Virus record (IMG/VR): IMGVR_UViG_3300020048_000019
Coordinates: 1-64,000 of that record
Length of the DNA: 64,000 bases
Strand: one strand, 5' to 3'
From: a virus
Lineage: Duplodnaviria; Heunggongvirae; Uroviricota; Caudoviricetes
Shown here: piece by piece, positions 1 through 64,000 of the stretch
How positions within the stretch are numbered: the stretch's first letter is position 1
Layout: each line of letters begins with the position of its first letter
The notes under the pieces: model-generated
The model's database searches: none
Seen by the model: only the letters and a program-made list of their open reading frames with translations
What the model was told of the DNA's origin: nothing
Position numbers and translations under genes: made by a program

Positions 1-6
1 TTTTGG

Positions 7-35
7 TTGACCAAAAATGCCCAATTTGCTATAAT
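7..35 (+). promoter_or_regulatory. sigma70-like early promoter: TTGACC(7-12)-N17-TATAAT(30-35), extended TGCTATAAT
   Basis: Read directly. Consensus -35/-10 with 17-nt spacer and an RBS (aaggag) before a 48-aa ORF at 67. The same ~55-bp element recurs at 8651-8707. Confidence 0.55.
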
Positions 36-66
36 ATACACATAGCAAAGCAAAAAGGAGAACGAA

Positions 67-210
67 ATGACTGTAGCAGATTTGATAGCACAATTGCAAC
101 AATTGCCACAAGATGCAGAAGTTTGGGTTTCGCAGAACGGTGGCGAGTATTTGGGCGACATGAGCGGTGAAGTTGATGTTCAAGACGGTCGCGTGATATT
201 TTTGGACTGA
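67..210 (+). CDS. hypothetical small protein (48 aa)
   Basis: ATG at 67 preceded by AAGGAG. Below the 60-aa cutoff of the ORF track. Sits downstream of the consensus promoter. Confidence 0.3.
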   Translation: MTVADLIAQLQQLPQDAEVWVSQNGGEYLGDMSGEVDVQDGRVIFLD

Positions 211-382
211 GGAGATTGATATGACTATGCTTAGAGGCGGGAAGACAGGTGCCAATCCCGGACTCTTGCAGGACGACTCTAGGGCGTTGTTCCGCTGGTT
301 TGCTAGCAGAATGGATGCTCGTTGGACACTCCGCAGGGTCTTGACAAGTTGGTAATTATGAAGCGACTCAAGGAGCGGTAAT

Positions 383-919
383 ATGGAAAACTTTACAATG
401 GAACAAAGCGGCATGGATGTAGTGCGCAAGGCACAAGTGTATGCCATGGCTGCTCACGCCGCAGTTGGACAGAAGCGTAAGTACACTGGTGAGCCCTACA
501 TCGTTCACCCTGCTGAGGTAGCAAAGATTGTAGCAGGCGTGCCAGGTGCTATACCCGACATGGTTGCGGCTGCTTGGTTGCATGATGTTGTGGAAGACAC
601 CGGTTGCACATTCACCGACATCCATATGGCTTTTGGTATTGACATCGCTACCTTGGTTGGATGGTTGACTGATGTGTCCGTGCCCGAAGATGGCAATCGT
701 GCTGTTCGCAAGGCCATGGACCGTGAGCATAGTGCGGCAGCACCTGCTGAAGCACAGACAGTTAAGTTGGCTGATTTGATCAGCAACAGTCGCAGTATCG
801 TACAACATGACCCTGCGTTCGCCAAGACTTACTTGGAAGAAAAGAGAATGTTGTTGGCTGTGATGACCCGGGGTGATCGTGGTTTGCACGCCGAAGCAAG
901 CCGGTACGTAGGAGTTTAA
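383..919 (+). CDS. HD-domain (p)ppGpp hydrolase-like protein (small alarmone hydrolase / SpoT-Mesh1-type HD)
   Basis: Motifs YIVHPAEVAKIV and AAWLHDVVEDT match the RelA/SpoT HD-domain signature (H..HD..EDT). RBS AAGGAGCGG upstream. Confidence 0.55.
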   Translation: MENFTMEQSGMDVVRKAQVYAMAAHAAVGQKRKYTGEPYIVHPAEVAKIVAGVPGAIPDMVAAAWLHDVVEDTGCTFTDIHMAFGIDIATLVGWLTDVSVPEDGNRAVRKAMDREHSAAAPAEAQTVKLADLISNSRSIVQHDPAFAKTYLEEKRMLLAVMTRGDRGLHAEASRYVGV

Positions 920-920
920 C

Positions 921-1118
921 ATGAACGAACGAATTAAAGAACTTATTGAACAATGTACTGATCGTCACTTTAGTGAGTGTGTTGGAGGTTTTGAAACTTT
1001 TGACAAAGAAAAGTTCGCCGAGTTGATTGTGAAAGAATGTGCGAATGTTGCTGAAGAAGTAGATGGCGATTCACGGGCAAGAAAATGCGTGTTAGAACAT
1101 TTCGGAGTTGAAGAATGA
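921..1118 (+). CDS. hypothetical small protein, tandem paralog 1 (MNERI.EL.EQ ... KFAELIV.ECA ... EHFGVE)
   Basis: ORF abuts the preceding stop. Clear paralogy to the next ORF. Confidence 0.45.
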   Translation: MNERIKELIEQCTDRHFSECVGGFETFDKEKFAELIVKECANVAEEVDGDSRARKCVLEHFGVEE

Positions 1119-1342
1119 ACGAACGAATTCTAGAACTTGCTGAACAGGCTGAAACATGGAATGCCGATGGAGACAAGTGTGAGGTTGACTTGGAAAAGTT
1201 CGCCGAGTTGATTGTTCGGGAATGTGCTCGTGCTGTTGATAAGGTATACGAAGATGCTGAACCCGATCATGGGTGTTATGACTGGGCTACTTGGGCTGAA
1301 GGTGCAGATGTTTTGAAACATTTCGGAGTAGAAGATGTTTAA
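1115..1342 (+). CDS. hypothetical small protein, tandem paralog 2
   Basis: ATGA overlap with paralog 1. Shares the MNERIxEL, KFAELIVxECA and HFGVE blocks. Confidence 0.45.
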   Translation: MNERILELAEQAETWNADGDKCEVDLEKFAELIVRECARAVDKVYEDAEPDHGCYDWATWAEGADVLKHFGVEDV

Positions 1343-2240
1343 AAAAGAATTGAAAAAGTATGTAGAGACTTCGGGCCTTGTAAACATGAAAGAGGCCGGC
1401 GAAGGCATATATGTACTCAAGTACAAGAAGAAGGTGTTTTATGACAACCTGTGGAACGAGTACATTGCTGAATGTCGTGGATCAATTGTGGACCGGGATT
1501 TTAACCTAGTTACATATCCATTCACAAAGATCTACAACTACGGTATTGAGAAGGAAGCACCAGTACTGGCCGCAAATACTCCAGTAACTGCATTTCGTAA
1601 AGTCAACGGCTTTATGGTTGCTTGTACTTGGTACAAAGGAGACATCCTTGTGTCTACTACCGGTAGCACTGACAGCCTATATGTTAACATGGCCAAGGAA
1701 ATGATGCTAACACATCAAAGCTGGGCCGCCTGGCAATTGGCGTTTAACCGCAGTGACATGGACAACCTAACAGTGATGTTTGAGTGTGTTCACCCCGATG
1801 ACCCACATATCGTACCTGAAAAGGCTGGTATGTATGTACTAGGATATCGTGAAAACATTTGGGGTTCTAAAGTAGGACATCACCGTTCTATTCTAGAAGG
1901 AATGGCAATTGGTTTCAATTGCCATGTACCAGAACATTACTCTACTACTGTGGGCAACCTAGTAGAAGCTACCAAGAATGTCCGTCACGAAGGATTTGTA
2001 TTCTATACTGCGGATGGTGTAAGTGCCAAGATCAAGAGCCCTTACTACTTGACTTCAAAGTGGGTTGCTCGCAATCCACGTACAGACAAGTTGGTAGACT
2101 TGAACAAAGACATCAAGCATAATCTAGACGAAGAATACTATCCACTAGTGGATGCTATCCGTGCTAACATTGTTGAGTATACTGCTATGGACGAGCAAGC
2201 TCGTTTATCGTGGGTGCGTAACTATTTGGAGGCTGTATGA
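1335..2240 (+). CDS. putative ATP-dependent RNA/DNA ligase-like nucleotidyltransferase (Rnl-like)
   Basis: Candidate covalent nucleotidyltransferase motifs: I (RKVNGF, KxNG), IV (HEGFVFY, EGxV) and V (AKIKSPYY, KxK). ATGTTTAA overlap with the upstream gene. Confidence 0.4.
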   Translation: MFKKELKKYVETSGLVNMKEAGEGIYVLKYKKKVFYDNLWNEYIAECRGSIVDRDFNLVTYPFTKIYNYGIEKEAPVLAANTPVTAFRKVNGFMVACTWYKGDILVSTTGSTDSLYVNMAKEMMLTHQSWAAWQLAFNRSDMDNLTVMFECVHPDDPHIVPEKAGMYVLGYRENIWGSKVGHHRSILEGMAIGFNCHVPEHYSTTVGNLVEATKNVRHEGFVFYTADGVSAKIKSPYYLTSKWVARNPRTDKLVDLNKDIKHNLDEEYYPLVDAIRANIVEYTAMDEQARLSWVRNYLEAV

Positions 2241-2412
2241 AAGATGAAAGTCATCTGCCCGTAGCAGAACAAAGTCTTGTGTTCCGTTTGCGCAAGCGAG
2301 CCGAGATTCGCCGAAACATCAAGGATCGCAAAAGTGTGCAAGAAGGTGCCAAGGATCGTATTGCAGATTTGCTAGAAGAAGCTGCTGATGAGATTGAACG
2401 TTTATCTAAGTA
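2237..2412 (+). CDS. hypothetical small charged/coiled-coil-like protein (58 aa)
   Basis: ATGA overlap with the ligase-like gene stop. Not in the ORF track (<60 aa). Its 3' end converges on the minus-strand gene 2402..3568. Confidence 0.25.
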
Positions 2413-3568
2413 AAATCTCTTTTACCCTTGCAAGATCAATATTTTGCAAGGGTAATTCTTTTCCGTCCACTCTGCCATTATTCCAGAGGCGTACCGAAAG
2501 TTCAAAGTTGTCAACCAACTCATTGACAATACGATGCCTAAAAGTAGTCCACAAGTGATTAAAGTTATGCTCTAGAACTGGCTGCATCTCTTGATGCATT
2601 AGACGCAGTTCACTATCACTCATGGCGCACAAGCGTTGCGTTTGATCTGCGATAGCTTGCAAGCGTTGGTCAGGATCTTGGATAGTATCATAACTTTCAT
2701 CAATCCATTGATCAAATGTTTGAAAGCCATAGCTTTTCAAATACGCAAGATTGCCAGGTGCTGCCGCTAGCATAAACGGGCGTTGTGCCACAATAGGTTT
2801 GAATATTTTTTCTGTTAGGTGCAACTTGTTGTAATAAAACACAGTTTCGGTAACTATGTGCCATAGTCCTGATTTCCACAGATCAAATTCTTGATGGCCA
2901 AAGTCTGCACTTAAACTTCCCGTCGTGTTGTCCTTGTCGAGTATCAAAGACTGGTCCAAGTTCTGCGCAATCAGCTCACGTGCAGGAACACTGAGCCTGG
3001 TGTCGGGACTGGCAATTTCTTGTTGCCAGGTGCCGTATTCTGTATGCCCTAGATGCAAACTAACATGTCCTTGGTCAAGTAAATTTTGTTTGGATAGTCT
3101 GGCCACTAAATTTAGGCGATAACTTCGATCGTTTGTGTGTAAACGATTCATGGTAATGTACGGCCTGGTCCAGTCAACGTCTTGATCGAGGTGCCTGGCA
3201 TCCCGATACCAGTCTAACGCAGCAAATCCATGAAAGAAATAGTACCAATCTAGGTACTGATTTTCTTTAAGCAGATGTTGTTTTAACGCCGACTGCTCAC
3301 TGTTGGCCAACACTTTGAATTCACTAAAAAAATGTGTAAATGTGCAATCGTAAACACTTTTGCTGTTGATAGGTTCTTGATCAAAAAAATAGCAAATGGG
3401 ACTTTTAAGCAAGGGGCGGTTGCTTCGCCCCCTGAAAGGCAGGTATCGGCCGTACCCAAGATCAACTGCATCTACTGATCCAAACTGCCAATACATAACA
3501 TCATGGACGCCCAGTGGTTTTAGTAGATGCTGGTGTAAGACATAGTAAAAATTTTCAATGGAACACAT
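2402..3568 (-). CDS. fucosyltransferase-like (GT10-like) glycosyltransferase, paralog 1 of 5
   Basis: C-terminal block ETVFYYNKLHLTEKIFKPI..PFML.AAPGNLAYLKSYGFQTF..ESYD is shared with four other ORFs. It resembles the alpha-1,3-FucT motif FENS..DYITEK. ATG start confirmed (cat at 3566-3568). Confidence 0.5.
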   Translation of the reverse strand: MCSIENFYYVLHQHLLKPLGVHDVMYWQFGSVDAVDLGYGRYLPFRGRSNRPLLKSPICYFFDQEPINSKSVYDCTFTHFFSEFKVLANSEQSALKQHLLKENQYLDWYYFFHGFAALDWYRDARHLDQDVDWTRPYITMNRLHTNDRSYRLNLVARLSKQNLLDQGHVSLHLGHTEYGTWQQEIASPDTRLSVPARELIAQNLDQSLILDKDNTTGSLSADFGHQEFDLWKSGLWHIVTETVFYYNKLHLTEKIFKPIVAQRPFMLAAAPGNLAYLKSYGFQTFDQWIDESYDTIQDPDQRLQAIADQTQRLCAMSDSELRLMHQEMQPVLEHNFNHLWTTFRHRIVNELVDNFELSVRLWNNGRVDGKELPLQNIDLARVKEILLR

Positions 3569-3642
3569 AGCAGATCTTGTATTTAATCAAGCTAATACTA
3601 GAGTAGTACATTCAATGACCCTGAACTGTGTAGGGTTTCTGC

Positions 3643-3671
3643 TTGGCAGAAATTTTGTAATTTGCTATAAT
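3643..3671 (+). promoter_or_regulatory. sigma70-like promoter TTGGCA-N17-TATAAT (TTTGCTATAAT)
   Basis: Read directly. Lies upstream of a small ORF starting at 3702. Confidence 0.4.
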
Positions 3672-3701
3672 AAACACTTGTTAACGCAAAAGGAACCTGT
3701 A

Positions 3702-3869
3702 ATGAGCAAGATGAATGAACTAGACCAAGATATCCAGTACTTGCTGGCCGAAGGTAAGAATCCAGTTCAGGTGGCTTTGGCCTTGGAGATTCCTGTGAGC
3801 TGGGTCTACGAAAGCAGCCAGGATCACGCAGACGAAGACTGTGGTCCTTTTGCAACAATCAACAGTTGA
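3702..3869 (+). CDS. hypothetical small protein (55 aa, MSKMNELDQ...)
   Basis: In-frame ATG after the promoter and a purine-rich RBS. The longer ORF 3558..3869 in the track probably over-extends upstream. Confidence 0.3.
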   Translation: MSKMNELDQDIQYLLAEGKNPVQVALALEIPVSWVYESSQDHADEDCGPFATINS

Positions 3870-3893
3870 CCAATAAATTGCAAAGCCTTATAA
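3865..3893 (+). promoter_or_regulatory. sigma70-like promoter TTGACC-N17-TATAAT, -10 embedded in the palindrome aagccttataattaaggctt
   Basis: Read directly. Lies 45 nt upstream of the cobS start. Confidence 0.45.
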
Positions 3894-3938
3894 TTAAGGC
3901 TTACTAAACAAGTTTTGTATTTTTTGAAAGGTAATTAA

Positions 3939-5021
3939 ATGTCTGAAACACGCACCGTTAGTTCTGTCCAGGCCCGCAAAAGTCTGTTGTCTGCATTCAA
4001 AGTCAAGCGTCCTGTGTTCCTGTGGGGCCCTCCTGGTATTGGCAAAAGCGAACTGGTTGAAGGTATCACTGCCGAAATGGGCGGCTTGATGATTGACTTG
4101 CGACTGGGTCAGATGGAACCCACTGACATTCGTGGTATTCCGTTTTACAACAAGGACAAGAATGTGATGGAGTATGCTCCTCCTATCGACTTGCCTGATG
4201 AAGAAACTGCGGCACAGTATCCTATCGTGGTGCTGTTCTTGGATGAGATGAACGCGGCACCTGCGTCTGTGCAATCAGCCGCCTACCAGCTGATCTTGAA
4301 TCGTCGAGTAGGTAAGTATAAACTGCCTGACAATGTTGTGATGGTTGCTGCTGGTAACCGTGAAAGCGACAAAGGTGTTACTTACCGCATGCCAACTCCG
4401 CTGGCAAACCGCTTTATTCACCAAGAGATGAAGGTGGACTTTGCATCCTGGCAAGAGTGGGCAGTGCAACACAATGTCCACAAAGACGTTGTGGGTTACT
4501 TGAGTTTTGCCAAGCAGGACCTGTATGATTTTGATGCCAAGAGCTCAAGCCGTGCATTTGCCACACCGCGTACCTGGAGCTTTGTGAGTGAGCTGCTGGA
4601 CGAAGGTGGCGACGACGACACCATGACCAACCTGATTGCAGGTACAGTTGGAGAAGGCCTTGCTGTAAAGTTCATGGCACACCGCAAGATTGCAGGTCGT
4701 ATGCCTAACCCAACAGACATCTTGAAGGGCAAGGTCAAGGACCTGAACGTGAAAGAAGTCAGTGCCATGTACAGCTTGGTGATCTCCATGTGCTACGAAC
4801 TCAAGGCGCAGGTGGCAGACAAGCCAGTTGACAAAGAGTTCCACGAAATGGCTGACAACTTCTTTGGCTACATGATGAAGAACTTTGAGACTGAACTGGT
4901 TGTGATGGGTGCTCGTATTGCGCTTACCACATACAACCTTCCGTTCCAGCCTACCAAGCTCAAGAACTTTGACGAGTTCCATCAGCGCTTTGGTAAGTAT
5001 ATCCTGCAAGCAAGTGCTTGA
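3939..5021 (+). CDS. cobS: CobS-like / MoxR-family AAA+ ATPase (cyanophage cobS-type)
   Basis: Walker A LWGPPGIGKSEL and Walker B VLFLDEMNAA. Overall MoxR/CobS architecture. Followed by a strong intrinsic terminator. Confidence 0.7.
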   Translation: MSETRTVSSVQARKSLLSAFKVKRPVFLWGPPGIGKSELVEGITAEMGGLMIDLRLGQMEPTDIRGIPFYNKDKNVMEYAPPIDLPDEETAAQYPIVVLFLDEMNAAPASVQSAAYQLILNRRVGKYKLPDNVVMVAAGNRESDKGVTYRMPTPLANRFIHQEMKVDFASWQEWAVQHNVHKDVVGYLSFAKQDLYDFDAKSSSRAFATPRTWSFVSELLDEGGDDDTMTNLIAGTVGEGLAVKFMAHRKIAGRMPNPTDILKGKVKDLNVKEVSAMYSLVISMCYELKAQVADKPVDKEFHEMADNFFGYMMKNFETELVVMGARIALTTYNLPFQPTKLKNFDEFHQRFGKYILQASA

Positions 5022-5033
5022 TAGGCAACAACT

Positions 5034-5056
5034 AAAGGGGCTTTGGCCCCTTTTTC
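5034..5056 (+). terminator. rho-independent terminator: aaaGGGGCtttgGCCCCttttt
   Basis: 5-bp GC stem extended by A:T pairs, 4-nt loop, T5 run, immediately after the cobS stop. Confidence 0.6.
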
Positions 5057-5073
5057 TATATACGGAGCAGAAC

Positions 5074-5313
5074 ATGGGCTGGATAGTATATTCCAAGAAG
5101 AATCATGAACTTTTGAGATACTATGATACTGAATCAAAAGCGCAGGCACAGGTAACCGGACATAATAAGAAAGCACTTTGGTCTGTGTTGAGTCGCCCTA
5201 ACAGTGTAAAAGAAGAATGGGCCTATTGTGAGTGGAATGAATACGAAGAAATATTCAAACAATATTACCAACAACAAAAACCTTACATGTTACAGCGAAG
5301 CAGTTATAGATGA
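5074..5313 (+). CDS. hypothetical small protein (79 aa)
   Basis: First ATG after the terminator, GGAG RBS. The longer track ORF 4909..5313 overlaps cobS and the terminator and is unlikely to be real. Confidence 0.3.
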   Translation: MGWIVYSKKNHELLRYYDTESKAQAQVTGHNKKALWSVLSRPNSVKEEWAYCEWNEYEEIFKQYYQQQKPYMLQRSSYR

Positions 5314-5648
5314 GATACCAAGTTATAAAAATGGACAAGCGACATGCCTACTACGGCAGTTTTCGCTATATACTAGAGTTCTCTAAAAGCACTTGGTCAG
5401 GCACTGGCGTGTTGGATTTTGATCGTGCTAGGCGTTGGATGAACCAGACCTGGGGCTGGAGTCAGGATGTTGATACCCGACAAAATCTAGTTAATCGCCA
5501 GGCTGATCTTACTAATACCGCAGTTCAAGAACAAGACATTAACAGGCATTGGGCATACTCTGTAGAATATAAACAATATCGTATCTACTTGAAAAATGAC
5601 AAAGAACTAAACTGGTTTTTGCTAAGTCATCCAGCAACTCAACTATGA
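5310..5648 (+). CDS. hypothetical protein (112 aa)
   Basis: ORF with ATGA overlaps at both ends. Confidence 0.4.
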   Translation: MRYQVIKMDKRHAYYGSFRYILEFSKSTWSGTGVLDFDRARRWMNQTWGWSQDVDTRQNLVNRQADLTNTAVQEQDINRHWAYSVEYKQYRIYLKNDKELNWFLLSHPATQL

Positions 5649-7144
5649 AAATTGTGTTATTGTCTGTTCCGTATTGTGAGCCTTTTCCTATGGTTGCTCC
5701 AGTATTGCTTAGTGCCTGTTTGAATCGGTCCGGGATTTCTGCGGTAGGAATCGATTTTAATATAGCTTTTTTAAAAGAATTTTCTGATCAGCCCTGGTTC
5801 TCTGATTTTAAAATTATGCTGTGCATGGGGCACATTTTCTCTTCCAAATTTGAGCGCAAGGTGTTCAAGGATGTTTATCGTTTTACGCGAAACTTCCTCC
5901 AACAAGTACATCGAGACTATCAACCCGAATGGGTCGGACTAAGCATTTTTACTTCCGAGAGTTTGGACTTTGGGTTGATCATGAGTTATATGTTGAGACG
6001 GCATTGGCCAAATACACGCATTATTGCCGGTGGTAAAGGATTAGAAGTCACACATAACGACCAAGTAAAACACTATAATATCTGGATCGACAACGGTATT
6101 GCCGACACAGTTATTGTCGGGGACGCTGAAGCTGAAGTAATCAATACCATACGTGAGAACAAGACTGGACTAATACAGGCCACACAACAAACCAAACAGG
6201 ACCTTGACGATATACCTGTCCCTGAATGGAGCAGTTATGACCTACTCCAGTATTCTAATCAAGATCTTGATCAAGAAGCCTATATGACTGTAACTGGCAG
6301 CAAGGGCTGCGTCCGTAAATGTACATTCTGTGATGTTGGAGATTTTTGGCCTGATTTCATTTATCGAGATCCAATCAAGGTTGCCAACGAAATAATTCAC
6401 AATTATCACAGTACTGGCATTCGAAATTTTGAGTTCACGGACAATTTGATAAACGGTAGTATTTCAAACTATCGCACAATGAATCAACGATTGGTTGAGG
6501 TTATTCCGGGAAAAATCTCATATAATGGTTTTGCAATTTTTCGTGGGAAAGAACAGATGCCAATCCAAGATTTTCGATTGGCTGCGCAGGCTGGTTGTAA
6601 GTTATGGGCAGTTGGGGTTGAAAGTGGTAGCGAACGAGTTCGCTGGGCCATGAAGAAAAAGTTTAGCAATAATGATATTGACTGGAGTGTTAACGCATTA
6701 CATTCCAATGGCATCGCGCATGCTTGGTTACTCATGGTGGGGTATCCGAGTGAAACTGAATCAGATTTTCAAGAGACCAAGGCACTGCTTCGACGATACG
6801 CTCACCTGGCTCCGAATCGAATGATACAGTTGAATATTACTCCTACATTTTCTTTGCTGAATAATAGTCCGTTATTGAAGCAATCAGAACTAGCAGTTGA
6901 ATATGGCCTCGACCGTCACGCCACTTGGACTAATGACAAATTCTGGACCAGCACAGTTTATGTGGACAACGATTATCCAACCAGAAGTCGCTGGTGGAAG
7001 GAACTAGTATCTCTTGCACTTGAACTTGGTTATAGTTTTAAATCAACGGCCATGATCGACAAATACTCTCAAGAGATTACTAACCTAGACAGGGTTTACA
7101 ATGAAACACACCGCAAAGTTTTTACTATCCGTTCAGGTCAATAA
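5645..7144 (+). CDS. B12-binding (class B) radical SAM enzyme
   Basis: N-terminal Rossmann-like B12-binding-type region followed by TGSKGCVRKCTFCDVG (CxxxCxxC), then the usual radical-SAM core length. ATGA overlap with the upstream gene. Confidence 0.6.
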   Translation: MKIVLLSVPYCEPFPMVAPVLLSACLNRSGISAVGIDFNIAFLKEFSDQPWFSDFKIMLCMGHIFSSKFERKVFKDVYRFTRNFLQQVHRDYQPEWVGLSIFTSESLDFGLIMSYMLRRHWPNTRIIAGGKGLEVTHNDQVKHYNIWIDNGIADTVIVGDAEAEVINTIRENKTGLIQATQQTKQDLDDIPVPEWSSYDLLQYSNQDLDQEAYMTVTGSKGCVRKCTFCDVGDFWPDFIYRDPIKVANEIIHNYHSTGIRNFEFTDNLINGSISNYRTMNQRLVEVIPGKISYNGFAIFRGKEQMPIQDFRLAAQAGCKLWAVGVESGSERVRWAMKKKFSNNDIDWSVNALHSNGIAHAWLLMVGYPSETESDFQETKALLRRYAHLAPNRMIQLNITPTFSLLNNSPLLKQSELAVEYGLDRHATWTNDKFWTSTVYVDNDYPTRSRWWKELVSLALELGYSFKSTAMIDKYSQEITNLDRVYNETHRKVFTIRSGQ

Positions 7145-7508
7145 AGTTGATGTAGACATTGGATATACTGTTACTCCGGGTAGTCGCAGTTGGCAGCAAG
7201 ATGAATTAATCTGGCATGAATGGGAATATAATCCAAAATTGATCTTTGTGGCACAAGTTAATGCTATCAAAGAACTGGAGGGGCAAAGTCATATTATTGT
7301 GTCTAACTTGCAGGCCAATCAGATTCCACTAAATCAAATTGATTGTTTTGGTGTTTATAAAAGAACTGATACCAACCAAGTAGTGCCAGACGCATATGGA
7401 TATATGAGCTGGCAAGGTACGTATACATTTAAAATCAGATTCTCGCCGCAAATCCATAATTATATTACATACTTTTTAAAAGTTTGCAGTCATGAAAGTC
7501 ATTGTTAA
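7101..7508 (+). CDS. hypothetical protein
   Basis: ORF only. Overlaps the preceding gene by 44 nt, so the start is uncertain. Confidence 0.3.
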   Translation: MKHTAKFLLSVQVNKVDVDIGYTVTPGSRSWQQDELIWHEWEYNPKLIFVAQVNAIKELEGQSHIIVSNLQANQIPLNQIDCFGVYKRTDTNQVVPDAYGYMSWQGTYTFKIRFSPQIHNYITYFLKVCSHESHC

Positions 7509-7773
7509 AAAAAATTTGATTATATTCAGAAGCCCCGAAGAGTGGCGACCGATAATGGATCAGTTGATACTAGAGCACGGTATCAAGATCAGTATCTCTT
7601 GGGTCATGCGTCGCGAGTTAGGATTTACTGTGCGAACCCACCGCGCCTTGATCCCAAATGACCATATCAAACCTGGGCGGCCTGATATGCATTATGAAGA
7701 TCAGGTTTGTCTTGACTTCTTTAACGAAAGTACACAGAGTTGGTTTGTGTTGCGCTACTTGAATCTTAACTAG
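7492..7773 (+). CDS. hypothetical protein
   Basis: ORF only. Confidence 0.3.
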   Translation: MKVIVKKNLIIFRSPEEWRPIMDQLILEHGIKISISWVMRRELGFTVRTHRALIPNDHIKPGRPDMHYEDQVCLDFFNESTQSWFVLRYLNLN

Positions 7774-7779
7774 TCTAAT

Positions 7780-8130
7780 ATGGATAGAAAACTTCTAATA
7801 GAAAAATATAAATCAAAGATAGCGTCAACCCGTGGCAGAGTTGATATTAATGGTAATGCCATTGAGATGCGATTAACCGAAGATCAATGGTGTCAGTTAT
7901 GGGAAGAAGCTGAAGTTTTTCCCAACAGAAACTATGTTATTAGCCGAAAAAACGATACTGGACATTATGAACTTGGAAACGTATATATCCAACATAATCT
8001 ACATAATCTAACCGAAGCATTAACTGATAATAGTGAGCTTGAATATAAGATAACTGAATATGCTATTAAAACTGGTTATAAAAGACGCATTGTAAAGGCC
8101 ATGCTCAAACGAGGGGAACTTGAGTTGTAA
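7780..8130 (+). CDS. hypothetical protein, possible His-Me-finger/HNH-like (GHYELGNVYIQHNLHN)
   Basis: ATG confirmed. The H/N-rich C-terminal block resembles HNH endonucleases loosely. Followed by a terminator. Confidence 0.4.
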   Translation: MDRKLLIEKYKSKIASTRGRVDINGNAIEMRLTEDQWCQLWEEAEVFPNRNYVISRKNDTGHYELGNVYIQHNLHNLTEALTDNSELEYKITEYAIKTGYKRRIVKAMLKRGELEL

Positions 8131-8149
8131 ATTGCAAGATCTTGTAGCA

Positions 8150-8172
8150 AGCCCGCAAATCGCGGGTTTTTT
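8150..8172 (+). terminator. rho-independent terminator: aGCCCGCaaatcGCGGGtttttt
   Basis: GC stem-loop plus T6 directly after the 7780..8130 stop. Confidence 0.55.
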
Positions 8173-8333
8173 GCTGACTGCAGGAGCGCTATCATGTTGA
8201 TTTATATAGGGTTTTGATCGGCTAAAATCCATGCTTTTGCTACTGTAGGCGCTGACACAAGATCTTCACAAAGAATTGCTGTAAAACGTTCAAGACCCAA
8301 AAACTGTGTACTATTTGCTACAGAACAAAATAG

Positions 8334-8362
8334 TTGACCAATATTTCCCATTCTGCTATAAT
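8334..8362 (+). promoter_or_regulatory. sigma70-like promoter TTGACC-N17-TATAAT (CTGCTATAAT)
   Basis: Read directly. 30 nt upstream of the ORF at 8393, which has an aacaggag RBS. Confidence 0.55.
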
Positions 8363-8392
8363 TAACACTTAAACAGCAAACAGGAGTCAGCG

Positions 8393-8647
8393 ATGATTGT
8401 TAAAACAAGTGATGTGATTCGCAGCTACGATTTTAAACCCATGCTGGGCCGTGAGGATTGCTTTGTTGAAGGCATGGTCATTGAGACTACTAGTGAGCCG
8501 GGCTACCAGGCCTACAAAATTCGAGTAACCAAAGACTCCTGGAACGAAGGTAACGAGACGGGCCGATTTGGCAAGATCATCTTTGTACCCGTGGCCGTGG
8601 CCTACAATGATTATCCAGGCCGTGTGATGAATTTGAGCCGCATCTAA
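8393..8647 (+). CDS. hypothetical protein (84 aa)
   Basis: ORF with promoter and RBS. Confidence 0.5.
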   Translation: MIVKTSDVIRSYDFKPMLGREDCFVEGMVIETTSEPGYQAYKIRVTKDSWNEGNETGRFGKIIFVPVAVAYNDYPGRVMNLSRI

Positions 8648-8652
8648 AACGG

Positions 8653-8681
8653 TTGACCAAAATTGCCCAATTTGCTATAAT
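8653..8681 (+). promoter_or_regulatory. sigma70-like promoter, second copy of the ~55-bp element at 5-60
   Basis: TTGACC(8653-8658)-N17-TATAAT(8676-8681). About 96% identical to positions 5-60, including the downstream acaggag RBS. Confidence 0.55.
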
Positions 8682-8713
8682 ATACACATAGCAAAGCAAA
8701 ACAGGAGCCCAAA

Positions 8714-8938
8714 ATGACCAAGCAATTCGTACAAGTTAGCGCCCACAAAGATAGCAACAACTTTGCTCACTGTAGCAATCTGAGCCTGATGGCAGATCAG
8801 AAACTGACTGCAACACAGGCCCTGCGTTACTTGCAAGTCATGGCCGATGAGTATGCACTAAACGGGTACACAATTGAGTGGATTCGTGAAAATTTTGATT
8901 CGGTCTACGAAGAAATGTACGGCGAATTGTTTGCCTAA
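8714..8938 (+). CDS. hypothetical protein (74 aa)
   Basis: ORF after promoter and RBS. Confidence 0.5.
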   Translation: MTKQFVQVSAHKDSNNFAHCSNLSLMADQKLTATQALRYLQVMADEYALNGYTIEWIRENFDSVYEEMYGELFA

Positions 8939-8950
8939 AAAGGATTTGAA

Positions 8951-9133
8951 ATGACTTACACTGTTCAAGAACTTGCCCTGCAATACGCTGAGAAACTGAC
9001 CGCATACCACGAGGCCATGCAAAGCGACTGGAGCGACAAAGAGCGTGCAGTTCGACAGGCCCGTGACGAACTGTATCTTGCACAGAATGTTTTGAACGCG
9101 GCTTGTGAGCGGGACGCAGAACTTTTGGCTTGA
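8951..9133 (+). CDS. hypothetical small protein (60 aa)
   Basis: ORF with a gga RBS. Confidence 0.35.
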   Translation: MTYTVQELALQYAEKLTAYHEAMQSDWSDKERAVRQARDELYLAQNVLNAACERDAELLA

Positions 9134-9158
9134 CCATTAAATCAACATCAGCTATAAT
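9130..9158 (+). promoter_or_regulatory. sigma70-like promoter TTGACC-N17-TATAAT (AGCTATAAT)
   Basis: Read directly. Overlaps the stop of the preceding ORF and precedes the VWA gene. Confidence 0.5.
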
Positions 9159-9183
9159 ACTCACATAGCAACAAGGAATATAC

Positions 9184-10455
9184 ATGACATCCACTACACA
9201 GACCAAAGACGAAAAGAAAAAGTTTGCCAACCTGTTGGGTGCAACAGACCCCAAAGTTGATCGCGAAGTACGAGAAAAGCTGATCACAGCCCGTGTGGGC
9301 CTGCTGCTTCGCGCCAGCTTCTTTGGCAACTTGGCAACTCGGCTGAAGCTGGTGAACGCAGATGAATGGTGCGGTACTGCTGCAACAGACGGTCGTCACT
9401 TCTATTACAATTCGCGATTTATTCAAATGCTGCGTCCCAAAGAAATTGAGTTCTTGTTTGGACATGAAGTCTTGCATTGTGTTTATGATCACTTTGGTCG
9501 TCGTGGTTCACGCGATCCGCAGATGTTCAACATTGCCAATGACTTTTGCGTGAATGCCGACTTGGTCAAACACCGTGTGGGCGAAAAGATTACCACAGTG
9601 CCTTGCCTGTACGACAAAAAGTACGATGGCATGAGCTCAGAAGAAATCTACGACAAGCTGATGGAGAACGTGCAAAAGATCTCCATGAGCGACTTGCTGG
9701 ATCAACTGATTGACGAGCATCTGGATGGTGACGATGACAGTTCGGGTGAAGGTCAGGAAGGTGAAGGCAAGGGCAAGCCCCGGCTCAGTGCTGCAGATCG
9801 TCAAGCCATCAAGGACGAGATCAAAGAAGCCATGTTGGCTGCTGCTCAGACCACAGACGGTGCAGGCAACATCCCAGCTGGTGTGATGCGCATGATCAAG
9901 GAACTCACAGAGCCACAAATGAACTGGCGTGAGCTGCTTCGTATGAATCTAGAAAGCACTATCAAGAGTGACTACACCTGGATGCGTCCAAGCCGTCGAG
10001 GCTGGCACATGGATGCAGTAATGCCAGGTCGTAAAAACGACGAGATGATTGACATTGCTATTGCAATTGATACATCTGGTTCGATTGGCGAAAAAATGTT
10101 GAAGGACTTCTTGGGCGAAGTACAAGGTATCATGGACTCGTTCCCGGCATACAAGATTCACATTGTGAGCTTTGATACTGACACCTACAATCCTGTACAA
10201 TACGACAGTGACAACTTGGACAGTATCATGGACTATGAGCCAGCTGGTGGCGGTGGTACTGACTTTGATGCCATCTATCGTTACTTGAAGGACGAAGACA
10301 TCCAACCGCGGCGCTTGGTGGTGTTTACAGACGGCTATCCGTTTGGTTCATGGGGTGATGAAAACTACTGTGACGCCACTTGGATCTTGCACGGTACCAC
10401 CAGCATTGTTCCGCCCTGGGGCACATATGCCTACTACGAGGAAAGCAGCAAATGA
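9184..10455 (+). CDS. VWA-domain protein with N-terminal HExxH metallopeptidase-like region (DUF2201-like partner of MoxR ATPases)
   Basis: HEVLHCVYDH (HExxH). MIDAS-type motif IAIDTSGSIG and VVFTDGYP of a von Willebrand A fold. Confidence 0.6.
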   Translation: MTSTTQTKDEKKKFANLLGATDPKVDREVREKLITARVGLLLRASFFGNLATRLKLVNADEWCGTAATDGRHFYYNSRFIQMLRPKEIEFLFGHEVLHCVYDHFGRRGSRDPQMFNIANDFCVNADLVKHRVGEKITTVPCLYDKKYDGMSSEEIYDKLMENVQKISMSDLLDQLIDEHLDGDDDSSGEGQEGEGKGKPRLSAADRQAIKDEIKEAMLAAAQTTDGAGNIPAGVMRMIKELTEPQMNWRELLRMNLESTIKSDYTWMRPSRRGWHMDAVMPGRKNDEMIDIAIAIDTSGSIGEKMLKDFLGEVQGIMDSFPAYKIHIVSFDTDTYNPVQYDSDNLDSIMDYEPAGGGGTDFDAIYRYLKDEDIQPRRLVVFTDGYPFGSWGDENYCDATWILHGTTSIVPPWGTYAYYEESSK

Positions 10456-10637
10456 TCGAAATGCGTTGGTTTGTACCCGTAGAAGGCGAGAAGGTGTTAC
10501 AGTATCGCCAGCAGGTTGACGCTACTGTTCGAGCAGGCATGTGGAATCAAGAGTCAACCAGTGCCACTGCCAACATGCAATGGAGCCAGTGGCACGATGT
10601 GCCCTTGGTAGCCGAACGTGATCCTAGTTATCCTTGA
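10452..10637 (+). CDS. hypothetical small protein (61 aa)
   Basis: ATGA overlap with the VWA gene. The track ORF 10380..10637 extends upstream into the VWA gene. Confidence 0.3.
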   Translation: MIEMRWFVPVEGEKVLQYRQQVDATVRAGMWNQESTSATANMQWSQWHDVPLVAERDPSYP

Positions 10638-10646
10638 AAGGTTGTT

Positions 10647-10946
10647 ATGAAAATTAACTTGGCTGCAGATACTGCATCTTCAAAAGAACAACAAAAATTT
10701 GTTTATTGGCTTGCTTCTGAAATGGCCAAAGAATACAAAATTCACTCAAGTGTTGTCATGCATTTTATTAATGAAGGCAACGATGACTTTCGTAACTGGA
10801 TTAAACAAACGCATAATGTCAATGTTGGTCGATTTTTGTTTAGAGACGATACACAGACATACGGATCAGGATTTGATTTTGAAGATAGTCCTGAGCTAAC
10901 TGCATTGTTACTGAAAGTTCCTACTGGCAAACTAGTGTTAAAGTGA
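10647..10946 (+). CDS. hypothetical protein (99 aa)
   Basis: ORF with ATG and an RBS-like aaaggttgtt. Confidence 0.4.
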   Translation: MKINLAADTASSKEQQKFVYWLASEMAKEYKIHSSVVMHFINEGNDDFRNWIKQTHNVNVGRFLFRDDTQTYGSGFDFEDSPELTALLLKVPTGKLVLK

Positions 10947-10953
10947 GGATGAT

Positions 10954-11130
10954 ATGATTAAAATGTTTACAATGTGGTTGATACTGAGTGTGGCGATTGG
11001 TTTTGGTATCATAGCAGTTCGCCAACTTACCGGAAAACAACAATGGCAGTTGACAAAGCTGCTGGCCTATGCTATAATGTGTTCACTGGCAGCGGTGGTG
11101 CTCTTGGGCATCATTGTTGTTTTATTCTAA
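10954..11130 (+). CDS. small hydrophobic (two-TM-like) membrane peptide, 59 aa
   Basis: Strong RBS GAGGA 5 nt upstream. Contains the internal perfect promoter at 11050-11078. Confidence 0.4.
   Translation: MIKMFTMWLILSVAIGFGIIAVRQLTGKQQWQLTKLLAYAIMCSLAAVVLLGIIVVLF
11050..11078 (+). promoter_or_regulatory. perfect-consensus promoter TTGACA-N17-TATAAT (TGCTATAAT) inside a small membrane-peptide ORF
   Basis: Read directly. Would drive the 28-aa peptide ORF (11140) and the SPFH gene (11227). Confidence 0.5.
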
Positions 11131-11139
11131 AGGAATTTT

Positions 11140-11226
11140 ATGATCAATGACTTTTGGCTCAGGCCTTTGTATTTTGCTCTTGGTTTCACTGTGTGTTTTT
11201 ATCTTTTTTCTACTGGAGTTATTTAA
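11140..11226 (+). CDS. tiny hydrophobic peptide (28 aa)
   Basis: AGGA RBS. Its stop is immediately followed by the ATG of the next gene. Confidence 0.2.
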   Translation: MINDFWLRPLYFALGFTVCFYLFSTGVI

Positions 11227-12024
11227 ATGAATCGTTCTATCAAACTGTCTATCGTTGCTGCTGCTGTTGCATTGACCTCGGCTTGCACTCGAATTGAAAC
11301 TGGCGAAGTTGGTGTGCGTGTAGGCTTTGACAAACAAGTACAAAGCGGCGAGCTCTTGCCTGGTAGCTTTAACCAAAGTCTTGTGGGCACTATCCTTACA
11401 TTTCCAATCAAGGACGTTAACGTGGTTCTGGAAAATATGACTCCGGTGGCCAGCGACAACTCCACAATGAAAGACTTGGATGCTGTGGTTGTTTACAACA
11501 TCAACCCGCAACAAGTTGCCGAACTGTATTCAACCAAGAACAAGAGCTTTCACGCAGAGTTCAAAGGTGACACTTATGTGATGTACAACTATATTGTTCA
11601 GACTGCTCGTAATGCTATCTACAAAGCAGCACGTAAGTATGAGGCCCTGGACATGGCAGACAAGCGAAGTGAAATGGAAAAGTTCATTCAGGATGAAATC
11701 GTCAAGAACTTGACTGAAGAAAAGCTGGACGGTAGTATCACTATCAGCCAAGTGATGATTCGTAATGTGTTGCCTAGCGACACGGTAGTTGAAAGTGCCA
11801 ATGCCCTGGTCCGTTCCAAGAATGAACTCAAGCAGAAAGAAGTTGAAGTCAAGACTGCTGAAGCTGAATCGCGTCGTATGGCAGCACTGGCCAACAACTC
11901 CGGAGCAAGTATTGCATTCATGCAAGCACAGGCTATGTTGAACGTGAGTGAAGGTATCAAGAACGGCAAGGTTCAGACCATTGTTGTTCCAAGTAACTTC
12001 AACGCACTCATGATGCCCAAGTAA
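11227..12024 (+). CDS. SPFH/band-7 (prohibitin-like) domain lipoprotein
   Basis: Signal peptide with lipobox LTSAC. Body pattern EVGVRVGFDK..., DAVVVY.I and AEAESRR is consistent with an SPFH fold. GGAG RBS. Confidence 0.45.
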   Translation: MNRSIKLSIVAAAVALTSACTRIETGEVGVRVGFDKQVQSGELLPGSFNQSLVGTILTFPIKDVNVVLENMTPVASDNSTMKDLDAVVVYNINPQQVAELYSTKNKSFHAEFKGDTYVMYNYIVQTARNAIYKAARKYEALDMADKRSEMEKFIQDEIVKNLTEEKLDGSITISQVMIRNVLPSDTVVESANALVRSKNELKQKEVEVKTAEAESRRMAALANNSGASIAFMQAQAMLNVSEGIKNGKVQTIVVPSNFNALMMPK

Positions 12025-12183
12025 TGAGCAATCTTTGGTTCAACATCAGATTTGGTGTGCGCCATTTTCAGTTCTCAAGGGACTGGAAAATAACATTTCG
12101 TGTTAATCCTTACTTTCTTGAGAATCCTCCTACTAAATGGTTTGAAGTTTATTGTTTATTTGGAAAACAGATAGGAATTTAAT

Positions 12184-12408
12184 ATGCCCACAGTATACAC
12201 CGAAGTTGAAGTTGACGTTGATCTCGAGGACTTTGAGACTGATGACTTGATTGATGAGCTTGAGCGCCGTGGATCACTACCCACAGAAGGTGACTTTGAT
12301 GCCAAGGAATTGTTGACTGCAATTTGGCTCAAACGTAGAACAGGTAATAGCAACTATCAGACTGAGTTGGATAATCTAATCTATCAAGTACTAGGGCACG
12401 TGGTATGA
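12184..12408 (+). CDS. hypothetical acidic protein (74 aa)
   Basis: ORF only. Confidence 0.4.
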   Translation: MPTVYTEVEVDVDLEDFETDDLIDELERRGSLPTEGDFDAKELLTAIWLKRRTGNSNYQTELDNLIYQVLGHVV

Positions 12409-12530
12409 ACTTTCAAAGCGTAATAGAACTTTTTGCCCTGGGATTCATTGTTGGATATGTGTGGAACCCGTTGTGGGCAATAGTAAAGAAGATTTGGTCC
12501 GAAGCTAAACAAGCCCGAAAGGAATGGTAA
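12405..12530 (+). CDS. small hydrophobic peptide (41 aa)
   Basis: ATGA overlap with the upstream gene. Its stop overlaps the next ATG. Confidence 0.2.
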   Translation: MNFQSVIELFALGFIVGYVWNPLWAIVKKIWSEAKQARKEW

Positions 12531-12733
12531 TGACAAAAGCTGTAAAATTTGATCGCTTTGATCTTGAACAAGGCATCATGCAATGTTGGAACATGATTGA
12601 TGATGTCAAACTCTTGGTCAAGCGTGGCGCCCCGGTAGAAGACTTTGACGGTTTGGGCAAGTTGTATCAACACAAGTTTGAAGAGCTATTTGCTCAATTT
12701 GAAAACGGAATCTCTGAAGGAAAAATTCTATGA
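12524..12733 (+). CDS. hypothetical protein (69 aa)
   Basis: ORF only. Confidence 0.4.
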   Translation: MVMTKAVKFDRFDLEQGIMQCWNMIDDVKLLVKRGAPVEDFDGLGKLYQHKFEELFAQFENGISEGKIL

Positions 12734-12907
12734 ATAAATTTAGAACATGGTATGTGACTCACCAAGATGCTATCACTTGGTTCTTGATCGGGGTGTTGAT
12801 CACTGGCGGAATTGATCAGATGGCACGTGGTGATTACATGTGGGCCTGCGTTAATTTTGCTCTAGCATATGTTAACTATCTACTACGCCGACAACAACTG
12901 AGCTGAT

Positions 12908-13147
12908 ATGGGTACCCAGACTGATTACTTCAATCGCATAGGCTACAAACATGTTTATGATATTGGTGACAGAGTATTTGGGCACTGGAACAAGATACCA
13001 TTTGTGGCCACAGTGGGCAATGATCGAAAAATCAACGATATTGATGGTCCCGAAGTAACTGTACACTTGGACTTGCCTATCAAGTATCAAGATCGGGTAT
13101 ATACGTTCTTGATCGTCAAGCATAAAGACATTAAACTCTACCGATAA
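12908..13147 (+). CDS. hypothetical protein (79 aa)
   Basis: ORF only. Confidence 0.4.
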   Translation: MGTQTDYFNRIGYKHVYDIGDRVFGHWNKIPFVATVGNDRKINDIDGPEVTVHLDLPIKYQDRVYTFLIVKHKDIKLYR

Positions 13148-13184
13148 AAAATCTGCCACCCGCATACAGCAAGTAAATATCTGT

Positions 13185-13376
13185 ATGGAAAACGCACAAT
13201 TAACAGTGGCCGACATGGTCAATCTTAAAACACTCATCGAAGCATCGGCCAAGCGCGGTGCGTTTACTGCTGCCGAAATGAGTAACGTTGGGGCAATCTA
13301 CGACAAGCTAAATCGCTTTGTTGAGGCCAGCACCCAGCAACTGCGTCAGCAGGCACAAGGAGAGCAAAATGCTTAA
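13185..13376 (+). CDS. hypothetical protein (63 aa)
   Basis: ORF only. Confidence 0.35.
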   Translation: MENAQLTVADMVNLKTLIEASAKRGAFTAAEMSNVGAIYDKLNRFVEASTQQLRQQAQGEQNA

Positions 13377-14112
13377 ACATATTGGTAGACACGGTGACCG
13401 CAAGGTTGCAATTTTATTTAGAGAAGTACCCGGCGAAGACCATATGTGTCTAGTTGTGTATCCCGAAGTCCTTCCTACACATATTCATGATAGTATCATG
13501 AGAACACTGGAAAGCGAAGTTGGGCAGCAAGCTACAAACTTGGCAGAGGCCTTGCATCGTAATCTATTGCCAGATGGTCGTCCACAACTGGAAGCCTTGC
13601 ACAAAGAAGGCATGATCAAGAAGATTCCCACAGCCCAAGTTATTGTGACTCCAACCGCACAAAGCTCAGTCAAGCTGGACGAACTCAACAAGATTGTTCG
13701 TGAGATGGAATCTGGTGATCAGGCACTCAAGCGTTTACAAGAACTTGATCGCAATACTGGATTCGTTGACCCTGCACAAAAACGCAAGGCCGAAGCTGAA
13801 TATAAGCGAAGTCGAGAGCGTCAGGCACAGAACACGGCCTTGCCTGTGCAAGCTCCACCCAACAGTGCGTTAGATGATAAAACACTTGCCGGTGACATGA
13901 TTTCGCAAGCCAAGCGTATGGAAATTGAAGCTCGTAGTATGATTGCCGAAGCTGCTCGCATGAAGAAAGATGCCGAACGCATGTTCCCTGGTGCAGTACC
14001 AAAAGAAGCAACCACAATTGTAACCGTGGCCGCAGATAGTGTTGCTGCTACACCAAGAAAAGGACGCCCACCAAAGGCCAAGGCAGTAACTGCTGATGCT
14101 ACAGTTCAGTAA
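13369..14112 (+). CDS. hypothetical protein with C-terminal AT-hook-like motif (PRKGRPPKAKA)
   Basis: Start re-assigned to ATG 13369 (ATGCTTAA overlap with the upstream stop). Ala/Glu/Lys-rich helical region plus a GRP AT-hook core. Confidence 0.4.
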   Translation: MLKHIGRHGDRKVAILFREVPGEDHMCLVVYPEVLPTHIHDSIMRTLESEVGQQATNLAEALHRNLLPDGRPQLEALHKEGMIKKIPTAQVIVTPTAQSSVKLDELNKIVREMESGDQALKRLQELDRNTGFVDPAQKRKAEAEYKRSRERQAQNTALPVQAPPNSALDDKTLAGDMISQAKRMEIEARSMIAEAARMKKDAERMFPGAVPKEATTIVTVAADSVAATPRKGRPPKAKAVTADATVQ

Positions 14113-14401
14113 TGAATTTCTTGCCAAGTGGGAACACATTATTGATGAGGTAGTCAAAACTGATGTTCCGCTCGAATGCATCAAAAAAATAATAATCAAA
14201 TTAGATGGTAGGAAACAACGTACCATCAATTTGTACAAGCTACGGCAACAAGGACTCAGCAACGACGATTTGGAATCTGTACTAACAAGAACGCTGGACG
14301 AACTCAATGATGAAATCATCGATATTGCGTTTGTTGTAGATATTGGCGCTGTGGCTGAACTTGTCCAACCCGAAACTGACAAACTGCTCAACGGCCTTTA
14401 A
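14096..14401 (+). CDS. hypothetical protein (101 aa)
   Basis: ORF only. Confidence 0.35.
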   Translation: MLQFSNEFLAKWEHIIDEVVKTDVPLECIKKIIIKLDGRKQRTINLYKLRQQGLSNDDLESVLTRTLDELNDEIIDIAFVVDIGAVAELVQPETDKLLNGL

Positions 14402-14430
14402 GCTGTTGGGCTTTTTAACTATCAAACAAC

Positions 14431-15120
14431 ATGAATGTTACCCTTTTATCCTACAGTCAACCCACCGAAGAATTTAGATCTCAAGGAGTTGACGACGCAC
14501 AAGAACTTATCGCGTACTGTGCCCGTGTGTCCAATCCAGCCAACCAGTTCAACACTGAAACAAGTGAAAAGCTCATTCGGTACTTGGTCAAGCACCAACA
14601 CTGGAGCCCACTCGAAATGGTGTCAGCCTGCATGGAAATTGTTACCACACGAGACATTGCCCGACAGATACTGCGTCACAGAAGTTTCAGCTTCCAAGAG
14701 TTCAGTCAGCGATACGCTGATCCTACAGCTGAACTTGATGAAGCGTTTGTGCTACGTGAGTGTCGACTCCAGGACACCAAGAATAGACAGAACAGTGTAG
14801 AGCTAGACATGAACGACGAAGCTCAAAAGCTAATTGCTATTGAATGGGAACGTGCCCAGAAGCGTGTGTTGTTCAGTGTCAAGCAAGAGTATTCTTGGGC
14901 CATCAAGAACGGTATTGCCAAAGAACAAGCTCGGGCTGTGTTACCTGAGGGATTGACTGTTAGCCGAATGTACATGAACGGTACTATCCGATCATGGATC
15001 CACTATATCATGTTGCGCAAAGAAAACGGTACACAAAAAGAGCATGCTGATATTGCTCTTGCATGTGCTCAGGCCATTGCTGCAATTTTCCCAATGGCTA
15101 CCGATATGATTGCAAAATAA
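14431..15120 (+). CDS. thyX: flavin-dependent thymidylate synthase ThyX
   Basis: ThyX signature RHRSFSFQEFSQRY (RHRxxSxxxxSxR) and size of about 230 aa. Confidence 0.8.
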   Translation: MNVTLLSYSQPTEEFRSQGVDDAQELIAYCARVSNPANQFNTETSEKLIRYLVKHQHWSPLEMVSACMEIVTTRDIARQILRHRSFSFQEFSQRYADPTAELDEAFVLRECRLQDTKNRQNSVELDMNDEAQKLIAIEWERAQKRVLFSVKQEYSWAIKNGIAKEQARAVLPEGLTVSRMYMNGTIRSWIHYIMLRKENGTQKEHADIALACAQAIAAIFPMATDMIAK

Positions 15121-15138
15121 TGTGTTGCATGCTATAAT
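15110..15138 (+). promoter_or_regulatory. sigma70-like promoter TTGCAA-N17-TATAAT (TGCTATAAT)
   Basis: Read directly. Lies immediately after the thyX stop. Confidence 0.4.
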
Positions 15139-15176
15139 ACAGCATGGCAATAACTCGTAATCACACAGCGGAATAT

Positions 15177-15479
15177 ATGAACGTGACGCCGTCGGAAGTT
15201 AAAATCATCGACGGCGTCGCCGTGAAGTACTTGGATGTTCTGGTACACACATTTAGATTAGGCGATGTAGAAGATCCAGTAATCTATGCAGCAGCGCCTA
15301 TATGGGAATGGAAGCAAACAGATGCAGGCCAGTGGGTAATGGAACATGCTGTGGAAAAACCTTACTGGACCAAACGAGTAGACTATCACAGTTACGGATA
15401 TGAGTTCAATATCATTGCTCGCTTGCGTGAGTCAGATGCAGTGTTTTTTAGGTTAAAGTATGTGGGAACAAAAAATTGA
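15177..15479 (+). CDS. hypothetical protein (100 aa)
   Basis: The track ORF starts at 15144, only 5 nt after the -10 box. The internal ATG at 15177 is more plausible. Confidence 0.35.
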   Translation: MNVTPSEVKIIDGVAVKYLDVLVHTFRLGDVEDPVIYAAAPIWEWKQTDAGQWVMEHAVEKPYWTKRVDYHSYGYEFNIIARLRESDAVFFRLKYVGTKN

Positions 15480-15735
15480 ATATGTAGACGCCGAAGTCAC
15501 ACTTCCGCCTCCAGTAAAGAAGCAGGTGTGGGACGGTGAGAAGTTTGTACCGATGACACTGTATAAAACAAAAGGCTGGCCAGGCATGGAAGCAGAGAAC
15601 TGGTTGCTTGAAACTTTTGGGCACCCAGGCACATACCGTGCTGGAAGATTTTGGGATTACAGTAGAGCCGGAGACTTCACGCTGATGGATGAAAAAGTTT
15701 ATACATGGTATCAAATGAAATGGAGTAAAAGATGA
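15460..15735 (+). CDS. hypothetical protein (91 aa)
   Basis: ORF only. Confidence 0.35.
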   Translation: MWEQKIEYVDAEVTLPPPVKKQVWDGEKFVPMTLYKTKGWPGMEAENWLLETFGHPGTYRAGRFWDYSRAGDFTLMDEKVYTWYQMKWSKR

Positions 15736-16706
15736 CAAAAATTTTAGTAACAGGTGGTCTAGGCCTGATTGGGCACAACGTTGTGCAGCGTTTGCAACAG
15801 CGAGGTGACGATGTTTCAATTATAGACAATCAGACAACATACGGTATTATACCGCGTGAAGAAATTGATTATCTAGTAGGCGAGAGGCTCAAGAAGATTG
15901 AAAAGTGTCATATCTATCATGATTACATTGAAAATGCAAGTCGTGTAGACGCTATTATGGATACAGAAAAACCTGAGATAATAGTACACATGGCCAGTTT
16001 TCCTAGACAAAAAGTTGTTAATGCGAATCCAGCAAACGGTTCGCGTGTGATGATGGAAGGCTTGATCAACATGTTGGAGAGTGCCAAAAAGCACAAGGTC
16101 GAGCGCTTTGTTTACATCAGTTCTAGCATGGTGTACGGAGACTTTGAAGATCAAGTGCTGGAAGATGACCCTTGTGCGCCACAAGGACAGTACGGCATCA
16201 TGAAACTGGCAGGAGAATGGTTGGTCAAAGATTATGCAAGAAAGACAGGCATGGAATATGTTATTATCCGTCCGTCGGCAGTATACGGGCCTTTGGACGT
16301 GGAAGATAGAGTTGTTGCAAAGTTTATGCTGGCTGCAATGCGTGGGCATACCCTTAAGGTCAACGGAGCGTCAGAAACCCTGGACTTTACCTATGTGGAT
16401 GACGCTGCAGATGGCATCGTGGCGGCTGCAACTCGAATCATGGCGAGAAATAATACTTACAACATCACTAAAAGTCACTCAGTTACACTACAAGAGGCCG
16501 CGGAAATGATCGTGGAGATTGTGGGATCGGGTTCCATCGAAGTACGCGACAAGGATGCAGACTTTCCTAGCCGCGGTGCTCTCAACATTGATCGTTCTAG
16601 AACTATTCTGGGATTTGATCCCAGGGTGGATGTGCATGAAGGATTTCAGAAGTACTATGAATGGTTGAGTACATCTACATACTGGCAAGCTCAAATAAAA
16701 CAATGA
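15732..16706 (+). CDS. NAD-dependent sugar-nucleotide epimerase/dehydratase (extended SDR)
   Basis: TGGLGLIGHNVV Rossmann motif and YGIMK (YxxxK) catalytic motif. ATGA overlap with the upstream gene. Confidence 0.7.
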   Translation: MTKILVTGGLGLIGHNVVQRLQQRGDDVSIIDNQTTYGIIPREEIDYLVGERLKKIEKCHIYHDYIENASRVDAIMDTEKPEIIVHMASFPRQKVVNANPANGSRVMMEGLINMLESAKKHKVERFVYISSSMVYGDFEDQVLEDDPCAPQGQYGIMKLAGEWLVKDYARKTGMEYVIIRPSAVYGPLDVEDRVVAKFMLAAMRGHTLKVNGASETLDFTYVDDAADGIVAAATRIMARNNTYNITKSHSVTLQEAAEMIVEIVGSGSIEVRDKDADFPSRGALNIDRSRTILGFDPRVDVHEGFQKYYEWLSTSTYWQAQIKQ

Positions 16707-17773
16707 AAATCCCATTTACAGGCATTCAGAGGCAGTATGTAAATCTTCGAGAGGAGATCCTGGATATCACTGATCAAGTGCTTGTTACAGGCCATCTCAT
16801 GAACGGGCCAAGGACCATGGCGTTTGAAGACTGGCTGGCCAACAAGAATCATGTGAAGTACGCTGTGACTTGTCACTCGGGCACACAGGCGCTGGAACTG
16901 ATTGCTAGCTTTCATCGGCAATACGGGTTCGGCGGTGCCACTCCTACTGTGCTGATTCCAGCCATGACCTATATTGCCACAGCCAATGCTTGGGTCAAAG
17001 CGGGCTGGAACATTCACATTGTGGACACCGACGGCTACGGTCTAATAGATCCCAAGAAGGTACCTCGTGACCTAGTGTTCCACGCTGTGTGTACTGTGGG
17101 ATTGTACGGTGCTGCATATAATCGCTGGTTCCCAAACGAAGGCAACTATGTCATGATCGAGGATGGTGCCCAACACTGGCTCTCCAATGATTGTAGACGC
17201 CACGGTGCTGCATGTGCTATTAGCTTTGATCCCACCAAGAACTTTGCTAACTATGGCAATGGCGGCGCTGTGGTTACAAACGATCGACAACTGTTAGACT
17301 TTGCACGAGACTGGCAAAGCAATGGTCGAGGCGGTGGTGATGCCTATTATGTGACCAACAGTCGCATGAGTGAAGTAGACTGTGCGCAAATGATGATCAA
17401 GGCACGCTATCTCAACGAATGGCAGGCTCGTCGTGAAACGATTGCTAGATACTGGATGGATCAATTAACCGACTTACCAATACGTTGCTTGATCGACAGC
17501 ACCAACGTAGACAAACACTGCTTTCACAAGTTTGTAATTGACATTGACAACAGAGATTCTGTTATGAATAAACTAGCTGATGCTGACATTTCTACCAAGA
17601 TTCACTACACGCGACCCCTGCACGAAGAACCTAGATATGTAAACACCCCAGGACCAGACATGATGAGTGCAGCAAGTAGTCTAGCTCGTCGTGGACTCAG
17701 CTTGCCCATCTACCCTGAGCTAACTGATACTGAAGTTGAGTTTATTGCTGATCAGGTACTAAAGAACGTTTGA
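16703..17773 (+). CDS. DegT/DnrJ/EryC1/StrS-family PLP-dependent sugar aminotransferase
   Basis: Start re-assigned to MKIPFTG (ATGA overlap with the epimerase stop). Block ISFDPTKNFANYGNGGAVVTND matches the DegT PLP-lysine region. Confidence 0.6.
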   Translation: MKIPFTGIQRQYVNLREEILDITDQVLVTGHLMNGPRTMAFEDWLANKNHVKYAVTCHSGTQALELIASFHRQYGFGGATPTVLIPAMTYIATANAWVKAGWNIHIVDTDGYGLIDPKKVPRDLVFHAVCTVGLYGAAYNRWFPNEGNYVMIEDGAQHWLSNDCRRHGAACAISFDPTKNFANYGNGGAVVTNDRQLLDFARDWQSNGRGGGDAYYVTNSRMSEVDCAQMMIKARYLNEWQARRETIARYWMDQLTDLPIRCLIDSTNVDKHCFHKFVIDIDNRDSVMNKLADADISTKIHYTRPLHEEPRYVNTPGPDMMSAASSLARRGLSLPIYPELTDTEVEFIADQVLKNV

Positions 17774-20330
17774 CAAACGCATAACTTGCCAGCCAATCCC
17801 ACTCGTAGCTTTTACGAAGCTCAGTGGGATTACCTTTGACTGACTCGTAGTATTCCACGGCATCTTCTGCACCCAAGTGGCTGTACTCAAATGCATCTTC
17901 ATGCACAAGCCACTGTTTGAGTCTGTACTCGTTTTCAACGTTGGGCAAGCTAGCACGAAGTTTAAGAACCTCACGAAACGCTGTGCGCCAGCACATCCAC
18001 GGAGTTTCTTGATAGTATGCTCTGCCACTTAGGACGGGCACAACTTCATGAGCGCTGTCTAACGTAAAGTCAAGTCCATGTCCAGAGTTAGCCAACACCA
18101 AGTCTCGGTTGTAGGCAATCATGGCCTGATGTCCGTATACCAAGCCATTCACTGTGTTCTCAGCATGAAAGATATAATGCTTGGGTTGCTGCATACGATC
18201 AGGTTGCCAGTCCCAGTTAAAGTTTGGCTCTACACGTAGTTTGGCAAATACTGCAAAGAACCAAGGTGTAGCACTCTTGCGAGCCGCAGCATGATATGCA
18301 GCCACACGACCTTTTACGTTGTCCACACGATGAATCAAGTTGTTGCGATTGTATCTGCTGTCTAGTAGTGCAGAATAGTTAACGTCAGCGTTGGCTTCTC
18401 CGTTTGAAATAAACACAATATCCAAGTTTTTATCGCCGTGGCGCCGCTGTTGCTTTTTGTCAATGTAAGGATAATCGTACAGTTGTGTCTTGATATACGG
18501 CAGCGCCACACGCGGTACAATCACTGCACTTGCACCTGCACTAAGTGGCGTTATTGTTTTGGTTTCTGCACGCCACAAGTTCACAGCTGGCACCGTGACA
18601 GGCATGCCATTGGCAGTAAACAATGCTAGCGGGCCAGACCATTCTGCAGTTTTAACTGCTTCAACATTGCTGTCTCCCATATGCTCAATCACAGGCAACG
18701 GTCTGCGTGGCACAATATAATCAACAAAGTTTACATCGTACCATTCCAGTAGCGCCTTCTTTTCTGCACGCTCTGCAAAGGTAGGAACATGCATGTAAAA
18801 TGTGTCGCCAAACTTTTGATCGTTTGATGGGAACACATGCAGCATTGTGGCTTGCCATTGTTCAGGATGCCAGCTAAAGTCGAAGCCTGCGTAATCACAA
18901 ATGCTACTACACACCCAGACCCACTCATGCTCAGGTCCAATGCTCTTGGCAAGACGTATTAGCGTGTCGCGGTAGTTGTCAAAGTAGCGTACTGTTTTGA
19001 CAACGTTGGGCATTTGTCTAGCATGCCCGTCCAAGTGATCAATTTCGTAAATTGCAACAGATTCCTTGTTGTTGGTAATACGTATTTGATCCACGTACTT
19101 GACTTCTGTTGCTCCGAGTATGCTGTAGACAGGACCGCCTGTGCGTTGGTGCTGTGTGCCAAATTGATAGATGTAAGCTTTCTCGGCAGCATCAGGGTGC
19201 CAGGTCCAGTCAAATGTGTCAGTGTCTACACCTGCTGGCACTGTCCAACAAGAGTCCGTGGATGTTTTGATTGCACGGGGATGACTCACATATTTGACTT
19301 CTGTTGCTCCGGGCACAGTGTAAACAGGGCCACCTGTTTGTTGCCACTGTGTGCCAAATTGATAAATGTAGGCAACTTCTGTAGTGTCTGGATGCCAGGT
19401 CCAGTCAAATGTGTCAGTATCTATACCGTCGGGCACTGACCAAAAAGAATCTACAGACGTTTTAGTTGCTTGTGGGAAATTTATGTACTTGACTTCTGTC
19501 GCGCCGGGCACGGTGTAAACCGGTCCACCTGTTCGTTGGTGCTGCGTACCAAATTGATAGATCAATGGAGGATTACCCGGATCCGGTACCCATGAATAAT
19601 CTACCTCGGTACCATCAATGTCAGGTGGCACAGTCCATGATGCCCGATCAGGCAACAGTTGTGCATGCGGCCGGTCCATGTACTTGGCTTCCGTTGCACC
19701 CGGCACATGATATTCTAGTGTGGGCATTTTTTCCGCACTCCAATGCTGGTTACCAAACACATAAATGAAGGGCGGATCTCCCGGGTCAGGAACCCACGAA
19801 TAGTCCCACTCACAGTCAATCAAGGTATGCCAACGGTTGCAATGGCGTTCGGGTAACCGTGCTCGCGGCTCGGTCATGTACTTGCGTTCTGTTGCGCCAG
19901 TTACTGTATATTCTACAGTGGGCATGATCTCAGCCGAGTGCCACTGATTGCCAAACACATAGATAAAAGGCTGATCCATGGGATGCGGATGCCATGTGTA
20001 ATCAAAATCTGCTGTGGTTAAAAGATCAAATTCGGCAGGCAAGGACTTGTTGGGGACGATATTTTTATGAAAGTGATATTTGATTTCGCCGACAGCTGGT
20101 ACTAGATATGTACCTGAGTAATCGTGATGTTGGCTAGGCCAGGTATGTGTAAATTCACTCTGCCATGGCACAGGCTCATAATCAAAATCAAACGTATCAT
20201 AGTCTGATAAGTATGATATCCACCAAAAATACCTAGTACGACACAGTTGTTGTGCGTGCTCAATACTTTGTGCTTCACATTCGTGCGCAAACAGATTGGG
20301 TTTACTCCCTGAATAAAATACGTCAAACAT
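17742..20330 (-). CDS. 862-aa protein with about seven tandem ~43-aa repeats (FDxxWxPDxxxxPxIYxFGxQHxxxGGPVYTVPGATExKY)
   Basis: ATG confirmed. Protein-level repeats with matching ~130-bp DNA periodicity at about 19130-20010. C-terminal half is non-repetitive. Confidence 0.5.
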   Translation of the reverse strand: MFDVFYSGSKPNLFAHECEAQSIEHAQQLCRTRYFWWISYLSDYDTFDFDYEPVPWQSEFTHTWPSQHHDYSGTYLVPAVGEIKYHFHKNIVPNKSLPAEFDLLTTADFDYTWHPHPMDQPFIYVFGNQWHSAEIMPTVEYTVTGATERKYMTEPRARLPERHCNRWHTLIDCEWDYSWVPDPGDPPFIYVFGNQHWSAEKMPTLEYHVPGATEAKYMDRPHAQLLPDRASWTVPPDIDGTEVDYSWVPDPGNPPLIYQFGTQHQRTGGPVYTVPGATEVKYINFPQATKTSVDSFWSVPDGIDTDTFDWTWHPDTTEVAYIYQFGTQWQQTGGPVYTVPGATEVKYVSHPRAIKTSTDSCWTVPAGVDTDTFDWTWHPDAAEKAYIYQFGTQHQRTGGPVYSILGATEVKYVDQIRITNNKESVAIYEIDHLDGHARQMPNVVKTVRYFDNYRDTLIRLAKSIGPEHEWVWVCSSICDYAGFDFSWHPEQWQATMLHVFPSNDQKFGDTFYMHVPTFAERAEKKALLEWYDVNFVDYIVPRRPLPVIEHMGDSNVEAVKTAEWSGPLALFTANGMPVTVPAVNLWRAETKTITPLSAGASAVIVPRVALPYIKTQLYDYPYIDKKQQRRHGDKNLDIVFISNGEANADVNYSALLDSRYNRNNLIHRVDNVKGRVAAYHAAARKSATPWFFAVFAKLRVEPNFNWDWQPDRMQQPKHYIFHAENTVNGLVYGHQAMIAYNRDLVLANSGHGLDFTLDSAHEVVPVLSGRAYYQETPWMCWRTAFREVLKLRASLPNVENEYRLKQWLVHEDAFEYSHLGAEDAVEYYESVKGNPTELRKSYEWDWLASYAFVKRSLVPDQQ
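19130..20010 (-). repeat. in-frame coding tandem repeats (about 7 units) within the 862-aa gene
   Basis: Recurrent DNA blocks, for example ccaggtccagtcaaatgtgtcagt at about 19199 and 19392. Confidence 0.5.
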
Positions 20331-21456
20331 GATTAGAATAGATGAGCTTTATAATAATACGTTTTGGCCTTGGCTTTACCAAAATCGTCCCGGGATCAGA
20401 GCATATTTCTGTGATCCATTTGGTAGGAGTGATCCAGATAGTGTTCACAACCACGGCAGAGATGACATCCCCGAGTACAATTATATATTCTTTTTTGATC
20501 AAGAGCCTATTCATTTGAGCATACACACCAAGACATTTGAACACGTACTAGGTGCAAATCTTGACATAACGCACAAAAAAATTAAAAAACAATTCTATCG
20601 AAAAAAGAAAGCAGGGTACTTGATTACCAGTGAAAAAGACAGCGAGAACGTGGATCATGTATGCCAACAATTTGGTTGGAAATCTTTATATTACTTCTTT
20701 CATGGCTGGGCTGCACTAGATTGGTATCGCGGTTACGACAAAACATTCTTGATCACACCGGTCAACGAGCGCACAATTACTCATACATTTTTAGCACCAA
20801 ATCGTATTGTTGCCGGCGAGCGACAGCACCGATTGGAAATGTTGTATCATGTGTTCAAACGCAACATGGCACACAACCACATCAGTTGCCCTGCTGTATG
20901 CCCTGCTGAGAACATCAGCATAGAGGACGCGACCACTCCATTGTTATCAAAGTACCCAGATATTCAAAAAGTGTTTGCGGCTCAAACTTTGCCAATCAAC
21001 TTTGAGAACGAGTCTAATCATCCTATGCACAGTTGTTGGCTCAGTTTGTTTGGCCAAGCTAGCGAAAGTCTGTTATACTTGGTAACTGAAACTGTGGCAA
21101 CAGGCCGCAGACACCACCTTACTGAAAAAACTTTCAAGCCTATTGCCCTAGGCATGCCATTTGTTATTGTTGGTACTCGTGGCAGTTTAGAATACCTGCG
21201 CAGTTACGGTTTTCGCACCTTTGAAGGCATCTGGGACGAAAGCTATGATCAAGCAGACGACAGCAATCGAATTCAGCGTATTGCTAGCTTATTACAAAGC
21301 TTAGACGAGCTTCCGCAATCAGGCAAACAAGAATTGTTTGAAGCTTGTCAAGAAGTTATAGAACACAATTGGAATCACTTTTACGGTGGTGGCTTTGAAG
21401 CTGTGCTATGGCAAGAATTAAATGAAATGTTAAATGGAATTGAACCTAATAGCTGA
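20329..21456 (+). CDS. fucosyltransferase-like (GT10-like) glycosyltransferase, paralog 2 of 5
   Basis: YYFFHGWAALDWYRG and LVTETVATGRRHHLTEKTFKPIALGMPFVIVGTRGSLEYLRSYGFRTFEGIWDESYD. Confidence 0.5.
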   Translation: MIRIDELYNNTFWPWLYQNRPGIRAYFCDPFGRSDPDSVHNHGRDDIPEYNYIFFFDQEPIHLSIHTKTFEHVLGANLDITHKKIKKQFYRKKKAGYLITSEKDSENVDHVCQQFGWKSLYYFFHGWAALDWYRGYDKTFLITPVNERTITHTFLAPNRIVAGERQHRLEMLYHVFKRNMAHNHISCPAVCPAENISIEDATTPLLSKYPDIQKVFAAQTLPINFENESNHPMHSCWLSLFGQASESLLYLVTETVATGRRHHLTEKTFKPIALGMPFVIVGTRGSLEYLRSYGFRTFEGIWDESYDQADDSNRIQRIASLLQSLDELPQSGKQELFEACQEVIEHNWNHFYGGGFEAVLWQELNEMLNGIEPNS

Positions 21457-22618
21457 CCAAGTTATCAAGGGTCGCATATATCCTGCCCTAGCACGGCATT
21501 CCGCAAGGCCTTATACACAGGCATGGCGCGAGTTCGGGCTACATTTTCCTTACACTGTACCTTTAAGATTGCAAGAGTACTGCAACCACCACAATGTAAA
21601 AATTAATATTCATCACATGCACAGTGCTTTGCCCAAAAACACTTATTATCCTGTAGGTCTTGGATTTTTTAATTTTGGGATTGACTATTTCACATTGTTA
21701 CCTGCTGAAGTGTTTTATGCTGTGTTAAAGGGCAAAATTCGTGTGTTATTTTACTATCACGAAGGTGACAATCCATTTAGTATCAAGCAGCGTCTGGACA
21801 CTCTTGCAGCACAGTTAAGGCTTCCGCAAGATTGCTATGTGTTTGTCAGCGCCAATTCTGCTGCCAGCAGTATTCCCGGCTTTGTGCATTTTAACGATTT
21901 TGAATTATGGTACTGGCAACGCAATGAGGCTGTACAGCCTTGCAACATACATGATCAGCTACGCGAGCGTGAGTTCACTGTGTTGAATAGACTGCACAAA
22001 TCATGGCGTGCTACTGCAATGGCAGATCTGCATCGTCAAGGCATCTTGAACAACAGTTACTGGAGTTATTGCGAATCTGGAGACTTAGTAGATGCTGAGA
22101 ATCCCATAGAAATAGACAGTATTGATACTCTACGAACCTCCACTACAGATTTTCTAGCACAGGCTCCTTACATAAGTGACAAGCTGAGTCAGGATGAACG
22201 CAACAATCATAGTATTCAAGAATCCAAATATTATGTAAATGCCTACTGCAATATTGTAATGGAAACACATTTTGATGCTGACGGGTGTGATGGAACTTTT
22301 CTTACGGAAAAAACATTCAAACCTATCAAGCATGGACAATTGTTTTTTATTGCAGGGCCAGCTGGTAGTTTGCAGCAACTGCGTGATCTAGGTTATAGAA
22401 CATTTGATTCAGTCCTGGACAACACTTATGATCGCATTGCAGACAACACCCAACGATGGCTCAGACTGCGTGACGCTATTCAACAAGCACAACATAGATT
22501 AGCAGACAGATTTGAGGCAGCTAGATCAGATATCGAGCACAATCAGCAGTTATTTGTGGCTCCCAAGACCCAACGTTTAAATACTCTTGTTAGGAAAATA
22601 AATGAGCAATATTGTTAA
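21434..22618 (+). CDS. fucosyltransferase-like (GT10-like) glycosyltransferase, paralog 3 of 5
   Basis: C-terminal METHFDADGCDGTFLTEKTFKPIKHGQLFFIAGPAGSLQQLRDLGYRTFDSVLDNTYD. Confidence 0.5.
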   Translation: MELNLIADQVIKGRIYPALARHSARPYTQAWREFGLHFPYTVPLRLQEYCNHHNVKINIHHMHSALPKNTYYPVGLGFFNFGIDYFTLLPAEVFYAVLKGKIRVLFYYHEGDNPFSIKQRLDTLAAQLRLPQDCYVFVSANSAASSIPGFVHFNDFELWYWQRNEAVQPCNIHDQLREREFTVLNRLHKSWRATAMADLHRQGILNNSYWSYCESGDLVDAENPIEIDSIDTLRTSTTDFLAQAPYISDKLSQDERNNHSIQESKYYVNAYCNIVMETHFDADGCDGTFLTEKTFKPIKHGQLFFIAGPAGSLQQLRDLGYRTFDSVLDNTYDRIADNTQRWLRLRDAIQQAQHRLADRFEAARSDIEHNQQLFVAPKTQRLNTLVRKINEQYC

Positions 22619-23642
22619 TTCGTACACTAGTTGGCAACCACTAGAAGAAGTTATTGTGGGCAGAGCCTACAGTCCAGACTATTTTGATTTTATCGACAAC
22701 CCGCAGGTGCGCAATCAGCTACAACAAATCCTGTCCGAGACTGAGGAAGATCTAGACCAATTGAGCCGCACAATTGAAAAGTACGGTGCCACTGTACGTA
22801 GACCAAACTTGCCCGACAAAGAAGGTTTTCTTTGGCTCCACGGTAAAGATAAAAAAAGAAAAAAAGAAGCACCGTTGCCTCCCTTGACGCCACGCGACTG
22901 GCAAATTACACTGGGTGACAAATTGTTGCGTGTACTGAACATGGAAGGGCTGGACGAAATCTGTGCCAGCTATGGGGATCAAGTTATCAATCCACATTAC
23001 GGGCGTTGGGATCCTAAGTGTGTTCTAAACGGTGCGTCAGCTAGTTGTATTGTGCGGGTAGGGCGCGATGTATTCTTCGACAATAGCGATTTCCTCAAAC
23101 CTGAGCAAACACGCTGGATTGTGGACAATGTACTAGGTCCCGAATATCGCATTCATGAAGCCATTACAGACGGGCACGGCGACGCTGTATTTGCTATTCT
23201 CAAGCCAGGTGTTATTTTAAGCAGTAAGCATGACGTAAACTTGGACCTGGCCAAAGACTTTCCTGGATGGGATGTTTGCAAGATCTGGGACAGCAGCATC
23301 TGGGCAGCAATGGAAGTGGGCAAGTTCAAGTATGAGCAAAGTCCGGGGGCATGGTATGTGCAAGGTCAAACACCCACCCCTGAGTTTGCACAGTTTGTGG
23401 ACACCTACCTAAACAAGTGGACTGGCTTTGTGGCAGAAACTGTGTTTGACGTCAACTGTCTTGTGCTGGACGAAGAGAACGTCATCTTTAGTGCATACAA
23501 CAAGCAGGTGTTTGACTACTGCCACAAGCATCGTATCAATCCTATTATTAGTGAACTGCGACATAGCTACTTTTGGGACGGTGGTATCAGTTGCTGTACA
23601 CAGGATATTCGTCGTCGTGGTGGCATGGAGACTTACCTGTGA
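22602..23642 (+). CDS. amidinotransferase (AGAT/StrB1/CyrA/SxtG-like, guanidino-group-modifying enzyme superfamily)
   Basis: C-terminus WDGGISCCTQDIRRRGGMETYL parallels the AGAT catalytic-Cys tail GGGFHCWTCDVRRRG..YL. Internal GHGDAVFAILKPGVIL block. Confidence 0.55.
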   Translation: MSNIVNSYTSWQPLEEVIVGRAYSPDYFDFIDNPQVRNQLQQILSETEEDLDQLSRTIEKYGATVRRPNLPDKEGFLWLHGKDKKRKKEAPLPPLTPRDWQITLGDKLLRVLNMEGLDEICASYGDQVINPHYGRWDPKCVLNGASASCIVRVGRDVFFDNSDFLKPEQTRWIVDNVLGPEYRIHEAITDGHGDAVFAILKPGVILSSKHDVNLDLAKDFPGWDVCKIWDSSIWAAMEVGKFKYEQSPGAWYVQGQTPTPEFAQFVDTYLNKWTGFVAETVFDVNCLVLDEENVIFSAYNKQVFDYCHKHRINPIISELRHSYFWDGGISCCTQDIRRRGGMETYL

Positions 23643-24307
23643 AGATTTTGATCAATGGCGACAGCAACATGGCTGGCGAAGAACTAGCTGACAAGAGCCA
23701 AGCCATTGGCGCTCAGTTGTGTCGACTGTTAGGAGGCCAAGAGATCAATCTAGCACTAACAGGGGCCAGCAATGACAGAATCTATAATACCACAGTGGAG
23801 TTTGTTAAAGAGAATCCCAATATAGACTTGGTAGTAATTGGCTGGAGCGAGGTATCACGGGTACAATGGTTCCTAACCAATCGCGGGGTTCCTGAATTTG
23901 TTGAAGTAAACAATTTAGGCGTGGGGCGCTGGGAATATCCTCCAGAATACAATCAACGATTAGAACATTGGCACCAGTCTGGCACCAACATGGATTATCG
24001 TACAGGGCTTAGTCACTACTGGCACGAACGTATCTATAACTTGCACAAGTACCTAGAACACTTGCAAATACCGCATGTGTTTTTTAATGCTTTTCACGAG
24101 TTCATGATACCTGATCCGCAGTATCAACTGGACTGGAATCATTGTTTTGTGAGCCCATATGACCCAACTGACACTTATGTGGACTTTTGCCAGGCGCATA
24201 ACTACAAAGAAATCACACCAGGATGGTATCACTTTGAAGCTGCTGCTCAACTGGCATGGGCACAGCGTGTGTTTGCCCATGTACAGCAACATGGAAGAAC
24301 TAGATGA
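23639..24307 (+). CDS. SGNH/GDSL-family hydrolase (esterase or deacetylase-like)
   Basis: Block I motif ILINGDSNMAG (GDSx). Start proposed at GTG 23639 (GTGA overlap, GGAG 9 nt upstream). The track start at 23573 is a TTG. Confidence 0.45.
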   Translation: MKILINGDSNMAGEELADKSQAIGAQLCRLLGGQEINLALTGASNDRIYNTTVEFVKENPNIDLVVIGWSEVSRVQWFLTNRGVPEFVEVNNLGVGRWEYPPEYNQRLEHWHQSGTNMDYRTGLSHYWHERIYNLHKYLEHLQIPHVFFNAFHEFMIPDPQYQLDWNHCFVSPYDPTDTYVDFCQAHNYKEITPGWYHFEAAAQLAWAQRVFAHVQQHGRTR

Positions 24308-24495
24308 AAATTGTATCCTTAAAGGAGCTAGTTGCATTGTGCGTGTGGGCTGTGATGTGTTTTTTGATAACAGTGACTTTTTACGGTCTAACCAAACACG
24401 ATGGATTGTGGACAATGTACTGGGATCAGACTACTGAATCCGCGGAGCAATTTCTGACGGTCATGGTGACGTCGTATTTGAGAGTCTCAGGCCTA
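24290..24495 (+). pseudogene. decayed partial duplicate of the amidinotransferase gene (corresponds to residues ~115-195)
   Basis: The DNA at 24311-24480 aligns to 23015-23190. The peptide LDENCILKGASCIVRVGCDVFFDNSDFLRSNQTRWIVDNVLG carries a premature stop, a frameshift and an internal deletion. Confidence 0.45.
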
Positions 24496-24562
24496 GCGTA
24501 TTACTAGCAGCAAACTCAAAGTGTTATTTGTGATTCATCCAGATCTGTAATGTAAATCGTGT

Positions 24563-26050
24563 TTACGAGCATACCTTTATCCCGTATAACCGTTCAAATC
24601 TATCAGCGTCTGCACGATCATTGACCATGGGCTCGCCACGTATGTTTAATGAAGTATTAAGCAGCATAGGGCATCCTGTTAACACATACCACTTTTCTAA
24701 CAGTTCTCTAATTCCTGAACCATCTTTTGGTACAGTCTGGACACGACTAGTGCCATCAGCGTGAACGATAGCAGGAAATAACTCAGGATGGCGGCAACGA
24801 GCGATTGACTGCATATACCTATTGTTACTGAAACCGCGAGGCATATCAAAATGCTGATCAGCAAGTTCCTCCAGAATAACTGGCGCAAAGGGGCGGAACT
24901 GTTGTCTACGTTTGATTTCATTTACTTGATCCTTGATTTCTGGGCCTCTAGGGTCCGCTAACAAACTTCTGTTGCCTAGTGCTCTTGGACCAAACTCAGC
25001 CCTGCCGCTAGCAACACCCACAATACGGTCTGACAGAAGGCAGTCCAGAATGGCATGTACAGGGTAAGCACCGCCAATATCATGGCCCAGAAAAGCATTG
25101 TTCCAAGCAATCCTACCGCCATGAGCCAAGGCAGCGGCACCCAAGCTAGAGCCAGCATCACCAGGACAAGGCATAATCCAAATATTATCAAATAGCTCAC
25201 CAAGTCTCCTGTTGGCACTACAGTTCAGTGCAACACCACCTGCATACACCAAGTTCTTGCTCCAGCCGTGCCCTCGGGCACGATGCATCACATTCATTAT
25301 CAGATCTTCCACAAGATCCTGGGCACCTGCAGCAATGTCCATGTCACTGATATGACTCAGATACTTGATACTCAATCCTGTGTGCAGATTTTCCCGGAAC
25401 CGTAGTTCCCATTCATTTGCCACCAGGTCTTTCTTCATCAGCTCGCCAAAGCCACGTTCACCGTAAGCGGCCATGCCCATTAGAATGTATTCTTCGTCTA
25501 ATGGGCGTAGGCCAACGCGGCTAGTCGCTGCTGAATAAAAGAGTCCGATGCTATGCGGGTAACGCTGTGTCCACAGCTTCTGATAAGTTGCTTTACCTTT
25601 TGAATCATATTTTGCTCCCCAAATACTGATAGTATCAAATTCTCCAATAGCGTCAATTACTACTACTGTGGCACGATCAAAAGTGCTGGTCTGAAAGCCT
25701 CCTGCTGCATGACTTAAATGATGATTGTGCGTGCTTATGCGTGCTGGCAACTGGACCATGCCACTCAGCTGATCATTAATGATGCGTCTAGCACTTAACT
25801 TGTCCCACTCTATTCCCTGCCCCGAATACAGTTGTCGTAGCTGTTTCAGCCATGGACGTTCGTAATACGCAATATGATTTAATGCACCACCATAATTCTC
25901 GGCGTCTTGAATTAGTTCAAGACAAAGATTCTCATCGTTCTTTTTCTTGCTGTAACGTTCACTATGTCCGGCAAAAAGAATCTCACCGTCAGGTGATATC
26001 ACAGTGGCTGCTGCATCGTGGAACCCAGCACTAATACCCAGTATGCTCAT
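24563..26050 (-). CDS. NodU/CmcH-family carbamoyltransferase
   Basis: N-terminus MSILGISAGFHDAAATVISPDGEILFAGHSERYSKKKND is typical of NodU/TobZ/NovN carbamoyltransferases. Size 495 aa. Confidence 0.65.
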   Translation of the reverse strand: MSILGISAGFHDAAATVISPDGEILFAGHSERYSKKKNDENLCLELIQDAENYGGALNHIAYYERPWLKQLRQLYSGQGIEWDKLSARRIINDQLSGMVQLPARISTHNHHLSHAAGGFQTSTFDRATVVVIDAIGEFDTISIWGAKYDSKGKATYQKLWTQRYPHSIGLFYSAATSRVGLRPLDEEYILMGMAAYGERGFGELMKKDLVANEWELRFRENLHTGLSIKYLSHISDMDIAAGAQDLVEDLIMNVMHRARGHGWSKNLVYAGGVALNCSANRRLGELFDNIWIMPCPGDAGSSLGAAALAHGGRIAWNNAFLGHDIGGAYPVHAILDCLLSDRIVGVASGRAEFGPRALGNRSLLADPRGPEIKDQVNEIKRRQQFRPFAPVILEELADQHFDMPRGFSNNRYMQSIARCRHPELFPAIVHADGTSRVQTVPKDGSGIRELLEKWYVLTGCPMLLNTSLNIRGEPMVNDRADADRFERLYGIKVCS

Positions 26051-26149
26051 TTGTAGATAAAAGGGTCGCGCTTTCTCAGCTCTTTTAATTTTTTACGATA
26101 ACGAATTTCTAAGGTGATTCGTGCCCATAGTTGTTTGATCCAGTTCATG

Positions 26150-26356
26150 TTATGTCTTTCTAAATTTAGGTGTAGAGTCTGCACTGGCTTCATATTCCAG
26201 TCCTTGTAATACAGCAGCTAGATCTGCAAGAGATTTTTGATCCAGTCTGTGTCTAAACATTGTGGCAACTCCTGCGCCGTACACAAGATAAAACAGATCC
26301 TTGGGATCCTGCTCTAGTTGAATTTTAAATATTTCTTGCATTTTTTCCAGCGTCAT
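26150..26356 (-). CDS. hypothetical small protein (68 aa)
   Basis: ATGA overlap with the upstream gene. Confidence 0.35.
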   Translation of the reverse strand: MTLEKMQEIFKIQLEQDPKDLFYLVYGAGVATMFRHRLDQKSLADLAAVLQGLEYEASADSTPKFRKT

Positions 26357-27396
26357 TTCAATTCCTTTATTTGACGTGCAGGATAATCTGCATCAGTCCA
26401 GTTGTATGTATATGTAGCTTCGACGTTGCCAATTTGAATTTTATACACATCTAGATGCTGTGCAATCTGCGCCCAGATTGTGTTGTAATCCACAGTACCA
26501 AAGCTTTTGATCAAGTCTACTTGTGCTACCTTGGGATGCCCTATTGTCAAGCCTGGGTCTTCGGGATCAAACCCATTAACAATCAACCATTCACGAAACT
26601 CAGCTAGATTCTTTTGCTGCCATTCATATGCACCGGGATCACGTGCCCATTCTATATCAAAGTCGCCTGCTGCTAGAGTCTGTGATCTTAGAGTGCTGCT
26701 AGTCAGTTCGCCTAGCCTCGAGTCTCGCCCTTCGTCGGTAAACACTTCCCAATGAGCCTTGCCCACTGCTTTGTTCACACCCACATACACTCCGCCCAGC
26801 TGGCGATTTAGTGTATCAACCCCAAACAAGTCAAAGTCTTCAGGTTCTAGTTCAAAGCGCGGTGCATTCAACCAGCACATCAGCTGACTGGGGCGTCTCC
26901 ATTCGGGTGCTTGCACCGCTTTTCGCATGCTGAGCACCAGACTTTCCAGCTCGTGACACAAGAGATTTAGTTGACGAATATGCCAACGTGTATCTGCGTT
27001 GGCTTTGTTATAGTACAAACTCATGGCACCCGACACGCCTTGAAGGTCTTCAAACCAACGATGCAGCTGATTCATTCGCTCATGGTCAATGTCTAGGTCC
27101 GGCTGTATTACTGACTCCACTGTGTAAGCATCACAGTCAATACGATAACCCAGGTCAGCTCCATTAACAGCACCAATGCTGGTATTGATAGCCTGACAAA
27201 TGTATTCAGCGGTACGGTGACTTTCGGGCCAGCCCAACCAGCAGTAATTCTTTTCCAAATGTTTTTCATTTTTGATCAGGTCCTTTAGGGCAGCAAGCCA
27301 TTTTGAGCTGAGACTGTTGTTGTATACGTCAATATACACTGGCAACAAGCTGCCAGTTCTTGAACTGCGTAGTGTGATAATGATTTGCTTATTCAA
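26353..27396 (-). CDS. hypothetical protein (347 aa), probably TTG-initiated
   Basis: The only available start is TTG at 27394-27396. It is preceded by GGTGGA at 6-nt spacing and overlaps the upstream stop. Confidence 0.45.
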   Translation of the reverse strand: MNKQIIITLRSSRTGSLLPVYIDVYNNSLSSKWLAALKDLIKNEKHLEKNYCWLGWPESHRTAEYICQAINTSIGAVNGADLGYRIDCDAYTVESVIQPDLDIDHERMNQLHRWFEDLQGVSGAMSLYYNKANADTRWHIRQLNLLCHELESLVLSMRKAVQAPEWRRPSQLMCWLNAPRFELEPEDFDLFGVDTLNRQLGGVYVGVNKAVGKAHWEVFTDEGRDSRLGELTSSTLRSQTLAAGDFDIEWARDPGAYEWQQKNLAEFREWLIVNGFDPEDPGLTIGHPKVAQVDLIKSFGTVDYNTIWAQIAQHLDVYKIQIGNVEATYTYNWTDADYPARQIKELK

Positions 27397-28681
27397 TTTG
27401 ATTCCACCATTTTAGTACTGCAGGGCGCTGACTTAATATAGTGCTCATGTCAGTGGGGGCTGTGCGTATGCTTTCTAATTGTAACACACGAGCCTTGCCG
27501 CGAGCAAGCTCTTGTTGGTAAGTGTCAGGCCATTGTTCATCAAACGTGGGTCTTGACTTTAGCTGAGTTAGCACTGATCGCATACTAGACTCTGTGCAAC
27601 GGCCAATCAGTTCGTCCAACCAGGGTCCTAATAGGTGTCTAGGCAGCGCAAGTGGACTCATTGCAATACTGGGATCAAAGCTGAATATTACCTTGCTCAG
27701 TAACTCTACATCGTATTCGCGTGCTAGTGCTTGTATAGCATCTACTTCAGTCATGCCCGGCAGGGTCAGCGTAAAGTCTAAACGCATTTGTCTACGGTTT
27801 TTCTGGTGGGCAAGTCCGGCGGCAAAGTTGGTTCTGAATTGGTTGTAGTCAAGTCCGGTTCGGATGTACTCGCCAGTAGCTCCTGTGCCGTCGATGCTAG
27901 CGCATATCTGCCAGTCACGTATAGAATCCAAAATATCGCTATATAGATCACACCCACGAAAATTAACACGGCTAAGATTGGTATTGTACCTTGCATATAC
28001 TCGTCCTCCATCTCCTAATTCAACAATGCGCTGCATATAGCGCCAGTGCTGTTCATACATGAGCGGTTCTCCACCCACCCAGTACACTTCTTCTACCCTA
28101 TGCTGTTCTACAGCCTGAGCAAATTCCTGTTCAACTTGATTCTCTTGAAAGGCGTGAATCTGATGTCGTATATCGTTTCGCATCCAACTGTTTTTTGGAT
28201 CTGCCCAATTAACCATGTTGTTCTGCTTTTGTTCAGTTTCCCACGAGCTGGATAACATGTCCCCGCAAGTTCTACACTTGAAGTTACAAAGGTTGCTAAA
28301 CCTATAATCCCAGCTAACGGGCTGCATTGTGGTTGCTCCACTGCTATCAGTTGTGGCATAAACTTCCTGTAATTTGTGCGCAAACAAGTGTCCAAAGTAA
28401 TCCCTGTACACACTGGTATTTAACAGCTTTGAATTGCATACGTCACACTCGGGTAACGTTTCTCCTGCCATCATCCTGCGGCGCACTGACTTCATGTGGT
28501 CTGAGTTCCAGTGCGCTTCCAGAGTGACCGGAATATACTTGCCTGTGCCTGCTGCTGTGTCTATATACTGTTCAAAGTTTTGTGCGGGTTCGCGACTGGC
28601 ACAGCACAAGCGCCGTTCAGTTTGCGGACTCAGATACGTGTGAGTCCACGGTGCCAGACATAATGACTCAGGTTTATCCAT
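27389..28681 (-). CDS. radical SAM enzyme, paralog A1 (N-terminal Cys-rich module plus CNFKCRTC)
   Basis: CxxxCxxC in FSNLCNFKCRTCG. N-terminal CLAPW..CCASRE..RRRMMAGETLPECDVC. Start re-assigned to ATG 28681 (the track start is a TTG). Confidence 0.6.
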   Translation of the reverse strand: MDKPESLCLAPWTHTYLSPQTERRLCCASREPAQNFEQYIDTAAGTGKYIPVTLEAHWNSDHMKSVRRRMMAGETLPECDVCNSKLLNTSVYRDYFGHLFAHKLQEVYATTDSSGATTMQPVSWDYRFSNLCNFKCRTCGDMLSSSWETEQKQNNMVNWADPKNSWMRNDIRHQIHAFQENQVEQEFAQAVEQHRVEEVYWVGGEPLMYEQHWRYMQRIVELGDGGRVYARYNTNLSRVNFRGCDLYSDILDSIRDWQICASIDGTGATGEYIRTGLDYNQFRTNFAAGLAHQKNRRQMRLDFTLTLPGMTEVDAIQALAREYDVELLSKVIFSFDPSIAMSPLALPRHLLGPWLDELIGRCTESSMRSVLTQLKSRPTFDEQWPDTYQQELARGKARVLQLESIRTAPTDMSTILSQRPAVLKWWNQIE

Positions 28682-29687
28682 TAATGAACTCAAATAAAGG
28701 TTGCTGTATTGTGGTGTAGGCTAGTTCATTGGTTATACTGCGATCAAAGAACCTGTTTTGATTGTGGCGCAGCTTTTCCAATACTCTAGGTTGATCAACT
28801 CTAGCACAATCAAAACAGGTTACTTGTTGCACAACACAATCGATACGCTGCTGCCAGTCTGGAATGTTGTCATAGCTTTCGTCAAACAGCTCGGGAAATG
28901 TTTCAAATCCCTGTGAGCGCAGATAAGCAAGATTTCCTTGTGTTGATGCCATGAGTATAGGATGCTGCGCTGCTATGGGTTTGTAGCTCTTTTCGGTCAG
29001 GAACAAATGATCGTGTTGAGTAAGACTGTAGCCAGTTGTGGCTGCATAATCCACATAGGTTTCTACTGCCAGTGTAAATGCAGTGTTGTGCATCCAATCA
29101 GGATTGATATATCGTTGCTGCAATACAGGGTCGGGCCAATCATCGGGTAAATTTATTCCACGTGCTTGATAACTGTGAATACTGTCCCATAGCTGATTTT
29201 TCAGCTGATCAAATACATAGTCACGTTCAGTTCGTTGTTTGCCCAGGGTCAGAAAGAATTTCTTTTTAGGGGTTCTAGGTTGCCAAGCAATGTCGAGCAC
29301 GCCAGTTGTGGTCAATTGTGTCTGATCCAGGATCCAGTACCAGTAAGGCGTTGCAATAATTTTCACCCCTGGTAACAGATTAGGCTCGTGCCCTGATATA
29401 ATAAAACATCCTTGCCCCGGATGCTGTAAGAAATCTAATAGAATAGAATGCATTTTGAAATGAATGTAGTGTTCATTCTTGGCATCAAATATCACACGAT
29501 AGCCCTGTTGCAGGTGCAGCGGAATCATGTCATGATTCGGGCCGTACATGTCATAATAAAACACTGTACTCAGCGGGTATGTTGCTGCAGGATCAAAGAA
29601 TTCAAACGGCATGCCCTTGGGCACAATCATTCTTATCTTTTCCTGAGGTGCTCCCGTGGGATCGTAAACAAATACCAGCTTAGGCAT
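28674..29687 (-). CDS. fucosyltransferase-like (GT10-like) glycosyltransferase, paralog 4 of 5
   Basis: HDHLFLTEKSYKPIAAQHPILMASTQGNLAYLRSQGFETFPELFDESYD. Start re-assigned to ATG 29687 (the track start is a TTG). Confidence 0.5.
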   Translation of the reverse strand: MPKLVFVYDPTGAPQEKIRMIVPKGMPFEFFDPAATYPLSTVFYYDMYGPNHDMIPLHLQQGYRVIFDAKNEHYIHFKMHSILLDFLQHPGQGCFIISGHEPNLLPGVKIIATPYWYWILDQTQLTTTGVLDIAWQPRTPKKKFFLTLGKQRTERDYVFDQLKNQLWDSIHSYQARGINLPDDWPDPVLQQRYINPDWMHNTAFTLAVETYVDYAATTGYSLTQHDHLFLTEKSYKPIAAQHPILMASTQGNLAYLRSQGFETFPELFDESYDNIPDWQQRIDCVVQQVTCFDCARVDQPRVLEKLRHNQNRFFDRSITNELAYTTIQQPLFEFING

Positions 29688-30894
29688 TCTTTTGATACTC
29701 AAGTAACACGGCCATTTCAGGAGCAACTTGTGCGAAGTCTTGATTTCTTTTGCGATCTAGATCACGTATCTTCATCCTAGTCATCATGCCGTCGGTGCTG
29801 GCGCCACCATTCATGAAGTCTGAAATGCGCCCAAACTCCTTGGCATGTTCTTCAGGCACACCACAGGTTTTCAAGAACACGCTTAGTTCAGCTTTTGCTG
29901 TGTCTGGCAAGGTGGCAATACTAAAATACCAAGCATCGTGCATGATGTTCCAGTACACATAGTCAAAGCCCTGTTGCACAATCCATTGTGCCAATTGATC
30001 TAGATAGCGCACGTTGAACACGTTTACTGTACTGCAACACTGTAGCCGAATGTTGGCATGCTCAGATCGCAACTGGCGGAATCGTCCTAGGTTTTGTTCT
30101 ACTTCGGACCATATAGCGTTTGAGCGTTGGTATTCAAAGCGTGGACCTAGATCATCAATGCTGAAAGCAATTTCCACTGTTTTAAAATGGCTCCAGATCT
30201 CTGGACCACGATCGGGCCACTGCGTGCCATTTGTGTTGTAGTGTATTTCTACCTGATGCGCAATACCACGATCAATCATGCCTTGTAACATGTCAAAGTG
30301 CTGCTCAATCATGAACGGCTCACCGCCAGTAAACTCAATATAACGAATGTTGTTTAAATGATTGTCAATTTCTTGCCAGAATTGAGCATTTTCCTTGGGC
30401 CAAGCCCCGGCCCGTAGCATAGTATATGCATGTGACTTTTTCTGTTCTTCACGGGGCAAGAATGATATCTCTTCCGAAGCATATTGACTGCTACTCCAGC
30501 TGCCGCATATACGGCATTTTAAGTTGCAGATGTTGCCCAGTTTCAGATCCAGGAACATCAGGGGCTTGGCATCCACAGTCCACTCGGTGTCTGACAGAGT
30601 GTGCTTGAGGCGGTCCAGAGTATGCATGCGTTTGCTGGTACGCCCTGAACGTTCTTCATTCCAGCATTTGCGGCAGGTCTGCGGCTTTTCGCCAGCTAGA
30701 AACTGTTCACGTAGCTTGGTCATGCTTGAACTGTTTTGTATGCCAGCAAAGTCAGCACTCAGCAAACTGAACTTGTTACCAGCATCATCTACCAGTTCGT
30801 CGTCAGCTAGGCAACAAGGGCGCACTGTCCCCACGGGACTGGCTTCTAGGCTGATCCAAGGCAGTATGCAAAAGGTCTTGTGGGGGATGTTCAT
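29680..30894 (-). CDS. radical SAM enzyme, paralog A2
   Basis: LKLGNICNLKCRICGS. N-terminal FCILPW..PCCLADDE..FLAGEKPQTCRKCWNEE. Start ATG at 30894 forms an ATGA overlap with the upstream stop. Confidence 0.6.
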   Translation of the reverse strand: MNIPHKTFCILPWISLEASPVGTVRPCCLADDELVDDAGNKFSLLSADFAGIQNSSSMTKLREQFLAGEKPQTCRKCWNEERSGRTSKRMHTLDRLKHTLSDTEWTVDAKPLMFLDLKLGNICNLKCRICGSWSSSQYASEEISFLPREEQKKSHAYTMLRAGAWPKENAQFWQEIDNHLNNIRYIEFTGGEPFMIEQHFDMLQGMIDRGIAHQVEIHYNTNGTQWPDRGPEIWSHFKTVEIAFSIDDLGPRFEYQRSNAIWSEVEQNLGRFRQLRSEHANIRLQCCSTVNVFNVRYLDQLAQWIVQQGFDYVYWNIMHDAWYFSIATLPDTAKAELSVFLKTCGVPEEHAKEFGRISDFMNGGASTDGMMTRMKIRDLDRKRNQDFAQVAPEMAVLLEYQKNA

Positions 30895-32288
30895 GTCATG
30901 ATGTCCAAATAAGAAAAAAGGCTGCGCCAATTGGTGTTGCGTCTGCGATCCATTTCGTCTAGGTACACACGCAATTGCTCAATGTCATGATAATTATGAC
31001 TGGTTTGTTGCTGTAGTAGACTTTGCAGGCCCTGCATGCGCGGAATGGCCTCTTGTTGTTCCGCTGTGCGCAGTGGCATTGCTGCAAATATGCGTTCAAA
31101 GTCTTGTTGCCAGAAATCCCATGCATAGGTCTTGGGATGCTGAAACATGTGCAGGCCTGTGTAGAACTGAAAGTAATGGCCAATATGTTTGTGCTGGCTG
31201 TACTGATCTATTTTGCGTATGAGATCTGGCATGGTGCGCACCGTCATGGCTGTTACAGTTTGGTTAGCATTCAATCGCAGCCACGAGCCTTGCTCACTGG
31301 CCCAGGCAAAACGCTGTTCAAACTGATCAAGATTCAATCCCGAGCGCACAAATTCTTGTTCAGGGCCCCAGCAGTCTATACTGGCAGTGAGATCAAACAC
31401 TGCAATATTACCAGCAGCTTGTAGGTCACGTATGCGAGGAATGTATCTATTCCAGGCTGAGTCAGGCACATTGAGGTTGCTGAATATGCAGAACTGTAGA
31501 TTGGGACTGGGTCGGCGCTCAATGATATCCAGCACGCGAGTCATTAGTTCGTGCTGCAAAAAGGTTTCGCCACCCAGCAAATGCAAGCGCACTAGGCTTT
31601 GCACATTGCGATCCAGCCATTCCAGCCAACGTTCAAAGTATTCTTTTGCTGCTGCTGTGGGTTTGTGTATTACGGGAATGGTCACGTTACCTGAATCAAA
31701 GTCCCCATACTTGATATTTTCTGCTTCAATTTTACTACTAAGGTTGCCGTTACAGTACATGCAGCTTAGATTGCAGGTATTCTGTGCAAAGATCTCTACT
31801 ATGCGCGGAGTCACGTGTGTAGCAGTAGGATCGGTCAGCAGCTCAGGCGGTGTTAGCCCCCGTATGTCTAGATTGTGCTGGCGGTCACTCCAGCCACCTG
31901 CACGCTCAATATCGCCGCAGTATTCACAACCGCCACGTGGCCATTCTCCTGCCAGCATGAGTTCACGATCAGCAATCTTTTTGGGCAGGTTATGAAAGTT
32001 CTCCATTTGATCTAGTTCAAACGGCACAGGGTTTACTCTGTGACAACTGGCACTACTAAGCTGATTGAGATATATAGTACTCCAGGTCCATTTGGATTGA
32101 CACGCTGTGGCTGTGTTGATTGGAAACCTTTCACCTTGTGCCAACTGCTGCTGTGTAAATTCTGCTATTTCTTGTCGTATGTGCGGCAATGCTGCTTGCA
32201 CTCCTGCAATATAAGCCAAGTAGCTGGGCCAGTCTGGACCAGCAAACACAGCATAGTCATCAGCAGTGACATAATGAGCTAGATTCAT
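30891..32288 (-). CDS. radical SAM enzyme, paralog B' (B-type N-module with extra N-terminal extension)
   Basis: AQNTCNLSCMYCNG. CQSKWTWSTIYL..SCHRVNP..LMLAGEWPRGGCEYCGDIE. An internal ATG at 32288 gives an ATGA overlap. The track start at 32324 is also an ATG. Confidence 0.55.
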   Translation of the reverse strand: MNLAHYVTADDYAVFAGPDWPSYLAYIAGVQAALPHIRQEIAEFTQQQLAQGERFPINTATACQSKWTWSTIYLNQLSSASCHRVNPVPFELDQMENFHNLPKKIADRELMLAGEWPRGGCEYCGDIERAGGWSDRQHNLDIRGLTPPELLTDPTATHVTPRIVEIFAQNTCNLSCMYCNGNLSSKIEAENIKYGDFDSGNVTIPVIHKPTAAAKEYFERWLEWLDRNVQSLVRLHLLGGETFLQHELMTRVLDIIERRPSPNLQFCIFSNLNVPDSAWNRYIPRIRDLQAAGNIAVFDLTASIDCWGPEQEFVRSGLNLDQFEQRFAWASEQGSWLRLNANQTVTAMTVRTMPDLIRKIDQYSQHKHIGHYFQFYTGLHMFQHPKTYAWDFWQQDFERIFAAMPLRTAEQQEAIPRMQGLQSLLQQQTSHNYHDIEQLRVYLDEMDRRRNTNWRSLFSYLDIMT

Positions 32289-33547
32289 TTCAAGGCTCGC
32301 AATTCTGGAATCACGTCCAAACATGATTCATTTCTGATAGCATCAAGCTCGTGTGTTTTGCGCCAGAACGTGTCCAGCAGCTGAGTGTTGTCTGTTGCGT
32401 TCATAAAGGTAATGGCTGATTCAAAGCCTTGTGTGGCACGGCCCAGGTGATCTTGTGGCTGCAGCCAAGATATGTGCTCGCGCCATTTGGCTGTTAATTC
32501 GGCCTTGTACTCACTGGTAGCAATGTCTATTCTGTAGTGTGCAGGATCTTGAAGGATGTTTACGTTCAAATCCTGTGCTCTAATAAGGCCACGCTGAACC
32601 CAGCTACGATGAAAGTCCGGCAAGCTCCAAGCATTCATTATACTGAGTGTAGGCGAGATGTAAAAGTCCACATCAGGACACACACGCATCATTTCTGCAC
32701 GATTCAGCTCCACTGTGCTCCAGTTAGTGCCTTTTCTAATATACTCAGCTCTGGCGCCACGATCGTCTAGACTTGCACCCACTGCCACACTGTTGAATTG
32801 TTTCCAGTATTCGAATACACTCCGACCCTTTAGATCAGTATGTGTGAAGTTTGTGTTGTAGATCAAGCGCACATCAAAGCGCTTTCTACGCACCAGCTCA
32901 TCTAGAATACGATAATGTTCTTCCATGAGCAAGGGCTCGCCACCAGCAAAGTAGATCTGTTCCACATAGTCTAGATGCGGTTCTAGCTGTGTCCACATGT
33001 CAGTTTCAGTACGGCCTGCGTAGTTAAGAACAGTGTTGCGTTCTTTCCAGTCCCCGCCTGCCAGTCGGGCTTGGTCCTGATACCATTGTGAACTAAAGAT
33101 ATGCCCACAGCTTCTACACTTTAGATTGCACAAGTTACTGAAACGAATGTCCCAGTAAGTCATTTCAAACGGCGTGGCTTCTAGTTTTTTTACCTGGTGA
33201 CCGTGATGTTTGTTTGCACTCTTGCGGCCCGAAAAGAAACCTGACTCTTCTTGCTCATAACAGCGGCCACATGCAGCATTGGGTGTTTCACTCAGCATGT
33301 CTGCACGTAGTGATTGCATGGGTTTATCCTGCCAGATTTCTGCCAGTGTATTTTTCCTACAGTTGCCCACTTGCCCCACGCCCATTTCAGCATGGCAGCA
33401 AGGATATGCTTCGCCTGTGGGATAAGCATGCAAATGGATCCAGGGATAGATGCAAAAGGTCTTTGAGTCCTGTAACAGGAATTGTTCACGCTGTGTGAGC
33501 TCTGTGGGCTTTACTAAATCTGTGCTGTTATATTTGTATTGACTCAT
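32285..33547 (-). CDS. radical SAM enzyme, paralog A3
   Basis: FSNLCNLKCRSCGH. N-terminal FCIYPWIHL..PCCHAEMG..ACGRCYEQEE. Confidence 0.6.
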   Translation of the reverse strand: MSQYKYNSTDLVKPTELTQREQFLLQDSKTFCIYPWIHLHAYPTGEAYPCCHAEMGVGQVGNCRKNTLAEIWQDKPMQSLRADMLSETPNAACGRCYEQEESGFFSGRKSANKHHGHQVKKLEATPFEMTYWDIRFSNLCNLKCRSCGHIFSSQWYQDQARLAGGDWKERNTVLNYAGRTETDMWTQLEPHLDYVEQIYFAGGEPLLMEEHYRILDELVRRKRFDVRLIYNTNFTHTDLKGRSVFEYWKQFNSVAVGASLDDRGARAEYIRKGTNWSTVELNRAEMMRVCPDVDFYISPTLSIMNAWSLPDFHRSWVQRGLIRAQDLNVNILQDPAHYRIDIATSEYKAELTAKWREHISWLQPQDHLGRATQGFESAITFMNATDNTQLLDTFWRKTHELDAIRNESCLDVIPELRALK

Positions 33548-34928
33548 ACCATTCTTTTAATCTGGGAAACGTTGTGACAAAGTCAAGCCCACGGCGTTGA
33601 TCATATTGTGTAAAGAACCTGCGAAAGTCTTTTTCAAGATCATTGGAATTGAATTCTTTTTGCTGATCGTCAAAGGTTAATGGTTCCATGGTTATATATG
33701 CTCCACGATGCGGCTGCTCAACAGAACACAGATATCTTACAAAACTGGTCAGCAAGTCCTGTTCTTTTGTTGTTAGCCACTTGGAGTTACGTTCTACACA
33801 TGCTGCAATTTCATCACTGTACATTTGTCGCAGCGGCCGGGGCAAGATCAACACACTTTGGAATGTGGGCCAACGCACATAGCTCATGTAAAGATTAAAC
33901 AGCCTTGGACGGGCTTGTTGCTTTAGTGTGACAATCCAGTCGACAAATTCAACTAGGCCGTCAATGCTCACAGCACTCATTGTGGTCAGCAACTGTATAG
34001 ACACAAACAATTGGCTGTGCATCAGTGTGTGCATGTTTTGTGTCCACTGTGCCCAATCCAGACCGTGACGCACATATTCGCCTTTATCGCCCAGACCCTC
34101 GGCGCTGACAGCAATAGACCAGCTCCACTGTGAGCCCTTGATACGATCCAAAAAGCGTTGCAGCGTTTCGGCATCATAGCTGAGATTTGTGGTCAAGTGT
34201 ATGGTGCAGCCCGTGGGATTGGGGCGGTCATGAAGCCAGTCTAGTAGTCGCCAAAAGTGCTGACTCATCATGGGCTCGCCACCGGTGATTCTGAGTATTT
34301 TTACATGTTGGCCCAGTTCCTGATCCCACCACTTAAAGAACGCATCAGCATAGGGATTTTCTTCACGTACACCGTAAAGGAACTTGCCAGTGTCCACATA
34401 ATGATTTCGTTCATCTGTTACTAGGCCTTGATATGCGCCATTTTGTTTTATGTCTCTGCTCCAGCTTGAGCTAATGTCTGGACAGCAATAACTACATGCT
34501 AGATTACAGGTTCTATCAATGCCCAATTCTAGATACTTGGGAATTACTCGTTGGTCAGACGGTGCGTCAAATACTTGTTGCAGTTCGTCTTCGGTAGCCA
34601 TTTGGCTGTACCAGGTCCTATGTGCCAGTTCCTCTGACTTTTGATCTTCTACTACCCAGCAAAATTGGCAGTCTAGCGGACGCTCACCTGCTTGCATCAT
34701 GGCACGTTCTTGCTTTTTCTTGGCAGTGTTGTGCAGTGCAGACAGGTCCTGGGCTATTTCATCAAGATTGCTCACATGCGGAGGATTGTGGTGGCAACTG
34801 GCTGTCCACCCATTCCACAGCCATATACTAGAGTGAAACCATTTGGCTCCACAAAAGCTAGTGCTCTTGGCATCCAGTACACGAGCCTTGTACTCGTGCA
34901 TTATACGCAGATTTTCAGGAAAGGCCAT
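33528..34928 (-). CDS. radical SAM enzyme, paralog B1
   Basis: DRTCNLACSYCCP and ITGGEPMM (GGE). N-terminal FCGAKWFHSSIWL..SCHHNPPH..MMQAGERPLDCQFCWVVED. No C-terminal Cys cluster, so no SPASM domain. Confidence 0.6.
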   Translation of the reverse strand: MAFPENLRIMHEYKARVLDAKSTSFCGAKWFHSSIWLWNGWTASCHHNPPHVSNLDEIAQDLSALHNTAKKKQERAMMQAGERPLDCQFCWVVEDQKSEELAHRTWYSQMATEDELQQVFDAPSDQRVIPKYLELGIDRTCNLACSYCCPDISSSWSRDIKQNGAYQGLVTDERNHYVDTGKFLYGVREENPYADAFFKWWDQELGQHVKILRITGGEPMMSQHFWRLLDWLHDRPNPTGCTIHLTTNLSYDAETLQRFLDRIKGSQWSWSIAVSAEGLGDKGEYVRHGLDWAQWTQNMHTLMHSQLFVSIQLLTTMSAVSIDGLVEFVDWIVTLKQQARPRLFNLYMSYVRWPTFQSVLILPRPLRQMYSDEIAACVERNSKWLTTKEQDLLTSFVRYLCSVEQPHRGAYITMEPLTFDDQQKEFNSNDLEKDFRRFFTQYDQRRGLDFVTTFPRLKEWYESIQI

Positions 34929-36258
34929 TGTACCATTCTATTAGATCATTTTTCCCATTGAATGCTTGCGCAAAGTTCTTGTTTCGTCGTTGATCGTACT
35001 GTGAAAAAAACTGTGAAAAATCATTCAATAACTTGGTCTGGTCAAAAGCTTCTGAGTGAGGAGTGTCAACCACATCCAGGTAGTCAATTAGTCTCTGTAC
35101 ATGATCTAGTTCATGCTCATGAAACAAGGGATTGTGTTGACTGCGATAGTGCAATTCTTTTAGTTCAGCAGCATAGCGGGCACGTAGTGAGTGTGGCATT
35201 ACCAGCGCACTTTGAAAGCTGGGGAATCTAAGAATGTTTAAAGTGTAGCTCACAGCATCACGTCCGTAACGTTGTTTTAGGTCCAGTAGATAGCGCAAGT
35301 GATCACTCAAGCTGGGCAAGCACAGCGCATTGATTGTGCCCATAAAGTGTAGTGTACGCACACGCTTGCTGGCAAGAATCTTTTCCACGTTGGCTTGCCA
35401 TGCCAGGTAGTCTAAGCCATCACGAATGTATTCAGCCTGGGCGCCCACAGCTTCTTGACTGGTGTAGATATCCACATCAAGTCCTTGTACACTGTCCAAC
35501 AACCTATCTACGTCTATTTCTGCACCCAGGTTGCTGTTGATCGCAAGGCGTGTAGTGCTCTTGCCTGTATTGTTCTTGAACCAGTCAATGAGTCGCCAGG
35601 TGTGGTGGGACATGAGGGGCTCTCCTCCTGTGATACGAAGCTCTTGAAGGGTACGGTGTAGATCAGTCTCCCACCACTGAAAGAATGCCTCAACATAAGG
35701 ATTGGCTTGCCCGTGTTTATATAACTGAGCAGACTCATGAGCATGAGTGAAGTGATTCCGACCATCGCTAACCAAGCTAGTATAGGGTCCGTTATTTCTA
35801 ATATCTTTAACCCATGTTGTACTAAATGCAGGGTTGCAGTAGCTGCAAGCAAACTGACAAGTACGATCAAAAGCAATCTCCAAAGTACGGAGGTCCACGT
35901 CATCAGTTGCGGGTGTGTTGAATGCTTCATGCAGAGCCTTGATAGGGTAGATTTTTGATTTGTACACACGGTCGCTCACAGCATCACGGCCCATGTCTTC
36001 TATTTTCCAGCAGTATTCACACCCTGCAGGACGTTCGCCTGCAATCATTCTTGCACGATCTGCTTTCTTTTCAGGAGTATTGTGCAGCAGCCTAGGGTTG
36101 GCAACAACCTTATCTCGGTCTACCAAATGGGCTGGCGGATGGTGGCAGCTGGTGCTCATGCCGCTACCAAGCCAAATGGTAGCATTAAACCATTTTGCAG
36201 CGCAAAAACTGGGGCTCAGGGTATCCAAGACTTCTTGGCGAAATTCAAGATCGTTCAT
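34915..36258 (-). CDS. radical SAM enzyme, paralog B2
   Basis: DRTCQFACSYCNP and ITGGEPLM. N-terminal FCAAKWFNATIWL..SCHHPPAH..MIAGERPAGCEYCWKIED. Confidence 0.6.
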   Translation of the reverse strand: MNDLEFRQEVLDTLSPSFCAAKWFNATIWLGSGMSTSCHHPPAHLVDRDKVVANPRLLHNTPEKKADRARMIAGERPAGCEYCWKIEDMGRDAVSDRVYKSKIYPIKALHEAFNTPATDDVDLRTLEIAFDRTCQFACSYCNPAFSTTWVKDIRNNGPYTSLVSDGRNHFTHAHESAQLYKHGQANPYVEAFFQWWETDLHRTLQELRITGGEPLMSHHTWRLIDWFKNNTGKSTTRLAINSNLGAEIDVDRLLDSVQGLDVDIYTSQEAVGAQAEYIRDGLDYLAWQANVEKILASKRVRTLHFMGTINALCLPSLSDHLRYLLDLKQRYGRDAVSYTLNILRFPSFQSALVMPHSLRARYAAELKELHYRSQHNPLFHEHELDHVQRLIDYLDVVDTPHSEAFDQTKLLNDFSQFFSQYDQRRNKNFAQAFNGKNDLIEWYNGLS

Positions 36259-37357
36259 TTAGGTATTGTTCTAATAGAGTGGGCAATGCAGCCCGTTGCT
36301 GCTGATTGTATTCCACCAGGTGTTGTTGATTGTATTTACAGATGTTACGACTGGCTTCCCAGAAATCACTAGCACCTTGATCCACAATCCAAGCCACTGT
36401 TTCTATTATACGATCTATTCTATCATGTGGGCTATCTATTAGATCAAATGACTCGTCAATCAAATGACCAAACGTTCTAAACCCTGCATTGCGTAAAGAT
36501 CTATAGTAGCCAGGATTAGCAGCTACTACAAATGGGTGTGCCATTAAAATAGGCTTCCAGATCTTTTCTGTTCTAAACGTGTGCGGATAATCAAATATAG
36601 TTTCTGATACCAAGCTAAACCACGAGTCTGTATAGCAGCGCGGATTAACAATAGCATCGCCCCAGGTGTTGTCAAACAGCTGGTGTTTGACAAAGCCACC
36701 ATTGGTATACAAACTAGGCTTTAGATTTTCACGAGCACGATCTATTTCGTATTCTGGGGGCAACAAGCGTATAGGTTCTAGCTTGGCAGTTTCTAACTCA
36801 GACGTAAATGCCATTTCTACAGTGCTTCCTAGGTTGGTCCACAGTGCATGTTCCAGTGCACCTAGTTCACGCAGGCCATCTATTAGATACTTGCGATGAG
36901 GGCGCAAGCGTCCATTTAGGAAAAGAAACGTATAGGGCCTGTAATCTTTGTGGTCCAGAGCCGCTTGTACCTGTGCAGCTTGATTCTCTGTGTATTCTAC
37001 TATGTTGCTGAAGTAACAGTCTGTCTTGCAGTAGCGTATACCGGGCTCTAGATCGCCAGACGTCAACAAACCAATAAAGCCTTTTGCAATCATGTCATGT
37101 ATGCGCAAGCGTTTAAGCTGTAGTAGAATAGTTTCGGATCCTTCTGCAGGGTTTGAAAACACTATCTGTCCCGGATGTAGCAGGGCCCAGGCATTTATTT
37201 CAGCCCAGTGCTGTTTCAGCAGCACACGCCCCACAATATACACAGCATCAGAATCTAGTTCAGCAGGCCACTGCCAGAATGACCCATCGGCATAAGGCTT
37301 TAGCAGGTCCCAGGTCTCGGCCCATTCATCCACATGGATCTTATGTGGTCCTAGCAT
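36245..37357 (-). CDS. fucosyltransferase-like (GT10-like) glycosyltransferase, paralog 5 of 5
   Basis: ETIFDYPHTFRTEKIWKPILMAHPFVVAANPGYYRSLRNAGFRTFGHLIDESFD. Confidence 0.5.
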   Translation of the reverse strand: MLGPHKIHVDEWAETWDLLKPYADGSFWQWPAELDSDAVYIVGRVLLKQHWAEINAWALLHPGQIVFSNPAEGSETILLQLKRLRIHDMIAKGFIGLLTSGDLEPGIRYCKTDCYFSNIVEYTENQAAQVQAALDHKDYRPYTFLFLNGRLRPHRKYLIDGLRELGALEHALWTNLGSTVEMAFTSELETAKLEPIRLLPPEYEIDRARENLKPSLYTNGGFVKHQLFDNTWGDAIVNPRCYTDSWFSLVSETIFDYPHTFRTEKIWKPILMAHPFVVAANPGYYRSLRNAGFRTFGHLIDESFDLIDSPHDRIDRIIETVAWIVDQGASDFWEASRNICKYNQQHLVEYNQQQRAALPTLLEQYLNERS

Positions 37358-38759
37358 AGTAAGCGCACTCCTCCCAGAATGATTGCATTTCGGGAAAGGT
37401 CTTTAAAAAATCTGTACCACGGCGCTGATCATGTTCATTAAAGAAACGATAGAAGTCGCCTTTGCGCTGTGCAACTACATCGGCGGGTAGATTCTTTCCG
37501 TCACGCATCCATTCTATGTCACGATCCCAGCGCTGGATTTCATAGTCCTTGAATCCTTTAAAAGGCTCCTCGGGCTTTTCAATTTGACGCAACATCCAGG
37601 CCCAGATCAATTCCAGCTGATCCACATAGCTTTCGGGCAGCAATTGCAAGCTTTGCCAAGCAGGTTCGCGTAGTACAGGAGTATCAAACCACACTCGTTG
37701 ATATGTTTCACTGTAGGTTTTACGCAGGCCCAGGATACCTGCCAACAAGTAGCCCACGCCAGTAACGCTGAGATTGTTCATTGTGACAATAAATGTGATG
37801 CTGCTACGGCCGGGGATTTCTGTTAGAAATTGATTTACTCTGTCCCATACCAGATCAAAGTTCAGGCCATTTCTAATGTATTCTGCTTGATCGCCCCAGG
37901 TGTCCAAGCTAACATACTGCATAAAATGTTCTAGGTTGCCTTCTTGGCACAGTTGTTTTACATAGCCTAGGTACTTTTGCCATGACTTTTCATCTACTGA
38001 GAAGTTTGACGTCACATTTAGGTGCAGCTTGGGACTGGGGTTGGCCAACACATAGTCAAATACTCTGTAGGTATTCCGATCCAGCAAGGGCTCGCCACCA
38101 GTCATTCTAAAGTGTTCAAGCTCAGGGTACAGCTTAGGCCACCACTGCCAAAATGCTTCAACATAGGGATTGTGTTCCCTAGCGGGAATAACACGCCTAG
38201 CCCCTGTAAAGTGTTCAGGAGCATTATGTGGTGTGGAAGTAGCATAAGCGCCATCACGGTTAGCTTCGTCGGCCCAGCTAGAGCTAAACTGGGGACTGCA
38301 ATAACTGCACTTGAGGTTACAAGCATTGTTAAAATTAACTTCAACATAGCTGGGAATGACATCATCTTCTAGTCCTGTTGAATTCTTTATCCGTTCAAAA
38401 TCCACAGCAGCCCATGACTCGCCTGATCTGTAATGGCGATCACTCAGCTGATCATTTGCTTCCATGTTCCAGCAATAGCTACACTCTGCAGGCTTTGTAC
38501 CAGCTAGCATGGCCACACGCTGCTGTTTCTTGTGCTCAGTGTTGTGTAGTGCTGAGGGATTGCGACCAATGTCTTCTATGCTGATCTTGTGCAAGGGAGG
38601 ATGATAACATGAGTTATTGAGTCCCGTGGGCAAGTGTAAACTAACCTGTTTCCATTTGGCCAAACAAAGAGCAGGGCCTAGCTCTGCTCTCATTTGTTCA
38701 GCACTGCTAAGAAACTTGGATTGTGTTCCTACAGACTCATCACCTTTGTTTTGTGTCAT
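37341..38759 (-). CDS. radical SAM enzyme, paralog B3
   Basis: NNACNLKCSYCSP and MTGGEPLL. N-terminal LCLAKWKQVSLHL..SCYHPPLH..MLAGTKPAECSYCWNMEA. An internal ATG at 38759 makes an ATGA overlap. The track start at 38780 is also an ATG. Confidence 0.55.
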   Translation of the reverse strand: MTQNKGDESVGTQSKFLSSAEQMRAELGPALCLAKWKQVSLHLPTGLNNSCYHPPLHKISIEDIGRNPSALHNTEHKKQQRVAMLAGTKPAECSYCWNMEANDQLSDRHYRSGESWAAVDFERIKNSTGLEDDVIPSYVEVNFNNACNLKCSYCSPQFSSSWADEANRDGAYATSTPHNAPEHFTGARRVIPAREHNPYVEAFWQWWPKLYPELEHFRMTGGEPLLDRNTYRVFDYVLANPSPKLHLNVTSNFSVDEKSWQKYLGYVKQLCQEGNLEHFMQYVSLDTWGDQAEYIRNGLNFDLVWDRVNQFLTEIPGRSSITFIVTMNNLSVTGVGYLLAGILGLRKTYSETYQRVWFDTPVLREPAWQSLQLLPESYVDQLELIWAWMLRQIEKPEEPFKGFKDYEIQRWDRDIEWMRDGKNLPADVVAQRKGDFYRFFNEHDQRRGTDFLKTFPEMQSFWEECAYYARTT

Positions 38760-39352
38760 AATGCTCGTTGATCTTTCCATTGTTCAGCTTGGATTTCAGC
38801 TGGCTCAGTTGATTCTAATTCAGCAAATCGTTGTGTCAACTGGTCAATATTCAATATGTTCTTGGATGAATAAGGACTTTTTTTTGTGCGAGTAATCACT
38901 GATGGTATGTTCAACTGTTGACAAACCACTTCACTGCGCCCAATAAAGTCTTCAAACTTCAAGTAATGTCTATTTGTGTAGTGAGTTAATGCATGGTGCG
39001 CACGGTGCCAGTTTTTGTGCCAGTTGTGCTTTTGTTCGAATATATCTAGGTCTGCTACAAATGGCTGTCCATTTCCGCTATATCTAAACCATTCATTGTA
39101 CTGTTCGCAGATCATTGCACTGACAATTTCACTAAACAAATCATTACGAGTCACGTGTATAACCTGCAGGTCAGGCTGATCGGGCAACTGCAACTGTGCG
39201 TCATGACTGTGATACACCATGGATTCTGCAGTGGCGGGCAAAGGTTCTTGATTGCTCATGACCAGTCGCATGCCAAGGCTTTGTGCAATAGTTAGTGCTA
39301 CAAAGATACTGCCGCTACGCCCAGCGCTGCATACTAGGTATTTTACTGTCAT
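38756..39352 (-). CDS. Stf0-like sulfotransferase (PAPS-dependent)
   Basis: 5'-PSB-like VCSAGRSGSIFVA and 3'-PB-like HVTRNDLFSEIVSA (RxDxxxS). Size 198 aa. Confidence 0.45.
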   Translation of the reverse strand: MTVKYLVCSAGRSGSIFVALTIAQSLGMRLVMSNQEPLPATAESMVYHSHDAQLQLPDQPDLQVIHVTRNDLFSEIVSAMICEQYNEWFRYSGNGQPFVADLDIFEQKHNWHKNWHRAHHALTHYTNRHYLKFEDFIGRSEVVCQQLNIPSVITRTKKSPYSSKNILNIDQLTQRFAELESTEPAEIQAEQWKDQRAL

Positions 39353-39939
39353 GATCCAATTTCCAAATATAAGTTTAATCCATGTTGTATATGTTGTTGG
39401 ATTTTGAAATCTGCAGGCAAGGCTGCATCAACTTGTTCCAACGCCTGCTTGTTATTATAGCGCAAACGATGATAGATCATATGTGTTATGGGCATACAGG
39501 TTATTAAATTTCCATGTGGCTGCAACCATGATTGATACCATCTGACTGTGTTTGCGTACTCAATCGGCGTTTTGTATTTGGTCCACTGCTCGCCCAACAT
39601 AACCACTGTGGAATAAGTGTCAGTTACTCTGGGGAAAATACCTGGTGCAATTTCGGGTGTCCAAGGAGCCATTACTGTAGCAAAACTGTCCAATTCAACC
39701 CAACGTGCAACAGGATGGATTAGTTCTACCGCAGGAGCAAAGCTATCAATTGCAGCGATCTTGCCTGGCCGCACACACTGTTGAACAAACTGTGTCAATG
39801 TGCCCGGTCGGCCATGACGTGCTGCTGCATATTCTTGTGCTAGAGGGTGACAACGTTTGTAAAAGCGCCATTGCTCTCGCCAGCTCCGCTGACTCACTGC
39901 TGACATATCAGTTTGTTTAACCACGCTTGAAGTAGGCAT
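39349..39939 (-). CDS. hypothetical protein (about 196 aa)
   Basis: The track start at 39957 is a TTG. First in-frame ATG at 39939. ATGA overlap at the 3' end with the sulfotransferase gene. Confidence 0.4.
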   Translation of the reverse strand: MPTSSVVKQTDMSAVSQRSWREQWRFYKRCHPLAQEYAAARHGRPGTLTQFVQQCVRPGKIAAIDSFAPAVELIHPVARWVELDSFATVMAPWTPEIAPGIFPRVTDTYSTVVMLGEQWTKYKTPIEYANTVRWYQSWLQPHGNLITCMPITHMIYHRLRYNNKQALEQVDAALPADFKIQQHIQHGLNLYLEIGS

Positions 39940-40408
39940 AAGTTGTAGGATGTACAAAATTAAAATACTGCCCCTGATCTAGGCAACTGTGTCTTTTTAT
40001 TTCAGTGTAATCAGGCAAGCTAGTAGCAACGATATTCAGCAAGTCTTGATCATAGTCATCAGTTAGATTGGGCCATGTTTGTTGAGTAGTCACAGTGTAT
40101 TTGTTGATAGCAACATAGACCCAGGCAGGCTGATATTTAACTGAGTTATGCTGTAAGGTTTTTGTGAATTGTTCCAGTACTGTTACAGGATTAGGCAGCA
40201 AGTAAGCCAGCATAAACTTGCTGTCAAAACATGTGCTGCGCACCTTACAATTGGGCAATCGATCAGCAAAATACCCCTGGTCAGGATCACCCTTTAAAGC
40301 CAATTGCAGAACCTGTTGTTCAATACAAAAGTCAATTAGTTCTTGGTCCTGAGCGATTGTACCTTGGTTGTTGTAGTACAGTGATAATTGCCATTGTCGA
40401 GCATTCAT
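39917..40408 (-). CDS. hypothetical protein (163 aa)
   Basis: ATG at 40406-40408 overlaps the upstream TAA by 1 nt (TAATG). The track start is a TTG. Confidence 0.4.
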   Translation of the reverse strand: MNARQWQLSLYYNNQGTIAQDQELIDFCIEQQVLQLALKGDPDQGYFADRLPNCKVRSTCFDSKFMLAYLLPNPVTVLEQFTKTLQHNSVKYQPAWVYVAINKYTVTTQQTWPNLTDDYDQDLLNIVATSLPDYTEIKRHSCLDQGQYFNFVHPTTYAYFKRG

Positions 40409-41334
40409 TACCAACCTTCTAGTTTGCGAATAACATCAATTTCTCTAATCATGATACCTTGGTTGGCCCAGTTGCTGAGATAGTGTTGTTTGAAGAAAGC
40501 GCTTTGCTCGCCTTCAAACATGGCCACGGGCAAGCCCAGTTGAGAACCTAGGTCCAGTCCCACTTGATTGGCCAGAATACGTGGATCGCTATCTTGTACG
40601 CTTAGCCACAACTGTTCTAGTGCATCAAAGCTTTGCACTTCACGATAGTCCCAGCCAGTGAGCATGGTCATGTATGTGCCTTGGCGTGCGCCTGCTATGG
40701 CCCAGTGCCCGTAAGGAGTGTCTGCACCAATGTTGTGCCAGATTGTGAGATGATCAAGATTGCGCTGATGTACTCGATTGGTAAATTCTTCTGCAGTTGG
40801 CCGAACCCCGCGGTCCAGGCACATTTTGACTCCTTCTCGAAAACCAGCTCGCCAGGCTTGCCTAGCATCTCCGTCGGGATAGGTAGTGCTGTAGCAATCG
40901 TGCATGGCCCAGTAACGGGGATCAAAGCAAAATTCAACGTCATTTTCAAGCGCACCATCACTTGCTTCGTGTGTTCGCATGTCAAGAACAAATTCACGAG
41001 TCCACGAACTTAAACCACCATTACCATACATCAATCCATTTATATTATTTCGTGCCCGCCAGCGGAACACAGCATGCTCATATTCCGGTGTAGGAAAATC
41101 CAGCGTTTGATTAAAAAAACCTGGGTCGGGGAGATTGTCTCCGTCAATGAGTATAAACCTATCGGTAGATGATAGTTGCGCGGCTGCTTTATGCGCCGCG
41201 TCAGAACCCTTGACACCATCAACCCGCTGGGCCCAAGGCACCATGTTTTTAATCTGTGCCCAATGCTGTTCTTTGTTTGGTTCATCATAACTCAAGTATA
41301 TGCAGTCTAGATCTGCTATGTCAATTTGCTTCAT
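40408..41334 (-). CDS. hypothetical protein, possible nucleotide-sugar transferase (ILIDGDNLPD, DxD-like)
   Basis: First ATG at 41334 (MKQIDIADLD...). The track start at 41370 is a TTG. Confidence 0.4.
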   Translation of the reverse strand: MKQIDIADLDCIYLSYDEPNKEQHWAQIKNMVPWAQRVDGVKGSDAAHKAAAQLSSTDRFILIDGDNLPDPGFFNQTLDFPTPEYEHAVFRWRARNNINGLMYGNGGLSSWTREFVLDMRTHEASDGALENDVEFCFDPRYWAMHDCYSTTYPDGDARQAWRAGFREGVKMCLDRGVRPTAEEFTNRVHQRNLDHLTIWHNIGADTPYGHWAIAGARQGTYMTMLTGWDYREVQSFDALEQLWLSVQDSDPRILANQVGLDLGSQLGLPVAMFEGEQSAFFKQHYLSNWANQGIMIREIDVIRKLEGW

Positions 41335-41650
41335 GTGTTTTTTTGCTCCAATATGTTCCGTTTTGTTCAACTACTATAGCAACGTCATGTTCATGGCACA
41401 TTGTGCCAGTGTTGTTGGGTACAATTTTTTGTGTAGTTTGCCAGGTCAACTCAACCATTCGGCCATCACGCACTCGCACACAACTGCTGCCGAGGTTGTA
41501 TGCTGCCTGGTCAATCTCAATATATGTACCTGGCAGATCCTCCATGCTGTAGAATAATGGAACGCCCGACTCATCGTGATACAGTCTGTAAAACACCGGC
41601 TGGGGCTCGGGCATGTTGGCTATTGCACCAAAGAATTCTTCAGGTGTCAT
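41321..41650 (-). CDS. hypothetical protein (109 aa)
   Basis: ATG at 41650 gives an ATGA overlap with the upstream stop. Confidence 0.3.
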   Translation of the reverse strand: MTPEEFFGAIANMPEPQPVFYRLYHDESGVPLFYSMEDLPGTYIEIDQAAYNLGSSCVRVRDGRMVELTWQTTQKIVPNNTGTMCHEHDVAIVVEQNGTYWSKKTHEAN

Positions 41651-42417
41651 CTCCAACCTCGACCGTAATGAAATGCACCCCATTGTGCTAGGGTATTAAT
41701 ACGCAGGTGCCAGTCATGATATTCCCATACCAGTTCACGACCCCAGGATTCAGTTTCAGTGTCAGCATGATGTCGCTTCATGTGTACTATTTTGGGATAG
41801 CTAGCAAAGGGCATGGTCACACGTTCTGCACCCATGATCTGTGCTGCCATGGCATAAACCAAATCAGTGTCAGCTGTTTCGGGTGCAAACTTTATTACTT
41901 GTCGGAATTGATCCCAGTTTACGAATATATCACGCACTAGATCAAAGAATTCTTTGGCAGTTTCGCTCAGTCTCCAATAGGTCACAGCGTTGTACACATC
42001 AGGCAAATGATTTGCGTCAAACACTTTTCTGTAGTTTCTTGCAGTACTGACTTGATCTTTCCAGTTTCTGCACCCAGTTGATACTACAACATCTCTATGA
42101 CGAAACATGGTCCACCAGTGTGATATATCACTTACTACCATCATGTCTGCTTCCAGTTTGATGGTTTCTCTAAACGGGGTGTTCCTAAACACTTGCCAGT
42201 CATTGGCCCAGGGGTTGCCAAGATCCACATTGCTTAACACACGATAATGATCATAAACAGGATCATTGCCTTGCGGATCGTCTGTGATCAAACAAACTTG
42301 AGCACCTGGATCCCAGTGTTTGATTGTTTTTGCCAAGGTTCTAGCACAGTCCTGATAGTTGACACTATCAGAATTAATAGCCACAATCACATAACCTTGT
42401 TCGTCAATAGGACGCAA
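41647..42417 (-). CDS. GT-A-like (GT8-type nucleotide-diphospho-sugar) transferase, paralog 1 of 2; TTG start
   Basis: VIVAINSDSVNY near the N-terminus. DxD-like LEADMMVVSDI. The only start is TTG, with GGAG 8 nt upstream. Confidence 0.4.
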   Translation of the reverse strand: MRPIDEQGYVIVAINSDSVNYQDCARTLAKTIKHWDPGAQVCLITDDPQGNDPVYDHYRVLSNVDLGNPWANDWQVFRNTPFRETIKLEADMMVVSDISHWWTMFRHRDVVVSTGCRNWKDQVSTARNYRKVFDANHLPDVYNAVTYWRLSETAKEFFDLVRDIFVNWDQFRQVIKFAPETADTDLVYAMAAQIMGAERVTMPFASYPKIVHMKRHHADTETESWGRELVWEYHDWHLRINTLAQWGAFHYGRGWR

Positions 42418-43210
42418 TTATGTTCTCCAGGTGTTTCTTGCCCATGGCGTGAAAATCTGTACCGTACCAACCAGTTTGTCGTAGCTGGCTGCTACTATCT
42501 TGATAGGTAATGTTATACGCATCGGGAGCAATTTCAGTTAGGGTAGTATCAGGCATGACATTCATTAGTGGCCATGGTATCTCATCAACATGCCCGGTGT
42601 GCCCACTAACAATGCCCAGGGCAATGCTCAAGGCAAAATCGTTGCGATAAGTTTGATTGTTGATGTGGTACAAGTCTCGGTAATGTTGCCAGTTGTCTCG
42701 AATCATTTGCATGCAGTCAAATATGTATTGAGCAGTGTTGCTGCGACGAAACATCATTACTGTGGCCCACCACATGGGCATGTTGTGTTGTCCAAATACG
42801 TTAAGTCCGGGCATGGGATAACCGGTACTCATGTTCATTGCAGTTTTATGACACATGAAATCAGTGTCGTGTTCAAGTAAGCGCTGCAGATCAGCGCTGG
42901 CCACCACATAGTCTGCGTCCAAGACCAGGGTACGATCCCAGGGTGTTAGAGCGTAAGCGTCGACTCTACCCGCATTATGCCAAGTAACTGTTGCGTTGTA
43001 GTCTTCAAACCATCTTGTGCCACCAGACACCGATTGCGACGGTATGACTCGATCGAAGCTGCTGAGTCGAGTATCTGTTGGATCACAGTCGGTGACAATG
43101 GCAACTGGTATGTCAAGGTGTCGACGAATGTTTTGAACACTCCACTCAGCCATAGCAATGTAATCGGTTTGTTCATTGTTGAACGCAAATATGAGTGCGC
43201 CTGTGGTCAT
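42404..43210 (-). CDS. GT-A-like transferase, paralog 2 of 2
   Basis: LIFAFNNEQTDY and VLDADYVV (DxD). Start re-assigned to ATG 43210 (ATGA overlap). The track's N-terminal extension is Cys/Arg-rich junk after a TTG. Confidence 0.4.
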   Translation of the reverse strand: MTTGALIFAFNNEQTDYIAMAEWSVQNIRRHLDIPVAIVTDCDPTDTRLSSFDRVIPSQSVSGGTRWFEDYNATVTWHNAGRVDAYALTPWDRTLVLDADYVVASADLQRLLEHDTDFMCHKTAMNMSTGYPMPGLNVFGQHNMPMWWATVMMFRRSNTAQYIFDCMQMIRDNWQHYRDLYHINNQTYRNDFALSIALGIVSGHTGHVDEIPWPLMNVMPDTTLTEIAPDAYNITYQDSSSQLRQTGWYGTDFHAMGKKHLENIIASY

Positions 43211-43530
43211 CGTTTTTGGTTGTTGGTTTCGTGTTCTACTAGCCAAGCATTCATTTGTTCTTGCCAGCGTTGTTGACTTTGTGCATACAGTTCTTTGGTA
43301 TCCACTTTGACAGGGTGTTCGTACAAGTCTAGTACAACCGCTGTGGCATCGGGGCAAGTTAGCAGTGTGGTTTGCAATTCTGGTCCTGCTTGAAACATGC
43401 CTCCACGATAACCAAACAACATTTTTGCTTGATATTTTTCTTTGAGTATGCGCCGTGCTGTAGCATGATCGAATCTGGCACGGGCGTGAGCTACAAGTTT
43501 GTCAGTATCCATAGTGCTATTGTACAGCAT
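43207..43530 (-). CDS. hypothetical protein (about 108 aa)
   Basis: First ATG downstream of the terminator hairpin at 43545-43563. The track start at 43605 lies inside the terminator. Confidence 0.3.
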   Translation of the reverse strand: MLYNSTMDTDKLVAHARARFDHATARRILKEKYQAKMLFGYRGGMFQAGPELQTTLLTCPDATAVVLDLYEHPVKVDTKELYAQSQQRWQEQMNAWLVEHETNNQKR

Positions 43531-43544
43531 TCGCAGACAAAAGT

Positions 43545-43567
43545 AAAGGGGCAAAAGCCCCTTTTTG
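43545..43567. terminator. bidirectional hairpin terminator aaaGGGGCaaaaGCCCCttttt, 3 nt after the stop of the fibre-like gene
   Basis: Perfect 5-bp GC stem flanked by A3 and T5 (extending the stem) with a 4-nt loop. On the minus strand it is followed by TTTACTTTTG. Confidence 0.55.
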
Positions 43568-43568
43568 G

Positions 43569-44531
43569 TTAAGCTGTTGTAGCAGCCACTGTGGGCGTCC
43601 CCCAAGAAGCAGACAAATAAGTTGTACTTGGTGGGAAATAGGTCACAATAGTTGCAGGTGCTGTTCCCGGTGTTGCGCCGGTTGGCGCTGTGCCTCCCGA
43701 AATTGGATCAGCATCAGCAGCTACCCAAACAGTAGTAATGACCAAGGTGTTAGAACTTGCTCCTTTGGCAATTGAATGTTGAATGTAGTTTGATGTGTAC
43801 GGAGCAGTATCAGCAAACTGTTTGTATACAATTGTTGCTGCTGCACCGGCTGTTAAATCATACCATCCTGTGGTGGTTGCTAGTGTGTTAGGAGTACCTG
43901 TTCCGCCAATTTTGGTAGTACCTGTATAAGCTGTGCCAGCAATAGTCTGAGTTGCAGTTCCACCGGTGATGTAAATATCGCCGCACAAGGTGTTGGCCAA
44001 ATCGTTCCATTCTGGGTCGCCTAGGTTACCAACTGCGGTTTTGCTTACATCAATCTTGATCCGACCGCCTGCGTTGAAAAAATAACGTGCAGCGTCGGCA
44101 CTGGCCCAGGTCACAGTGTTGGTAAATGTAATTGTAAACGGACCGTTTGTTGTAGTAGTTTTCGAGTTGGTACCTGTCCAGCCTGTAAACTGTGTGCCGT
44201 TGGCCGCGGCATTCCGACGATTGGTAGTAATGTTGGTCAAGTCAGTGTTTAGCGCTGCCAAAATAGCAATGGTGCTGCCAGTAGTAGGAGCAGATCTTGC
44301 TGTAATGGTGGTATTGGTCTGTGCGCCCATGCTTGATAATGTATTGACCAGGCTAGCCCATTGAGTAGCAGTAATAGTACCTGCTGCCGAAACAGTCGCC
44401 AGGGCGCTTTGCCCCCAACCCGCATCAGTAGTGCCAGTACTCCAAACGTTGTTGACGTTGGCTCCTGCGTTTGTACTAACAAACCCGTTGTAGTCTGTGG
44501 CTTGGATTAGGCCACCTAGTGAATATGTCAT
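43569..44531 (-). CDS. Thr/Gly/Ala-rich fibre-like virion protein
   Basis: Low-complexity beta-rich composition (TGTT, GTAYTGTTKIGGTGTP). Preceded by a TATAAAAA late-like promoter and an AAAACAGGAACA RBS block. Confidence 0.5.
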   Translation of the reverse strand: MTYSLGGLIQATDYNGFVSTNAGANVNNVWSTGTTDAGWGQSALATVSAAGTITATQWASLVNTLSSMGAQTNTTITARSAPTTGSTIAILAALNTDLTNITTNRRNAAANGTQFTGWTGTNSKTTTTNGPFTITFTNTVTWASADAARYFFNAGGRIKIDVSKTAVGNLGDPEWNDLANTLCGDIYITGGTATQTIAGTAYTGTTKIGGTGTPNTLATTTGWYDLTAGAAATIVYKQFADTAPYTSNYIQHSIAKGASSNTLVITTVWVAADADPISGGTAPTGATPGTAPATIVTYFPPSTTYLSASWGTPTVAATTA

Positions 44532-44552
44532 TGTGTTGTTCCTGTTTTAGTT

Positions 44553-46373
44553 TTAGTTTTTTATAGTTACAATAGCTTCAATTGTACCTGATTCTGGGGT
44601 TGGCTTGTCAACCAGGCTTCGTCCAATCACGTTGAATGCAGTGGCTTCTCCAGGTTGCGCAGCTCTTGCAATACCGTTTCCAGCACTGACCAAACGATCA
44701 CCCTTTTTAACATAGCCCACAACCTTGACAGGCACACGTCCGGTCATAGCAACTGCTGGGTGAGTATCGTCTTCGCCCGCACCACCGTTCATGGTAAACG
44801 CAGGATTTGTACTGATAACACCAAACACTTGATCACTCAATTCCAGAGTGTTACGTGTGATTTCTTTGGCGCCACCTAGTTCTACAACTGTACCTGGCTC
44901 CATGACTTCATCAGATGCAAAGCGTTCTGCAACGTCAGCATAAAGTGCAGTAGTAGCAGTGGCAAACACACGGTTAAAGTAGTTGCTTGCGCTGCCAATA
45001 TTGCCCACAGCGTTGGTGCCAGACTTACCAATGCTTGGCGTTGTGATACCAGTTACAATAATGCCCGCTGTATCAATTACAACAACGTTGCTAACGCCGC
45101 CAACATTGAAGTTGATGTTGGCACCATTTCCGCCAATGTTGCCTTCTGTGTTACCATTAACAAATTTAGTTACACTAACGCCCAAGCTCAGGCCAGTGAG
45201 TTGACTACCGTTACCAATAAAGAATTGACCAGCTACGTTGGCTGCTGATGTAATGTTTCCAGCAGCACTTACTAGTCCACTGGTACGCAAGTTTCCAGCA
45301 TCAACGTTGCCAGTTACTACAGCACGGCTGACGTTGGCTTGGCCTGCAGTGATCAAGTTGCCGCCTGTGATGTTGCCCGAAGCAGTAACAATACCGCCTG
45401 TGACCAAGTTACTACCAGTTACGTTGCCAGTTACGACCAATGTGGTCCCCACAGTAGCTGCGTTGGCAACAGCAAATGTTCCATTCAATCCCAAAGCAGT
45501 TGCTACATTATAAATCGTGCCAGCAACGTTGGCACGGAGAATCAAGTTGCCACCGCTGATACCAGCTGTAATCAAACCGTCGTTGCCAGTTTCAGAAATA
45601 ATCGTAGCGTTGCCAGTTCCTACAAACAAACCAGTATCGTTGTTGACTCGCAAAGTGCCTGTTGTGGCTGTGTTGGCTGTGGCCCGCATGAAGTCAGTGG
45701 AGTCCAAGCTGTCTAACAACTGAGCATTGGTCACTGTTCCGCCAAACACCGGGCTTCCCGAGTTCCACAACGTGATACCATTGTAAATTGTTGGGAAAGT
45801 GCTGTTCAATGGCGCTGCTGGGGTAAAGTTAGCATCTTTACTAACAATTGCCACTCGCGTGTTGTTCACATACAAGCTGGTAATAAAGTGTGGAGTAGCA
45901 CCTGAGTCATTAACGGACTCTGGAATAGCACCTGAGATTCCTTCACTACTGGAGAATGCTGGGCCCACAACCATAAATGTACCCGGGGCGCCAGCAACTG
46001 AACAGACTTTTAGCTGTTGATTTGTGGTATCAAACCACAGGTCACCAACAATGCTGGGACTCGGTTGACTACCACCGGCAGTGGCAGAACTAATAGCTTT
46101 CCAAGCCGAACCGCTGTAGACTTTTAACAAACTATTGGTTTTATCCCACCAAAGTTGTCCTTGCAGTGGCGATGCTAGCTTGCCAGAAGTTGGATTACCG
46201 CCGGAACTTGCACTAGAAAAGTTTTCTAGTAGTTGAATAAAGTTCTCGTCAAGCAATTCACCATAGCCAGCGTAGTTCTTGCCCACCAGCGTCATTGAGC
46301 TTGCGTTGTTGATTGTACCGTCGGAAATTGTTGCAAAAACGTTTCCGTCGGTTAGATTGATTGTATATGCCAT
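44553..46373 (-). CDS. tail fibre protein (606 aa)
   Basis: N-terminus MAYTINLTDGNVFATISDGTINN... is of the phage tail-fibre type. Gly/Thr/Asn/Val-rich repetitive shaft. The distinct C-terminal domain (...LYADVAERFASDE...VFGVIS...) may be a chaperone or receptor-binding module. Confidence 0.55.
   Translation of the reverse strand: MAYTINLTDGNVFATISDGTINNASSMTLVGKNYAGYGELLDENFIQLLENFSSASSGGNPTSGKLASPLQGQLWWDKTNSLLKVYSGSAWKAISSATAGGSQPSPSIVGDLWFDTTNQQLKVCSVAGAPGTFMVVGPAFSSSEGISGAIPESVNDSGATPHFITSLYVNNTRVAIVSKDANFTPAAPLNSTFPTIYNGITLWNSGSPVFGGTVTNAQLLDSLDSTDFMRATANTATTGTLRVNNDTGLFVGTGNATIISETGNDGLITAGISGGNLILRANVAGTIYNVATALGLNGTFAVANAATVGTTLVVTGNVTGSNLVTGGIVTASGNITGGNLITAGQANVSRAVVTGNVDAGNLRTSGLVSAAGNITSAANVAGQFFIGNGSQLTGLSLGVSVTKFVNGNTEGNIGGNGANINFNVGGVSNVVVIDTAGIIVTGITTPSIGKSGTNAVGNIGSASNYFNRVFATATTALYADVAERFASDEVMEPGTVVELGGAKEITRNTLELSDQVFGVISTNPAFTMNGGAGEDDTHPAVAMTGRVPVKVVGYVKKGDRLVSAGNGIARAAQPGEATAFNVIGRSLVDKPTPESGTIEAIVTIKN
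44558..44565 (-). promoter_or_regulatory. T4-late-like promoter TATAAAAA (one mismatch to TATAAATA) upstream of the fibre-like gene
   Basis: The minus-strand reading is ctataaaaaactaaaactaaaacaggaacaacacaATG. Confidence 0.3.
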
Positions 46374-46398
46374 GTCAGTTACCTGTTCCTGTTTTCAA

Positions 46399-46406
46399 TA
46401 TTTATA
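46399..46406 (-). promoter_or_regulatory. T4-type late promoter TATAAATA upstream of the tail fibre gene
   Basis: The minus-strand reading is gtATAAATAttgaaaacaggaacaggtaactgacATG. It overlaps the stop codon of the upstream gene. Confidence 0.45.
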
Positions 46407-47007
46407 CAGCATTGATATTGCTCAATGTCTGAATCCGCAGAGTGTAATCAATTTGAATCTGGCGGTTTAAGCTTTTTTGTACGGGGTGGAAGATCACGTG
46501 AGTAATCAAACGCAAGTTATCCACTGCACCATTCCAGGACTTCAATCCTAGTTCGTCAAATACAAATTCACCGTTGAAGTTGGTGGAATTGTCAAACGCT
46601 TGTTGTTGTGCAGGCTCGCCGTAATCCAGCAAACACTGCACTAAAATATCAGTGTATACGTTCCCGGCGGTGTGTAGCACGGTCATTTTGTTGTTGGCTG
46701 GATCAGTATCAGCAGCTGAATTATCGTTGACAACTTTGCTGTATGTCTCATTGTACAAGTCAGCATTTTGTCCTGTAGTGTTTGGGGGCAAATATGTAAT
46801 AACTCCAGTGGGATCTACACTGCTACCGCCATTACCAAACGCCATGCTGTAGATCTGTCCCAACGCTCGATCACTAAGTGTTTGAGCCATTGCTACTGAG
46901 ATATTCTCGTAGTGAATGGCGTTGTGATCGTTATAAAATATCTCACCATTTGATGGGTCGTGTATCTTGACATGCCCAGTAATTTTAGCTAGTCCTGGCT
47001 GAATCAT
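46402..47007 (-). CDS. hypothetical virion/assembly protein (201 aa)
   Basis: ATG confirmed. Sits between the giant ORF and the tail fibre gene. Confidence 0.4.
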   Translation of the reverse strand: MIQPGLAKITGHVKIHDPSNGEIFYNDHNAIHYENISVAMAQTLSDRALGQIYSMAFGNGGSSVDPTGVITYLPPNTTGQNADLYNETYSKVVNDNSAADTDPANNKMTVLHTAGNVYTDILVQCLLDYGEPAQQQAFDNSTNFNGEFVFDELGLKSWNGAVDNLRLITHVIFHPVQKSLNRQIQIDYTLRIQTLSNINAV

Positions 47008-47150
47008 GCTCGGCCCTCCACATAAGTTTTTTGTGTTTGCGGATCAAAGATACGCATGTGACCTTGCACCGAGATTGAGCCAGTTTCATTGGGCTTTCGG
47101 GGTTGAGCCGGTTTCTGCTCAACCTGTTGTTTTTGCTGTGTGTTTGCCAT
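47004..47150 (-). CDS. small Gln/Lys-rich protein (48 aa, MANTQQKQQVEQKPAQPRKP...)
   Basis: Not in the ORF track. ATG at 47148-47150, ATGA overlap with the 46402..47007 start. Fills the gap after the giant ORF. Confidence 0.3.
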   Translation of the reverse strand: MANTQQKQQVEQKPAQPRKPNETGSISVQGHMRIFDPQTQKTYVEGRA

Positions 47151-47169
47151 GGTCTTTTATTTACCTTGA

Positions 47170-50100
47170 TTATTCACCGCGCAAGAACCTTGCAGCCACA
47201 GTATCAGTATCTTGCAATGCAACACCGTCGCTAGCGGTTCCGTCACCAGTTTGATACCAGGTCTTTCCGCGGCGGACCAGTATAGTAACTTCGACTCCGT
47301 TTGGAGGAGCAACAAGTTCAGGCACTGCGCTGCCATCAACTACAAATTGTATTGATAAAGGATCAAATTGCCCCAGGTTCCACGGATACTGACATGGAAT
47401 AATATCTCCAAATTGGTTTGCAGTAGCAAGATACTGCCGTGTTCCGCCCACATATACTTCAATTGCTTTGGTATCAATGGAACTATCTTCAAGTGGATTA
47501 TCAAGTTGGATACTTGGAGCATAAAATACTGTAGTAGATCCATCACCAATACTGGTATCTTTTACAATGTAGTCTTGGTATTCTGTATTCAACAAATTAC
47601 CACGTCCAGTGTCATAGACGTCTGCATCAACTGCATGCTCTGCAGCCGCTGTGCCAGCAGTACCTCGGCGCAAGCCGCTGACAGTATTATCAGCAAGATT
47701 ACGTTCACGATACATGATTCGTTCCCCATCAATAGTAATCACGCCAAAAACTCCGTCGGCTAAGTTTGGTTCACTGAGTATTCCAGCATTGGTTACATGT
47801 ATTACATCAGCATCTGCCGACAGTAGTTCAGATACAGTAGTAGTGGTAGTTGGGGTGATTCTATAAGTTGCTTGTACACCTCGCATGTCTTGGAACACAC
47901 GGAATGCAATTGCTTCAGGAGTAACACTATTGGTAAATTGAGTAATTACCATCACGTCAGTGATATTGATCGCGCCCGAAGCCAAGATCAAATATTCCCC
48001 TTCAACCACAAAGTCAACACCTTCAAACTGTTGTTCACCGTTCAGTGTTACCCACAAACGGCCAGCACTGACGTTGGCACGACCAAGCCAAAAATCATTG
48101 TTGTATACTATAGTACCAGCTGAATAATCAAATGATCCCGAAGTATTGTTAAATGCATTAGTTGTGCTGTTTCTGCTGTACACTGGACCAGTAGTAGTAC
48201 CTGTTCCGCTAGAAACAGCACCATTCTGAGTGGCAACAAAAGACACCCCAATTGTGTTAGATGCTGCCCCGAAGCTTACAAAGTTAGTAGTACCAACGCT
48301 GGCAATTGTGTAAGTGTCACCAAGCTTGATTGCAGTTGCTGGTACAGTTCCAGTGCTAGTTAATTCAACAAAATTGGGATCATATGCAGTAGCTTGATAG
48401 CCTTCAACCACAGTGATACCTGAAATAACTGGTCCAAGAAATACCGATGACAATATATTTTGCTGTGCAGTATCGTTCCATGTGACAACTGCAACTTCGT
48501 CACCTAAATTAATTGTGCCAACAATTTGTACTTGATTGTTGTTTACTATGTAGTCTGCAATAGTGCTAACTGAAATCAAGATTTGGGCTCCAGCTGCTGG
48601 GGCAGTGACAAACACTACTTGGCGGCCAGGAACGTTGGATCCAGACCAATTAGATACACTATAGTCTCCGTTAAATGCACCAAAACTTTGAGTCTGCAAC
48701 ACACTGTCTACCCAGACTTGTATGTCATTAATTGCGTCGATAATATTTTGTTCATATCCGCCACGCTGCGGCAACCCAAAGCTAACACTTGAATCGTCGC
48801 CAAGCCATTCAATTCCCTCGGCAGGTTGCAATCGTAAACCATTGCGAATGACTATCATGTTGGCAGGATTAGTGCCACCAACGTAGTTGTTCAGCTCTAG
48901 AGTTCTGCTAGCTTGCAGACCAGAATCAATAACAAAATTCTCAACCTGAGGGGTGCTCCAGCTGTATTGAACAGGAGTAGTTGTCCCTAGAACAGCAATG
49001 CTAACGCCATCTGCAGTACCAAATGTAGTTCCAAAATCAACCAAGGTTAACAATGTTGGAACAAACTCTATCCAGTATGCAATGTCAGTTATGGCTGTTC
49101 CGCCAGGAACCAGCTGTGCTGCACGGTAATAGCTGCCAGATTCGTTAACTATGGTGTTACGATCATAAGTTTCAAGAATACTCCAATCAACACTGTCAAT
49201 GTACGGCGTCCAAGTGATGCCGCCGATTGCTGTGCCGTTCACAAATACAACCACATCGTAAATTTCAACGCTGCTTACTGGAATTTGTAGAGTCTGTCCT
49301 AGTTGTGCTCCTGTATAACTATTGCGGTATAATTGGCTGCCGCCACCAATCTCATAAACATTAATATTGATAATTTCGCCATCAATTATACCATCAATGA
49401 TCTCAATTGATTGATCAGCCCAATTTACATAGTAATTGATACCATAATATAAATCTAGGCCACGTGTTAAATTACTAACCAAGACTTGTACTGGATTTTC
49501 AACAATGTTGGCCCAACTGTATAGGTTGGTCACGGCCGGTTCGTATGTATAACGAATAGTGCCAATCTGAAACCCGTGACCGTCGCTGCTCCAATCAGCG
49601 CCCGGTCGTGTGTAAACACGGAAGTCCATTGTGTCAAATTCGCTACCATTAACTAGTTCTTCAGGGGCATGCGTCTCAAACGCTCCTAAGAATTTGCCGC
49701 CATCTACATTGATATCAGTGGGCAAGGTTCCTGTTGTAATGTTATTGAATCCATTTTCATACACTACGTCGAGTGCAGTTGTTCCCAAGAAATAATCACC
49801 AAATACCTGAACACCCGGATAATCAACTCCGTCAATTAGGAGAGGTAATTCCAAGCCAGGCTGATTGACGCCTGGCACATACAAGCCCATGGTACGATCA
49901 ACGCCAGTTACATATGCAGTACCGGCCGCAACTTCGTAGTAGCCTTGAGCAGCATTATATGTCAACTGCAAGTTGGCAGGATTGACCAAGATCCAGTTTT
50001 CAAGATCAAAAGTTGGGCTGACCACAGCAGTGGAATCTTGACTTGCTGCTTGCCAAATACGATTGTCATATCTTGCTAGTTCTCCATCCTGATATGTGGC

Positions 50101-53100
50101 GTTAGCTTCCCAAGTTTGAACGTTGGTATTGTATTGCACACGATCGTAGCGCAGTGTAGTCTTGAATTGTCGCACAAGATCATTGCCCATGACTGCATAA
50201 GCACGGGCAGCAACACCATTGCCCCCGTCGAATGTCACAGTCGGGGTTATGTTGTACCCAGCACCCGAATTGGTAATGCTAATTCCAACAACTTGACCTA
50301 AACTATTGATAATAGCAATTGCTTCGGCTGCTTGGATGGCCTCACCAGTAAAGACCACCAATGGTGGTTCTGTATATCCGGATCCACCATCAACTATTTC
50401 TACATCTTGTAATTCCAACAAATAATTATTGTACCACTGATTATAAGGCCAGGTAGACCACACAGTGCTAGTTAACGGCACATTGCTCTTGGTGTTTAGC
50501 GCAGCATTGAATGCACTGCCCGACTCATAAGGGGTCAGAATTGGACTTACATATTGCGGGACTTCTAGCGAAGTGTCATAATATGCTGGCAAATCAAAGT
50601 CTGTGACATCACCAAGATACTGGTCAAAACCAGAATATTTCAAGTTGAACTCGCGTATCTGTACGTGATATGGTTTGACTTCTTGAATGTAATCTTCAAC
50701 AAATTCTTGATTGTCTCGGATGTAGTTCTGGAAAGGCACCAATTCGCGCAACCTGTGGTCAACGTCAATCAACGAAGTCTTGATCAACCATTCTGGGGCA
50801 GAAAACTCACTCAACACATAGTTGAACATTAGAACCAATGCACGGTTACGTTCTATTGCAAGATCGTCAATAAACAGTTCTTCGTTAATGGCTTGAATAA
50901 TTTTTCGAGTTTCAATCACAGGCTCTTGGTCATAGTACTGTGCATCAAATACTTCAACGTCCCATCCGAATCTACCAGCAGCATAATCCCACAGCTGGTT
51001 AGAAAATTCAATAGTGCCGCCTTGCAACCCAACTCGCTCCCAACCTAGGTCAGTGCGTAGATAAATTTCCCACTTGCCTTGCGAGTTAGCAGTTACTTTA
51101 ACAGAACTTCCAACAGGCACCGACAATGCATCTAGCGAGCTATATGTAACTACTTCGGCTACTACACGAACACTGCTATTGTAGCCTGTACGGTACCAGT
51201 CGATGTAGGCCCAGTAATCGGGTGTATTGTAATTTTGCACTCGGGTCAACACTAGCACACGTTGCGTTGGCACAGTGTCTCTTGCCTGCACAGTATAAAT
51301 GGTCCAGCGGCCGTTATTGTTAGCATCAGTCTCTACTAGGTAACGATAAGGTAAACTAGCTTCGGGAATTGCATCAATATCCTGATAACCAAGTATTTCT
51401 AAATTAGCTACACGTTGGTTCCAGTTAGTAACAGTAACAGTGTCGATCAGCACTGATTGTGCCGGCTCAGATTCTTTACTGTTTAGCAAATTAAAATTAC
51501 GACTTTCAGTAATAGGATATTGTGCCAATATAGTATTTGCGCGAGTCAGGTAGTTGCGCAATGCTTCAAAGCGGTCCACAAACATACTCTGACGAGGACG
51601 GAATTGCACACCATATCGTTCAGCTGGGCCTAGGTTGGGGTCAGGAACTATGTTACCAAAAGTGTCAACTCCGCAGAAGCTATCCTGTAACTTACGATAC
51701 AAATTATTACTCAAGAAGCCGTCACCACGATCTTGTGGGATTAATTCGTATTCAGTGTGAACATTATTTGTGGTATATTCACGATCGTACTCAATATGCA
51801 AGATAGTATCTTGCGCTTGAATATAATCCCCCGAATTGTAAATTGCAACGGTGCTGGAATTTATAGGAGCCAGATACGCAATACCAGAAGCGCGAGGGTT
51901 TTCGATATAACTAGCAACCACACTAGCTGGTAGCGTTTTTCCAAGGCCAGTAACTGTGGCTGTAATCCCGCGTACCCAGAAATAGTATTCAGTAGCAATG
52001 TTACCATCAATTGCGAGCCGTCCATTTACGGCATAACTCAAGGTATCACGAGGAGTACCCTCGCCAGCGTACTGTGCTGGTGGCACACTACTCACTACCC
52101 ATTGATAAACATCTACACTGGATCCTGGAAACAACTGTGCCCACCTGCGTGAAGCATATACAATGCTGTCCTGATTAGGATCAATAAAACGAGCACTTGT
52201 TGTGTCCCACCACATTTTACCAACATGCCCATTGGTCCAGGTAGTTCCTCGAATGTTGGTTGGGCCCGAATTGTAACTAGCCGGATCCACGGATCCAATA
52301 TAATCTAGGTTCTGGCGTGCAGCACCAAGAATTTTGCCTTGTAGCGGATTTATAAAGTCCAAAAACTCTGTCGTAGCCGAAGTCACTCGGTCATACAAGA
52401 ATACCGAGTTCAACAATTGTATATCAACTACAGGTTGTTGTTGTTGGATAGTTGTCCAGGCAGCTCCTCTGTTAGCATTATCATAGATATACACTGCACC
52501 ATAATTTGCAGCGCCAGAGTCTTCAAAGTCATTGCCGGGTGTGCCAATCAACAGCACACCCGAAGTGTAATTGATAGCAAGACCGTATTGGTCATAAGAA
52601 TTAACAGATGTGTTGCTGATTTGCTGACCAAATACAAACTTTCCTGGATTAGTTACGCTCATGGTTGAGCTTGCCAAATAATCATATGCATACACTGCCC
52701 CGCTTTGCACCGTGATTGAAAAGAAGGTGGTACTGCCAATATCAAATATAGTCGAGCCATCATCAAAGATATTTTCCAAATACAGCGTGCCATTTGGGGC
52801 TCCGACAACCAAACTAATTGCAGATGAATCCAACGAAACACTGCTACCAAATCCAGCAAACTGAACTGGGTATGGACTAGTAATCGTTTGAGTCCAAGCA
52901 AATGTTTCGAATGTCAAGGCATCAAACGCAGTTCCTACAGAACCAGGGCTGACTTGTACTTTGTTAAAATCAGTTGCTGCTAGGCTATTCTTGACTGCAA
53001 CAGTCAAATAACCAGCAGTATTAACTGTGGCAGAAATGTTCGGAACCACCACATTGATTTGTTCAGCTAATGCACGTACCTGAGCACTTGCTGTCACCGT

Positions 53101-56100
53101 AGTAGTTACTTGCTTCCAATAAGTGGTATTGGAAATAGCTGTCAGTGCCGGTACTAACTGGACCGCTAGATATATTGTAGTGGTTGCACCAACAGTGTTG
53201 TATACTACTTGATTCACAGCATAAGCAAGGGCACTGTTCCATTGATCAGGAACTGTTACATCAATGTTGTTGACTCGTAATGTATTACCAGCAGTCAATA
53301 CAGCATTGGCCACTAACGATGTTGTAGTACCATATACGCGACTTTGGTTAACTTTTCGTTCAACTACACCACCCTTGTAAACTTGTTCACTACTGTTAGG
53401 TTCTCCAACGTACAAGCTGCAATCATAACTGCAAAGCTCTACTGCATAACCAAAGTTACTAAATTCTGCCAAAGTGTTTTGTTCCACAGATTGCATTAAT
53501 ACAAACTGATTGGTTTCAATTTCAACTACATCACCAACTGCTAACGAACCATTGATAGTAATTGCAGATGCGCCATTCCAGCTAAAAGTATTAGAACCAT
53601 CAACAACTGCATCATCCTGATTGATATAGAATATGTTATTGACTAGCACACTAATAGGAGGAGCAGCAGGTGTGCCGAGCACTGTAAACACTGGGTTTGC
53701 TGTGGTACTAGTGTTGATGAACTTCTGCACATTTCGATCAAACACATACACAGCGCCGGCTTGTGTTGCCGAGCCCACAGTTTGATTAGGTGCACCAACT
53801 AACACTTGTCGGCCGTCGCTGGTACAACTAATGGAGCTGCCAAATCGAGCTCCAACAATTAGTCCAGCCGCTGTGATACTGTTTACATATTTGAAATAAC
53901 TTTGTGCCTCTACAACAATAGTTGCCCCGGCAACTGGCACAGTAACAAATGTCAGTTGCGCAGTGCCAGTGTTGAATGTATAATCAATATTGGGTCTATA
54001 GATAGTTCCGTCAACCTCAACTGTAAACGAATAAATGTTGTCCACAGTAAAGAAGTATTGTCCAAGATCAAATACTGAGGTCAAGCTCACTGGCGTGTAT
54101 GCGATATTGAACGTTAGGATGCCGCCGCCGCCATCAACACTAGCGATAGTCAATACCAAGTTGGCTTGACCGCCAAACTTACTTGACGCAAATGTTACTG
54201 TGTTGCCCACAACATAGTTTGATCCTGTAGTTGTAACACCTACGCTGCCTTGGGTGGCCCCGGGTTGACCAACTTGATTACGAACACGGATGATAGTAAA
54301 CTTTGCGCCTACGCCAGATCCCGAAGTAGAAGTTTGAGTCACATCGTAATAAGTTTGTGCGTCCAGTGGCTGCACGTAGATGCGTTGTATGTCAACTATT
54401 GTCCCTAAAGCAGGCGCTGTTGCAAATGTAACTTCAGTAAAGCCAGCATCAACTGTGTAATCAGTACCCAGTAACTGTATTGTTCCATCAACTGTAACTT
54501 TGAGTTGGGTGCTTATGTCGATTTGAATAATGCCATCGATAGAATATACTGTAGTAACATCGTCGCCGCGTGAACGAACAAATTGATTTTGCCAATCAAC
54601 TCGGCCATATGCATGCACTTGATTCAGCCCAGGGGCACCAATATACATCCAGCGCTCGTCTTGACTCATTACGACACTGTAGCCAAATTCTCCGGCGCCG
54701 GGTGTGGTGCTGGTTGTTGTACCTGGTTGTGTTAGTAATTGCAGTTGTGTGTATGGATTAGTGTTTGGCTGTCCCAGTGCAGGGTCGCGATAGATCACAG
54801 CAGCATAGCCGTTATCAGCTTGTGCGCCAGGGCCCAGGCTCTTGCTTGCACCTGCTACTGCCCAAGTTTGATTACCAAAGTCAACTGCATTACCGTATCC
54901 ACGAGCACCAGTTGCATTTAGTTCAAGAATAGCATCACCGCTAATGTTAGTGGGGCTTGTTAAGGTAAAGGTACCTCCAACATTCTTAACGTACACAAAT
55001 ACAGCACCAGTTTCAGTCCCCGAATCATGGCCATACCGCGGGACGCCGACCAATGTAGCCAATCTGTCTTGTGCTTGCGCAACGCTTTGGCCATAGTAAT
55101 CGCCTGCATTAAGCGTCACAGGGCGTAGTGTTTGTGTGGCTGTGAATATGTCTTGCTTTTCGAGCACTTCCCATAATTCACTACCGTTATTGTCAACCCA
55201 AACACGGGCCCCAGAATTTAAATTCTGAGCATATGGTAAATCAACAATGTCACTAGCTTGCGCCACTCTCATGGTCTGTAATGTAAATCCTAAGCCAATG
55301 CCGTTAGCAACTGATCTGTCCCCGGTGAACTGGAAAGAAATATTTACAGTGTTTAAACTAGCAACACCGAGTACTTGGTAGACACCATCAACTTCGGGAT
55401 CAAAGAACTTGATAATCAACTTGTCGCCAACGCCAAGTCCATGTTGTGCGCTAAAGATTACCCGGCTGGTTCCATTCAAGTTGTCACATACGTGTTGGAT
55501 TATTCCTGGTACAGGTTCTGCACGATAAATGTTCCAATCATAGTCGTTGGTCTTTGCTACCCAGATACTGGTACCAACTTCAATTTCGTCAATATTTGCA
55601 GCCAAGCTAGTGGTATCTGTAATATCAAATACTGTAATGTCTGCATCATCAATGTTTACATATCCTGCACTCGGCAACGCTACATCAGTTGGCGTAGTAA
55701 TTGTAGTTGGAAGAATATTTGTGCTGGTCAATTTGTAGCTCTGGCGCCATACGTCACTCAACAAGATAGTCTGATCAGCTTCAGAAGTTTCTTGTGGTAA
55801 TGCTATTTTGACCAGGCTTGGGTTAGCATTGAGTAGTGCCCGATTTAATCTTAATTCAATAAAACTACGGTTAGCATTGGCACCGTACACCGCTTGTTGT
55901 ACTGCCCAATTTTCGTAAACATCATAGTCGGCATTTTCTTTACCAAGATTTGCACCTTTGAACAATTCTGTTGCTTGTACTGTTCCTTTGGTATCAAGGA
56001 ATTGTCTGTATATATTGAGTTGACTTACATCATCTAGATTCAACGCTGCCATATATTGACGTGGTCGGAAACCAATCAGACCGTAGCTTAGTAAGTCAGT

Positions 56101-59100
56101 ATCGCTTTCAACGTTGGCCACATTTATGTCATAACTATTTTGCAACTGGTTTGCTTTGTTAGGCAAGTTAGGCAGTAATCCTAGTTCAATTTGTTCGTAA
56201 TCGCTTTGTGTCCAGTCATTAAAGTTGAACGATACACTGGCCTGCACAATAGTCAACGCCGACCAGTATACATTTTTATATTTGACAATTTCGCCCTTGC
56301 TGTATGTGCGAGTACCAGTCCATTCCTCGACGTTGTCTTGATTAAGAATAAAGCCCGGAGCATTAACACTACCGTTCCAATCAGTTGTGGTCACTGCTAT
56401 TAGATTCAAACGACTTTGACGTGCTCCGGTAGTGGGATCATAGATCAAGTCTCCAAACACACTTTGATTGTCCATGACAATAATATGTTCATACGCAGTG
56501 AAACTCAAATCTGTGTAGCTGATTGCCTGCGCATTCAAGGGCTGGATACTAAACTCGTTACCTAATCGTACAATATTAAGATTGCGGGTAGGAAACTCAT
56601 TGCTATTTTGATCTAATACGCCATTGTTGAGAGTTTGTGAACGGATTGTGTCCACCACTGCCTTGTCTCGAGATATCTTTAGTCCAGCAGCTAATGGGTT
56701 TAGATTGATGATTGCATCGGTGTTCCAACCTTGGTTGCTCCAGTATAGGAATTCTTGAGACATGCGTTGCCAATCAAGAATATAGGAGTTGGCTATATTG
56801 TCAAAGGTTAGCCCTTGTGTTTCAAGGAACTTGCCATAACTCAACAAAAAGTCAACCACACTAGTTGCACTTGAAAAAACAAAACCGTACGGAACTTGCA
56901 CTACTGTATTAGAATAAGTGATTGGAACCCGCACAGTTACGCCACCAGCGGTGATGTTTTGTTGACGACCAGCTGCACGACTTTCTAAAATGTTAAAATA
57001 CGGTTGTGTGTTACCATAACCAAATACAGCGTAGCCGCCATCGGCAGTTTTTTGTACTGCAACACTGCTATAAGTTGTGCGGGTAAAGGGTTGATTCTTG
57101 TATACAAACAAATTATAACTTTCGTCAGGAATCAACAGTGCAGTGTTCAGACTGTTAGGACTCGATTTCTCAGTATAAATCTTGATATATTGTTTGTCAG
57201 AATAACTAGCCAATCGGTAGCACAATCGCACATCAAGACTGCGCAAACTGGCAGTAAGAGTGTCAGTTGAGTTTATGCCAGTTAGACGATTGTAGTCAAC
57301 GATCCAGTTGATATAACTGGCTTTGCTAACACCATTCCCGTATACTTCTATTCCGTTAGCATCTAATCGATAACGGTTATTATACAAATATTGATTGTAA
57401 TCAGTATTGTAACGATACAAGTCTCGGTCAGCAAATAACGCAAAGAATTTAGCCGGACGTGTTAATGCCAACACACGCATGACAGAGAATGGATATGCGC
57501 TGCTGTTCCACCAAGATGCTTCAACTGGGCCGCCGTCGCCGATTGCCCATGATCGTTGGCGCTGATTTTCATCAAACGTACCGACTACTGATGCAAATGG
57601 GCTCAGTAATTCGCCCGACGTGCCTGTGGGGATTACTTTTGTCAGGCCAGGGCGTGCGTATTCTAATCGAGTGTGTGGTGCAATTGGATCAGCAACGTAG
57701 CCTGCTTCCAGGTCGTCCCACAAAACCAAGTTGTCAGCAGTATAAGGTGCTGGACCATAACGATCTTGCCACCAGGTTGGCTCTACACTGAGTCCCAGCA
57801 TTTCCCACGGAGTCAGACTAGGTTGCTGGGTATCATAGAAGTAACGATAGATCCCGCGCCAGGCTCCCAGCAAGTTTTCATTGTTGAGTTTGTTTTGTGC
57901 AGCACTGTAATTCCAGGTAAACTCGTTGTTGGCAAAATATGTTTGATTATTGAAATCTAATTTGTTCCAGCCACAGTAGCTGAGAAAGTCTGCACCTAGA
58001 ATTCCTGAAATTTCTTGATATGAATATCCAGTACTACGGAAGTTGCCGGGCAGTACATTTTCAATAGTCAATGGCACTGGGTTATTATCCAGTTTTAAGT
58101 TGTTGTAGATACGAGTCTCAAATTCCAACAACACTTGATCGCGAATATCCTCAAAAACAGGTGTAACACTACCGTCATGACCTAAGATTGCAGTGCTTTC
58201 ACCATTGCTAGTTACCTGAGTAACTATTTCTGGTTGCCAGGCTGGATACAATCCCAGTTTGGTAGGGGTATTAGGCACAAAGCTGCCATATGTGGTAACA
58301 TATTCATTGATAGTAATAGCATCACCAACGCTGAGTGCAGTGGTAACAGTGATACGAGGGCCGTCGGCTGCTACTATGTAATCAACCCCACGAGTAAGTA
58401 AATTATCATTCAAATAAACCAGCAATCCAAGATAGTTTGCTGTGTTGTAATTGTACACCTGTACAGTATCAAATATGTTGGTAGTAATAAAACTTACCAA
58501 GTATTTTGTGCTGTAAGTTGTAACTCCTTGCGGAAGCATATCACTCCAATAGAATGACTGGCTATCTACTTTGCCTAAGGTGATATCCTGAATAGCAGTA
58601 TCTAAAATTTGTGCAGGCGTCTGAAAGTTGATTACTTGTTTGGTTACTGCATCCAACAACTGAGCCTTGTACTTGATGTATTCTCGACTGTTGTATTGTA
58701 ATGCTTCAAAGATATTGTAATTTTGACTACGCATAAAATAACCAGTCAAGGTAATCGGAGCACTCTGTTGTAGTATAATTAGACCATAAGGAACAATATT
58801 GCCAAGATCTCGTGTGTTGTTGGCACCATTAACTGATCCAACCAAGGTGGTCAAGTTTTCACAGATGCTTTGATAGTGTGTACGAATAGTACCCAAGGTA
58901 AAACTAGGGCTGTTGGCATTGAGAGGATTACTTTCAAGATTGATTGGTACCTGGAAGAAACCAGTAGCGCTGGTTTGTTCACTCAAGATCAATACTTCAA
59001 CTATTGATTCTAATGCAACAGTATCAGCTAATGTAATTGTGGTGTTGTTGTTGGTAACAGTATATGAGTAAGTTTTGGGGTCTTGAAAAATAGATCCAAT

Positions 59101-62100
59101 ATACAATTTAACCACAGGAACTGAAATAGTGGTTTGATTGTTAGCAGCAACGTCTAACTTTAATGTGGCGCCTGTGTAGGTAAAGCTAAACTGTTGATAA
59201 ATTTGGCTTGGGACCACAGCGGTTTGCCAGCCTAGTAATTTCTGGTATGTTGCGCGAGTTGCGTACTCGCGCACTGAGCCTGAACTGATATCTGACGTGA
59301 CAGACGCATTATCAACTACGTACAAGAATGTATCTTTGTACATGTTGTTTTCAAACACAATATCACCAACGTTGTTGATATTCAGATACTGCAAAGGAAA
59401 CTGCAAAATAGGATCCAAGATTGAAGTATCGCCTACTGCATAAGAAAACAGTTTACTACCAACAAACGTAGTTGACTGGTACTTTGTAGCGTCGCCAAAA
59501 CTTACACCATCGGTGTCGTAGATATTGTACAAGGGCGCTTGTTGCACACCAGTCTTTTGTTGTGCTTCGATCCAATCGGATCCATCGTACCAGTATGTTT
59601 TGCCGCCAGTTAATATTGGTATTGGTGCAATGTCTGTTCCACTGTTTAGGATCACAGTATTTTGATCAGTAGATAGTACTCCATCGTCAGCTAGTGTTAA
59701 CACAATGATAGGTTGCGAAATTAATGGCGCAACGCTATCTGGGGTAACAAAGCTCACAACATAAATTTTGTTACGGACATCAGGATCTGTGTCGGCTGCA
59801 AAAATTACACGGCTACCTTCAACAAAAGTATATCCATCTACACTGTAACTAGTACTACCTTCAATGTTGGAGAATGCATCAGTTGCAGAAAAATCAATTA
59901 CGTCAACTGGCGCTTTGCCGTCAGACCCCATGTTCCACAAACGAATTCCTGGTCGGAATTGAATGATTGGCCGCTTGGCACGATAGTTGTTGTCTAGTAC
60001 CGCAGGAGTGTTGTTATACTTGGCAGTGGCATCGATCACGTCAATGTGGAACCAACGGTTGCTACGAGTCCAAGCATTCAAGTCCTTGCTGGCACGGTTA
60101 ATAGTTAGATAATCAAGCTGCTGAGGTTCTTTTGCCAAAGTACTGGTATTGTAATCTACAACGTATGTCTCAGGTACAACAAAATTTTCAACTGGCAGCA
60201 ATTCAATTGCTGTGCCTACACCCGCAACATAATATTCTTTATCGCTGATTGAAATTGCAGTTGCATTACCAGTGCCAAATTGAAGTTGTGTGTTTGTGCC
60301 ACCCTTTACAGTGCTAACTGTAAATTTGGTACCAATTGCAGCAATGGTGCTGACATAATAACTAACCCCTGCTTCAAGTCCGCCAAGGGTAGGTGCAGTG
60401 AAAACAATTTCTTGTCCAATGTACAAGTCCTGGGCATCTTCAAGGTTGATGTAGTTTGTGATTGCTTCGGTGCCAATATAGGTAAATGATGTATTGCCTG
60501 ATCGGTATCTTGCAGGCTCTACATCTCCTAAGAATTGAATCTTGAGGCCATTAGAGAACACCACGCCGTTAGGAGCAGTATAAGTTGGACTACCAATAAT
60601 TTCGTCAACAAAGATTGTTGACGACGCAACTTGATCAATTAATTTAATTCGTCCAAAAATTTCTGGGTCTGTTGCATCTTGATAGTATAGTGTATCCTGT
60701 ACCGCAGTCAGCAACGGAATTTGTTTGTATACGCCTGTTGCATCTTTATACCATTGTGTATTGCTGTAAATTGTGCCATACAAAATCTTGAACTTCTCAA
60801 GATTGCTTACTTGTGTAATGTTGGCAAGGTTGATATAAGTTTTGCCTGACAATGTTACATAGTTGATTTGCCAAATGTCATAACGTTGACTCAATGGTAT
60901 CTCTGTTGTTTCACTATAAGGAGTAGAATCAAAACTACCAGGGAGACCATTGTTGGCTGGGCCAGCATCAAGTGGGTCAAACAGTGAAGTTCTGATCCAG
61001 CCACCAGCTTCGGCACCGGGCACAGTATTAGTAAAGATCAATGTACGACTATTGAGATTAGTAATGCCATCAATGCCACCATATGTTGCAATAAATTGAT
61101 CTAATGGTTGGTTGTTGATTTGATCAAAGGTCAAATTGGTCACAAGATCAACGTTGTCGATTGCAGGTAAGTTGTAGTAAAAATCTTGAGATGTTTTGTA
61201 CGGAGCGTTGAATATTATGGTACCAAGATCTTCGCCGTTGTTTTCTACTCCAAAAACGTCTCTACTAGAAATATTGTTAGCAGTGGGCAATGTACCACTA
61301 ATTCCGGGTGCTGCTTGAATCCAAAAACCAGGACCAGTGCCCGGCACACCGTCGATAATAGTCAAGATACCTTGCATGTTGCTTTGATTTTCAGCAATGT
61401 AATATAATGTGTCAGGAGCATCCTGAGGTACAGTAAATGTTACTAAACCTGTGCTAGCACCATTTCGAATCACACCATTGCTGTAGGTTTGACTGAGGCC
61501 AGTAACTGGGGCAGTTTTTATCCAGAATGGAAAAACTGCATCAGTGTTCAGATTGAACACATAGGTATTTCCACGACTCAGTGTCAAGGTTGGATTGTTC
61601 TGAAAGTCAATTACGTATGCTGCGATACCAGAATTACGAACTCGATAGTTCACAGTTTCTTTGGTGTTTTGCGCTACTTGGAAAGTGTAGCTGCCGCCCC
61701 TGACTAATTCAATCACGGGATTATTACCAGCAATTCCACCAAAGGTATAAACACCATTTGCACGATCAACTACATAATTGCGGCTAGTAGGTATTGTTGA
61801 TGCCTGTACGTCCACAGCGTTGGGTCCGTTGGGCAACCAAAAATATTGACTAAAGTTAACAAAGGTGTCAAAGTCAACAAATGGATCCCATGAATAATAT
61901 TCGCTGGTGTACAATCTGTCAGGGCGACTATTGGGACCTTGCTGATAGCCAATAGCATCGTTGATGCCGGGATATGTGATGGTGTCTGCAATTCTATCAG
62001 TGTCGGGCACTAGACTTACTACCCCTGGCTCTAATTGGTAATTGGCACGAACCGCATCAGGTTCAACAATATATCGATCACCAGGGTTAACACCCGGTCC

Positions 62101-62241
62101 AACACGGCGACCAACAAAGCCTTGGGTTTTTGCAAACTGTGGCTCTTGAATAAGTTGATCCAATGTAGCAGCAAGGAACTGCTTATTAGCATCTGTCTGA
62201 AAAATTTCAGGAAGAAAGTCTACACTACGAACTGTTGCCAT
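47170..62241 (-). CDS. giant 5023-aa virion-associated protein with FG-GAP (integrin-alpha-like beta-propeller) repeats
   Basis: Uninterrupted 15-kb ORF with ATG start. TAATG overlap with the upstream gene. Thr/Ser/Asn/Gly/Val-rich. About seven repeats of type FGxSVxxxxxxxxLxVGAP...GAVYVYD between residues ~2380-3255. Confidence 0.7.
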   Translation of the reverse strand: MATVRSVDFLPEIFQTDANKQFLAATLDQLIQEPQFAKTQGFVGRRVGPGVNPGDRYIVEPDAVRANYQLEPGVVSLVPDTDRIADTITYPGINDAIGYQQGPNSRPDRLYTSEYYSWDPFVDFDTFVNFSQYFWLPNGPNAVDVQASTIPTSRNYVVDRANGVYTFGGIAGNNPVIELVRGGSYTFQVAQNTKETVNYRVRNSGIAAYVIDFQNNPTLTLSRGNTYVFNLNTDAVFPFWIKTAPVTGLSQTYSNGVIRNGASTGLVTFTVPQDAPDTLYYIAENQSNMQGILTIIDGVPGTGPGFWIQAAPGISGTLPTANNISSRDVFGVENNGEDLGTIIFNAPYKTSQDFYYNLPAIDNVDLVTNLTFDQINNQPLDQFIATYGGIDGITNLNSRTLIFTNTVPGAEAGGWIRTSLFDPLDAGPANNGLPGSFDSTPYSETTEIPLSQRYDIWQINYVTLSGKTYINLANITQVSNLEKFKILYGTIYSNTQWYKDATGVYKQIPLLTAVQDTLYYQDATDPEIFGRIKLIDQVASSTIFVDEIIGSPTYTAPNGVVFSNGLKIQFLGDVEPARYRSGNTSFTYIGTEAITNYINLEDAQDLYIGQEIVFTAPTLGGLEAGVSYYVSTIAAIGTKFTVSTVKGGTNTQLQFGTGNATAISISDKEYYVAGVGTAIELLPVENFVVPETYVVDYNTSTLAKEPQQLDYLTINRASKDLNAWTRSNRWFHIDVIDATAKYNNTPAVLDNNYRAKRPIIQFRPGIRLWNMGSDGKAPVDVIDFSATDAFSNIEGSTSYSVDGYTFVEGSRVIFAADTDPDVRNKIYVVSFVTPDSVAPLISQPIIVLTLADDGVLSTDQNTVILNSGTDIAPIPILTGGKTYWYDGSDWIEAQQKTGVQQAPLYNIYDTDGVSFGDATKYQSTTFVGSKLFSYAVGDTSILDPILQFPLQYLNINNVGDIVFENNMYKDTFLYVVDNASVTSDISSGSVREYATRATYQKLLGWQTAVVPSQIYQQFSFTYTGATLKLDVAANNQTTISVPVVKLYIGSIFQDPKTYSYTVTNNNTTITLADTVALESIVEVLILSEQTSATGFFQVPINLESNPLNANSPSFTLGTIRTHYQSICENLTTLVGSVNGANNTRDLGNIVPYGLIILQQSAPITLTGYFMRSQNYNIFEALQYNSREYIKYKAQLLDAVTKQVINFQTPAQILDTAIQDITLGKVDSQSFYWSDMLPQGVTTYSTKYLVSFITTNIFDTVQVYNYNTANYLGLLVYLNDNLLTRGVDYIVAADGPRITVTTALSVGDAITINEYVTTYGSFVPNTPTKLGLYPAWQPEIVTQVTSNGESTAILGHDGSVTPVFEDIRDQVLLEFETRIYNNLKLDNNPVPLTIENVLPGNFRSTGYSYQEISGILGADFLSYCGWNKLDFNNQTYFANNEFTWNYSAAQNKLNNENLLGAWRGIYRYFYDTQQPSLTPWEMLGLSVEPTWWQDRYGPAPYTADNLVLWDDLEAGYVADPIAPHTRLEYARPGLTKVIPTGTSGELLSPFASVVGTFDENQRQRSWAIGDGGPVEASWWNSSAYPFSVMRVLALTRPAKFFALFADRDLYRYNTDYNQYLYNNRYRLDANGIEVYGNGVSKASYINWIVDYNRLTGINSTDTLTASLRSLDVRLCYRLASYSDKQYIKIYTEKSSPNSLNTALLIPDESYNLFVYKNQPFTRTTYSSVAVQKTADGGYAVFGYGNTQPYFNILESRAAGRQQNITAGGVTVRVPITYSNTVVQVPYGFVFSSATSVVDFLLSYGKFLETQGLTFDNIANSYILDWQRMSQEFLYWSNQGWNTDAIINLNPLAAGLKISRDKAVVDTIRSQTLNNGVLDQNSNEFPTRNLNIVRLGNEFSIQPLNAQAISYTDLSFTAYEHIIVMDNQSVFGDLIYDPTTGARQSRLNLIAVTTTDWNGSVNAPGFILNQDNVEEWTGTRTYSKGEIVKYKNVYWSALTIVQASVSFNFNDWTQSDYEQIELGLLPNLPNKANQLQNSYDINVANVESDTDLLSYGLIGFRPRQYMAALNLDDVSQLNIYRQFLDTKGTVQATELFKGANLGKENADYDVYENWAVQQAVYGANANRSFIELRLNRALLNANPSLVKIALPQETSEADQTILLSDVWRQSYKLTSTNILPTTITTPTDVALPSAGYVNIDDADITVFDITDTTSLAANIDEIEVGTSIWVAKTNDYDWNIYRAEPVPGIIQHVCDNLNGTSRVIFSAQHGLGVGDKLIIKFFDPEVDGVYQVLGVASLNTVNISFQFTGDRSVANGIGLGFTLQTMRVAQASDIVDLPYAQNLNSGARVWVDNNGSELWEVLEKQDIFTATQTLRPVTLNAGDYYGQSVAQAQDRLATLVGVPRYGHDSGTETGAVFVYVKNVGGTFTLTSPTNISGDAILELNATGARGYGNAVDFGNQTWAVAGASKSLGPGAQADNGYAAVIYRDPALGQPNTNPYTQLQLLTQPGTTTSTTPGAGEFGYSVVMSQDERWMYIGAPGLNQVHAYGRVDWQNQFVRSRGDDVTTVYSIDGIIQIDISTQLKVTVDGTIQLLGTDYTVDAGFTEVTFATAPALGTIVDIQRIYVQPLDAQTYYDVTQTSTSGSGVGAKFTIIRVRNQVGQPGATQGSVGVTTTGSNYVVGNTVTFASSKFGGQANLVLTIASVDGGGGILTFNIAYTPVSLTSVFDLGQYFFTVDNIYSFTVEVDGTIYRPNIDYTFNTGTAQLTFVTVPVAGATIVVEAQSYFKYVNSITAAGLIVGARFGSSISCTSDGRQVLVGAPNQTVGSATQAGAVYVFDRNVQKFINTSTTANPVFTVLGTPAAPPISVLVNNIFYINQDDAVVDGSNTFSWNGASAITINGSLAVGDVVEIETNQFVLMQSVEQNTLAEFSNFGYAVELCSYDCSLYVGEPNSSEQVYKGGVVERKVNQSRVYGTTTSLVANAVLTAGNTLRVNNIDVTVPDQWNSALAYAVNQVVYNTVGATTTIYLAVQLVPALTAISNTTYWKQVTTTVTASAQVRALAEQINVVVPNISATVNTAGYLTVAVKNSLAATDFNKVQVSPGSVGTAFDALTFETFAWTQTITSPYPVQFAGFGSSVSLDSSAISLVVGAPNGTLYLENIFDDGSTIFDIGSTTFFSITVQSGAVYAYDYLASSTMSVTNPGKFVFGQQISNTSVNSYDQYGLAINYTSGVLLIGTPGNDFEDSGAANYGAVYIYDNANRGAAWTTIQQQQPVVDIQLLNSVFLYDRVTSATTEFLDFINPLQGKILGAARQNLDYIGSVDPASYNSGPTNIRGTTWTNGHVGKMWWDTTSARFIDPNQDSIVYASRRWAQLFPGSSVDVYQWVVSSVPPAQYAGEGTPRDTLSYAVNGRLAIDGNIATEYYFWVRGITATVTGLGKTLPASVVASYIENPRASGIAYLAPINSSTVAIYNSGDYIQAQDTILHIEYDREYTTNNVHTEYELIPQDRGDGFLSNNLYRKLQDSFCGVDTFGNIVPDPNLGPAERYGVQFRPRQSMFVDRFEALRNYLTRANTILAQYPITESRNFNLLNSKESEPAQSVLIDTVTVTNWNQRVANLEILGYQDIDAIPEASLPYRYLVETDANNNGRWTIYTVQARDTVPTQRVLVLTRVQNYNTPDYWAYIDWYRTGYNSSVRVVAEVVTYSSLDALSVPVGSSVKVTANSQGKWEIYLRTDLGWERVGLQGGTIEFSNQLWDYAAGRFGWDVEVFDAQYYDQEPVIETRKIIQAINEELFIDDLAIERNRALVLMFNYVLSEFSAPEWLIKTSLIDVDHRLRELVPFQNYIRDNQEFVEDYIQEVKPYHVQIREFNLKYSGFDQYLGDVTDFDLPAYYDTSLEVPQYVSPILTPYESGSAFNAALNTKSNVPLTSTVWSTWPYNQWYNNYLLELQDVEIVDGGSGYTEPPLVVFTGEAIQAAEAIAIINSLGQVVGISITNSGAGYNITPTVTFDGGNGVAARAYAVMGNDLVRQFKTTLRYDRVQYNTNVQTWEANATYQDGELARYDNRIWQAASQDSTAVVSPTFDLENWILVNPANLQLTYNAAQGYYEVAAGTAYVTGVDRTMGLYVPGVNQPGLELPLLIDGVDYPGVQVFGDYFLGTTALDVVYENGFNNITTGTLPTDINVDGGKFLGAFETHAPEELVNGSEFDTMDFRVYTRPGADWSSDGHGFQIGTIRYTYEPAVTNLYSWANIVENPVQVLVSNLTRGLDLYYGINYYVNWADQSIEIIDGIIDGEIININVYEIGGGSQLYRNSYTGAQLGQTLQIPVSSVEIYDVVVFVNGTAIGGITWTPYIDSVDWSILETYDRNTIVNESGSYYRAAQLVPGGTAITDIAYWIEFVPTLLTLVDFGTTFGTADGVSIAVLGTTTPVQYSWSTPQVENFVIDSGLQASRTLELNNYVGGTNPANMIVIRNGLRLQPAEGIEWLGDDSSVSFGLPQRGGYEQNIIDAINDIQVWVDSVLQTQSFGAFNGDYSVSNWSGSNVPGRQVVFVTAPAAGAQILISVSTIADYIVNNNQVQIVGTINLGDEVAVVTWNDTAQQNILSSVFLGPVISGITVVEGYQATAYDPNFVELTSTGTVPATAIKLGDTYTIASVGTTNFVSFGAASNTIGVSFVATQNGAVSSGTGTTTGPVYSRNSTTNAFNNTSGSFDYSAGTIVYNNDFWLGRANVSAGRLWVTLNGEQQFEGVDFVVEGEYLILASGAINITDVMVITQFTNSVTPEAIAFRVFQDMRGVQATYRITPTTTTTVSELLSADADVIHVTNAGILSEPNLADGVFGVITIDGERIMYRERNLADNTVSGLRRGTAGTAAAEHAVDADVYDTGRGNLLNTEYQDYIVKDTSIGDGSTTVFYAPSIQLDNPLEDSSIDTKAIEVYVGGTRQYLATANQFGDIIPCQYPWNLGQFDPLSIQFVVDGSAVPELVAPPNGVEVTILVRRGKTWYQTGDGTASDGVALQDTDTVAARFLRGE

Positions 62242-64000
62242 TAGATAACTCCACTACCAGGGGCAGTACGCAAATTGGTACTGGTTAATGCGTCAATCAC
62301 TTCAATGTTGTTAATGGTGGCGCCATTAACGAAAATCTCATTGGGTTGACTACGAATCTCATATAAATCACCAAAACTCTTTTGGGAGTCTAACGGTACT
62401 AACACGACAGAACTAATAATAGTGCCTAGTTCTCGATGCAGATATGCTGCCAGTTCAGAGAAGTAAAACGTGTCACCAAAGTTCCACTTGTCAATGCTAA
62501 AATAATCGTTCATGACTGCCACTACTGAGCTTTTGATTTCACTAATACTAGCAGTTGAGTTGCTGGCACGAATTACTTTAATTGTGGCTCGCAAATTATT
62601 TGCTGCTTTTTCGCCAAACAACGGCTTGAATGTTACTGAGTTCAAGATGATATTATCACTCAACATTTTGTAGTCTTGCAAGCCCTGATACGCTGTGCTT
62701 AACTCATCAATACTGGGCTGTGCAGGATCGGGCACAGTACCAGTCGTGTCACGAATCCAGTTCTGATATGAAGTATAGTATGACAGAGTCACAACATACA
62801 AGTCAATAATGTTTGTGGTTCCTGGGTCAATTCTTGATGTCAGCGGGCTGTTGTGACGATATTGATAGTACAGACTTTGGCGACCAGTCCGAGCAATCCA
62901 ACCTGACACTTCCACCAATGTCCTAGCACCAGTTACACTAATACTCAGTTCATAAAATGTCTGCTCAGTATAGGCATAAAATACTTGGCCCGGTGTCCAC
63001 TCTGACTTGACCAATTCAATTTCGTCAATTGTAGCGTAGTCGCTGATCACCCGTCCGGGCTCGACCAACAAGTATCTTTGCAAGTTGTCAAAGTCCACTG
63101 TTTGCTGCAAGAATATTAGCTTTTGATTAGAATCGGTATCAGGCGCAACAATTTCTGTAAAGAAATCTGGATTGTCCGGAACTCCGTCATTGTCGCTGTC
63201 ACGGAATCCAACTAGTACTTGGAAGTCATCAACATAACCATCGCTCTCAACAGGTTGCCCAGTAATGGTCATATAGATATCGCCGGGCAGCGGCTCTGTT
63301 GAATCTGGCTGTGTGTTTACTGCCAAGCAATTGATGTAATCTTTGATCACAGTGCCAGTCCGACTGTCGTACACTTGCTGACCATCATAGAAGAAGAAAC
63401 GAGTCTGTAACACTGATCCAAAGCTGTAGCTGAGTCCGCGGAATGTAATAGTGTAGTTGCTGTTATTGACTTGGAAGGCTACCAGCCACGAACTGTCGCC
63501 GCCAGGTACTGATTGCCCAGCATTGGTTTGACTCCAAGGAGCCACTTCAGTTGTGCTGTCTACATAATACTTGAGGTTGGTACTATTGATCAAGTACCAA
63601 GAATACGGTGTGCCAGTAATGCTGCCGTCGTTATCATAACCAATGCCAAATGGGCGCAACAATAAAATTTGTTCTGCCATCGCAGTTTCTAATGCAATAG
63701 GCAAATCAGTTACAAACAATGGGATTACTTGTTCGACAATTGCCCCAGTAGGAACATAATTGTTGATTGTAACTGGTCCTTGTCCAGAAGGCAAATTGCC
63801 AAGTCCTTGGTTGCTACCATCACCTACAATCTCTTGAGGGCTGGCCCAAATTTCTGTGCGTTCGTCGGCCCGAGTAGGAGCACCTTGTTGCAACTTGTTG
63901 TTTTTGTCAAAGTAGTAGCCAGTTGGTGCAACAAATTTGACCAAACTGCTGACTGCGATATATTTCAATGCAGTACTGCTAGTATTGCCAACGATTACTG
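62241..64000 (-). CDS. structural protein, 5' end beyond the window (at least 586 aa)
   Basis: The ORF is open to the window edge. The apparent start at 63968 is a TTG and is probably an artefact of truncation. Its stop overlaps the giant ORF start (TAATG). Confidence 0.45.
   Translation of the reverse strand, partial: VIVGNTSSTALKYIAVSSLVKFVAPTGYYFDKNNKLQQGAPTRADERTEIWASPQEIVGDGSNQGLGNLPSGQGPVTINNYVPTGAIVEQVIPLFVTDLPIALETAMAEQILLLRPFGIGYDNDGSITGTPYSWYLINSTNLKYYVDSTTEVAPWSQTNAGQSVPGGDSSWLVAFQVNNSNYTITFRGLSYSFGSVLQTRFFFYDGQQVYDSRTGTVIKDYINCLAVNTQPDSTEPLPGDIYMTITGQPVESDGYVDDFQVLVGFRDSDNDGVPDNPDFFTEIVAPDTDSNQKLIFLQQTVDFDNLQRYLLVEPGRVISDYATIDEIELVKSEWTPGQVFYAYTEQTFYELSISVTGARTLVEVSGWIARTGRQSLYYQYRHNSPLTSRIDPGTTNIIDLYVVTLSYYTSYQNWIRDTTGTVPDPAQPSIDELSTAYQGLQDYKMLSDNIILNSVTFKPLFGEKAANNLRATIKVIRASNSTASISEIKSSVVAVMNDYFSIDKWNFGDTFYFSELAAYLHRELGTIISSVVLVPLDSQKSFGDLYEIRSQPNEIFVNGATINNIEVIDALTSTNLRTAPGSGVI

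Follow-up and report, generated by a model that had tools for sequence, protein, structure and literature searches.

An array of seven N_Twi_rSAM radical-SAM genes in a sugar-enzyme island beside the tail-fibre genes of an uncultured jumbo myovirus

What would a phage do with seven paralogous radical-SAM genes in a row? The question is raised by the window analyzed here, a stretch of 64,000 nucleotides from the IMG/VR virus record IMGVR_UViG_3300020048_000019 (positions 1 to 64,000), for which a reading of the sequence alone (hereafter the sequence-only reading) had claimed seven such ORFs on the minus strand between 27389 and 38759. All seven are present (R1 to R7, table 1), with exactly the CxxxCxxC strings reported (CNFKCRTC, CNLKCRIC, CNLSCMYC, CNLKCRSC, CNLACSYC, CQFACSYC and CNLKCSYC, at residues 123-172), the GGE motif, which is invariant in 7/7 paralogs, and the shared N-terminal module with four conserved Cys. 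The latter are invariant in all seven proteins (C32, C51, C93 and C96 in R4 numbering) and follow the spacing C-x~18-C-x~41-C-x2-C; C-terminal to the radical-SAM core there are only one to three dispersed Cys per paralog, none of them conserved. The paralogs are old and diverged, with pairwise identities of 18-38%, and their comparison upholds the two subfamilies previously proposed, A comprising R1, R2 and R4 (PW...CC) and B comprising R5, R6 and R7 plus R3 (KW...SC[HY][HR]). The array genes overlap, in agreement with the suggested single operon with translational coupling, and several junctions read ATGA as claimed; the extent of overlap is 4-20 nt when computed with the best-supported start codons, not 8-44 nt. 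Overlaps run through 13 consecutive genes, from U202 to a 68-aa ORF, with ATGA at five junctions, and include two interspersed genes that do not encode radical-SAM proteins, Ga and Gb. An eighth radical-SAM gene reported far from the array is also present (Radical_SAM E 3.5e-15), probably of the B12-binding class, with a weak B12-binding match (E 0.006); the bacterial contig L095 has a homolog of this gene that overlaps an N_Twi radical-SAM gene with two modules.

Table 1. Position of the radical-SAM array, its partner genes and the adjacent virion genes in the window.
Feature	Position	Strand	Basis or context
Eighth radical-SAM gene, probably B12-binding class	5645..7144	+	Pfam
NAD-dependent sugar epimerase/dehydratase + DegT/DnrJ/EryC1 sugar aminotransferase	15732..17773	+	Pfam E 1.7e-45, 5.5e-51
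U862	within 17742..22618	-	C-terminal part homologous to GT2like320
Two further G-family paralogs	20329-21456, 21434-22618	+	paralogy
NodU/CmcH/TobZ-type carbamoyltransferase, conserved end of block	24563..26050	-	Pfam; conserved position
U347, conserved protein	26353..27396	-	always after R1
R1, N_Twi_rSAM, subfamily A, core	27389..28681	-	NF033640 277.2 bits
Ga, second G-family paralog, accessory	28674..29687	-	between R2 and R1
R2, N_Twi_rSAM, subfamily A, core	29680..30894	-	NF033640 332.1 bits
R3, divergent N_Twi_rSAM, accessory cassette	30891..32288	-	NF033640 180.3 bits
R4, N_Twi_rSAM, subfamily A, core	32285..33547	-	NF033640 382.7 bits
R5, N_Twi_rSAM, subfamily B, accessory cassette	33528..34928	-	NF033640 270.5 bits
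R6, N_Twi_rSAM, subfamily B, core	34915..36258	-	NF033640 273.5 bits
Gb, G family (five-copy paralog family)	36245..37357	-	always between R7 and R6
R7, N_Twi_rSAM, subfamily B, core	37341..38759	-	NF033640 307.7 bits (cutoff 170)
U198, U202, U165, small accessory genes	38756..40414	-	inserted between GT-A-like gene and R7
GT2like320, conserved partner of R7-type radical-SAM enzymes	40408..41370	-	recurrent pairing
U256 + U317, conserved weak paralogs	41647..43357	-	upstream of GT2like320
Adjacent virion module	44553..63968	-	same strand as array; PHROG matches
Tail-fibre-like protein	44553-46373	-	PHROG match
Virion structural protein, 5,023 aa	47170-62241	-	PHROG match
Baseplate wedge subunit	62241-63968	-	PHROG match

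The N-terminal module, which the sequence-only reading could not place in any radical-SAM family, belongs to one that is already named: all seven paralogs fall, over their full length, into NCBIfam NF033640 "N_Twi_rSAM" (twitch domain-containing radical SAM protein), with 180-383 bits against the curated cutoff of 170 and E-values of 6e-53 to 2e-114. As judged from its profile matches, this module is a SPASM-half (twitch) domain in an N-terminal location. The opposite view, that these enzymes are neither SPASM nor twitch, is contradicted by the Pfam SPASM domain PF13186, which spans the module end to end in R4 (residues 32-97, E 5.7e-11, 43 bits vs cutoff 21.5) and exceeds the cutoff also in R2 (24.1 bits), while the signature C-x9-15-G-x4-C is found in 5/7 paralogs and 95/98 family representatives. 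The family is large (6,068 clusters at 50% identity with E≤1e-30; more than 7,700 clusters of R4 homologs) and occurs in bacteria and phages such as KVP40, K566 and RsoM2USA; it is named but not biochemically characterised, which leaves this placement close to, though short of, the well-characterised family that the sequence-only reading had named as its refutation. Full-text searches of the literature, directed at NF033640 or phage radical-SAM enzymes, found nothing on the function of this family, nor any member with a demonstrated reaction. R4 was modelled by AlphaFold2 at pLDDT 82.8. The nearest solved fold is BlsE, a twitch radical-SAM enzyme of blasticidin S biosynthesis whose substrate is a sugar nucleoside. 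By Foldseek and profile comparison, the RiPP maturases anSME, CteB, SuiB and TvgB match as well as BlsE does.

The five-gene core R7-R6-R4-R2-R1 is found in conserved order in about 80 viral contigs, in which R3, R5 and further copies behave as cassettes. Orthologs of R7 (65-80% identity) occur in essentially all related viral loci and those of R6 (63-86%) in all of them, R4 is the most conserved copy, and R2 and R1 are likewise conserved; R3 occupies variable positions in the minority of loci that have it (37-71%), and R5 occurs in only a few (30-53%). All seven Cys are retained in 445/457 homologs from related loci; dS is saturated and dN/dS about 0.08. Given these values and the full-length HMM E-values, the array is not due to chance, and such sequence comparisons establish its seven genes as functional, long-diverged members of NF033640.

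The window itself is viral, as shown by its gene for a baseplate wedge subunit (PHROG E 7e-105) and by the 181 IMG/VR contigs that carry a relative, and it belongs to a widely distributed clade of uncultured jumbo myoviruses of up to about 350 kb. Its baseplate protein is related to those of Rak2/Atu_ph07-type jumbo phages, and tblastn of the virion module, in which FG-GAP repeats are found, matches virion structural proteins of PA5oct and Atu_ph07 as well as Rak2-type baseplate wedge proteins. The virus is an uncultured jumbo myovirus, distantly akin to Rak2, Atu_ph07 and RsoM2USA. The array sits in a sugar-enzyme island beside the tail-fibre and baseplate genes, on the same strand as, and directly downstream of, the genes for the baseplate, the giant virion protein and the tail fibre. 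The window also contains ThyX and other nucleotide genes, and the paralogs resemble viperin and MoaA in their core only, which would suit modification of nucleic acids or nucleotides, either DNA sugar hypermodification or viperin-like chemistry; moreover, DNA glycosylation is frequent among phage glycosyltransferases (discussed in PMC7029224). We nevertheless judge such a role highly improbable: scores for the viperin family lie at 16-27 bits where the cutoff is 180, ThyX lies about 12 kb away on the opposite strand from an array contiguous with structural genes, and bacterial homologs reside in polysaccharide loci.

Among the neighbouring genes, the carbamoyltransferase is clearly recognised (Carbam_trans_N E 1.9e-36, Carbam_trans_C E 1.7e-46). 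GT2like320 is possibly a GT-A-fold (DxD) transferase, its match to Pfam Glyco_tranf_2_3 being weak (E 0.005) and its hhalign probability with true GT2 domains 15% (E 0.0017). Profile and structure searches detected no fold or family for the G family; Gb has no match in Pfam, PHROGs, NCBIfam or PDB, and its AlphaFold2 model is poor (pLDDT 52). The gene call of Ga (337 aa) was taken from the identical contig L001. Domain and profile searches gave no family match for U347, nor for U198, U202 and U165, which are confined to the closest relatives of the window; homologs of U256/U317 hold the same position in RsoM2USA.

A link with glycans emerges from gene fusions and independent loci. In distant family members the radical-SAM module is fused to Glycos_transf_2 (P0219, E 5.6e-17), to a GT2-like/Glyco_transf_7C domain (P0290, E 5e-10) and to a GT2like320 homolog (P0246). 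Ralstonia phage RsoM2USA and contigs L088, L091 and L097 have such a homolog as the immediate upstream neighbour of an R7-like radical-SAM gene. In L088, eight radical-SAM genes are interspersed with four GT2 genes; L089 has a glycosyltransferase, a UDP-glucose dehydrogenase and a G-family homolog; the bacterial contig L091 carries a DegT + epimerase pair beside N_Twi radical-SAM genes, plus two GT2 genes; a GT2 gene adjoins a radical-SAM gene in L098; and in an Azospirillum plasmid polysaccharide locus a carbamoyltransferase homolog neighbours an N_Twi-like radical-SAM gene. This sample of contexts is small, with 7 informative loci that were not randomised, and glycosyltransferases are common genes.

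Our preferred reading of the array, held with modest confidence, is that it tailors a glycan or sugar by radical chemistry. From what is known of the family, each paralog would bind the SAM-cleaving [4Fe-4S] cluster at CxxxCxxC, and the four invariant Cys of the twitch module would hold another [4Fe-4S] cluster. The 5'-deoxyadenosyl radical would take a hydrogen atom from the substrate, and the fully Cys-ligated auxiliary cluster would then most likely be the acceptor of the second electron, a role suggested for it in BtrN (auxiliary cluster roles are reviewed in PMC9012708), so that the substrate would undergo a net oxidation, or else be epimerised or rearranged. The genomic context suggests sugars or a growing glycan, rather than peptides, as substrates, with GT2like320 and the transferase-like G-family proteins, the dehydratase/aminotransferase pair and the carbamoyltransferase as presumed partners, and separate paralogs may tailor separate positions or residues.

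Most SPASM/twitch enzymes modify proteins or peptides, as do all the maturases among the nearest solved relatives by fold or profile (EpeE included), and the array adjoins virion genes; it could thus introduce cross-links, epimerisations or oxidations into a peptide or into structural proteins of the phage, such as the tail fibre and the 5,023-aa protein. Fusions of family members to a subtilase fragment (P0243) and to TPR repeats (P0196), plus a weak PqqD match in one distant locus, point the same way. We consider this unlikely, since Pfam and NCBIfam scans found no RRE/PqqD domain in any of the seven paralogs, the overlapping genes leave no room for a precursor gene within the array, the only small ORF nearby (26150-26356) occurs in 3/84 related loci, and the recurring partners are sugar enzymes and glycosyltransferases.

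An aminoglycoside-like or nucleoside-like small molecule would also account for the composition of the island, which recalls aminoglycoside clusters (BtrN-type twitch enzyme, DegT, TobZ-type carbamoyltransferase, glycosyltransferases), and for the BlsE fold and a weak BtrN match; 'antibiotic synthesis genes' including a radical-SAM enzyme have been discussed, as speculation, for a cyanophage (PMC12801897). Such a pathway appears very unlikely, for the searches detected neither a cyclitol synthase nor genes for resistance or export, these families are also characteristic of O-antigen loci, and cassette variability and the tail-fibre location suit surface glycans better. Among surfaces, the same chemistry could remodel the LPS or capsule of the host so as to block superinfection or aid release, an interpretation already put forward for those host-recognition clusters of pelagimyophages that are rich in glycosyltransferases (PMC7029224) and in line with bacterial homologs in cell-surface polysaccharide loci. 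This we regard as rather unlikely: Pfam, NCBIfam and PHROGs searches of the scanned stretches, where many genes have no match, found no flippase, polymerase or lipid-carrier genes, and the island is contiguous and co-oriented with late structural genes, neither point being decisive. Because the island is co-oriented with and directly downstream of virion genes, the glycan would most likely be placed on the host-recognition apparatus of the virion, the least certain step of our interpretation; nothing in the evidence tells a virion glycan apart from DNA, a free metabolite or a glycan on the host surface as the target.

The concentration of radical-SAM genes, which had seemed extraordinary for a virus, has precedents. 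A T4-like environmental viral genome has 12 such genes (PMC5332604), Vibrio phage K566 has four tandem N_Twi_rSAM members, and the fold is common among BFVD phage proteins, including those of KVP40. New here are the clade membership, the conserved five-gene core, the island location and the GT2 fusions and partner pairing. The five-gene core with its swappable cassettes resembles an O-antigen-type diversifying locus, and a published analogue of the island is known from pelagimyophages, whose 'host recognition cluster' at the tail fibre has cassettes of glycosyltransferase and radical-SAM genes (PMC7029224).

The seven minus-strand radical-SAM paralogs, hereafter R1 to R7, are found in the ORF listing of the window where the sequence-only reading had placed them, and the CxxxCxxC string quoted for each of them is exact, lying at residues 123-172 of proteins that are 404-472 residues long (see the table). 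Their pairwise identity is 18-38%, and the alignment of all seven contains invariant C32, C51, C93 and C96, followed by C140/C144/C147 and then G202-G203-E204 (R4 numbering). The core CxxxCxxC and GGE residues are kept in 454-455 of 457 homologs, 445 of which retain all seven Cys. Pairwise alignment also bears out the proposed division into two subfamilies, one formed by R5, R6 and R7 (with R3 as an outlier) and the other by R2 and R4 together with R1. Adjacent genes do overlap, five of them as ATGA, in a way compatible with the translational coupling suggested before, but the overlaps range from 4 to 20 nt, not from 8 to 44 nt; with supported start codons they form a chain of thirteen consecutive genes. 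Two non-radical-SAM genes, the G-family paralogs Ga and Gb, are interleaved within the array.

Features of the window discussed in the text, with positions and strands
Feature	Position	Strand	Description
Left arm	383-15120	+	block of diverse phage genes
G-family copy	2402-3568	-	paralog
B12-type radical-SAM gene	5645-7144	+	eighth radical-SAM gene
Epimerase and aminotransferase	15732-17773		NAD-dependent sugar epimerase/dehydratase and DegT/DnrJ/EryC1 aminotransferase, part of island
U862	17742-20330	-	862-aa protein
G-family copy	20329-21456	+	paralog
G-family copy	21434-22618	+	paralog
Carbamoyltransferase	24563-26050		NodU/CmcH type, part of island
68-aa ORF	26150-26356		rejected precursor candidate
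R1	27389-28681	-	radical-SAM ORF
Ga	28674-29687	-	G-family paralog, interleaved
R2	29680-30894	-	radical-SAM ORF
R3	30891-32288	-	radical-SAM ORF
R4	32285-33547	-	radical-SAM ORF
R5	33528-34928	-	radical-SAM ORF
R6	34915-36258	-	radical-SAM ORF
Gb	36245-37357	-	G-family paralog, interleaved
R7	37341-38759	-	radical-SAM ORF
GT2like320	40408-41370		partner gene
Hairpin	43564-43545	-	terminator-like
Giant ORF	47170-62241	-	5,023-aa protein

An HMM of the seven paralogs was searched across 84 fetched loci. The core order R7-R6-R4-R2-R1 is present in every related viral locus that is long enough, at 60-86% identity, and R3, R5 and further divergent copies are variably present, giving 4-8 copies per locus. 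The backbone reads, in order, U606-U320-U317-U256-GT2like320-[variable]-R7-Gb-R6-[R5]-R4-[R3]-R2-[Ga/epimerase/R3]-R1-U347-carbamoyltransferase, in which U317 and U256 are conserved weak paralogs and U347 is a conserved protein without a family match. Values of dN lie between 0.14 and 0.28 and dS is saturated, with dN/dS about 0.08. The results of these sequence comparisons indicate that the array genes are functional and under purifying selection, and that their arrangement combines a conserved core with exchangeable cassettes. A promoter scan returned 28 sites versus 33.3 in shuffled sequence, i.e. no excess, and a terminator scan returned 26 sites versus 16.7 ± 3.3 in shuffles. The sole convincing terminator-like hairpin on the array strand (8-bp stem with 5 GC pairs and a T-rich tail) occupies the 211-nt gap upstream of U317, beside a promoter-like site and upstream of the block; because these two elements sit there, the transcription unit may extend from ~43.4 kb to ~24.5 kb.

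The Cys-rich module that precedes the radical-SAM core had been left unplaced among the known radical-SAM families and set apart from SPASM or twitch domains, on both of which points profile searches say otherwise. The NCBIfam model NF033640 (N_Twi_rSAM; 398 positions, curated cutoff of 170 bits) scores 277.2, 332.1, 180.3, 382.7, 270.5, 273.5 and 307.7 bits on R1 to R7, respectively, covering about positions 1-398, essentially the whole model, in every paralog. The shared architecture consists of an N-terminal 4-Cys twitch module, the CxxxCxxC/GGE core and a helical C-terminal region, so that the N-terminal twitch arrangement already defines a curated family. Moreover, Pfam SPASM (PF13186, gathering cutoff of 21.5) matches R4 end to end at residues 32-97 (43 bits, E 5.7e-11) and R2 at residues 9-78 (24.1 bits, above the gathering score), and falls below the cutoff on R1 (17.2 bits). 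A C-x9-15-G-x4-C element with a CxxC ~40 residues further on, the first half of the SPASM signature, is present in five of the seven paralogs (R2, R4, R5, R6 and R7); R1 and R3 retain the Cys spacing and lack the Gly. The C-x9-15-G-x4-C signature is also carried by 95 of the 98 single-module proteins that represent the wider family. In a PDB sequence profile search, the N-module (profile positions 35-93) aligns weakly (E 0.034) with residues 182-242, in the twitch region of BtrN, the archetypal twitch enzyme.

SPASM and twitch domains are C-terminal extensions of the core, the twitch domain binding one auxiliary cluster (PMC9012708). In R1-R7, the module lies instead 40-60 residues upstream of CxxxCxxC, and the C-terminal region departs from the canonical arrangement in having no conserved Cys, only 1-3 unconserved ones downstream of the core, as the absence of Cys clusters noticed earlier implied. 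Because of the NF033640 and SPASM matches, the Cys signature and the weak alignment with the BtrN twitch, the N-module is, on sequence evidence, a twitch-type auxiliary-cluster domain permuted to the N-terminus, predicted from its four invariant Cys to bind an auxiliary [4Fe-4S] cluster. The sequence-only reading had allowed that its proposal would fall if the ORFs belonged to a well-characterized family with the module already described; such a family is indeed curated and named, but it is without biochemical characterization, and full-text searches on the family and on phage radical-SAM enzymes found no literature on NF033640 function or an assigned reaction. (Of note, the N-module profile alone also pulled eukaryotic zinc fingers from PDB, because its 'M.AGE.P..C..CW' stretch, at residues 84-97 of R4 and in all seven N-modules, resembles the C2H2 linker 'TGEKPY.C..C'; these were C2H2 linker matches only, E 0.16-1.7, and zinc-finger identity was rejected as chance or convergence).

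The AlphaFold2 model of R4, built with a 25-sequence alignment (pLDDT 82.8, pTM 0.82), predicts that C32 and C51 flank a beta-hairpin and that the C-terminal domain is helical. Foldseek against PDB finds distant relatives only (TM-scores 0.3-0.45, identity 13-19%), the best being BlsE (E 3.6e-5) and anSME/CteB/SuiB, within E 3.6e-5 to 2.5e-4, with GDGT-MAS, viperin, MoaA and EpeE among the others; BtrN is absent among the 50 matches listed. Searched by sequence profile, the PDB yields as its top match the cyclopropyl synthase TvgB (8vpo; E 3e-9), aligned over the core alone; phmmer with R4 as query retrieves no PDB sequence, and neither Foldseek nor the profile search finds a close solved structure. 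Similarity to BtrN comes as two separate pieces in permuted order (core, E 0.0047; twitch, E 0.034), so the paralogs are not of the BtrN type. BFVD, in contrast, contains the whole R4 fold (TM 0.7-0.86) many times, in proteins of uncultured Caudovirales as well as in those of the Vibrio phages KVP40 and phi-pp2.

These data bear on the substrate of the array. Action on DNA or a nucleotide would be in keeping with the weak core similarity to viperin and MoaA, but the viperin family NF038283 scores 16-27 bits on the paralogs, in the core region only, against a cutoff of 180. Modification of a peptide or protein is the commonest mode among SPASM/twitch enzymes, and relatives of the array enzymes are fused to a subtilase fragment (P0243) or to TPR repeats (P0196), which would suit such a role; yet Pfam and NCBIfam detect no RRE or PqqD domain in any of R1-R7, and, with overlaps of 4-20 nt between genes, a precursor gene would not fit into the array. 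The 68-aa ORF, the sole small one nearby, was rejected as a conserved precursor peptide, being found in 3 of 84 related loci, and the array thus does not have the features of a RiPP maturase system.

A different substrate is suggested by distant relatives. The wider family comprises 20,157 clusters at 50% identity with E≤1e-3, and 6,068 with E≤1e-30, in an exhaustive profile search. In some members a glycosyltransferase-like domain is fused to the radical-SAM module: P0219 has a C-terminal Glycos_transf_2 domain (E 5.6e-17), P0290 an N-terminal GT2-like/Glyco_transf_7C domain (E 5e-10) and P0246 an N-terminal homolog of GT2like320 (E 2e-18), the partner gene upstream of R7 in the window. Such a homolog directly precedes an R7-like radical-SAM gene in phage RsoM2USA (gp350/gp349; gp348 is a second copy) and in contigs L088, L091 and L097. 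Over 20 kb of L088 (JGI 3300048881 contig, 28.9 kb), eight radical-SAM genes are interspersed with four GT2 genes; L089 combines the P0290 fusion with a glycosyltransferase, UDP-glucose dehydrogenase and a G-family homolog; in the bacterial L091, which also encodes LptF/G and RodZ, two family members are accompanied by DegT, an epimerase and two GT2 genes; and in L098 a GT2 gene lies 6 nt downstream of a family member. An Azospirillum plasmid polysaccharide locus contains a carbamoyltransferase homologous to that of the window. The neighborhood in L093 gives a mixed picture, with a GT1 gene but also a weak PqqD match, and that in L095 is housekeeping, plus a B12-type radical-SAM gene. Because the GT2like320/radical-SAM pair is recurrent and is accompanied by fusions and sugar-enzyme neighbors, we infer that the substrate of the N_Twi array would be a glycan or sugar, from a small sample of contexts and with a partner for which the assignment as a glycosyltransferase is weak. 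GT2like320 itself has a weak GT-A signature (Pfam Glyco_tranf_2_3, E 0.005) and a 'DGD' motif, and hhalign with genuine GT2 domains gives a probability of 15% (E 0.0017).

Other observations accompany these relatives. Many of the representatives P0191-P0236 combine two or three complete N_Twi radical-SAM modules in a single natural polypeptide (790-1,203 aa), a protein-level mirror of the tandem gene array in the window. L088 is unrelated to the window, has a denser array and also encodes an amine-oxidase-like flavoprotein. The GT2like320 family profile searched against PDB retrieved ankyrin and de novo repeat noise only. The eighth radical-SAM gene that had been reported in the window is confirmed; it has a weak B12-binding match and a homolog at 8514-10004 of L095, a 2.6-Mb bacterial contig (E 3e-23), which overlaps with the beginning of an N_Twi radical-SAM gene that has two modules. 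Because of this overlap, and because a gene of the B12 class is also present in the Azospirillum polysaccharide locus, a recurrent partnership of B12-type and N_Twi-type radical-SAM enzymes is suggested.

In the island of the window, the array is accompanied by the carbamoyltransferase, the epimerase and aminotransferase, and a DUF6071 protein, as well as by U862, which has no family match and the C-terminal third of which (approximately) is homologous to GT2like320 and to the N-terminal domain of P0246. Its G family comprises five copies of about 340-390 aa with an invariant C-terminal motif (TEKxxKPI...G...L...G..TF...D...D) and has homologs in >5,000 metagenome clusters, all 'hypothetical'; no match was found in Pfam, PHROGs, NCBIfam, a Pfam scan of 50 homologs taken singly or a PDB profile search. 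The AlphaFold2 model of this family is poor (pLDDT 52), with all Foldseek matches at E>4. Its 'ETxF...LTEKxFKPI' motif presumably recalls the 'FENS..YVTEK' motif of GT10, as a lead only. In the unrelated contig L089, a 761-aa G-family homolog follows the GT-radical-SAM fusion. The enzyme families of the island would fit the production of a free aminoglycoside-like metabolite, a reading with which the location by tail-fibre genes and the cassette behavior do not agree.

The window itself comes from a jumbo phage. In addition to a baseplate wedge gene (PHROG E 7e-105), it has a tail-fibre-like gene and encodes a giant protein of 5,023 aa in which FG-GAP repeats occur; its baseplate and giant proteins share 27-37% identity with their counterparts in Rak2-like phages, Atu_ph07, SCTP-2, RsoM2USA and PA5oct. 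Megablast found no match among 50,697 phage records, either for the array or for positions 1-24000; the exact R4 protein was found on metagenome contigs, its homologs form >7,700 clusters, and 181 IMG/VR viral contigs encode a relative, of which the best 80 show 73-86% identity to R4 and several are 340-355 kb long. The N_Twi family is abundant in environmental phages. The baseplate, tail-fibre and giant-protein homologies together with these 340-355 kb relatives identify the source as an uncultured jumbo myovirus. The array is also carried by two contigs (NZ_JBBAKG010000001/3; 183 kb and 148 kb; 81-84% identity to R4) binned in the 'Haliscomenobacter sp.' MAG EUL_031, a GTDB species representative; these are probably mis-binned phage contigs, and their binning is at most a hint at a possible Haliscomenobacter host. 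Over its first ~2,150 residues, the 5,023-aa protein is ~28% identical to proteins annotated as 'virion structural protein' in PA5oct-like phages and in Atu_ph07, and it additionally matches Synechococcus and Prochlorococcus phages; because of these similarities, a possible identity for it is that of a VrlC-like giant baseplate protein. The left arm encodes an HD-domain protein, T4-type RNA ligase, MoxR-type AAA ATPase, SPFH/Band 7 protein, ThyX and a DUF2201 metallopeptidase/VWA protein labelled 'HNH endonuclease' by PHROGs, and no tRNA genes were found in the 64-kb window.

In radical-SAM chemistry, the CxxxCxxC cluster reductively cleaves SAM and the resulting 5'-deoxyadenosyl radical abstracts a hydrogen atom from the substrate. 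By analogy with BtrN, the auxiliary cluster of which is ligated by four Cys (PMC9012708), the four-Cys cluster of the N-module, having no open iron site, would probably accept an electron from the substrate radical, yielding probably an oxidized, epimerized or rearranged sugar. Judging from the gene context, each paralog could act on a different residue or position of a glycan that the transferase-like partners would build and that would also be aminated and carbamoylated. The destination of the product is the least certain point: it might decorate the baseplate/tail-fibre apparatus encoded immediately upstream, or else remodel the host surface. Radical glycan tailoring is suggested, as a concrete and testable idea, by the transferase-like proteins that are conserved partners of family members or are fused to them, and by the sugar enzymes encoded around them. 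In its fullest form, to which we assign a low probability, N_Twi enzymes would be a large unrecognized class acting on glycans with dedicated, sometimes fused, GT-A-like partners, and this jumbo-phage clade would use five to eight of these enzymes to build a heavily radical-tailored glycan on its baseplate/tail-fibre apparatus. We know of no phage for which virion glycosylation via radical chemistry has been described. If true, the glycan hypothesis would explain the variable radical-SAM cassettes beside tail-fibre genes of large aquatic phages and add new carbohydrate radical chemistry; if wrong, the array would still cleanly illustrate how paralogs can expand within a viral operon.

Compared with known systems, R1-R7 share the architecture of NF033640, a sequence-defined subfamily, and the array is a paralog expansion of this known family; unusual here are the seven tandem copies, the conserved five-gene core and the viral, tail-fibre-adjacent setting. 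BtrN, the butirosin 2-deoxy-scyllo-inosamine dehydrogenase, acts on a carbohydrate-like substrate and binds one auxiliary [4Fe-4S] cluster through four Cys (PMC9012708), as predicted for the paralogs, but its twitch is C-terminal, its length is ~250 residues, without the extra helical C-terminal domain of the paralogs, and its sequence similarity to them is marginal. The cytosylglucuronate decarboxylase BlsE and the SPASM peptide maturases anSME, CteB and SuiB have a partial TIM-barrel core in common with R4, whereas their auxiliary domain is C-terminal in all cases and the matches to R4 cover the core only.

A comparable genomic island is the host recognition cluster (HRC) of pelagimyophages and cyanomyophages, a variable island by the giant baseplate protein and tail fibres in which glycosyltransferases, sugar-nucleotide enzymes and radical-SAM cassettes differ between close relatives (PMC7029224). 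The island of the window may be of this type: baseplate/tail-fibre adjacency, cassette variability and sugar enzymes are seen, and HRC-type glycosyltransferases are represented only by the weak GT-A-like signal of GT2like320. HRC phages are T4-like and of 130-250 kb, whereas the window belongs to a jumbo phage of the Rak2/Atu_ph07-like kind, with up to ~350 kb, and the HRC is purely variable whereas the clade of the window has its conserved five-gene radical-SAM core. A T4-like environmental viral genome with 12 radical-SAM genes has also been published (PMC5332604). Such precedents, the tandem copies in cultured phages (K566/K567), RsoM2USA, the KVP40 fold and the curation of the family are the reasons why neither an unplaceable module nor an array extraordinary for a virus can be upheld. 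We found no earlier report of a conserved five-paralog core in a jumbo-phage clade, nor of a recurrent or fused partnership with transferase-like proteins, and the two together provide a testable functional hypothesis for a very large uncharacterized enzyme family.

Cultured carriers of the family module are RsoM2USA, KVP40 and K566. Vibrio phages K566/K567 have four tandem family members (three K566 proteins score 154-202 bits) and RsoM2USA has a single one, gp349 (E 7e-105 against the array HMM); all show interleaving with unannotated genes as in the window, with fewer copies, and tblastn with R4 gives only about 21-25% identity for the K566 and RsoM2USA proteins. K566 is without a GT2like320 homolog, whereas RsoM2USA carries the same U317-U256-GT2like320-rSAM module as the window. 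In this cultured 344-kb phage, the module (215949-221946, gp347-gp353) reads U317-U256-x-GT2like320-rSAM-GT2like, all annotated as hypothetical, and lies ~18 kb from the baseplate wedge gene; RsoM2USA is thus an experimentally tractable model.

Follow-up and report, generated by a model that had tools for sequence, protein, structure and literature searches.

Among the described proteins, the closest relatives of the giant protein considered here belong to PHROG 10938, a family whose gene is the largest one in many jumbo phages and which is without a solved structure or an assigned function. Cultured members are Pseudomonas phage PA5oct gp355 (gp128 in its paper), Agrobacterium phage Atu_ph07 gp180, E. 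coli phage phAPEC6 gp245, Sinorhizobium phage Phosso 294 and Salicola phage SCTP-2 gp140. The database record of PA5oct gp355 bears the note 'ESI-MS/MS', i.e., the protein was detected in virions, and phAPEC6 gp245 (382 kDa), which adjoins the baseplate wedge protein gp244, appears in the virion proteome table of that phage (PMC7247149).

Two further systems are relevant for the comparison. First, T4 gp7, P2 gpI and T6SS TssG complete the (gp6)2-gp7 wedge core as its third component; second, the integrin alpha head is a propeller of seven FG-GAP repeats. FG-GAP repeat proteins have been reported in marine Myoviridae metatranscriptomes, where they were modelled against the integrin structure 4wk0 and proposed to play a role in adhesion; they were placed there neither in a baseplate protein nor in jumbo phages (bioRxiv 10.1101/2025.10.05.680483). 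A literature search on FG-GAP in phage virions found no paper on baseplates.

The window, i.e., the whole stretch of DNA that was analysed, comprises 64,000 nt. Its minus strand contains an open reading frame of 15,072 nt (47170..62241) which starts with ATG, encodes 5023 amino acids plus stop and has zero internal stops; at the base composition of the window, the probability of finding no stop across 5023 codons is about 1e-124. The start shares one base with the TAA of the upstream gene (TAATG; ...GGAGTTATCTAATGGCA...), and GGAG is situated 8 nt 5' of it. The preliminary description had given this uninterrupted frame, its start and the overlap correctly. It had also regarded the plus-strand reading frames inside the gene as antisense shadows, which fits our count, as only three of them reach at least 100 aa (131, 141 and 100 aa). 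The protein is composed of 9.6% T, 9.2% V, 8.0% G, 7.7% A, 7.4% L, 7.2% N and 6.9% S.

A frame of this length could be an assembly or sequencing artefact in which several genes are joined by missed stops or frameshifts, and in one related contig, L004, the homologous region is indeed broken into about 12 open reading frames. However, an identical 5023-aa product is encoded on an independent ENA short-read contig (k141_319469, 54 kb), and 44 full-length metagenomic representatives of 3769-5814 aa are colinear with it, among them P0210 (4910 aa, 62% identity to aa 1-5022). Moreover, cultured phage genomes contain single open reading frames of 3300-4550 aa: 3857 aa in PA5oct, 4449 aa in Atu_ph07, 4555 aa in Phosso, 3807 aa in SCTP-2, 3771 aa in Vibrio 2.275.O and 3342 aa in Munch. 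Because of the identical call and the 44 colinear homologues a frameshift or fusion artefact is very unlikely, to the point of being negligible. For the same reasons, together with the cultured single frames, the split in L004 looks like indel errors of that assembly and not of the present one. The neighbouring 201-aa protein was likewise found identical on two contigs. As 3300-5800 aa is the norm for the family, with cultured examples and metagenomic ones of up to 5814 aa, the size is not exceptional as had been thought.

The profile phrog_10938 matches the giant protein in the same order along both (profile positions 22-156, E 1.7e-19; 159-424, E 3e-50; 561-1463, E 5e-226; 1803-2462, a block also given as 1758-2465, E 9e-70), and these matches show that the protein belongs to PHROG 10938, the family of giant jumbo-phage "virion structural proteins", with which it is colinear. 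With tblastn, matches were found in 91 jumbo-phage records including PA5oct, Atu_ph07, SCTP-2 and RaK2-like phages, and blastp aligned blocks to PA5oct gp355 and Atu_ph07 gp180. On the nucleotide level, a megablast search of 50,697 phage records with the complete gene gave zero matches. Further homologues were gathered by three segment searches and a phmmer scan of the C-terminus. NCBIfam gave no match, and PDB searches by sequence and by family profile revealed no significant or solved homologue.

The N-terminus and two core blocks of the present protein are colinear with those of the cultured proteins and 25-34% identical to them; the gene neighbourhood and the order of size are likewise shared. 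In contrast to the cultured proteins (3342-4555 aa), the present one is longer, contains an additional module of about 1100 aa with an FG-GAP propeller and possesses one more cupredoxin-fold domain; over its C-terminal 1130 aa no alignment with PA5oct is possible. The homology supports the view that the giant protein is a structural protein of the virion, and the source of the DNA is best explained as an uncultured aquatic jumbo myophage of the RaK2 / PA5oct / Atu_ph07 / SCTP-2 supergroup. The relatives are thus these jumbo phages and not the cyanomyoviruses to which the preliminary description had pointed; cyanophage gp7 has no more than a single short domain in common with the giant protein. 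Cyanomyovirus giant reading frames were rejected as closest family, the sole common part being a domain of about 120 aa of cyanophage 'baseplate wedge initiator' proteins.

The genes surrounding the giant gene were assigned as follows:

62241..64000, minus strand: gp6-like baseplate wedge subunit, of which the C-terminal 585 aa are included before the gene runs off the window
47004..47150, minus strand: 48-aa open reading frame between the giant gene and the gene for the 201-aa protein
46402..47007, minus strand: conserved 201-aa partner protein (phrog_11259), 39% identity to PA5oct gp357
44553..46373, minus strand: putative tail fibre of 606 aa (phrog_19602 tail fibre and others)

The upstream gene matches phrog_10646 (E 7e-105), is 40% identical to the C-terminal part of PA5oct gp354 and 77% identical to a 1158-aa protein of the related contig L006, and is translationally coupled to the giant gene through the TAATG overlap. 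The 48-aa frame is syntenic with small frames of 41 aa in PA5oct, 42 aa in Atu_ph07 and 50 aa in L004. Proteins of about 198-201 aa are found at the position of the partner protein in SCTP-2, Phosso and Vibrio 2.275.O, and mass spectrometry has found PA5oct gp357 in virions. The N-terminal ~90 aa of the putative tail fibre resemble PA5oct gp358, annotated as T4 gp10-like or fibre (E 4e-10), and its C-terminus shows a weak match to the intramolecular chaperone Peptidase_G2 (PF11962, E 0.007).

The conserved order is gp25-like, gp6-like, giant, a ~45-aa frame, a ~200-aa protein and fibre. It is represented in PA5oct by gp353 (GPW_gp25), gp354 (gp6-like), gp355 (giant), gp356, gp357 and gp358, and is repeated in Atu_ph07, Phosso, Vibrio 2.275.O, Munch and SCTP-2. 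As the gp25-like gene lies outside the window, the order there was taken from L006, whose GPW_gp25 gene (28.2 bits, gathering score 27.2) is followed by the 1158-aa protein and then by the giant gene with a one-base overlap. Judged by gene order, the giant gene is in the slot of T4 gp7 and P2 gpI, directly after the gp25-like and gp6-like genes.

With T4 gp7, P2 gpI and TssG the giant protein has in common this genomic slot and an N-terminal helix segment which is retained throughout the family, and one copy per wedge would be expected. In contrast to these proteins it is 5 to 28 times larger, and the equivalence is positional only, as no sequence, profile or (so far) fold similarity was detected. 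Family alignments of 99 and 47 sequences gave hhalign probabilities below 1% for T4 gp7, a comparison of limited sensitivity as the templates were single sequences, and Pfam and NCBIfam yielded no match of the gp7/gpI type. Since all hhalign probabilities for T4 gp53, gp6, gp7, gp8, gp9, gp10, gp11 and gp12 were at most 4%, there is no support at sequence level for the idea that T4 peripheral baseplate proteins are recognisably fused in the giant protein.

Jumbo phages package large internal proteins, and PHROG 10938 is filed under 'head and packaging', a category label behind which there is no experiment. From these two points one could suppose a head-associated or internal, ejected protein. 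We regard this as highly improbable, since the synteny with the gp25-like, gp6-like, hub/lysozyme and fibre genes is strict in every genome examined, and propeller, CBM-like motifs and cupredoxin-fold sandwiches are the content of surface-exposed proteins.

The giant protein itself was divided into the following parts:

61747..62241, minus strand: conserved N-terminal anchor region, aa 1-165, which contains the motif FLPEIFQTDxNKQFLxATLDQL and, at aa 17-31, a helix
61342..61794, minus strand: two cupredoxin-fold beta-sandwich domains (Greek-key beta-sandwich fold), aa 150-300
55795..60336, minus strand: conserved core block 1, aa 636-2149, common to the cultured jumbo phages
56212..56322, minus strand: CBM5/12-like (chitin-binding type 3) motif, aa 1974-2010, WTGTRTYSKGEIVKYKNVYWSALT...NDW, from a motif scan
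52468..55104, minus strand: seven-bladed FG-GAP (integrin-alpha-like) beta-propeller, aa 2380-3258, from Pfam, repeats, AlphaFold2 and Foldseek
50566..52467, minus strand: conserved core block 2, aa 3259-3892 (PA5oct E 3e-48, Atu_ph07 E 2e-40, phrog_10938 E 9e-70)
47173..50565, minus strand: C-terminal region, aa 3893-5023, kept within the environmental clade and not with PA5oct
49993-50112, minus strand: second copy of the CBM5/12-like motif, aa 4044-4083, in the C-terminal region

The anchor region corresponds to phrog_10938 positions 22-156 and has 34% identity to PA5oct and 32% to Atu_ph07. L10, P11, T16, N19, L23, T26 and D28 are near-invariant across 99 sequences, and the predicted helix has a lower pLDDT (55-77), as expected of a partner-dependent segment. 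Aa 1-165 would constitute the segment inserted into the wedge. Core block 1 aligns to PA5oct gp355 (blastp E 2e-126) and also to Atu_ph07, with an occupancy of 0.96-1.0 and a phrog_10938 E value of 5e-226. Phmmer with the C-terminal region gave 2260 matches, many of them at the C-termini of 4000-5800-aa proteins. This region contains a GGSGY beta-domain (aa 3943-4046) common to other phage tail and neck proteins, matches phrog_460 and phrog_1922 and shows a short match to the cyanophage 'baseplate wedge initiator'. The conserved blocks are separated and followed by variable cassettes, of which aa 2150-3258 is the largest; the cupredoxin-fold sandwiches and the CBM5/12-like motifs are others. 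Indel hot spots occur only at aa 201-300, 601-700, 2601-2700, 3001-3100, 4301-4400, 4601-4700 and 4901-5000.

Of the two cupredoxin-fold domains, the one at aa 201-300 is an additional copy, and only about 4% of the homologues possess it. Aa 150-300 contain zero Cys and zero His, so the copper ligands (His, Cys, His, Met) are missing; copper binding was therefore rejected and the likeness is one of fold only. For the CBM5/12-like motifs, Pfam CBM_5_12 stayed below its gathering score of 26.2 (11.9 bits, E 0.23), and the aromatic motifs which the scan revealed at aa 1974 and aa 4044 are clear. The homologue PAC2 is annotated as chitin-binding type-3, and the homologues P0035 and P0045 carry PF02839.

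The FG-GAP repeats which had been described at about aa 2380-3255 are present in exactly seven copies, starting at aa 2383, 2449, 2519, 2800, 2930, 3131 and 3219, and all five repeat strings quoted earlier were recovered. Pfam FG-GAP_2 (PF14312) exceeded its gathering score of 23 with 36.1 bits over two stretches in the second half of the protein, so that the profile check came out in favour of FG-GAP; an additional sub-threshold match (17.5 bits) covers aa 2370-2417. With a repeat HMM built from 132 homologue repeats, E values of 1e-9 to 3e-18 were obtained for six of the repeats, and the remaining one, at aa 2448, was recognised weakly. In the AlphaFold2 model (pLDDT 74, pTM 0.75) the seven repeats are predicted to close into one integrin-alpha-type propeller, with beta-domain excursions inserted after blades 3, 4 and 5. 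The best Foldseek matches were integrin alpha5, alpha6, alphaM, alphaX and alphaL heads (4wk0_A, integrin alpha5: E 1.2e-8, probability 1.0, TM(target) 0.57). The integrin-like propeller with interspersed beta-rich segments is hence supported, the segments being predicted beta-sandwich inserts. Further Foldseek matches were to a tail chain of cyanophage A4 and to the N-terminal domains of CBA120 TSP4, which is consistent with the inserts holding fibre-type beta-domains.

The propeller sits in the variable module aa 2150-3258, an insertion between the conserved core blocks. It was found in 42 of the 44 environmental homologues and was absent from all seven cultured homologues tested with the HMM (E <= 10); tblastn of the module against deposited phage genomes gave no match. 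Like the integrin alpha5 head (PDB 4wk0), it is predicted as one propeller of seven FG-GAP repeats, and domains are inserted between blades as is the I-domain in some integrins. Unlike integrin alpha, it is without DxDxDGxxD calcium loops and without a beta-subunit partner, is embedded in a phage structural polyprotein and has a sequence identity of about 10%. The pattern D.[DN].[DN]G..[DE] had no match anywhere in the giant protein, nor had the looser D.[DNS].[DNS]G in the propeller region aa 2371-3260; on this basis calcium binding by the propeller was rejected. The fungal integrin-like lectin PVL offers a further comparison with seven FG-GAP blades. No ligand can be inferred for the present propeller.

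We considered two alternatives to an adhesive module in a baseplate protein. First, the propeller could be enzymatic, i.e., polysaccharide-degrading, or purely architectural, serving as a rigid hub for beta-domains and fibres, and not a lectin or adhesin. The inserted domains resemble the CBA120 TSP4 N-terminal domains, which act as branching adaptors; conservation is higher in the blade motifs than in the inserts, and no calcium or ligand motif was found. However, no part of the protein matched a hydrolase or lyase family in Pfam, PHROGs or NCBIfam, and among structures the propeller comes closest to the ligand-binding heads of integrins; we judge an enzymatic or architectural propeller rather unlikely.

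Second, the whole protein could be a free-standing giant adhesin or tail fibre, attached to the virion by one end, active in host recognition only and without a role in building the baseplate. It does carry adhesion-type modules (FG-GAP propeller, CBM5/12-like motifs) and weak matches to Phage_T7_tail and tail-fibre-type domains, and its variable, cassette-like architecture is typical of receptor-binding proteins. On the other hand, a non-repetitive core of about 2300 aa is conserved among phages whose hosts are unrelated (among them Pseudomonas, Agrobacterium, Salicola, Vibrio and enterobacteria), which is unexpected for a receptor-binding fibre. The giant gene invariably follows the gp6-like gene directly and is translationally coupled to it, and a separate fibre gene lies downstream. 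The models show globular beta-domains, although as monomer models they are uninformative on the oligomeric state, and no long internal repeats were found in the protein. A free-standing adhesin is thus quite improbable. The earlier interpretation as a phage-borne adhesin or host-recognition protein stands insofar as the protein is virion-structural by homology and host-surface binding is plausible; what does not stand is the free-standing adhesin or fibre, as the protein occupies the baseplate-wedge slot.

The giant protein is probably a baseplate-associated virion protein, namely a peripheral-baseplate scaffold which carries plug-in adhesion or docking modules. It would fill the wedge slot of T4 gp7 and P2 gpI, with its N-terminal helix inserted, in all six wedges, beside a dimer of the gp6-like protein, while the remainder of the chain would form the peripheral baseplate as a single polypeptide. 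The propeller and the carbohydrate-binding-type modules would point outward and may either bind glycans or proteins of the host surface reversibly or dock the fibres encoded just downstream; the wedge would then relay the binding so that contraction of the sheath is triggered.

A more far-reaching and in our view doubtful idea is that in the environmental jumbo-phage clade one polypeptide of about 5000 aa replaced the T4 gp7-gp11 peripheral baseplate, with the integrin-type propeller as primary receptor-binding site. If this were true, an integrin-like adhesion module would have been domesticated by phages to trigger the contraction of the tail directly, and the inserts between the blades would be exchangeable host-range cassettes.

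The giant protein reveals no new kind of system. The giant virion protein family of jumbo phages was known; new is the integrin-like propeller carried by an abundant aquatic clade. The placement in the wedge slot and the map of scaffold and cassettes lead to a concrete hypothesis on baseplate construction and host recognition in jumbo phages, and aa 2150-3258 and the indel hot spots are candidate host-range determinants.

The preliminary description had also named the giant protein as a candidate substrate of a neighbouring glycosylation machinery. This is unsupported by both the sequence and the neighbourhood: the adjoining genes encode baseplate and fibre proteins, and sugar-nucleotide genes are about 30 kb away from the giant gene. 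Beyond the fibre genes seven N-twitch radical SAM paralogues in a row and a carbamoyltransferase are encoded, and no more than a weak GT2 match (E 0.005) is situated at 40408-41370.

The giant reading frame (47170-62241, minus strand) runs for 5023 codons from an ATG start without any internal stop; given the base composition of the window, a frame this long would stay open by chance with a probability of about 1e-124. Its ATG overlaps the TAA of the upstream gene by one base (TAATG), and a GGAG is located 8 nt 5' of the start. The ORF scan and inspection of the sequence therefore agree with the preliminary description, which had raised a missed frameshift or other assembly artefact as a possible objection. 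An independent ENA contig carries a call of the identical 5023-aa product, and a metagenomic protein of 4910 aa is 62% identical to the giant protein across residues 1-5022. Consequently, the reading frame is genuine and not an artefact. The product is rich in T, V, G, A, L, N, and S and contains only nine cysteines and 18 histidines. In L004, a related metagenomic contig of 97.7 kb (JGI 3300071517), the homologue is split into about 12 ORFs (55-1473 aa, positions 5308-20925) that follow one another on the same strand, most likely because of indel errors in that assembly. Broken genes of this type explain many database homologues of only ~1000-1700 aa.

No nucleotide-level relative of the giant gene was found among 50,697 phage records. 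At the protein level, residues 1001-2000 match 91 jumbo-phage genomes at 26-29% identity, including those of PA5oct and PA5oct-related phages, Atu_ph07, Phosso, SCTP-2, Vibrio 2.275.O, and RaK2-like enterobacterial phages. Four separate stretches of the protein colinearly match PHROG 10938 ("virion structural protein"), and by these matches the gene is a member of a catalogued yet functionally uncharacterised family. A phmmer search of 1.84 billion representatives, with the C-terminal 1131 aa as query, returned 2260 matches; 44 of the best 150 measure 3769-5814 aa. The size of 5023 aa, previously regarded as exceptional, is therefore ordinary within this family. The N-terminal search returned 166 clusters. 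Homologues come, among other sources, from Global Ocean Sampling data and from assemblies associated with freshwater, and aquatic metagenomes commonly contain the family. One core-block homologue (P0044) is labelled as a Daphnia sinensis protein and lies on a 328,785-bp contig, which is probably a complete jumbo-phage genome inside the eukaryotic assembly.

The architecture of the protein was determined by pairwise comparison with PA5oct gp355 (3857 aa) and Atu_ph07 gp180 (4449 aa):

aa 1-165, 636-2149, and 3259-3892: conserved blocks
aa 170-635, 2150-3258, and 3893-5023: variable segments

In a per-position map of 46 homologues, occupancy is near-complete in the core blocks, and sharp indel hot spots are found at aa 201-300, 601-700, 2601-2700, 3001-3100, 4301-4400, 4601-4700, and 4901-5000. 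The anatomy is that of a rigid scaffold with plug-in domains. Cupredoxin folds and CBM-like motifs are predicted besides the propeller described below. An extra cupredoxin-fold domain (window 61342-61641, minus strand, aa 201-300) matches phrog_9158 and phrog_677, the latter being a "baseplate wedge tail fiber connector". Only ~4% of the 46 aligned homologues carry this domain, which looks like a recently acquired cassette.

All FG-GAP strings quoted in the preliminary description were found again, and the repeats number seven (starting at aa 2383, 2449, 2519, 2800, 2930, 3131, and 3219). Pfam FG-GAP_2 scores 36.1 bits (gathering score 23), with one more repeat below the threshold. A model of aa 2340-3300 (19 homologues in the input; pLDDT 74, pTM 0.75) has integrin alpha heads as its best structural matches: alpha5 (4wk0; E 1.2e-8, probability 1.0, TM 0.57 normalised to the target), and also alpha6, alphaM, alphaX, and alphaL. 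From alignments of more than 900 columns we infer seven blades separated by beta-domains inserted after blades 3, 4, and 5. Certain inserts resemble N-terminal domains of phage fibres and tailspikes (CBA120 TSP4, cyanophage A4 tail chain), and a small beta-unit, "xVxVNG...DYxV", recurs in them, with six copies in the giant protein. Unlike the integrin heads, the phage propeller lacks integrin-type calcium loops.

The propeller module was not detected in deposited phage genomes by tblastn, nor, even at E <= 10, in seven cultured giant homologues scanned with HMMs of this region or of 132 individual repeats. The region is aligned in 42 of the 44 full-length environmental representatives from the best 150 phmmer matches; the two shortest lack precisely this stretch (aa 2293 to 3257), like PA5oct. 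Thus, the propeller is a clade-specific cassette between two conserved core blocks. Judged by these searches, this integrin-like cassette is what is new, being without counterpart in the cultured homologues examined. FG-GAP proteins of marine myoviruses are mentioned in a 2025 preprint, without this baseplate and giant-protein context (bioRxiv 10.1101/2025.10.05.680483). That the propeller is itself a receptor-binding site is conceivable, though we would put slightly less than even weight on it.

The gene order around the giant gene in PA5oct is as follows:

gp353: Pfam GPW_gp25
gp354: gp6-like, 1319 aa
gp355: giant protein
tiny ORF: 41 aa
gp357: 201 aa
gp358: fibre / gp10-like

This order is repeated in Atu_ph07, Phosso, Vibrio 2.275.O, Munch, and SCTP-2. 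In the window, the partial gene upstream of the giant gene encodes a wedge subunit (phrog_10646) that shares 40% identity with the C-terminus of PA5oct gp354. In L006, a related metagenomic contig, a gp25-like gene scoring over the Pfam threshold is followed by a 1158-aa protein (77% identity to the upstream gene of the window) and then by the giant gene, which again overlaps by one base. Downstream of the giant gene in the window come, in this order, a 48-aa ORF, the gene of a 201-aa protein, and a fibre-like gene; the first and the last are located as follows:

47004-47150, minus strand: 48-aa ORF
44553-46373, minus strand: fibre-like gene, 606 aa, N-terminal ~90 aa common to PA5oct gp358

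The 48-aa ORF overlaps the 201-aa gene through ATGA, and ORFs of 41-50 aa are found at the corresponding position in PA5oct, Atu_ph07, and L004. Towards its C-terminus the 48-aa product (ISVQGHMRIFDPQTQKTY) is similar to the N-terminal sequence KITGHVKIHDPSNGEIFY of the 201-aa protein, which is itself 39% identical to PA5oct gp357. The 606-aa protein is likely a fibre that docks onto the giant protein; a weak Peptidase_G2 match at its C-terminus suggests an intramolecular chaperone.

The order of wedge genes is universal in contractile tails (W-J-I-H in P2, 25/6/7 in T4), which places the giant protein in the gp7/gpI slot. Its likeness to T4 gp7 is one of gene position only. When the family alignments were compared, profile against sequence, to T4 gp7, gp6, gp8, gp9, gp10, gp11, gp12, and gp53, no similarity emerged; gp7/gpI-type families of Pfam and NCBIfam were not matched, and neither sequence nor profile searches matched a PDB chain. 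The best-conserved short motif of the family is the N-terminal ~30 residues, modelled as a helix with lower confidence, as would be expected if this segment needed its partners in order to fold. On balance we lean slightly towards the giant protein being a functional equivalent of gp7.

Homologues have been detected in purified virions. The record of PA5oct gp355 is annotated "ESI-MS/MS", and phAPEC6 gp245 (382 kDa) appears in the structural proteome of its phage, in the entry directly following the baseplate wedge gp244 (131 kDa; PMC7247149). The gene corresponding to gp355 is numbered gp128 in the PA5oct paper, which counts it among the largest of the genome, next to the baseplate genes gp129, gp130, and gp133 (PMC7318152). 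The giant protein is very probably a baseplate-associated virion protein. Each wedge would hold one copy, anchored by its N-terminus beside the gp6-like dimer, and the remainder would build the peripheral baseplate. The propeller and the CBM-like modules would face outward and bind glycans or proteins of the host envelope, or dock the downstream fibre; binding might then be signalled to the wedge and trigger contraction.

The giant protein had also been proposed as a substrate of neighbouring glycosylation machinery. This could not be upheld: there is a single weak GT2 match, the sugar-nucleotide genes are ~30 kb away, and no link was found between the giant protein and the GT2, sugar-nucleotide, radical SAM, or carbamoyltransferase genes. 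The nearest cluster follows the baseplate and fibre genes at a distance of a few kb; it and the genes beyond it are:

27389-38780, minus strand: row of seven radical SAM paralogues in tandem, all over the cut-off of NCBIfam NF033640 ("N-terminal twitch domain radical SAM")
24563-26050, minus strand: carbamoyltransferase (Carbam_trans_N/C, E 1e-46) at the end of the row
15732-17773, plus strand: nucleotide-sugar epimerase and aminotransferase, further upstream

The radical SAM paralogues are highly diverged (21-36% mutual identity), all seven contain CxxxCxxC, and three ORFs without family match are interspersed among them. The Sinorhizobium jumbo phage Phosso likewise carries a radical SAM gene, three genes past its giant-protein module. 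The carbamoyltransferase, epimerase, and aminotransferase look like a phage-borne cluster for small-molecule or sugar modification.
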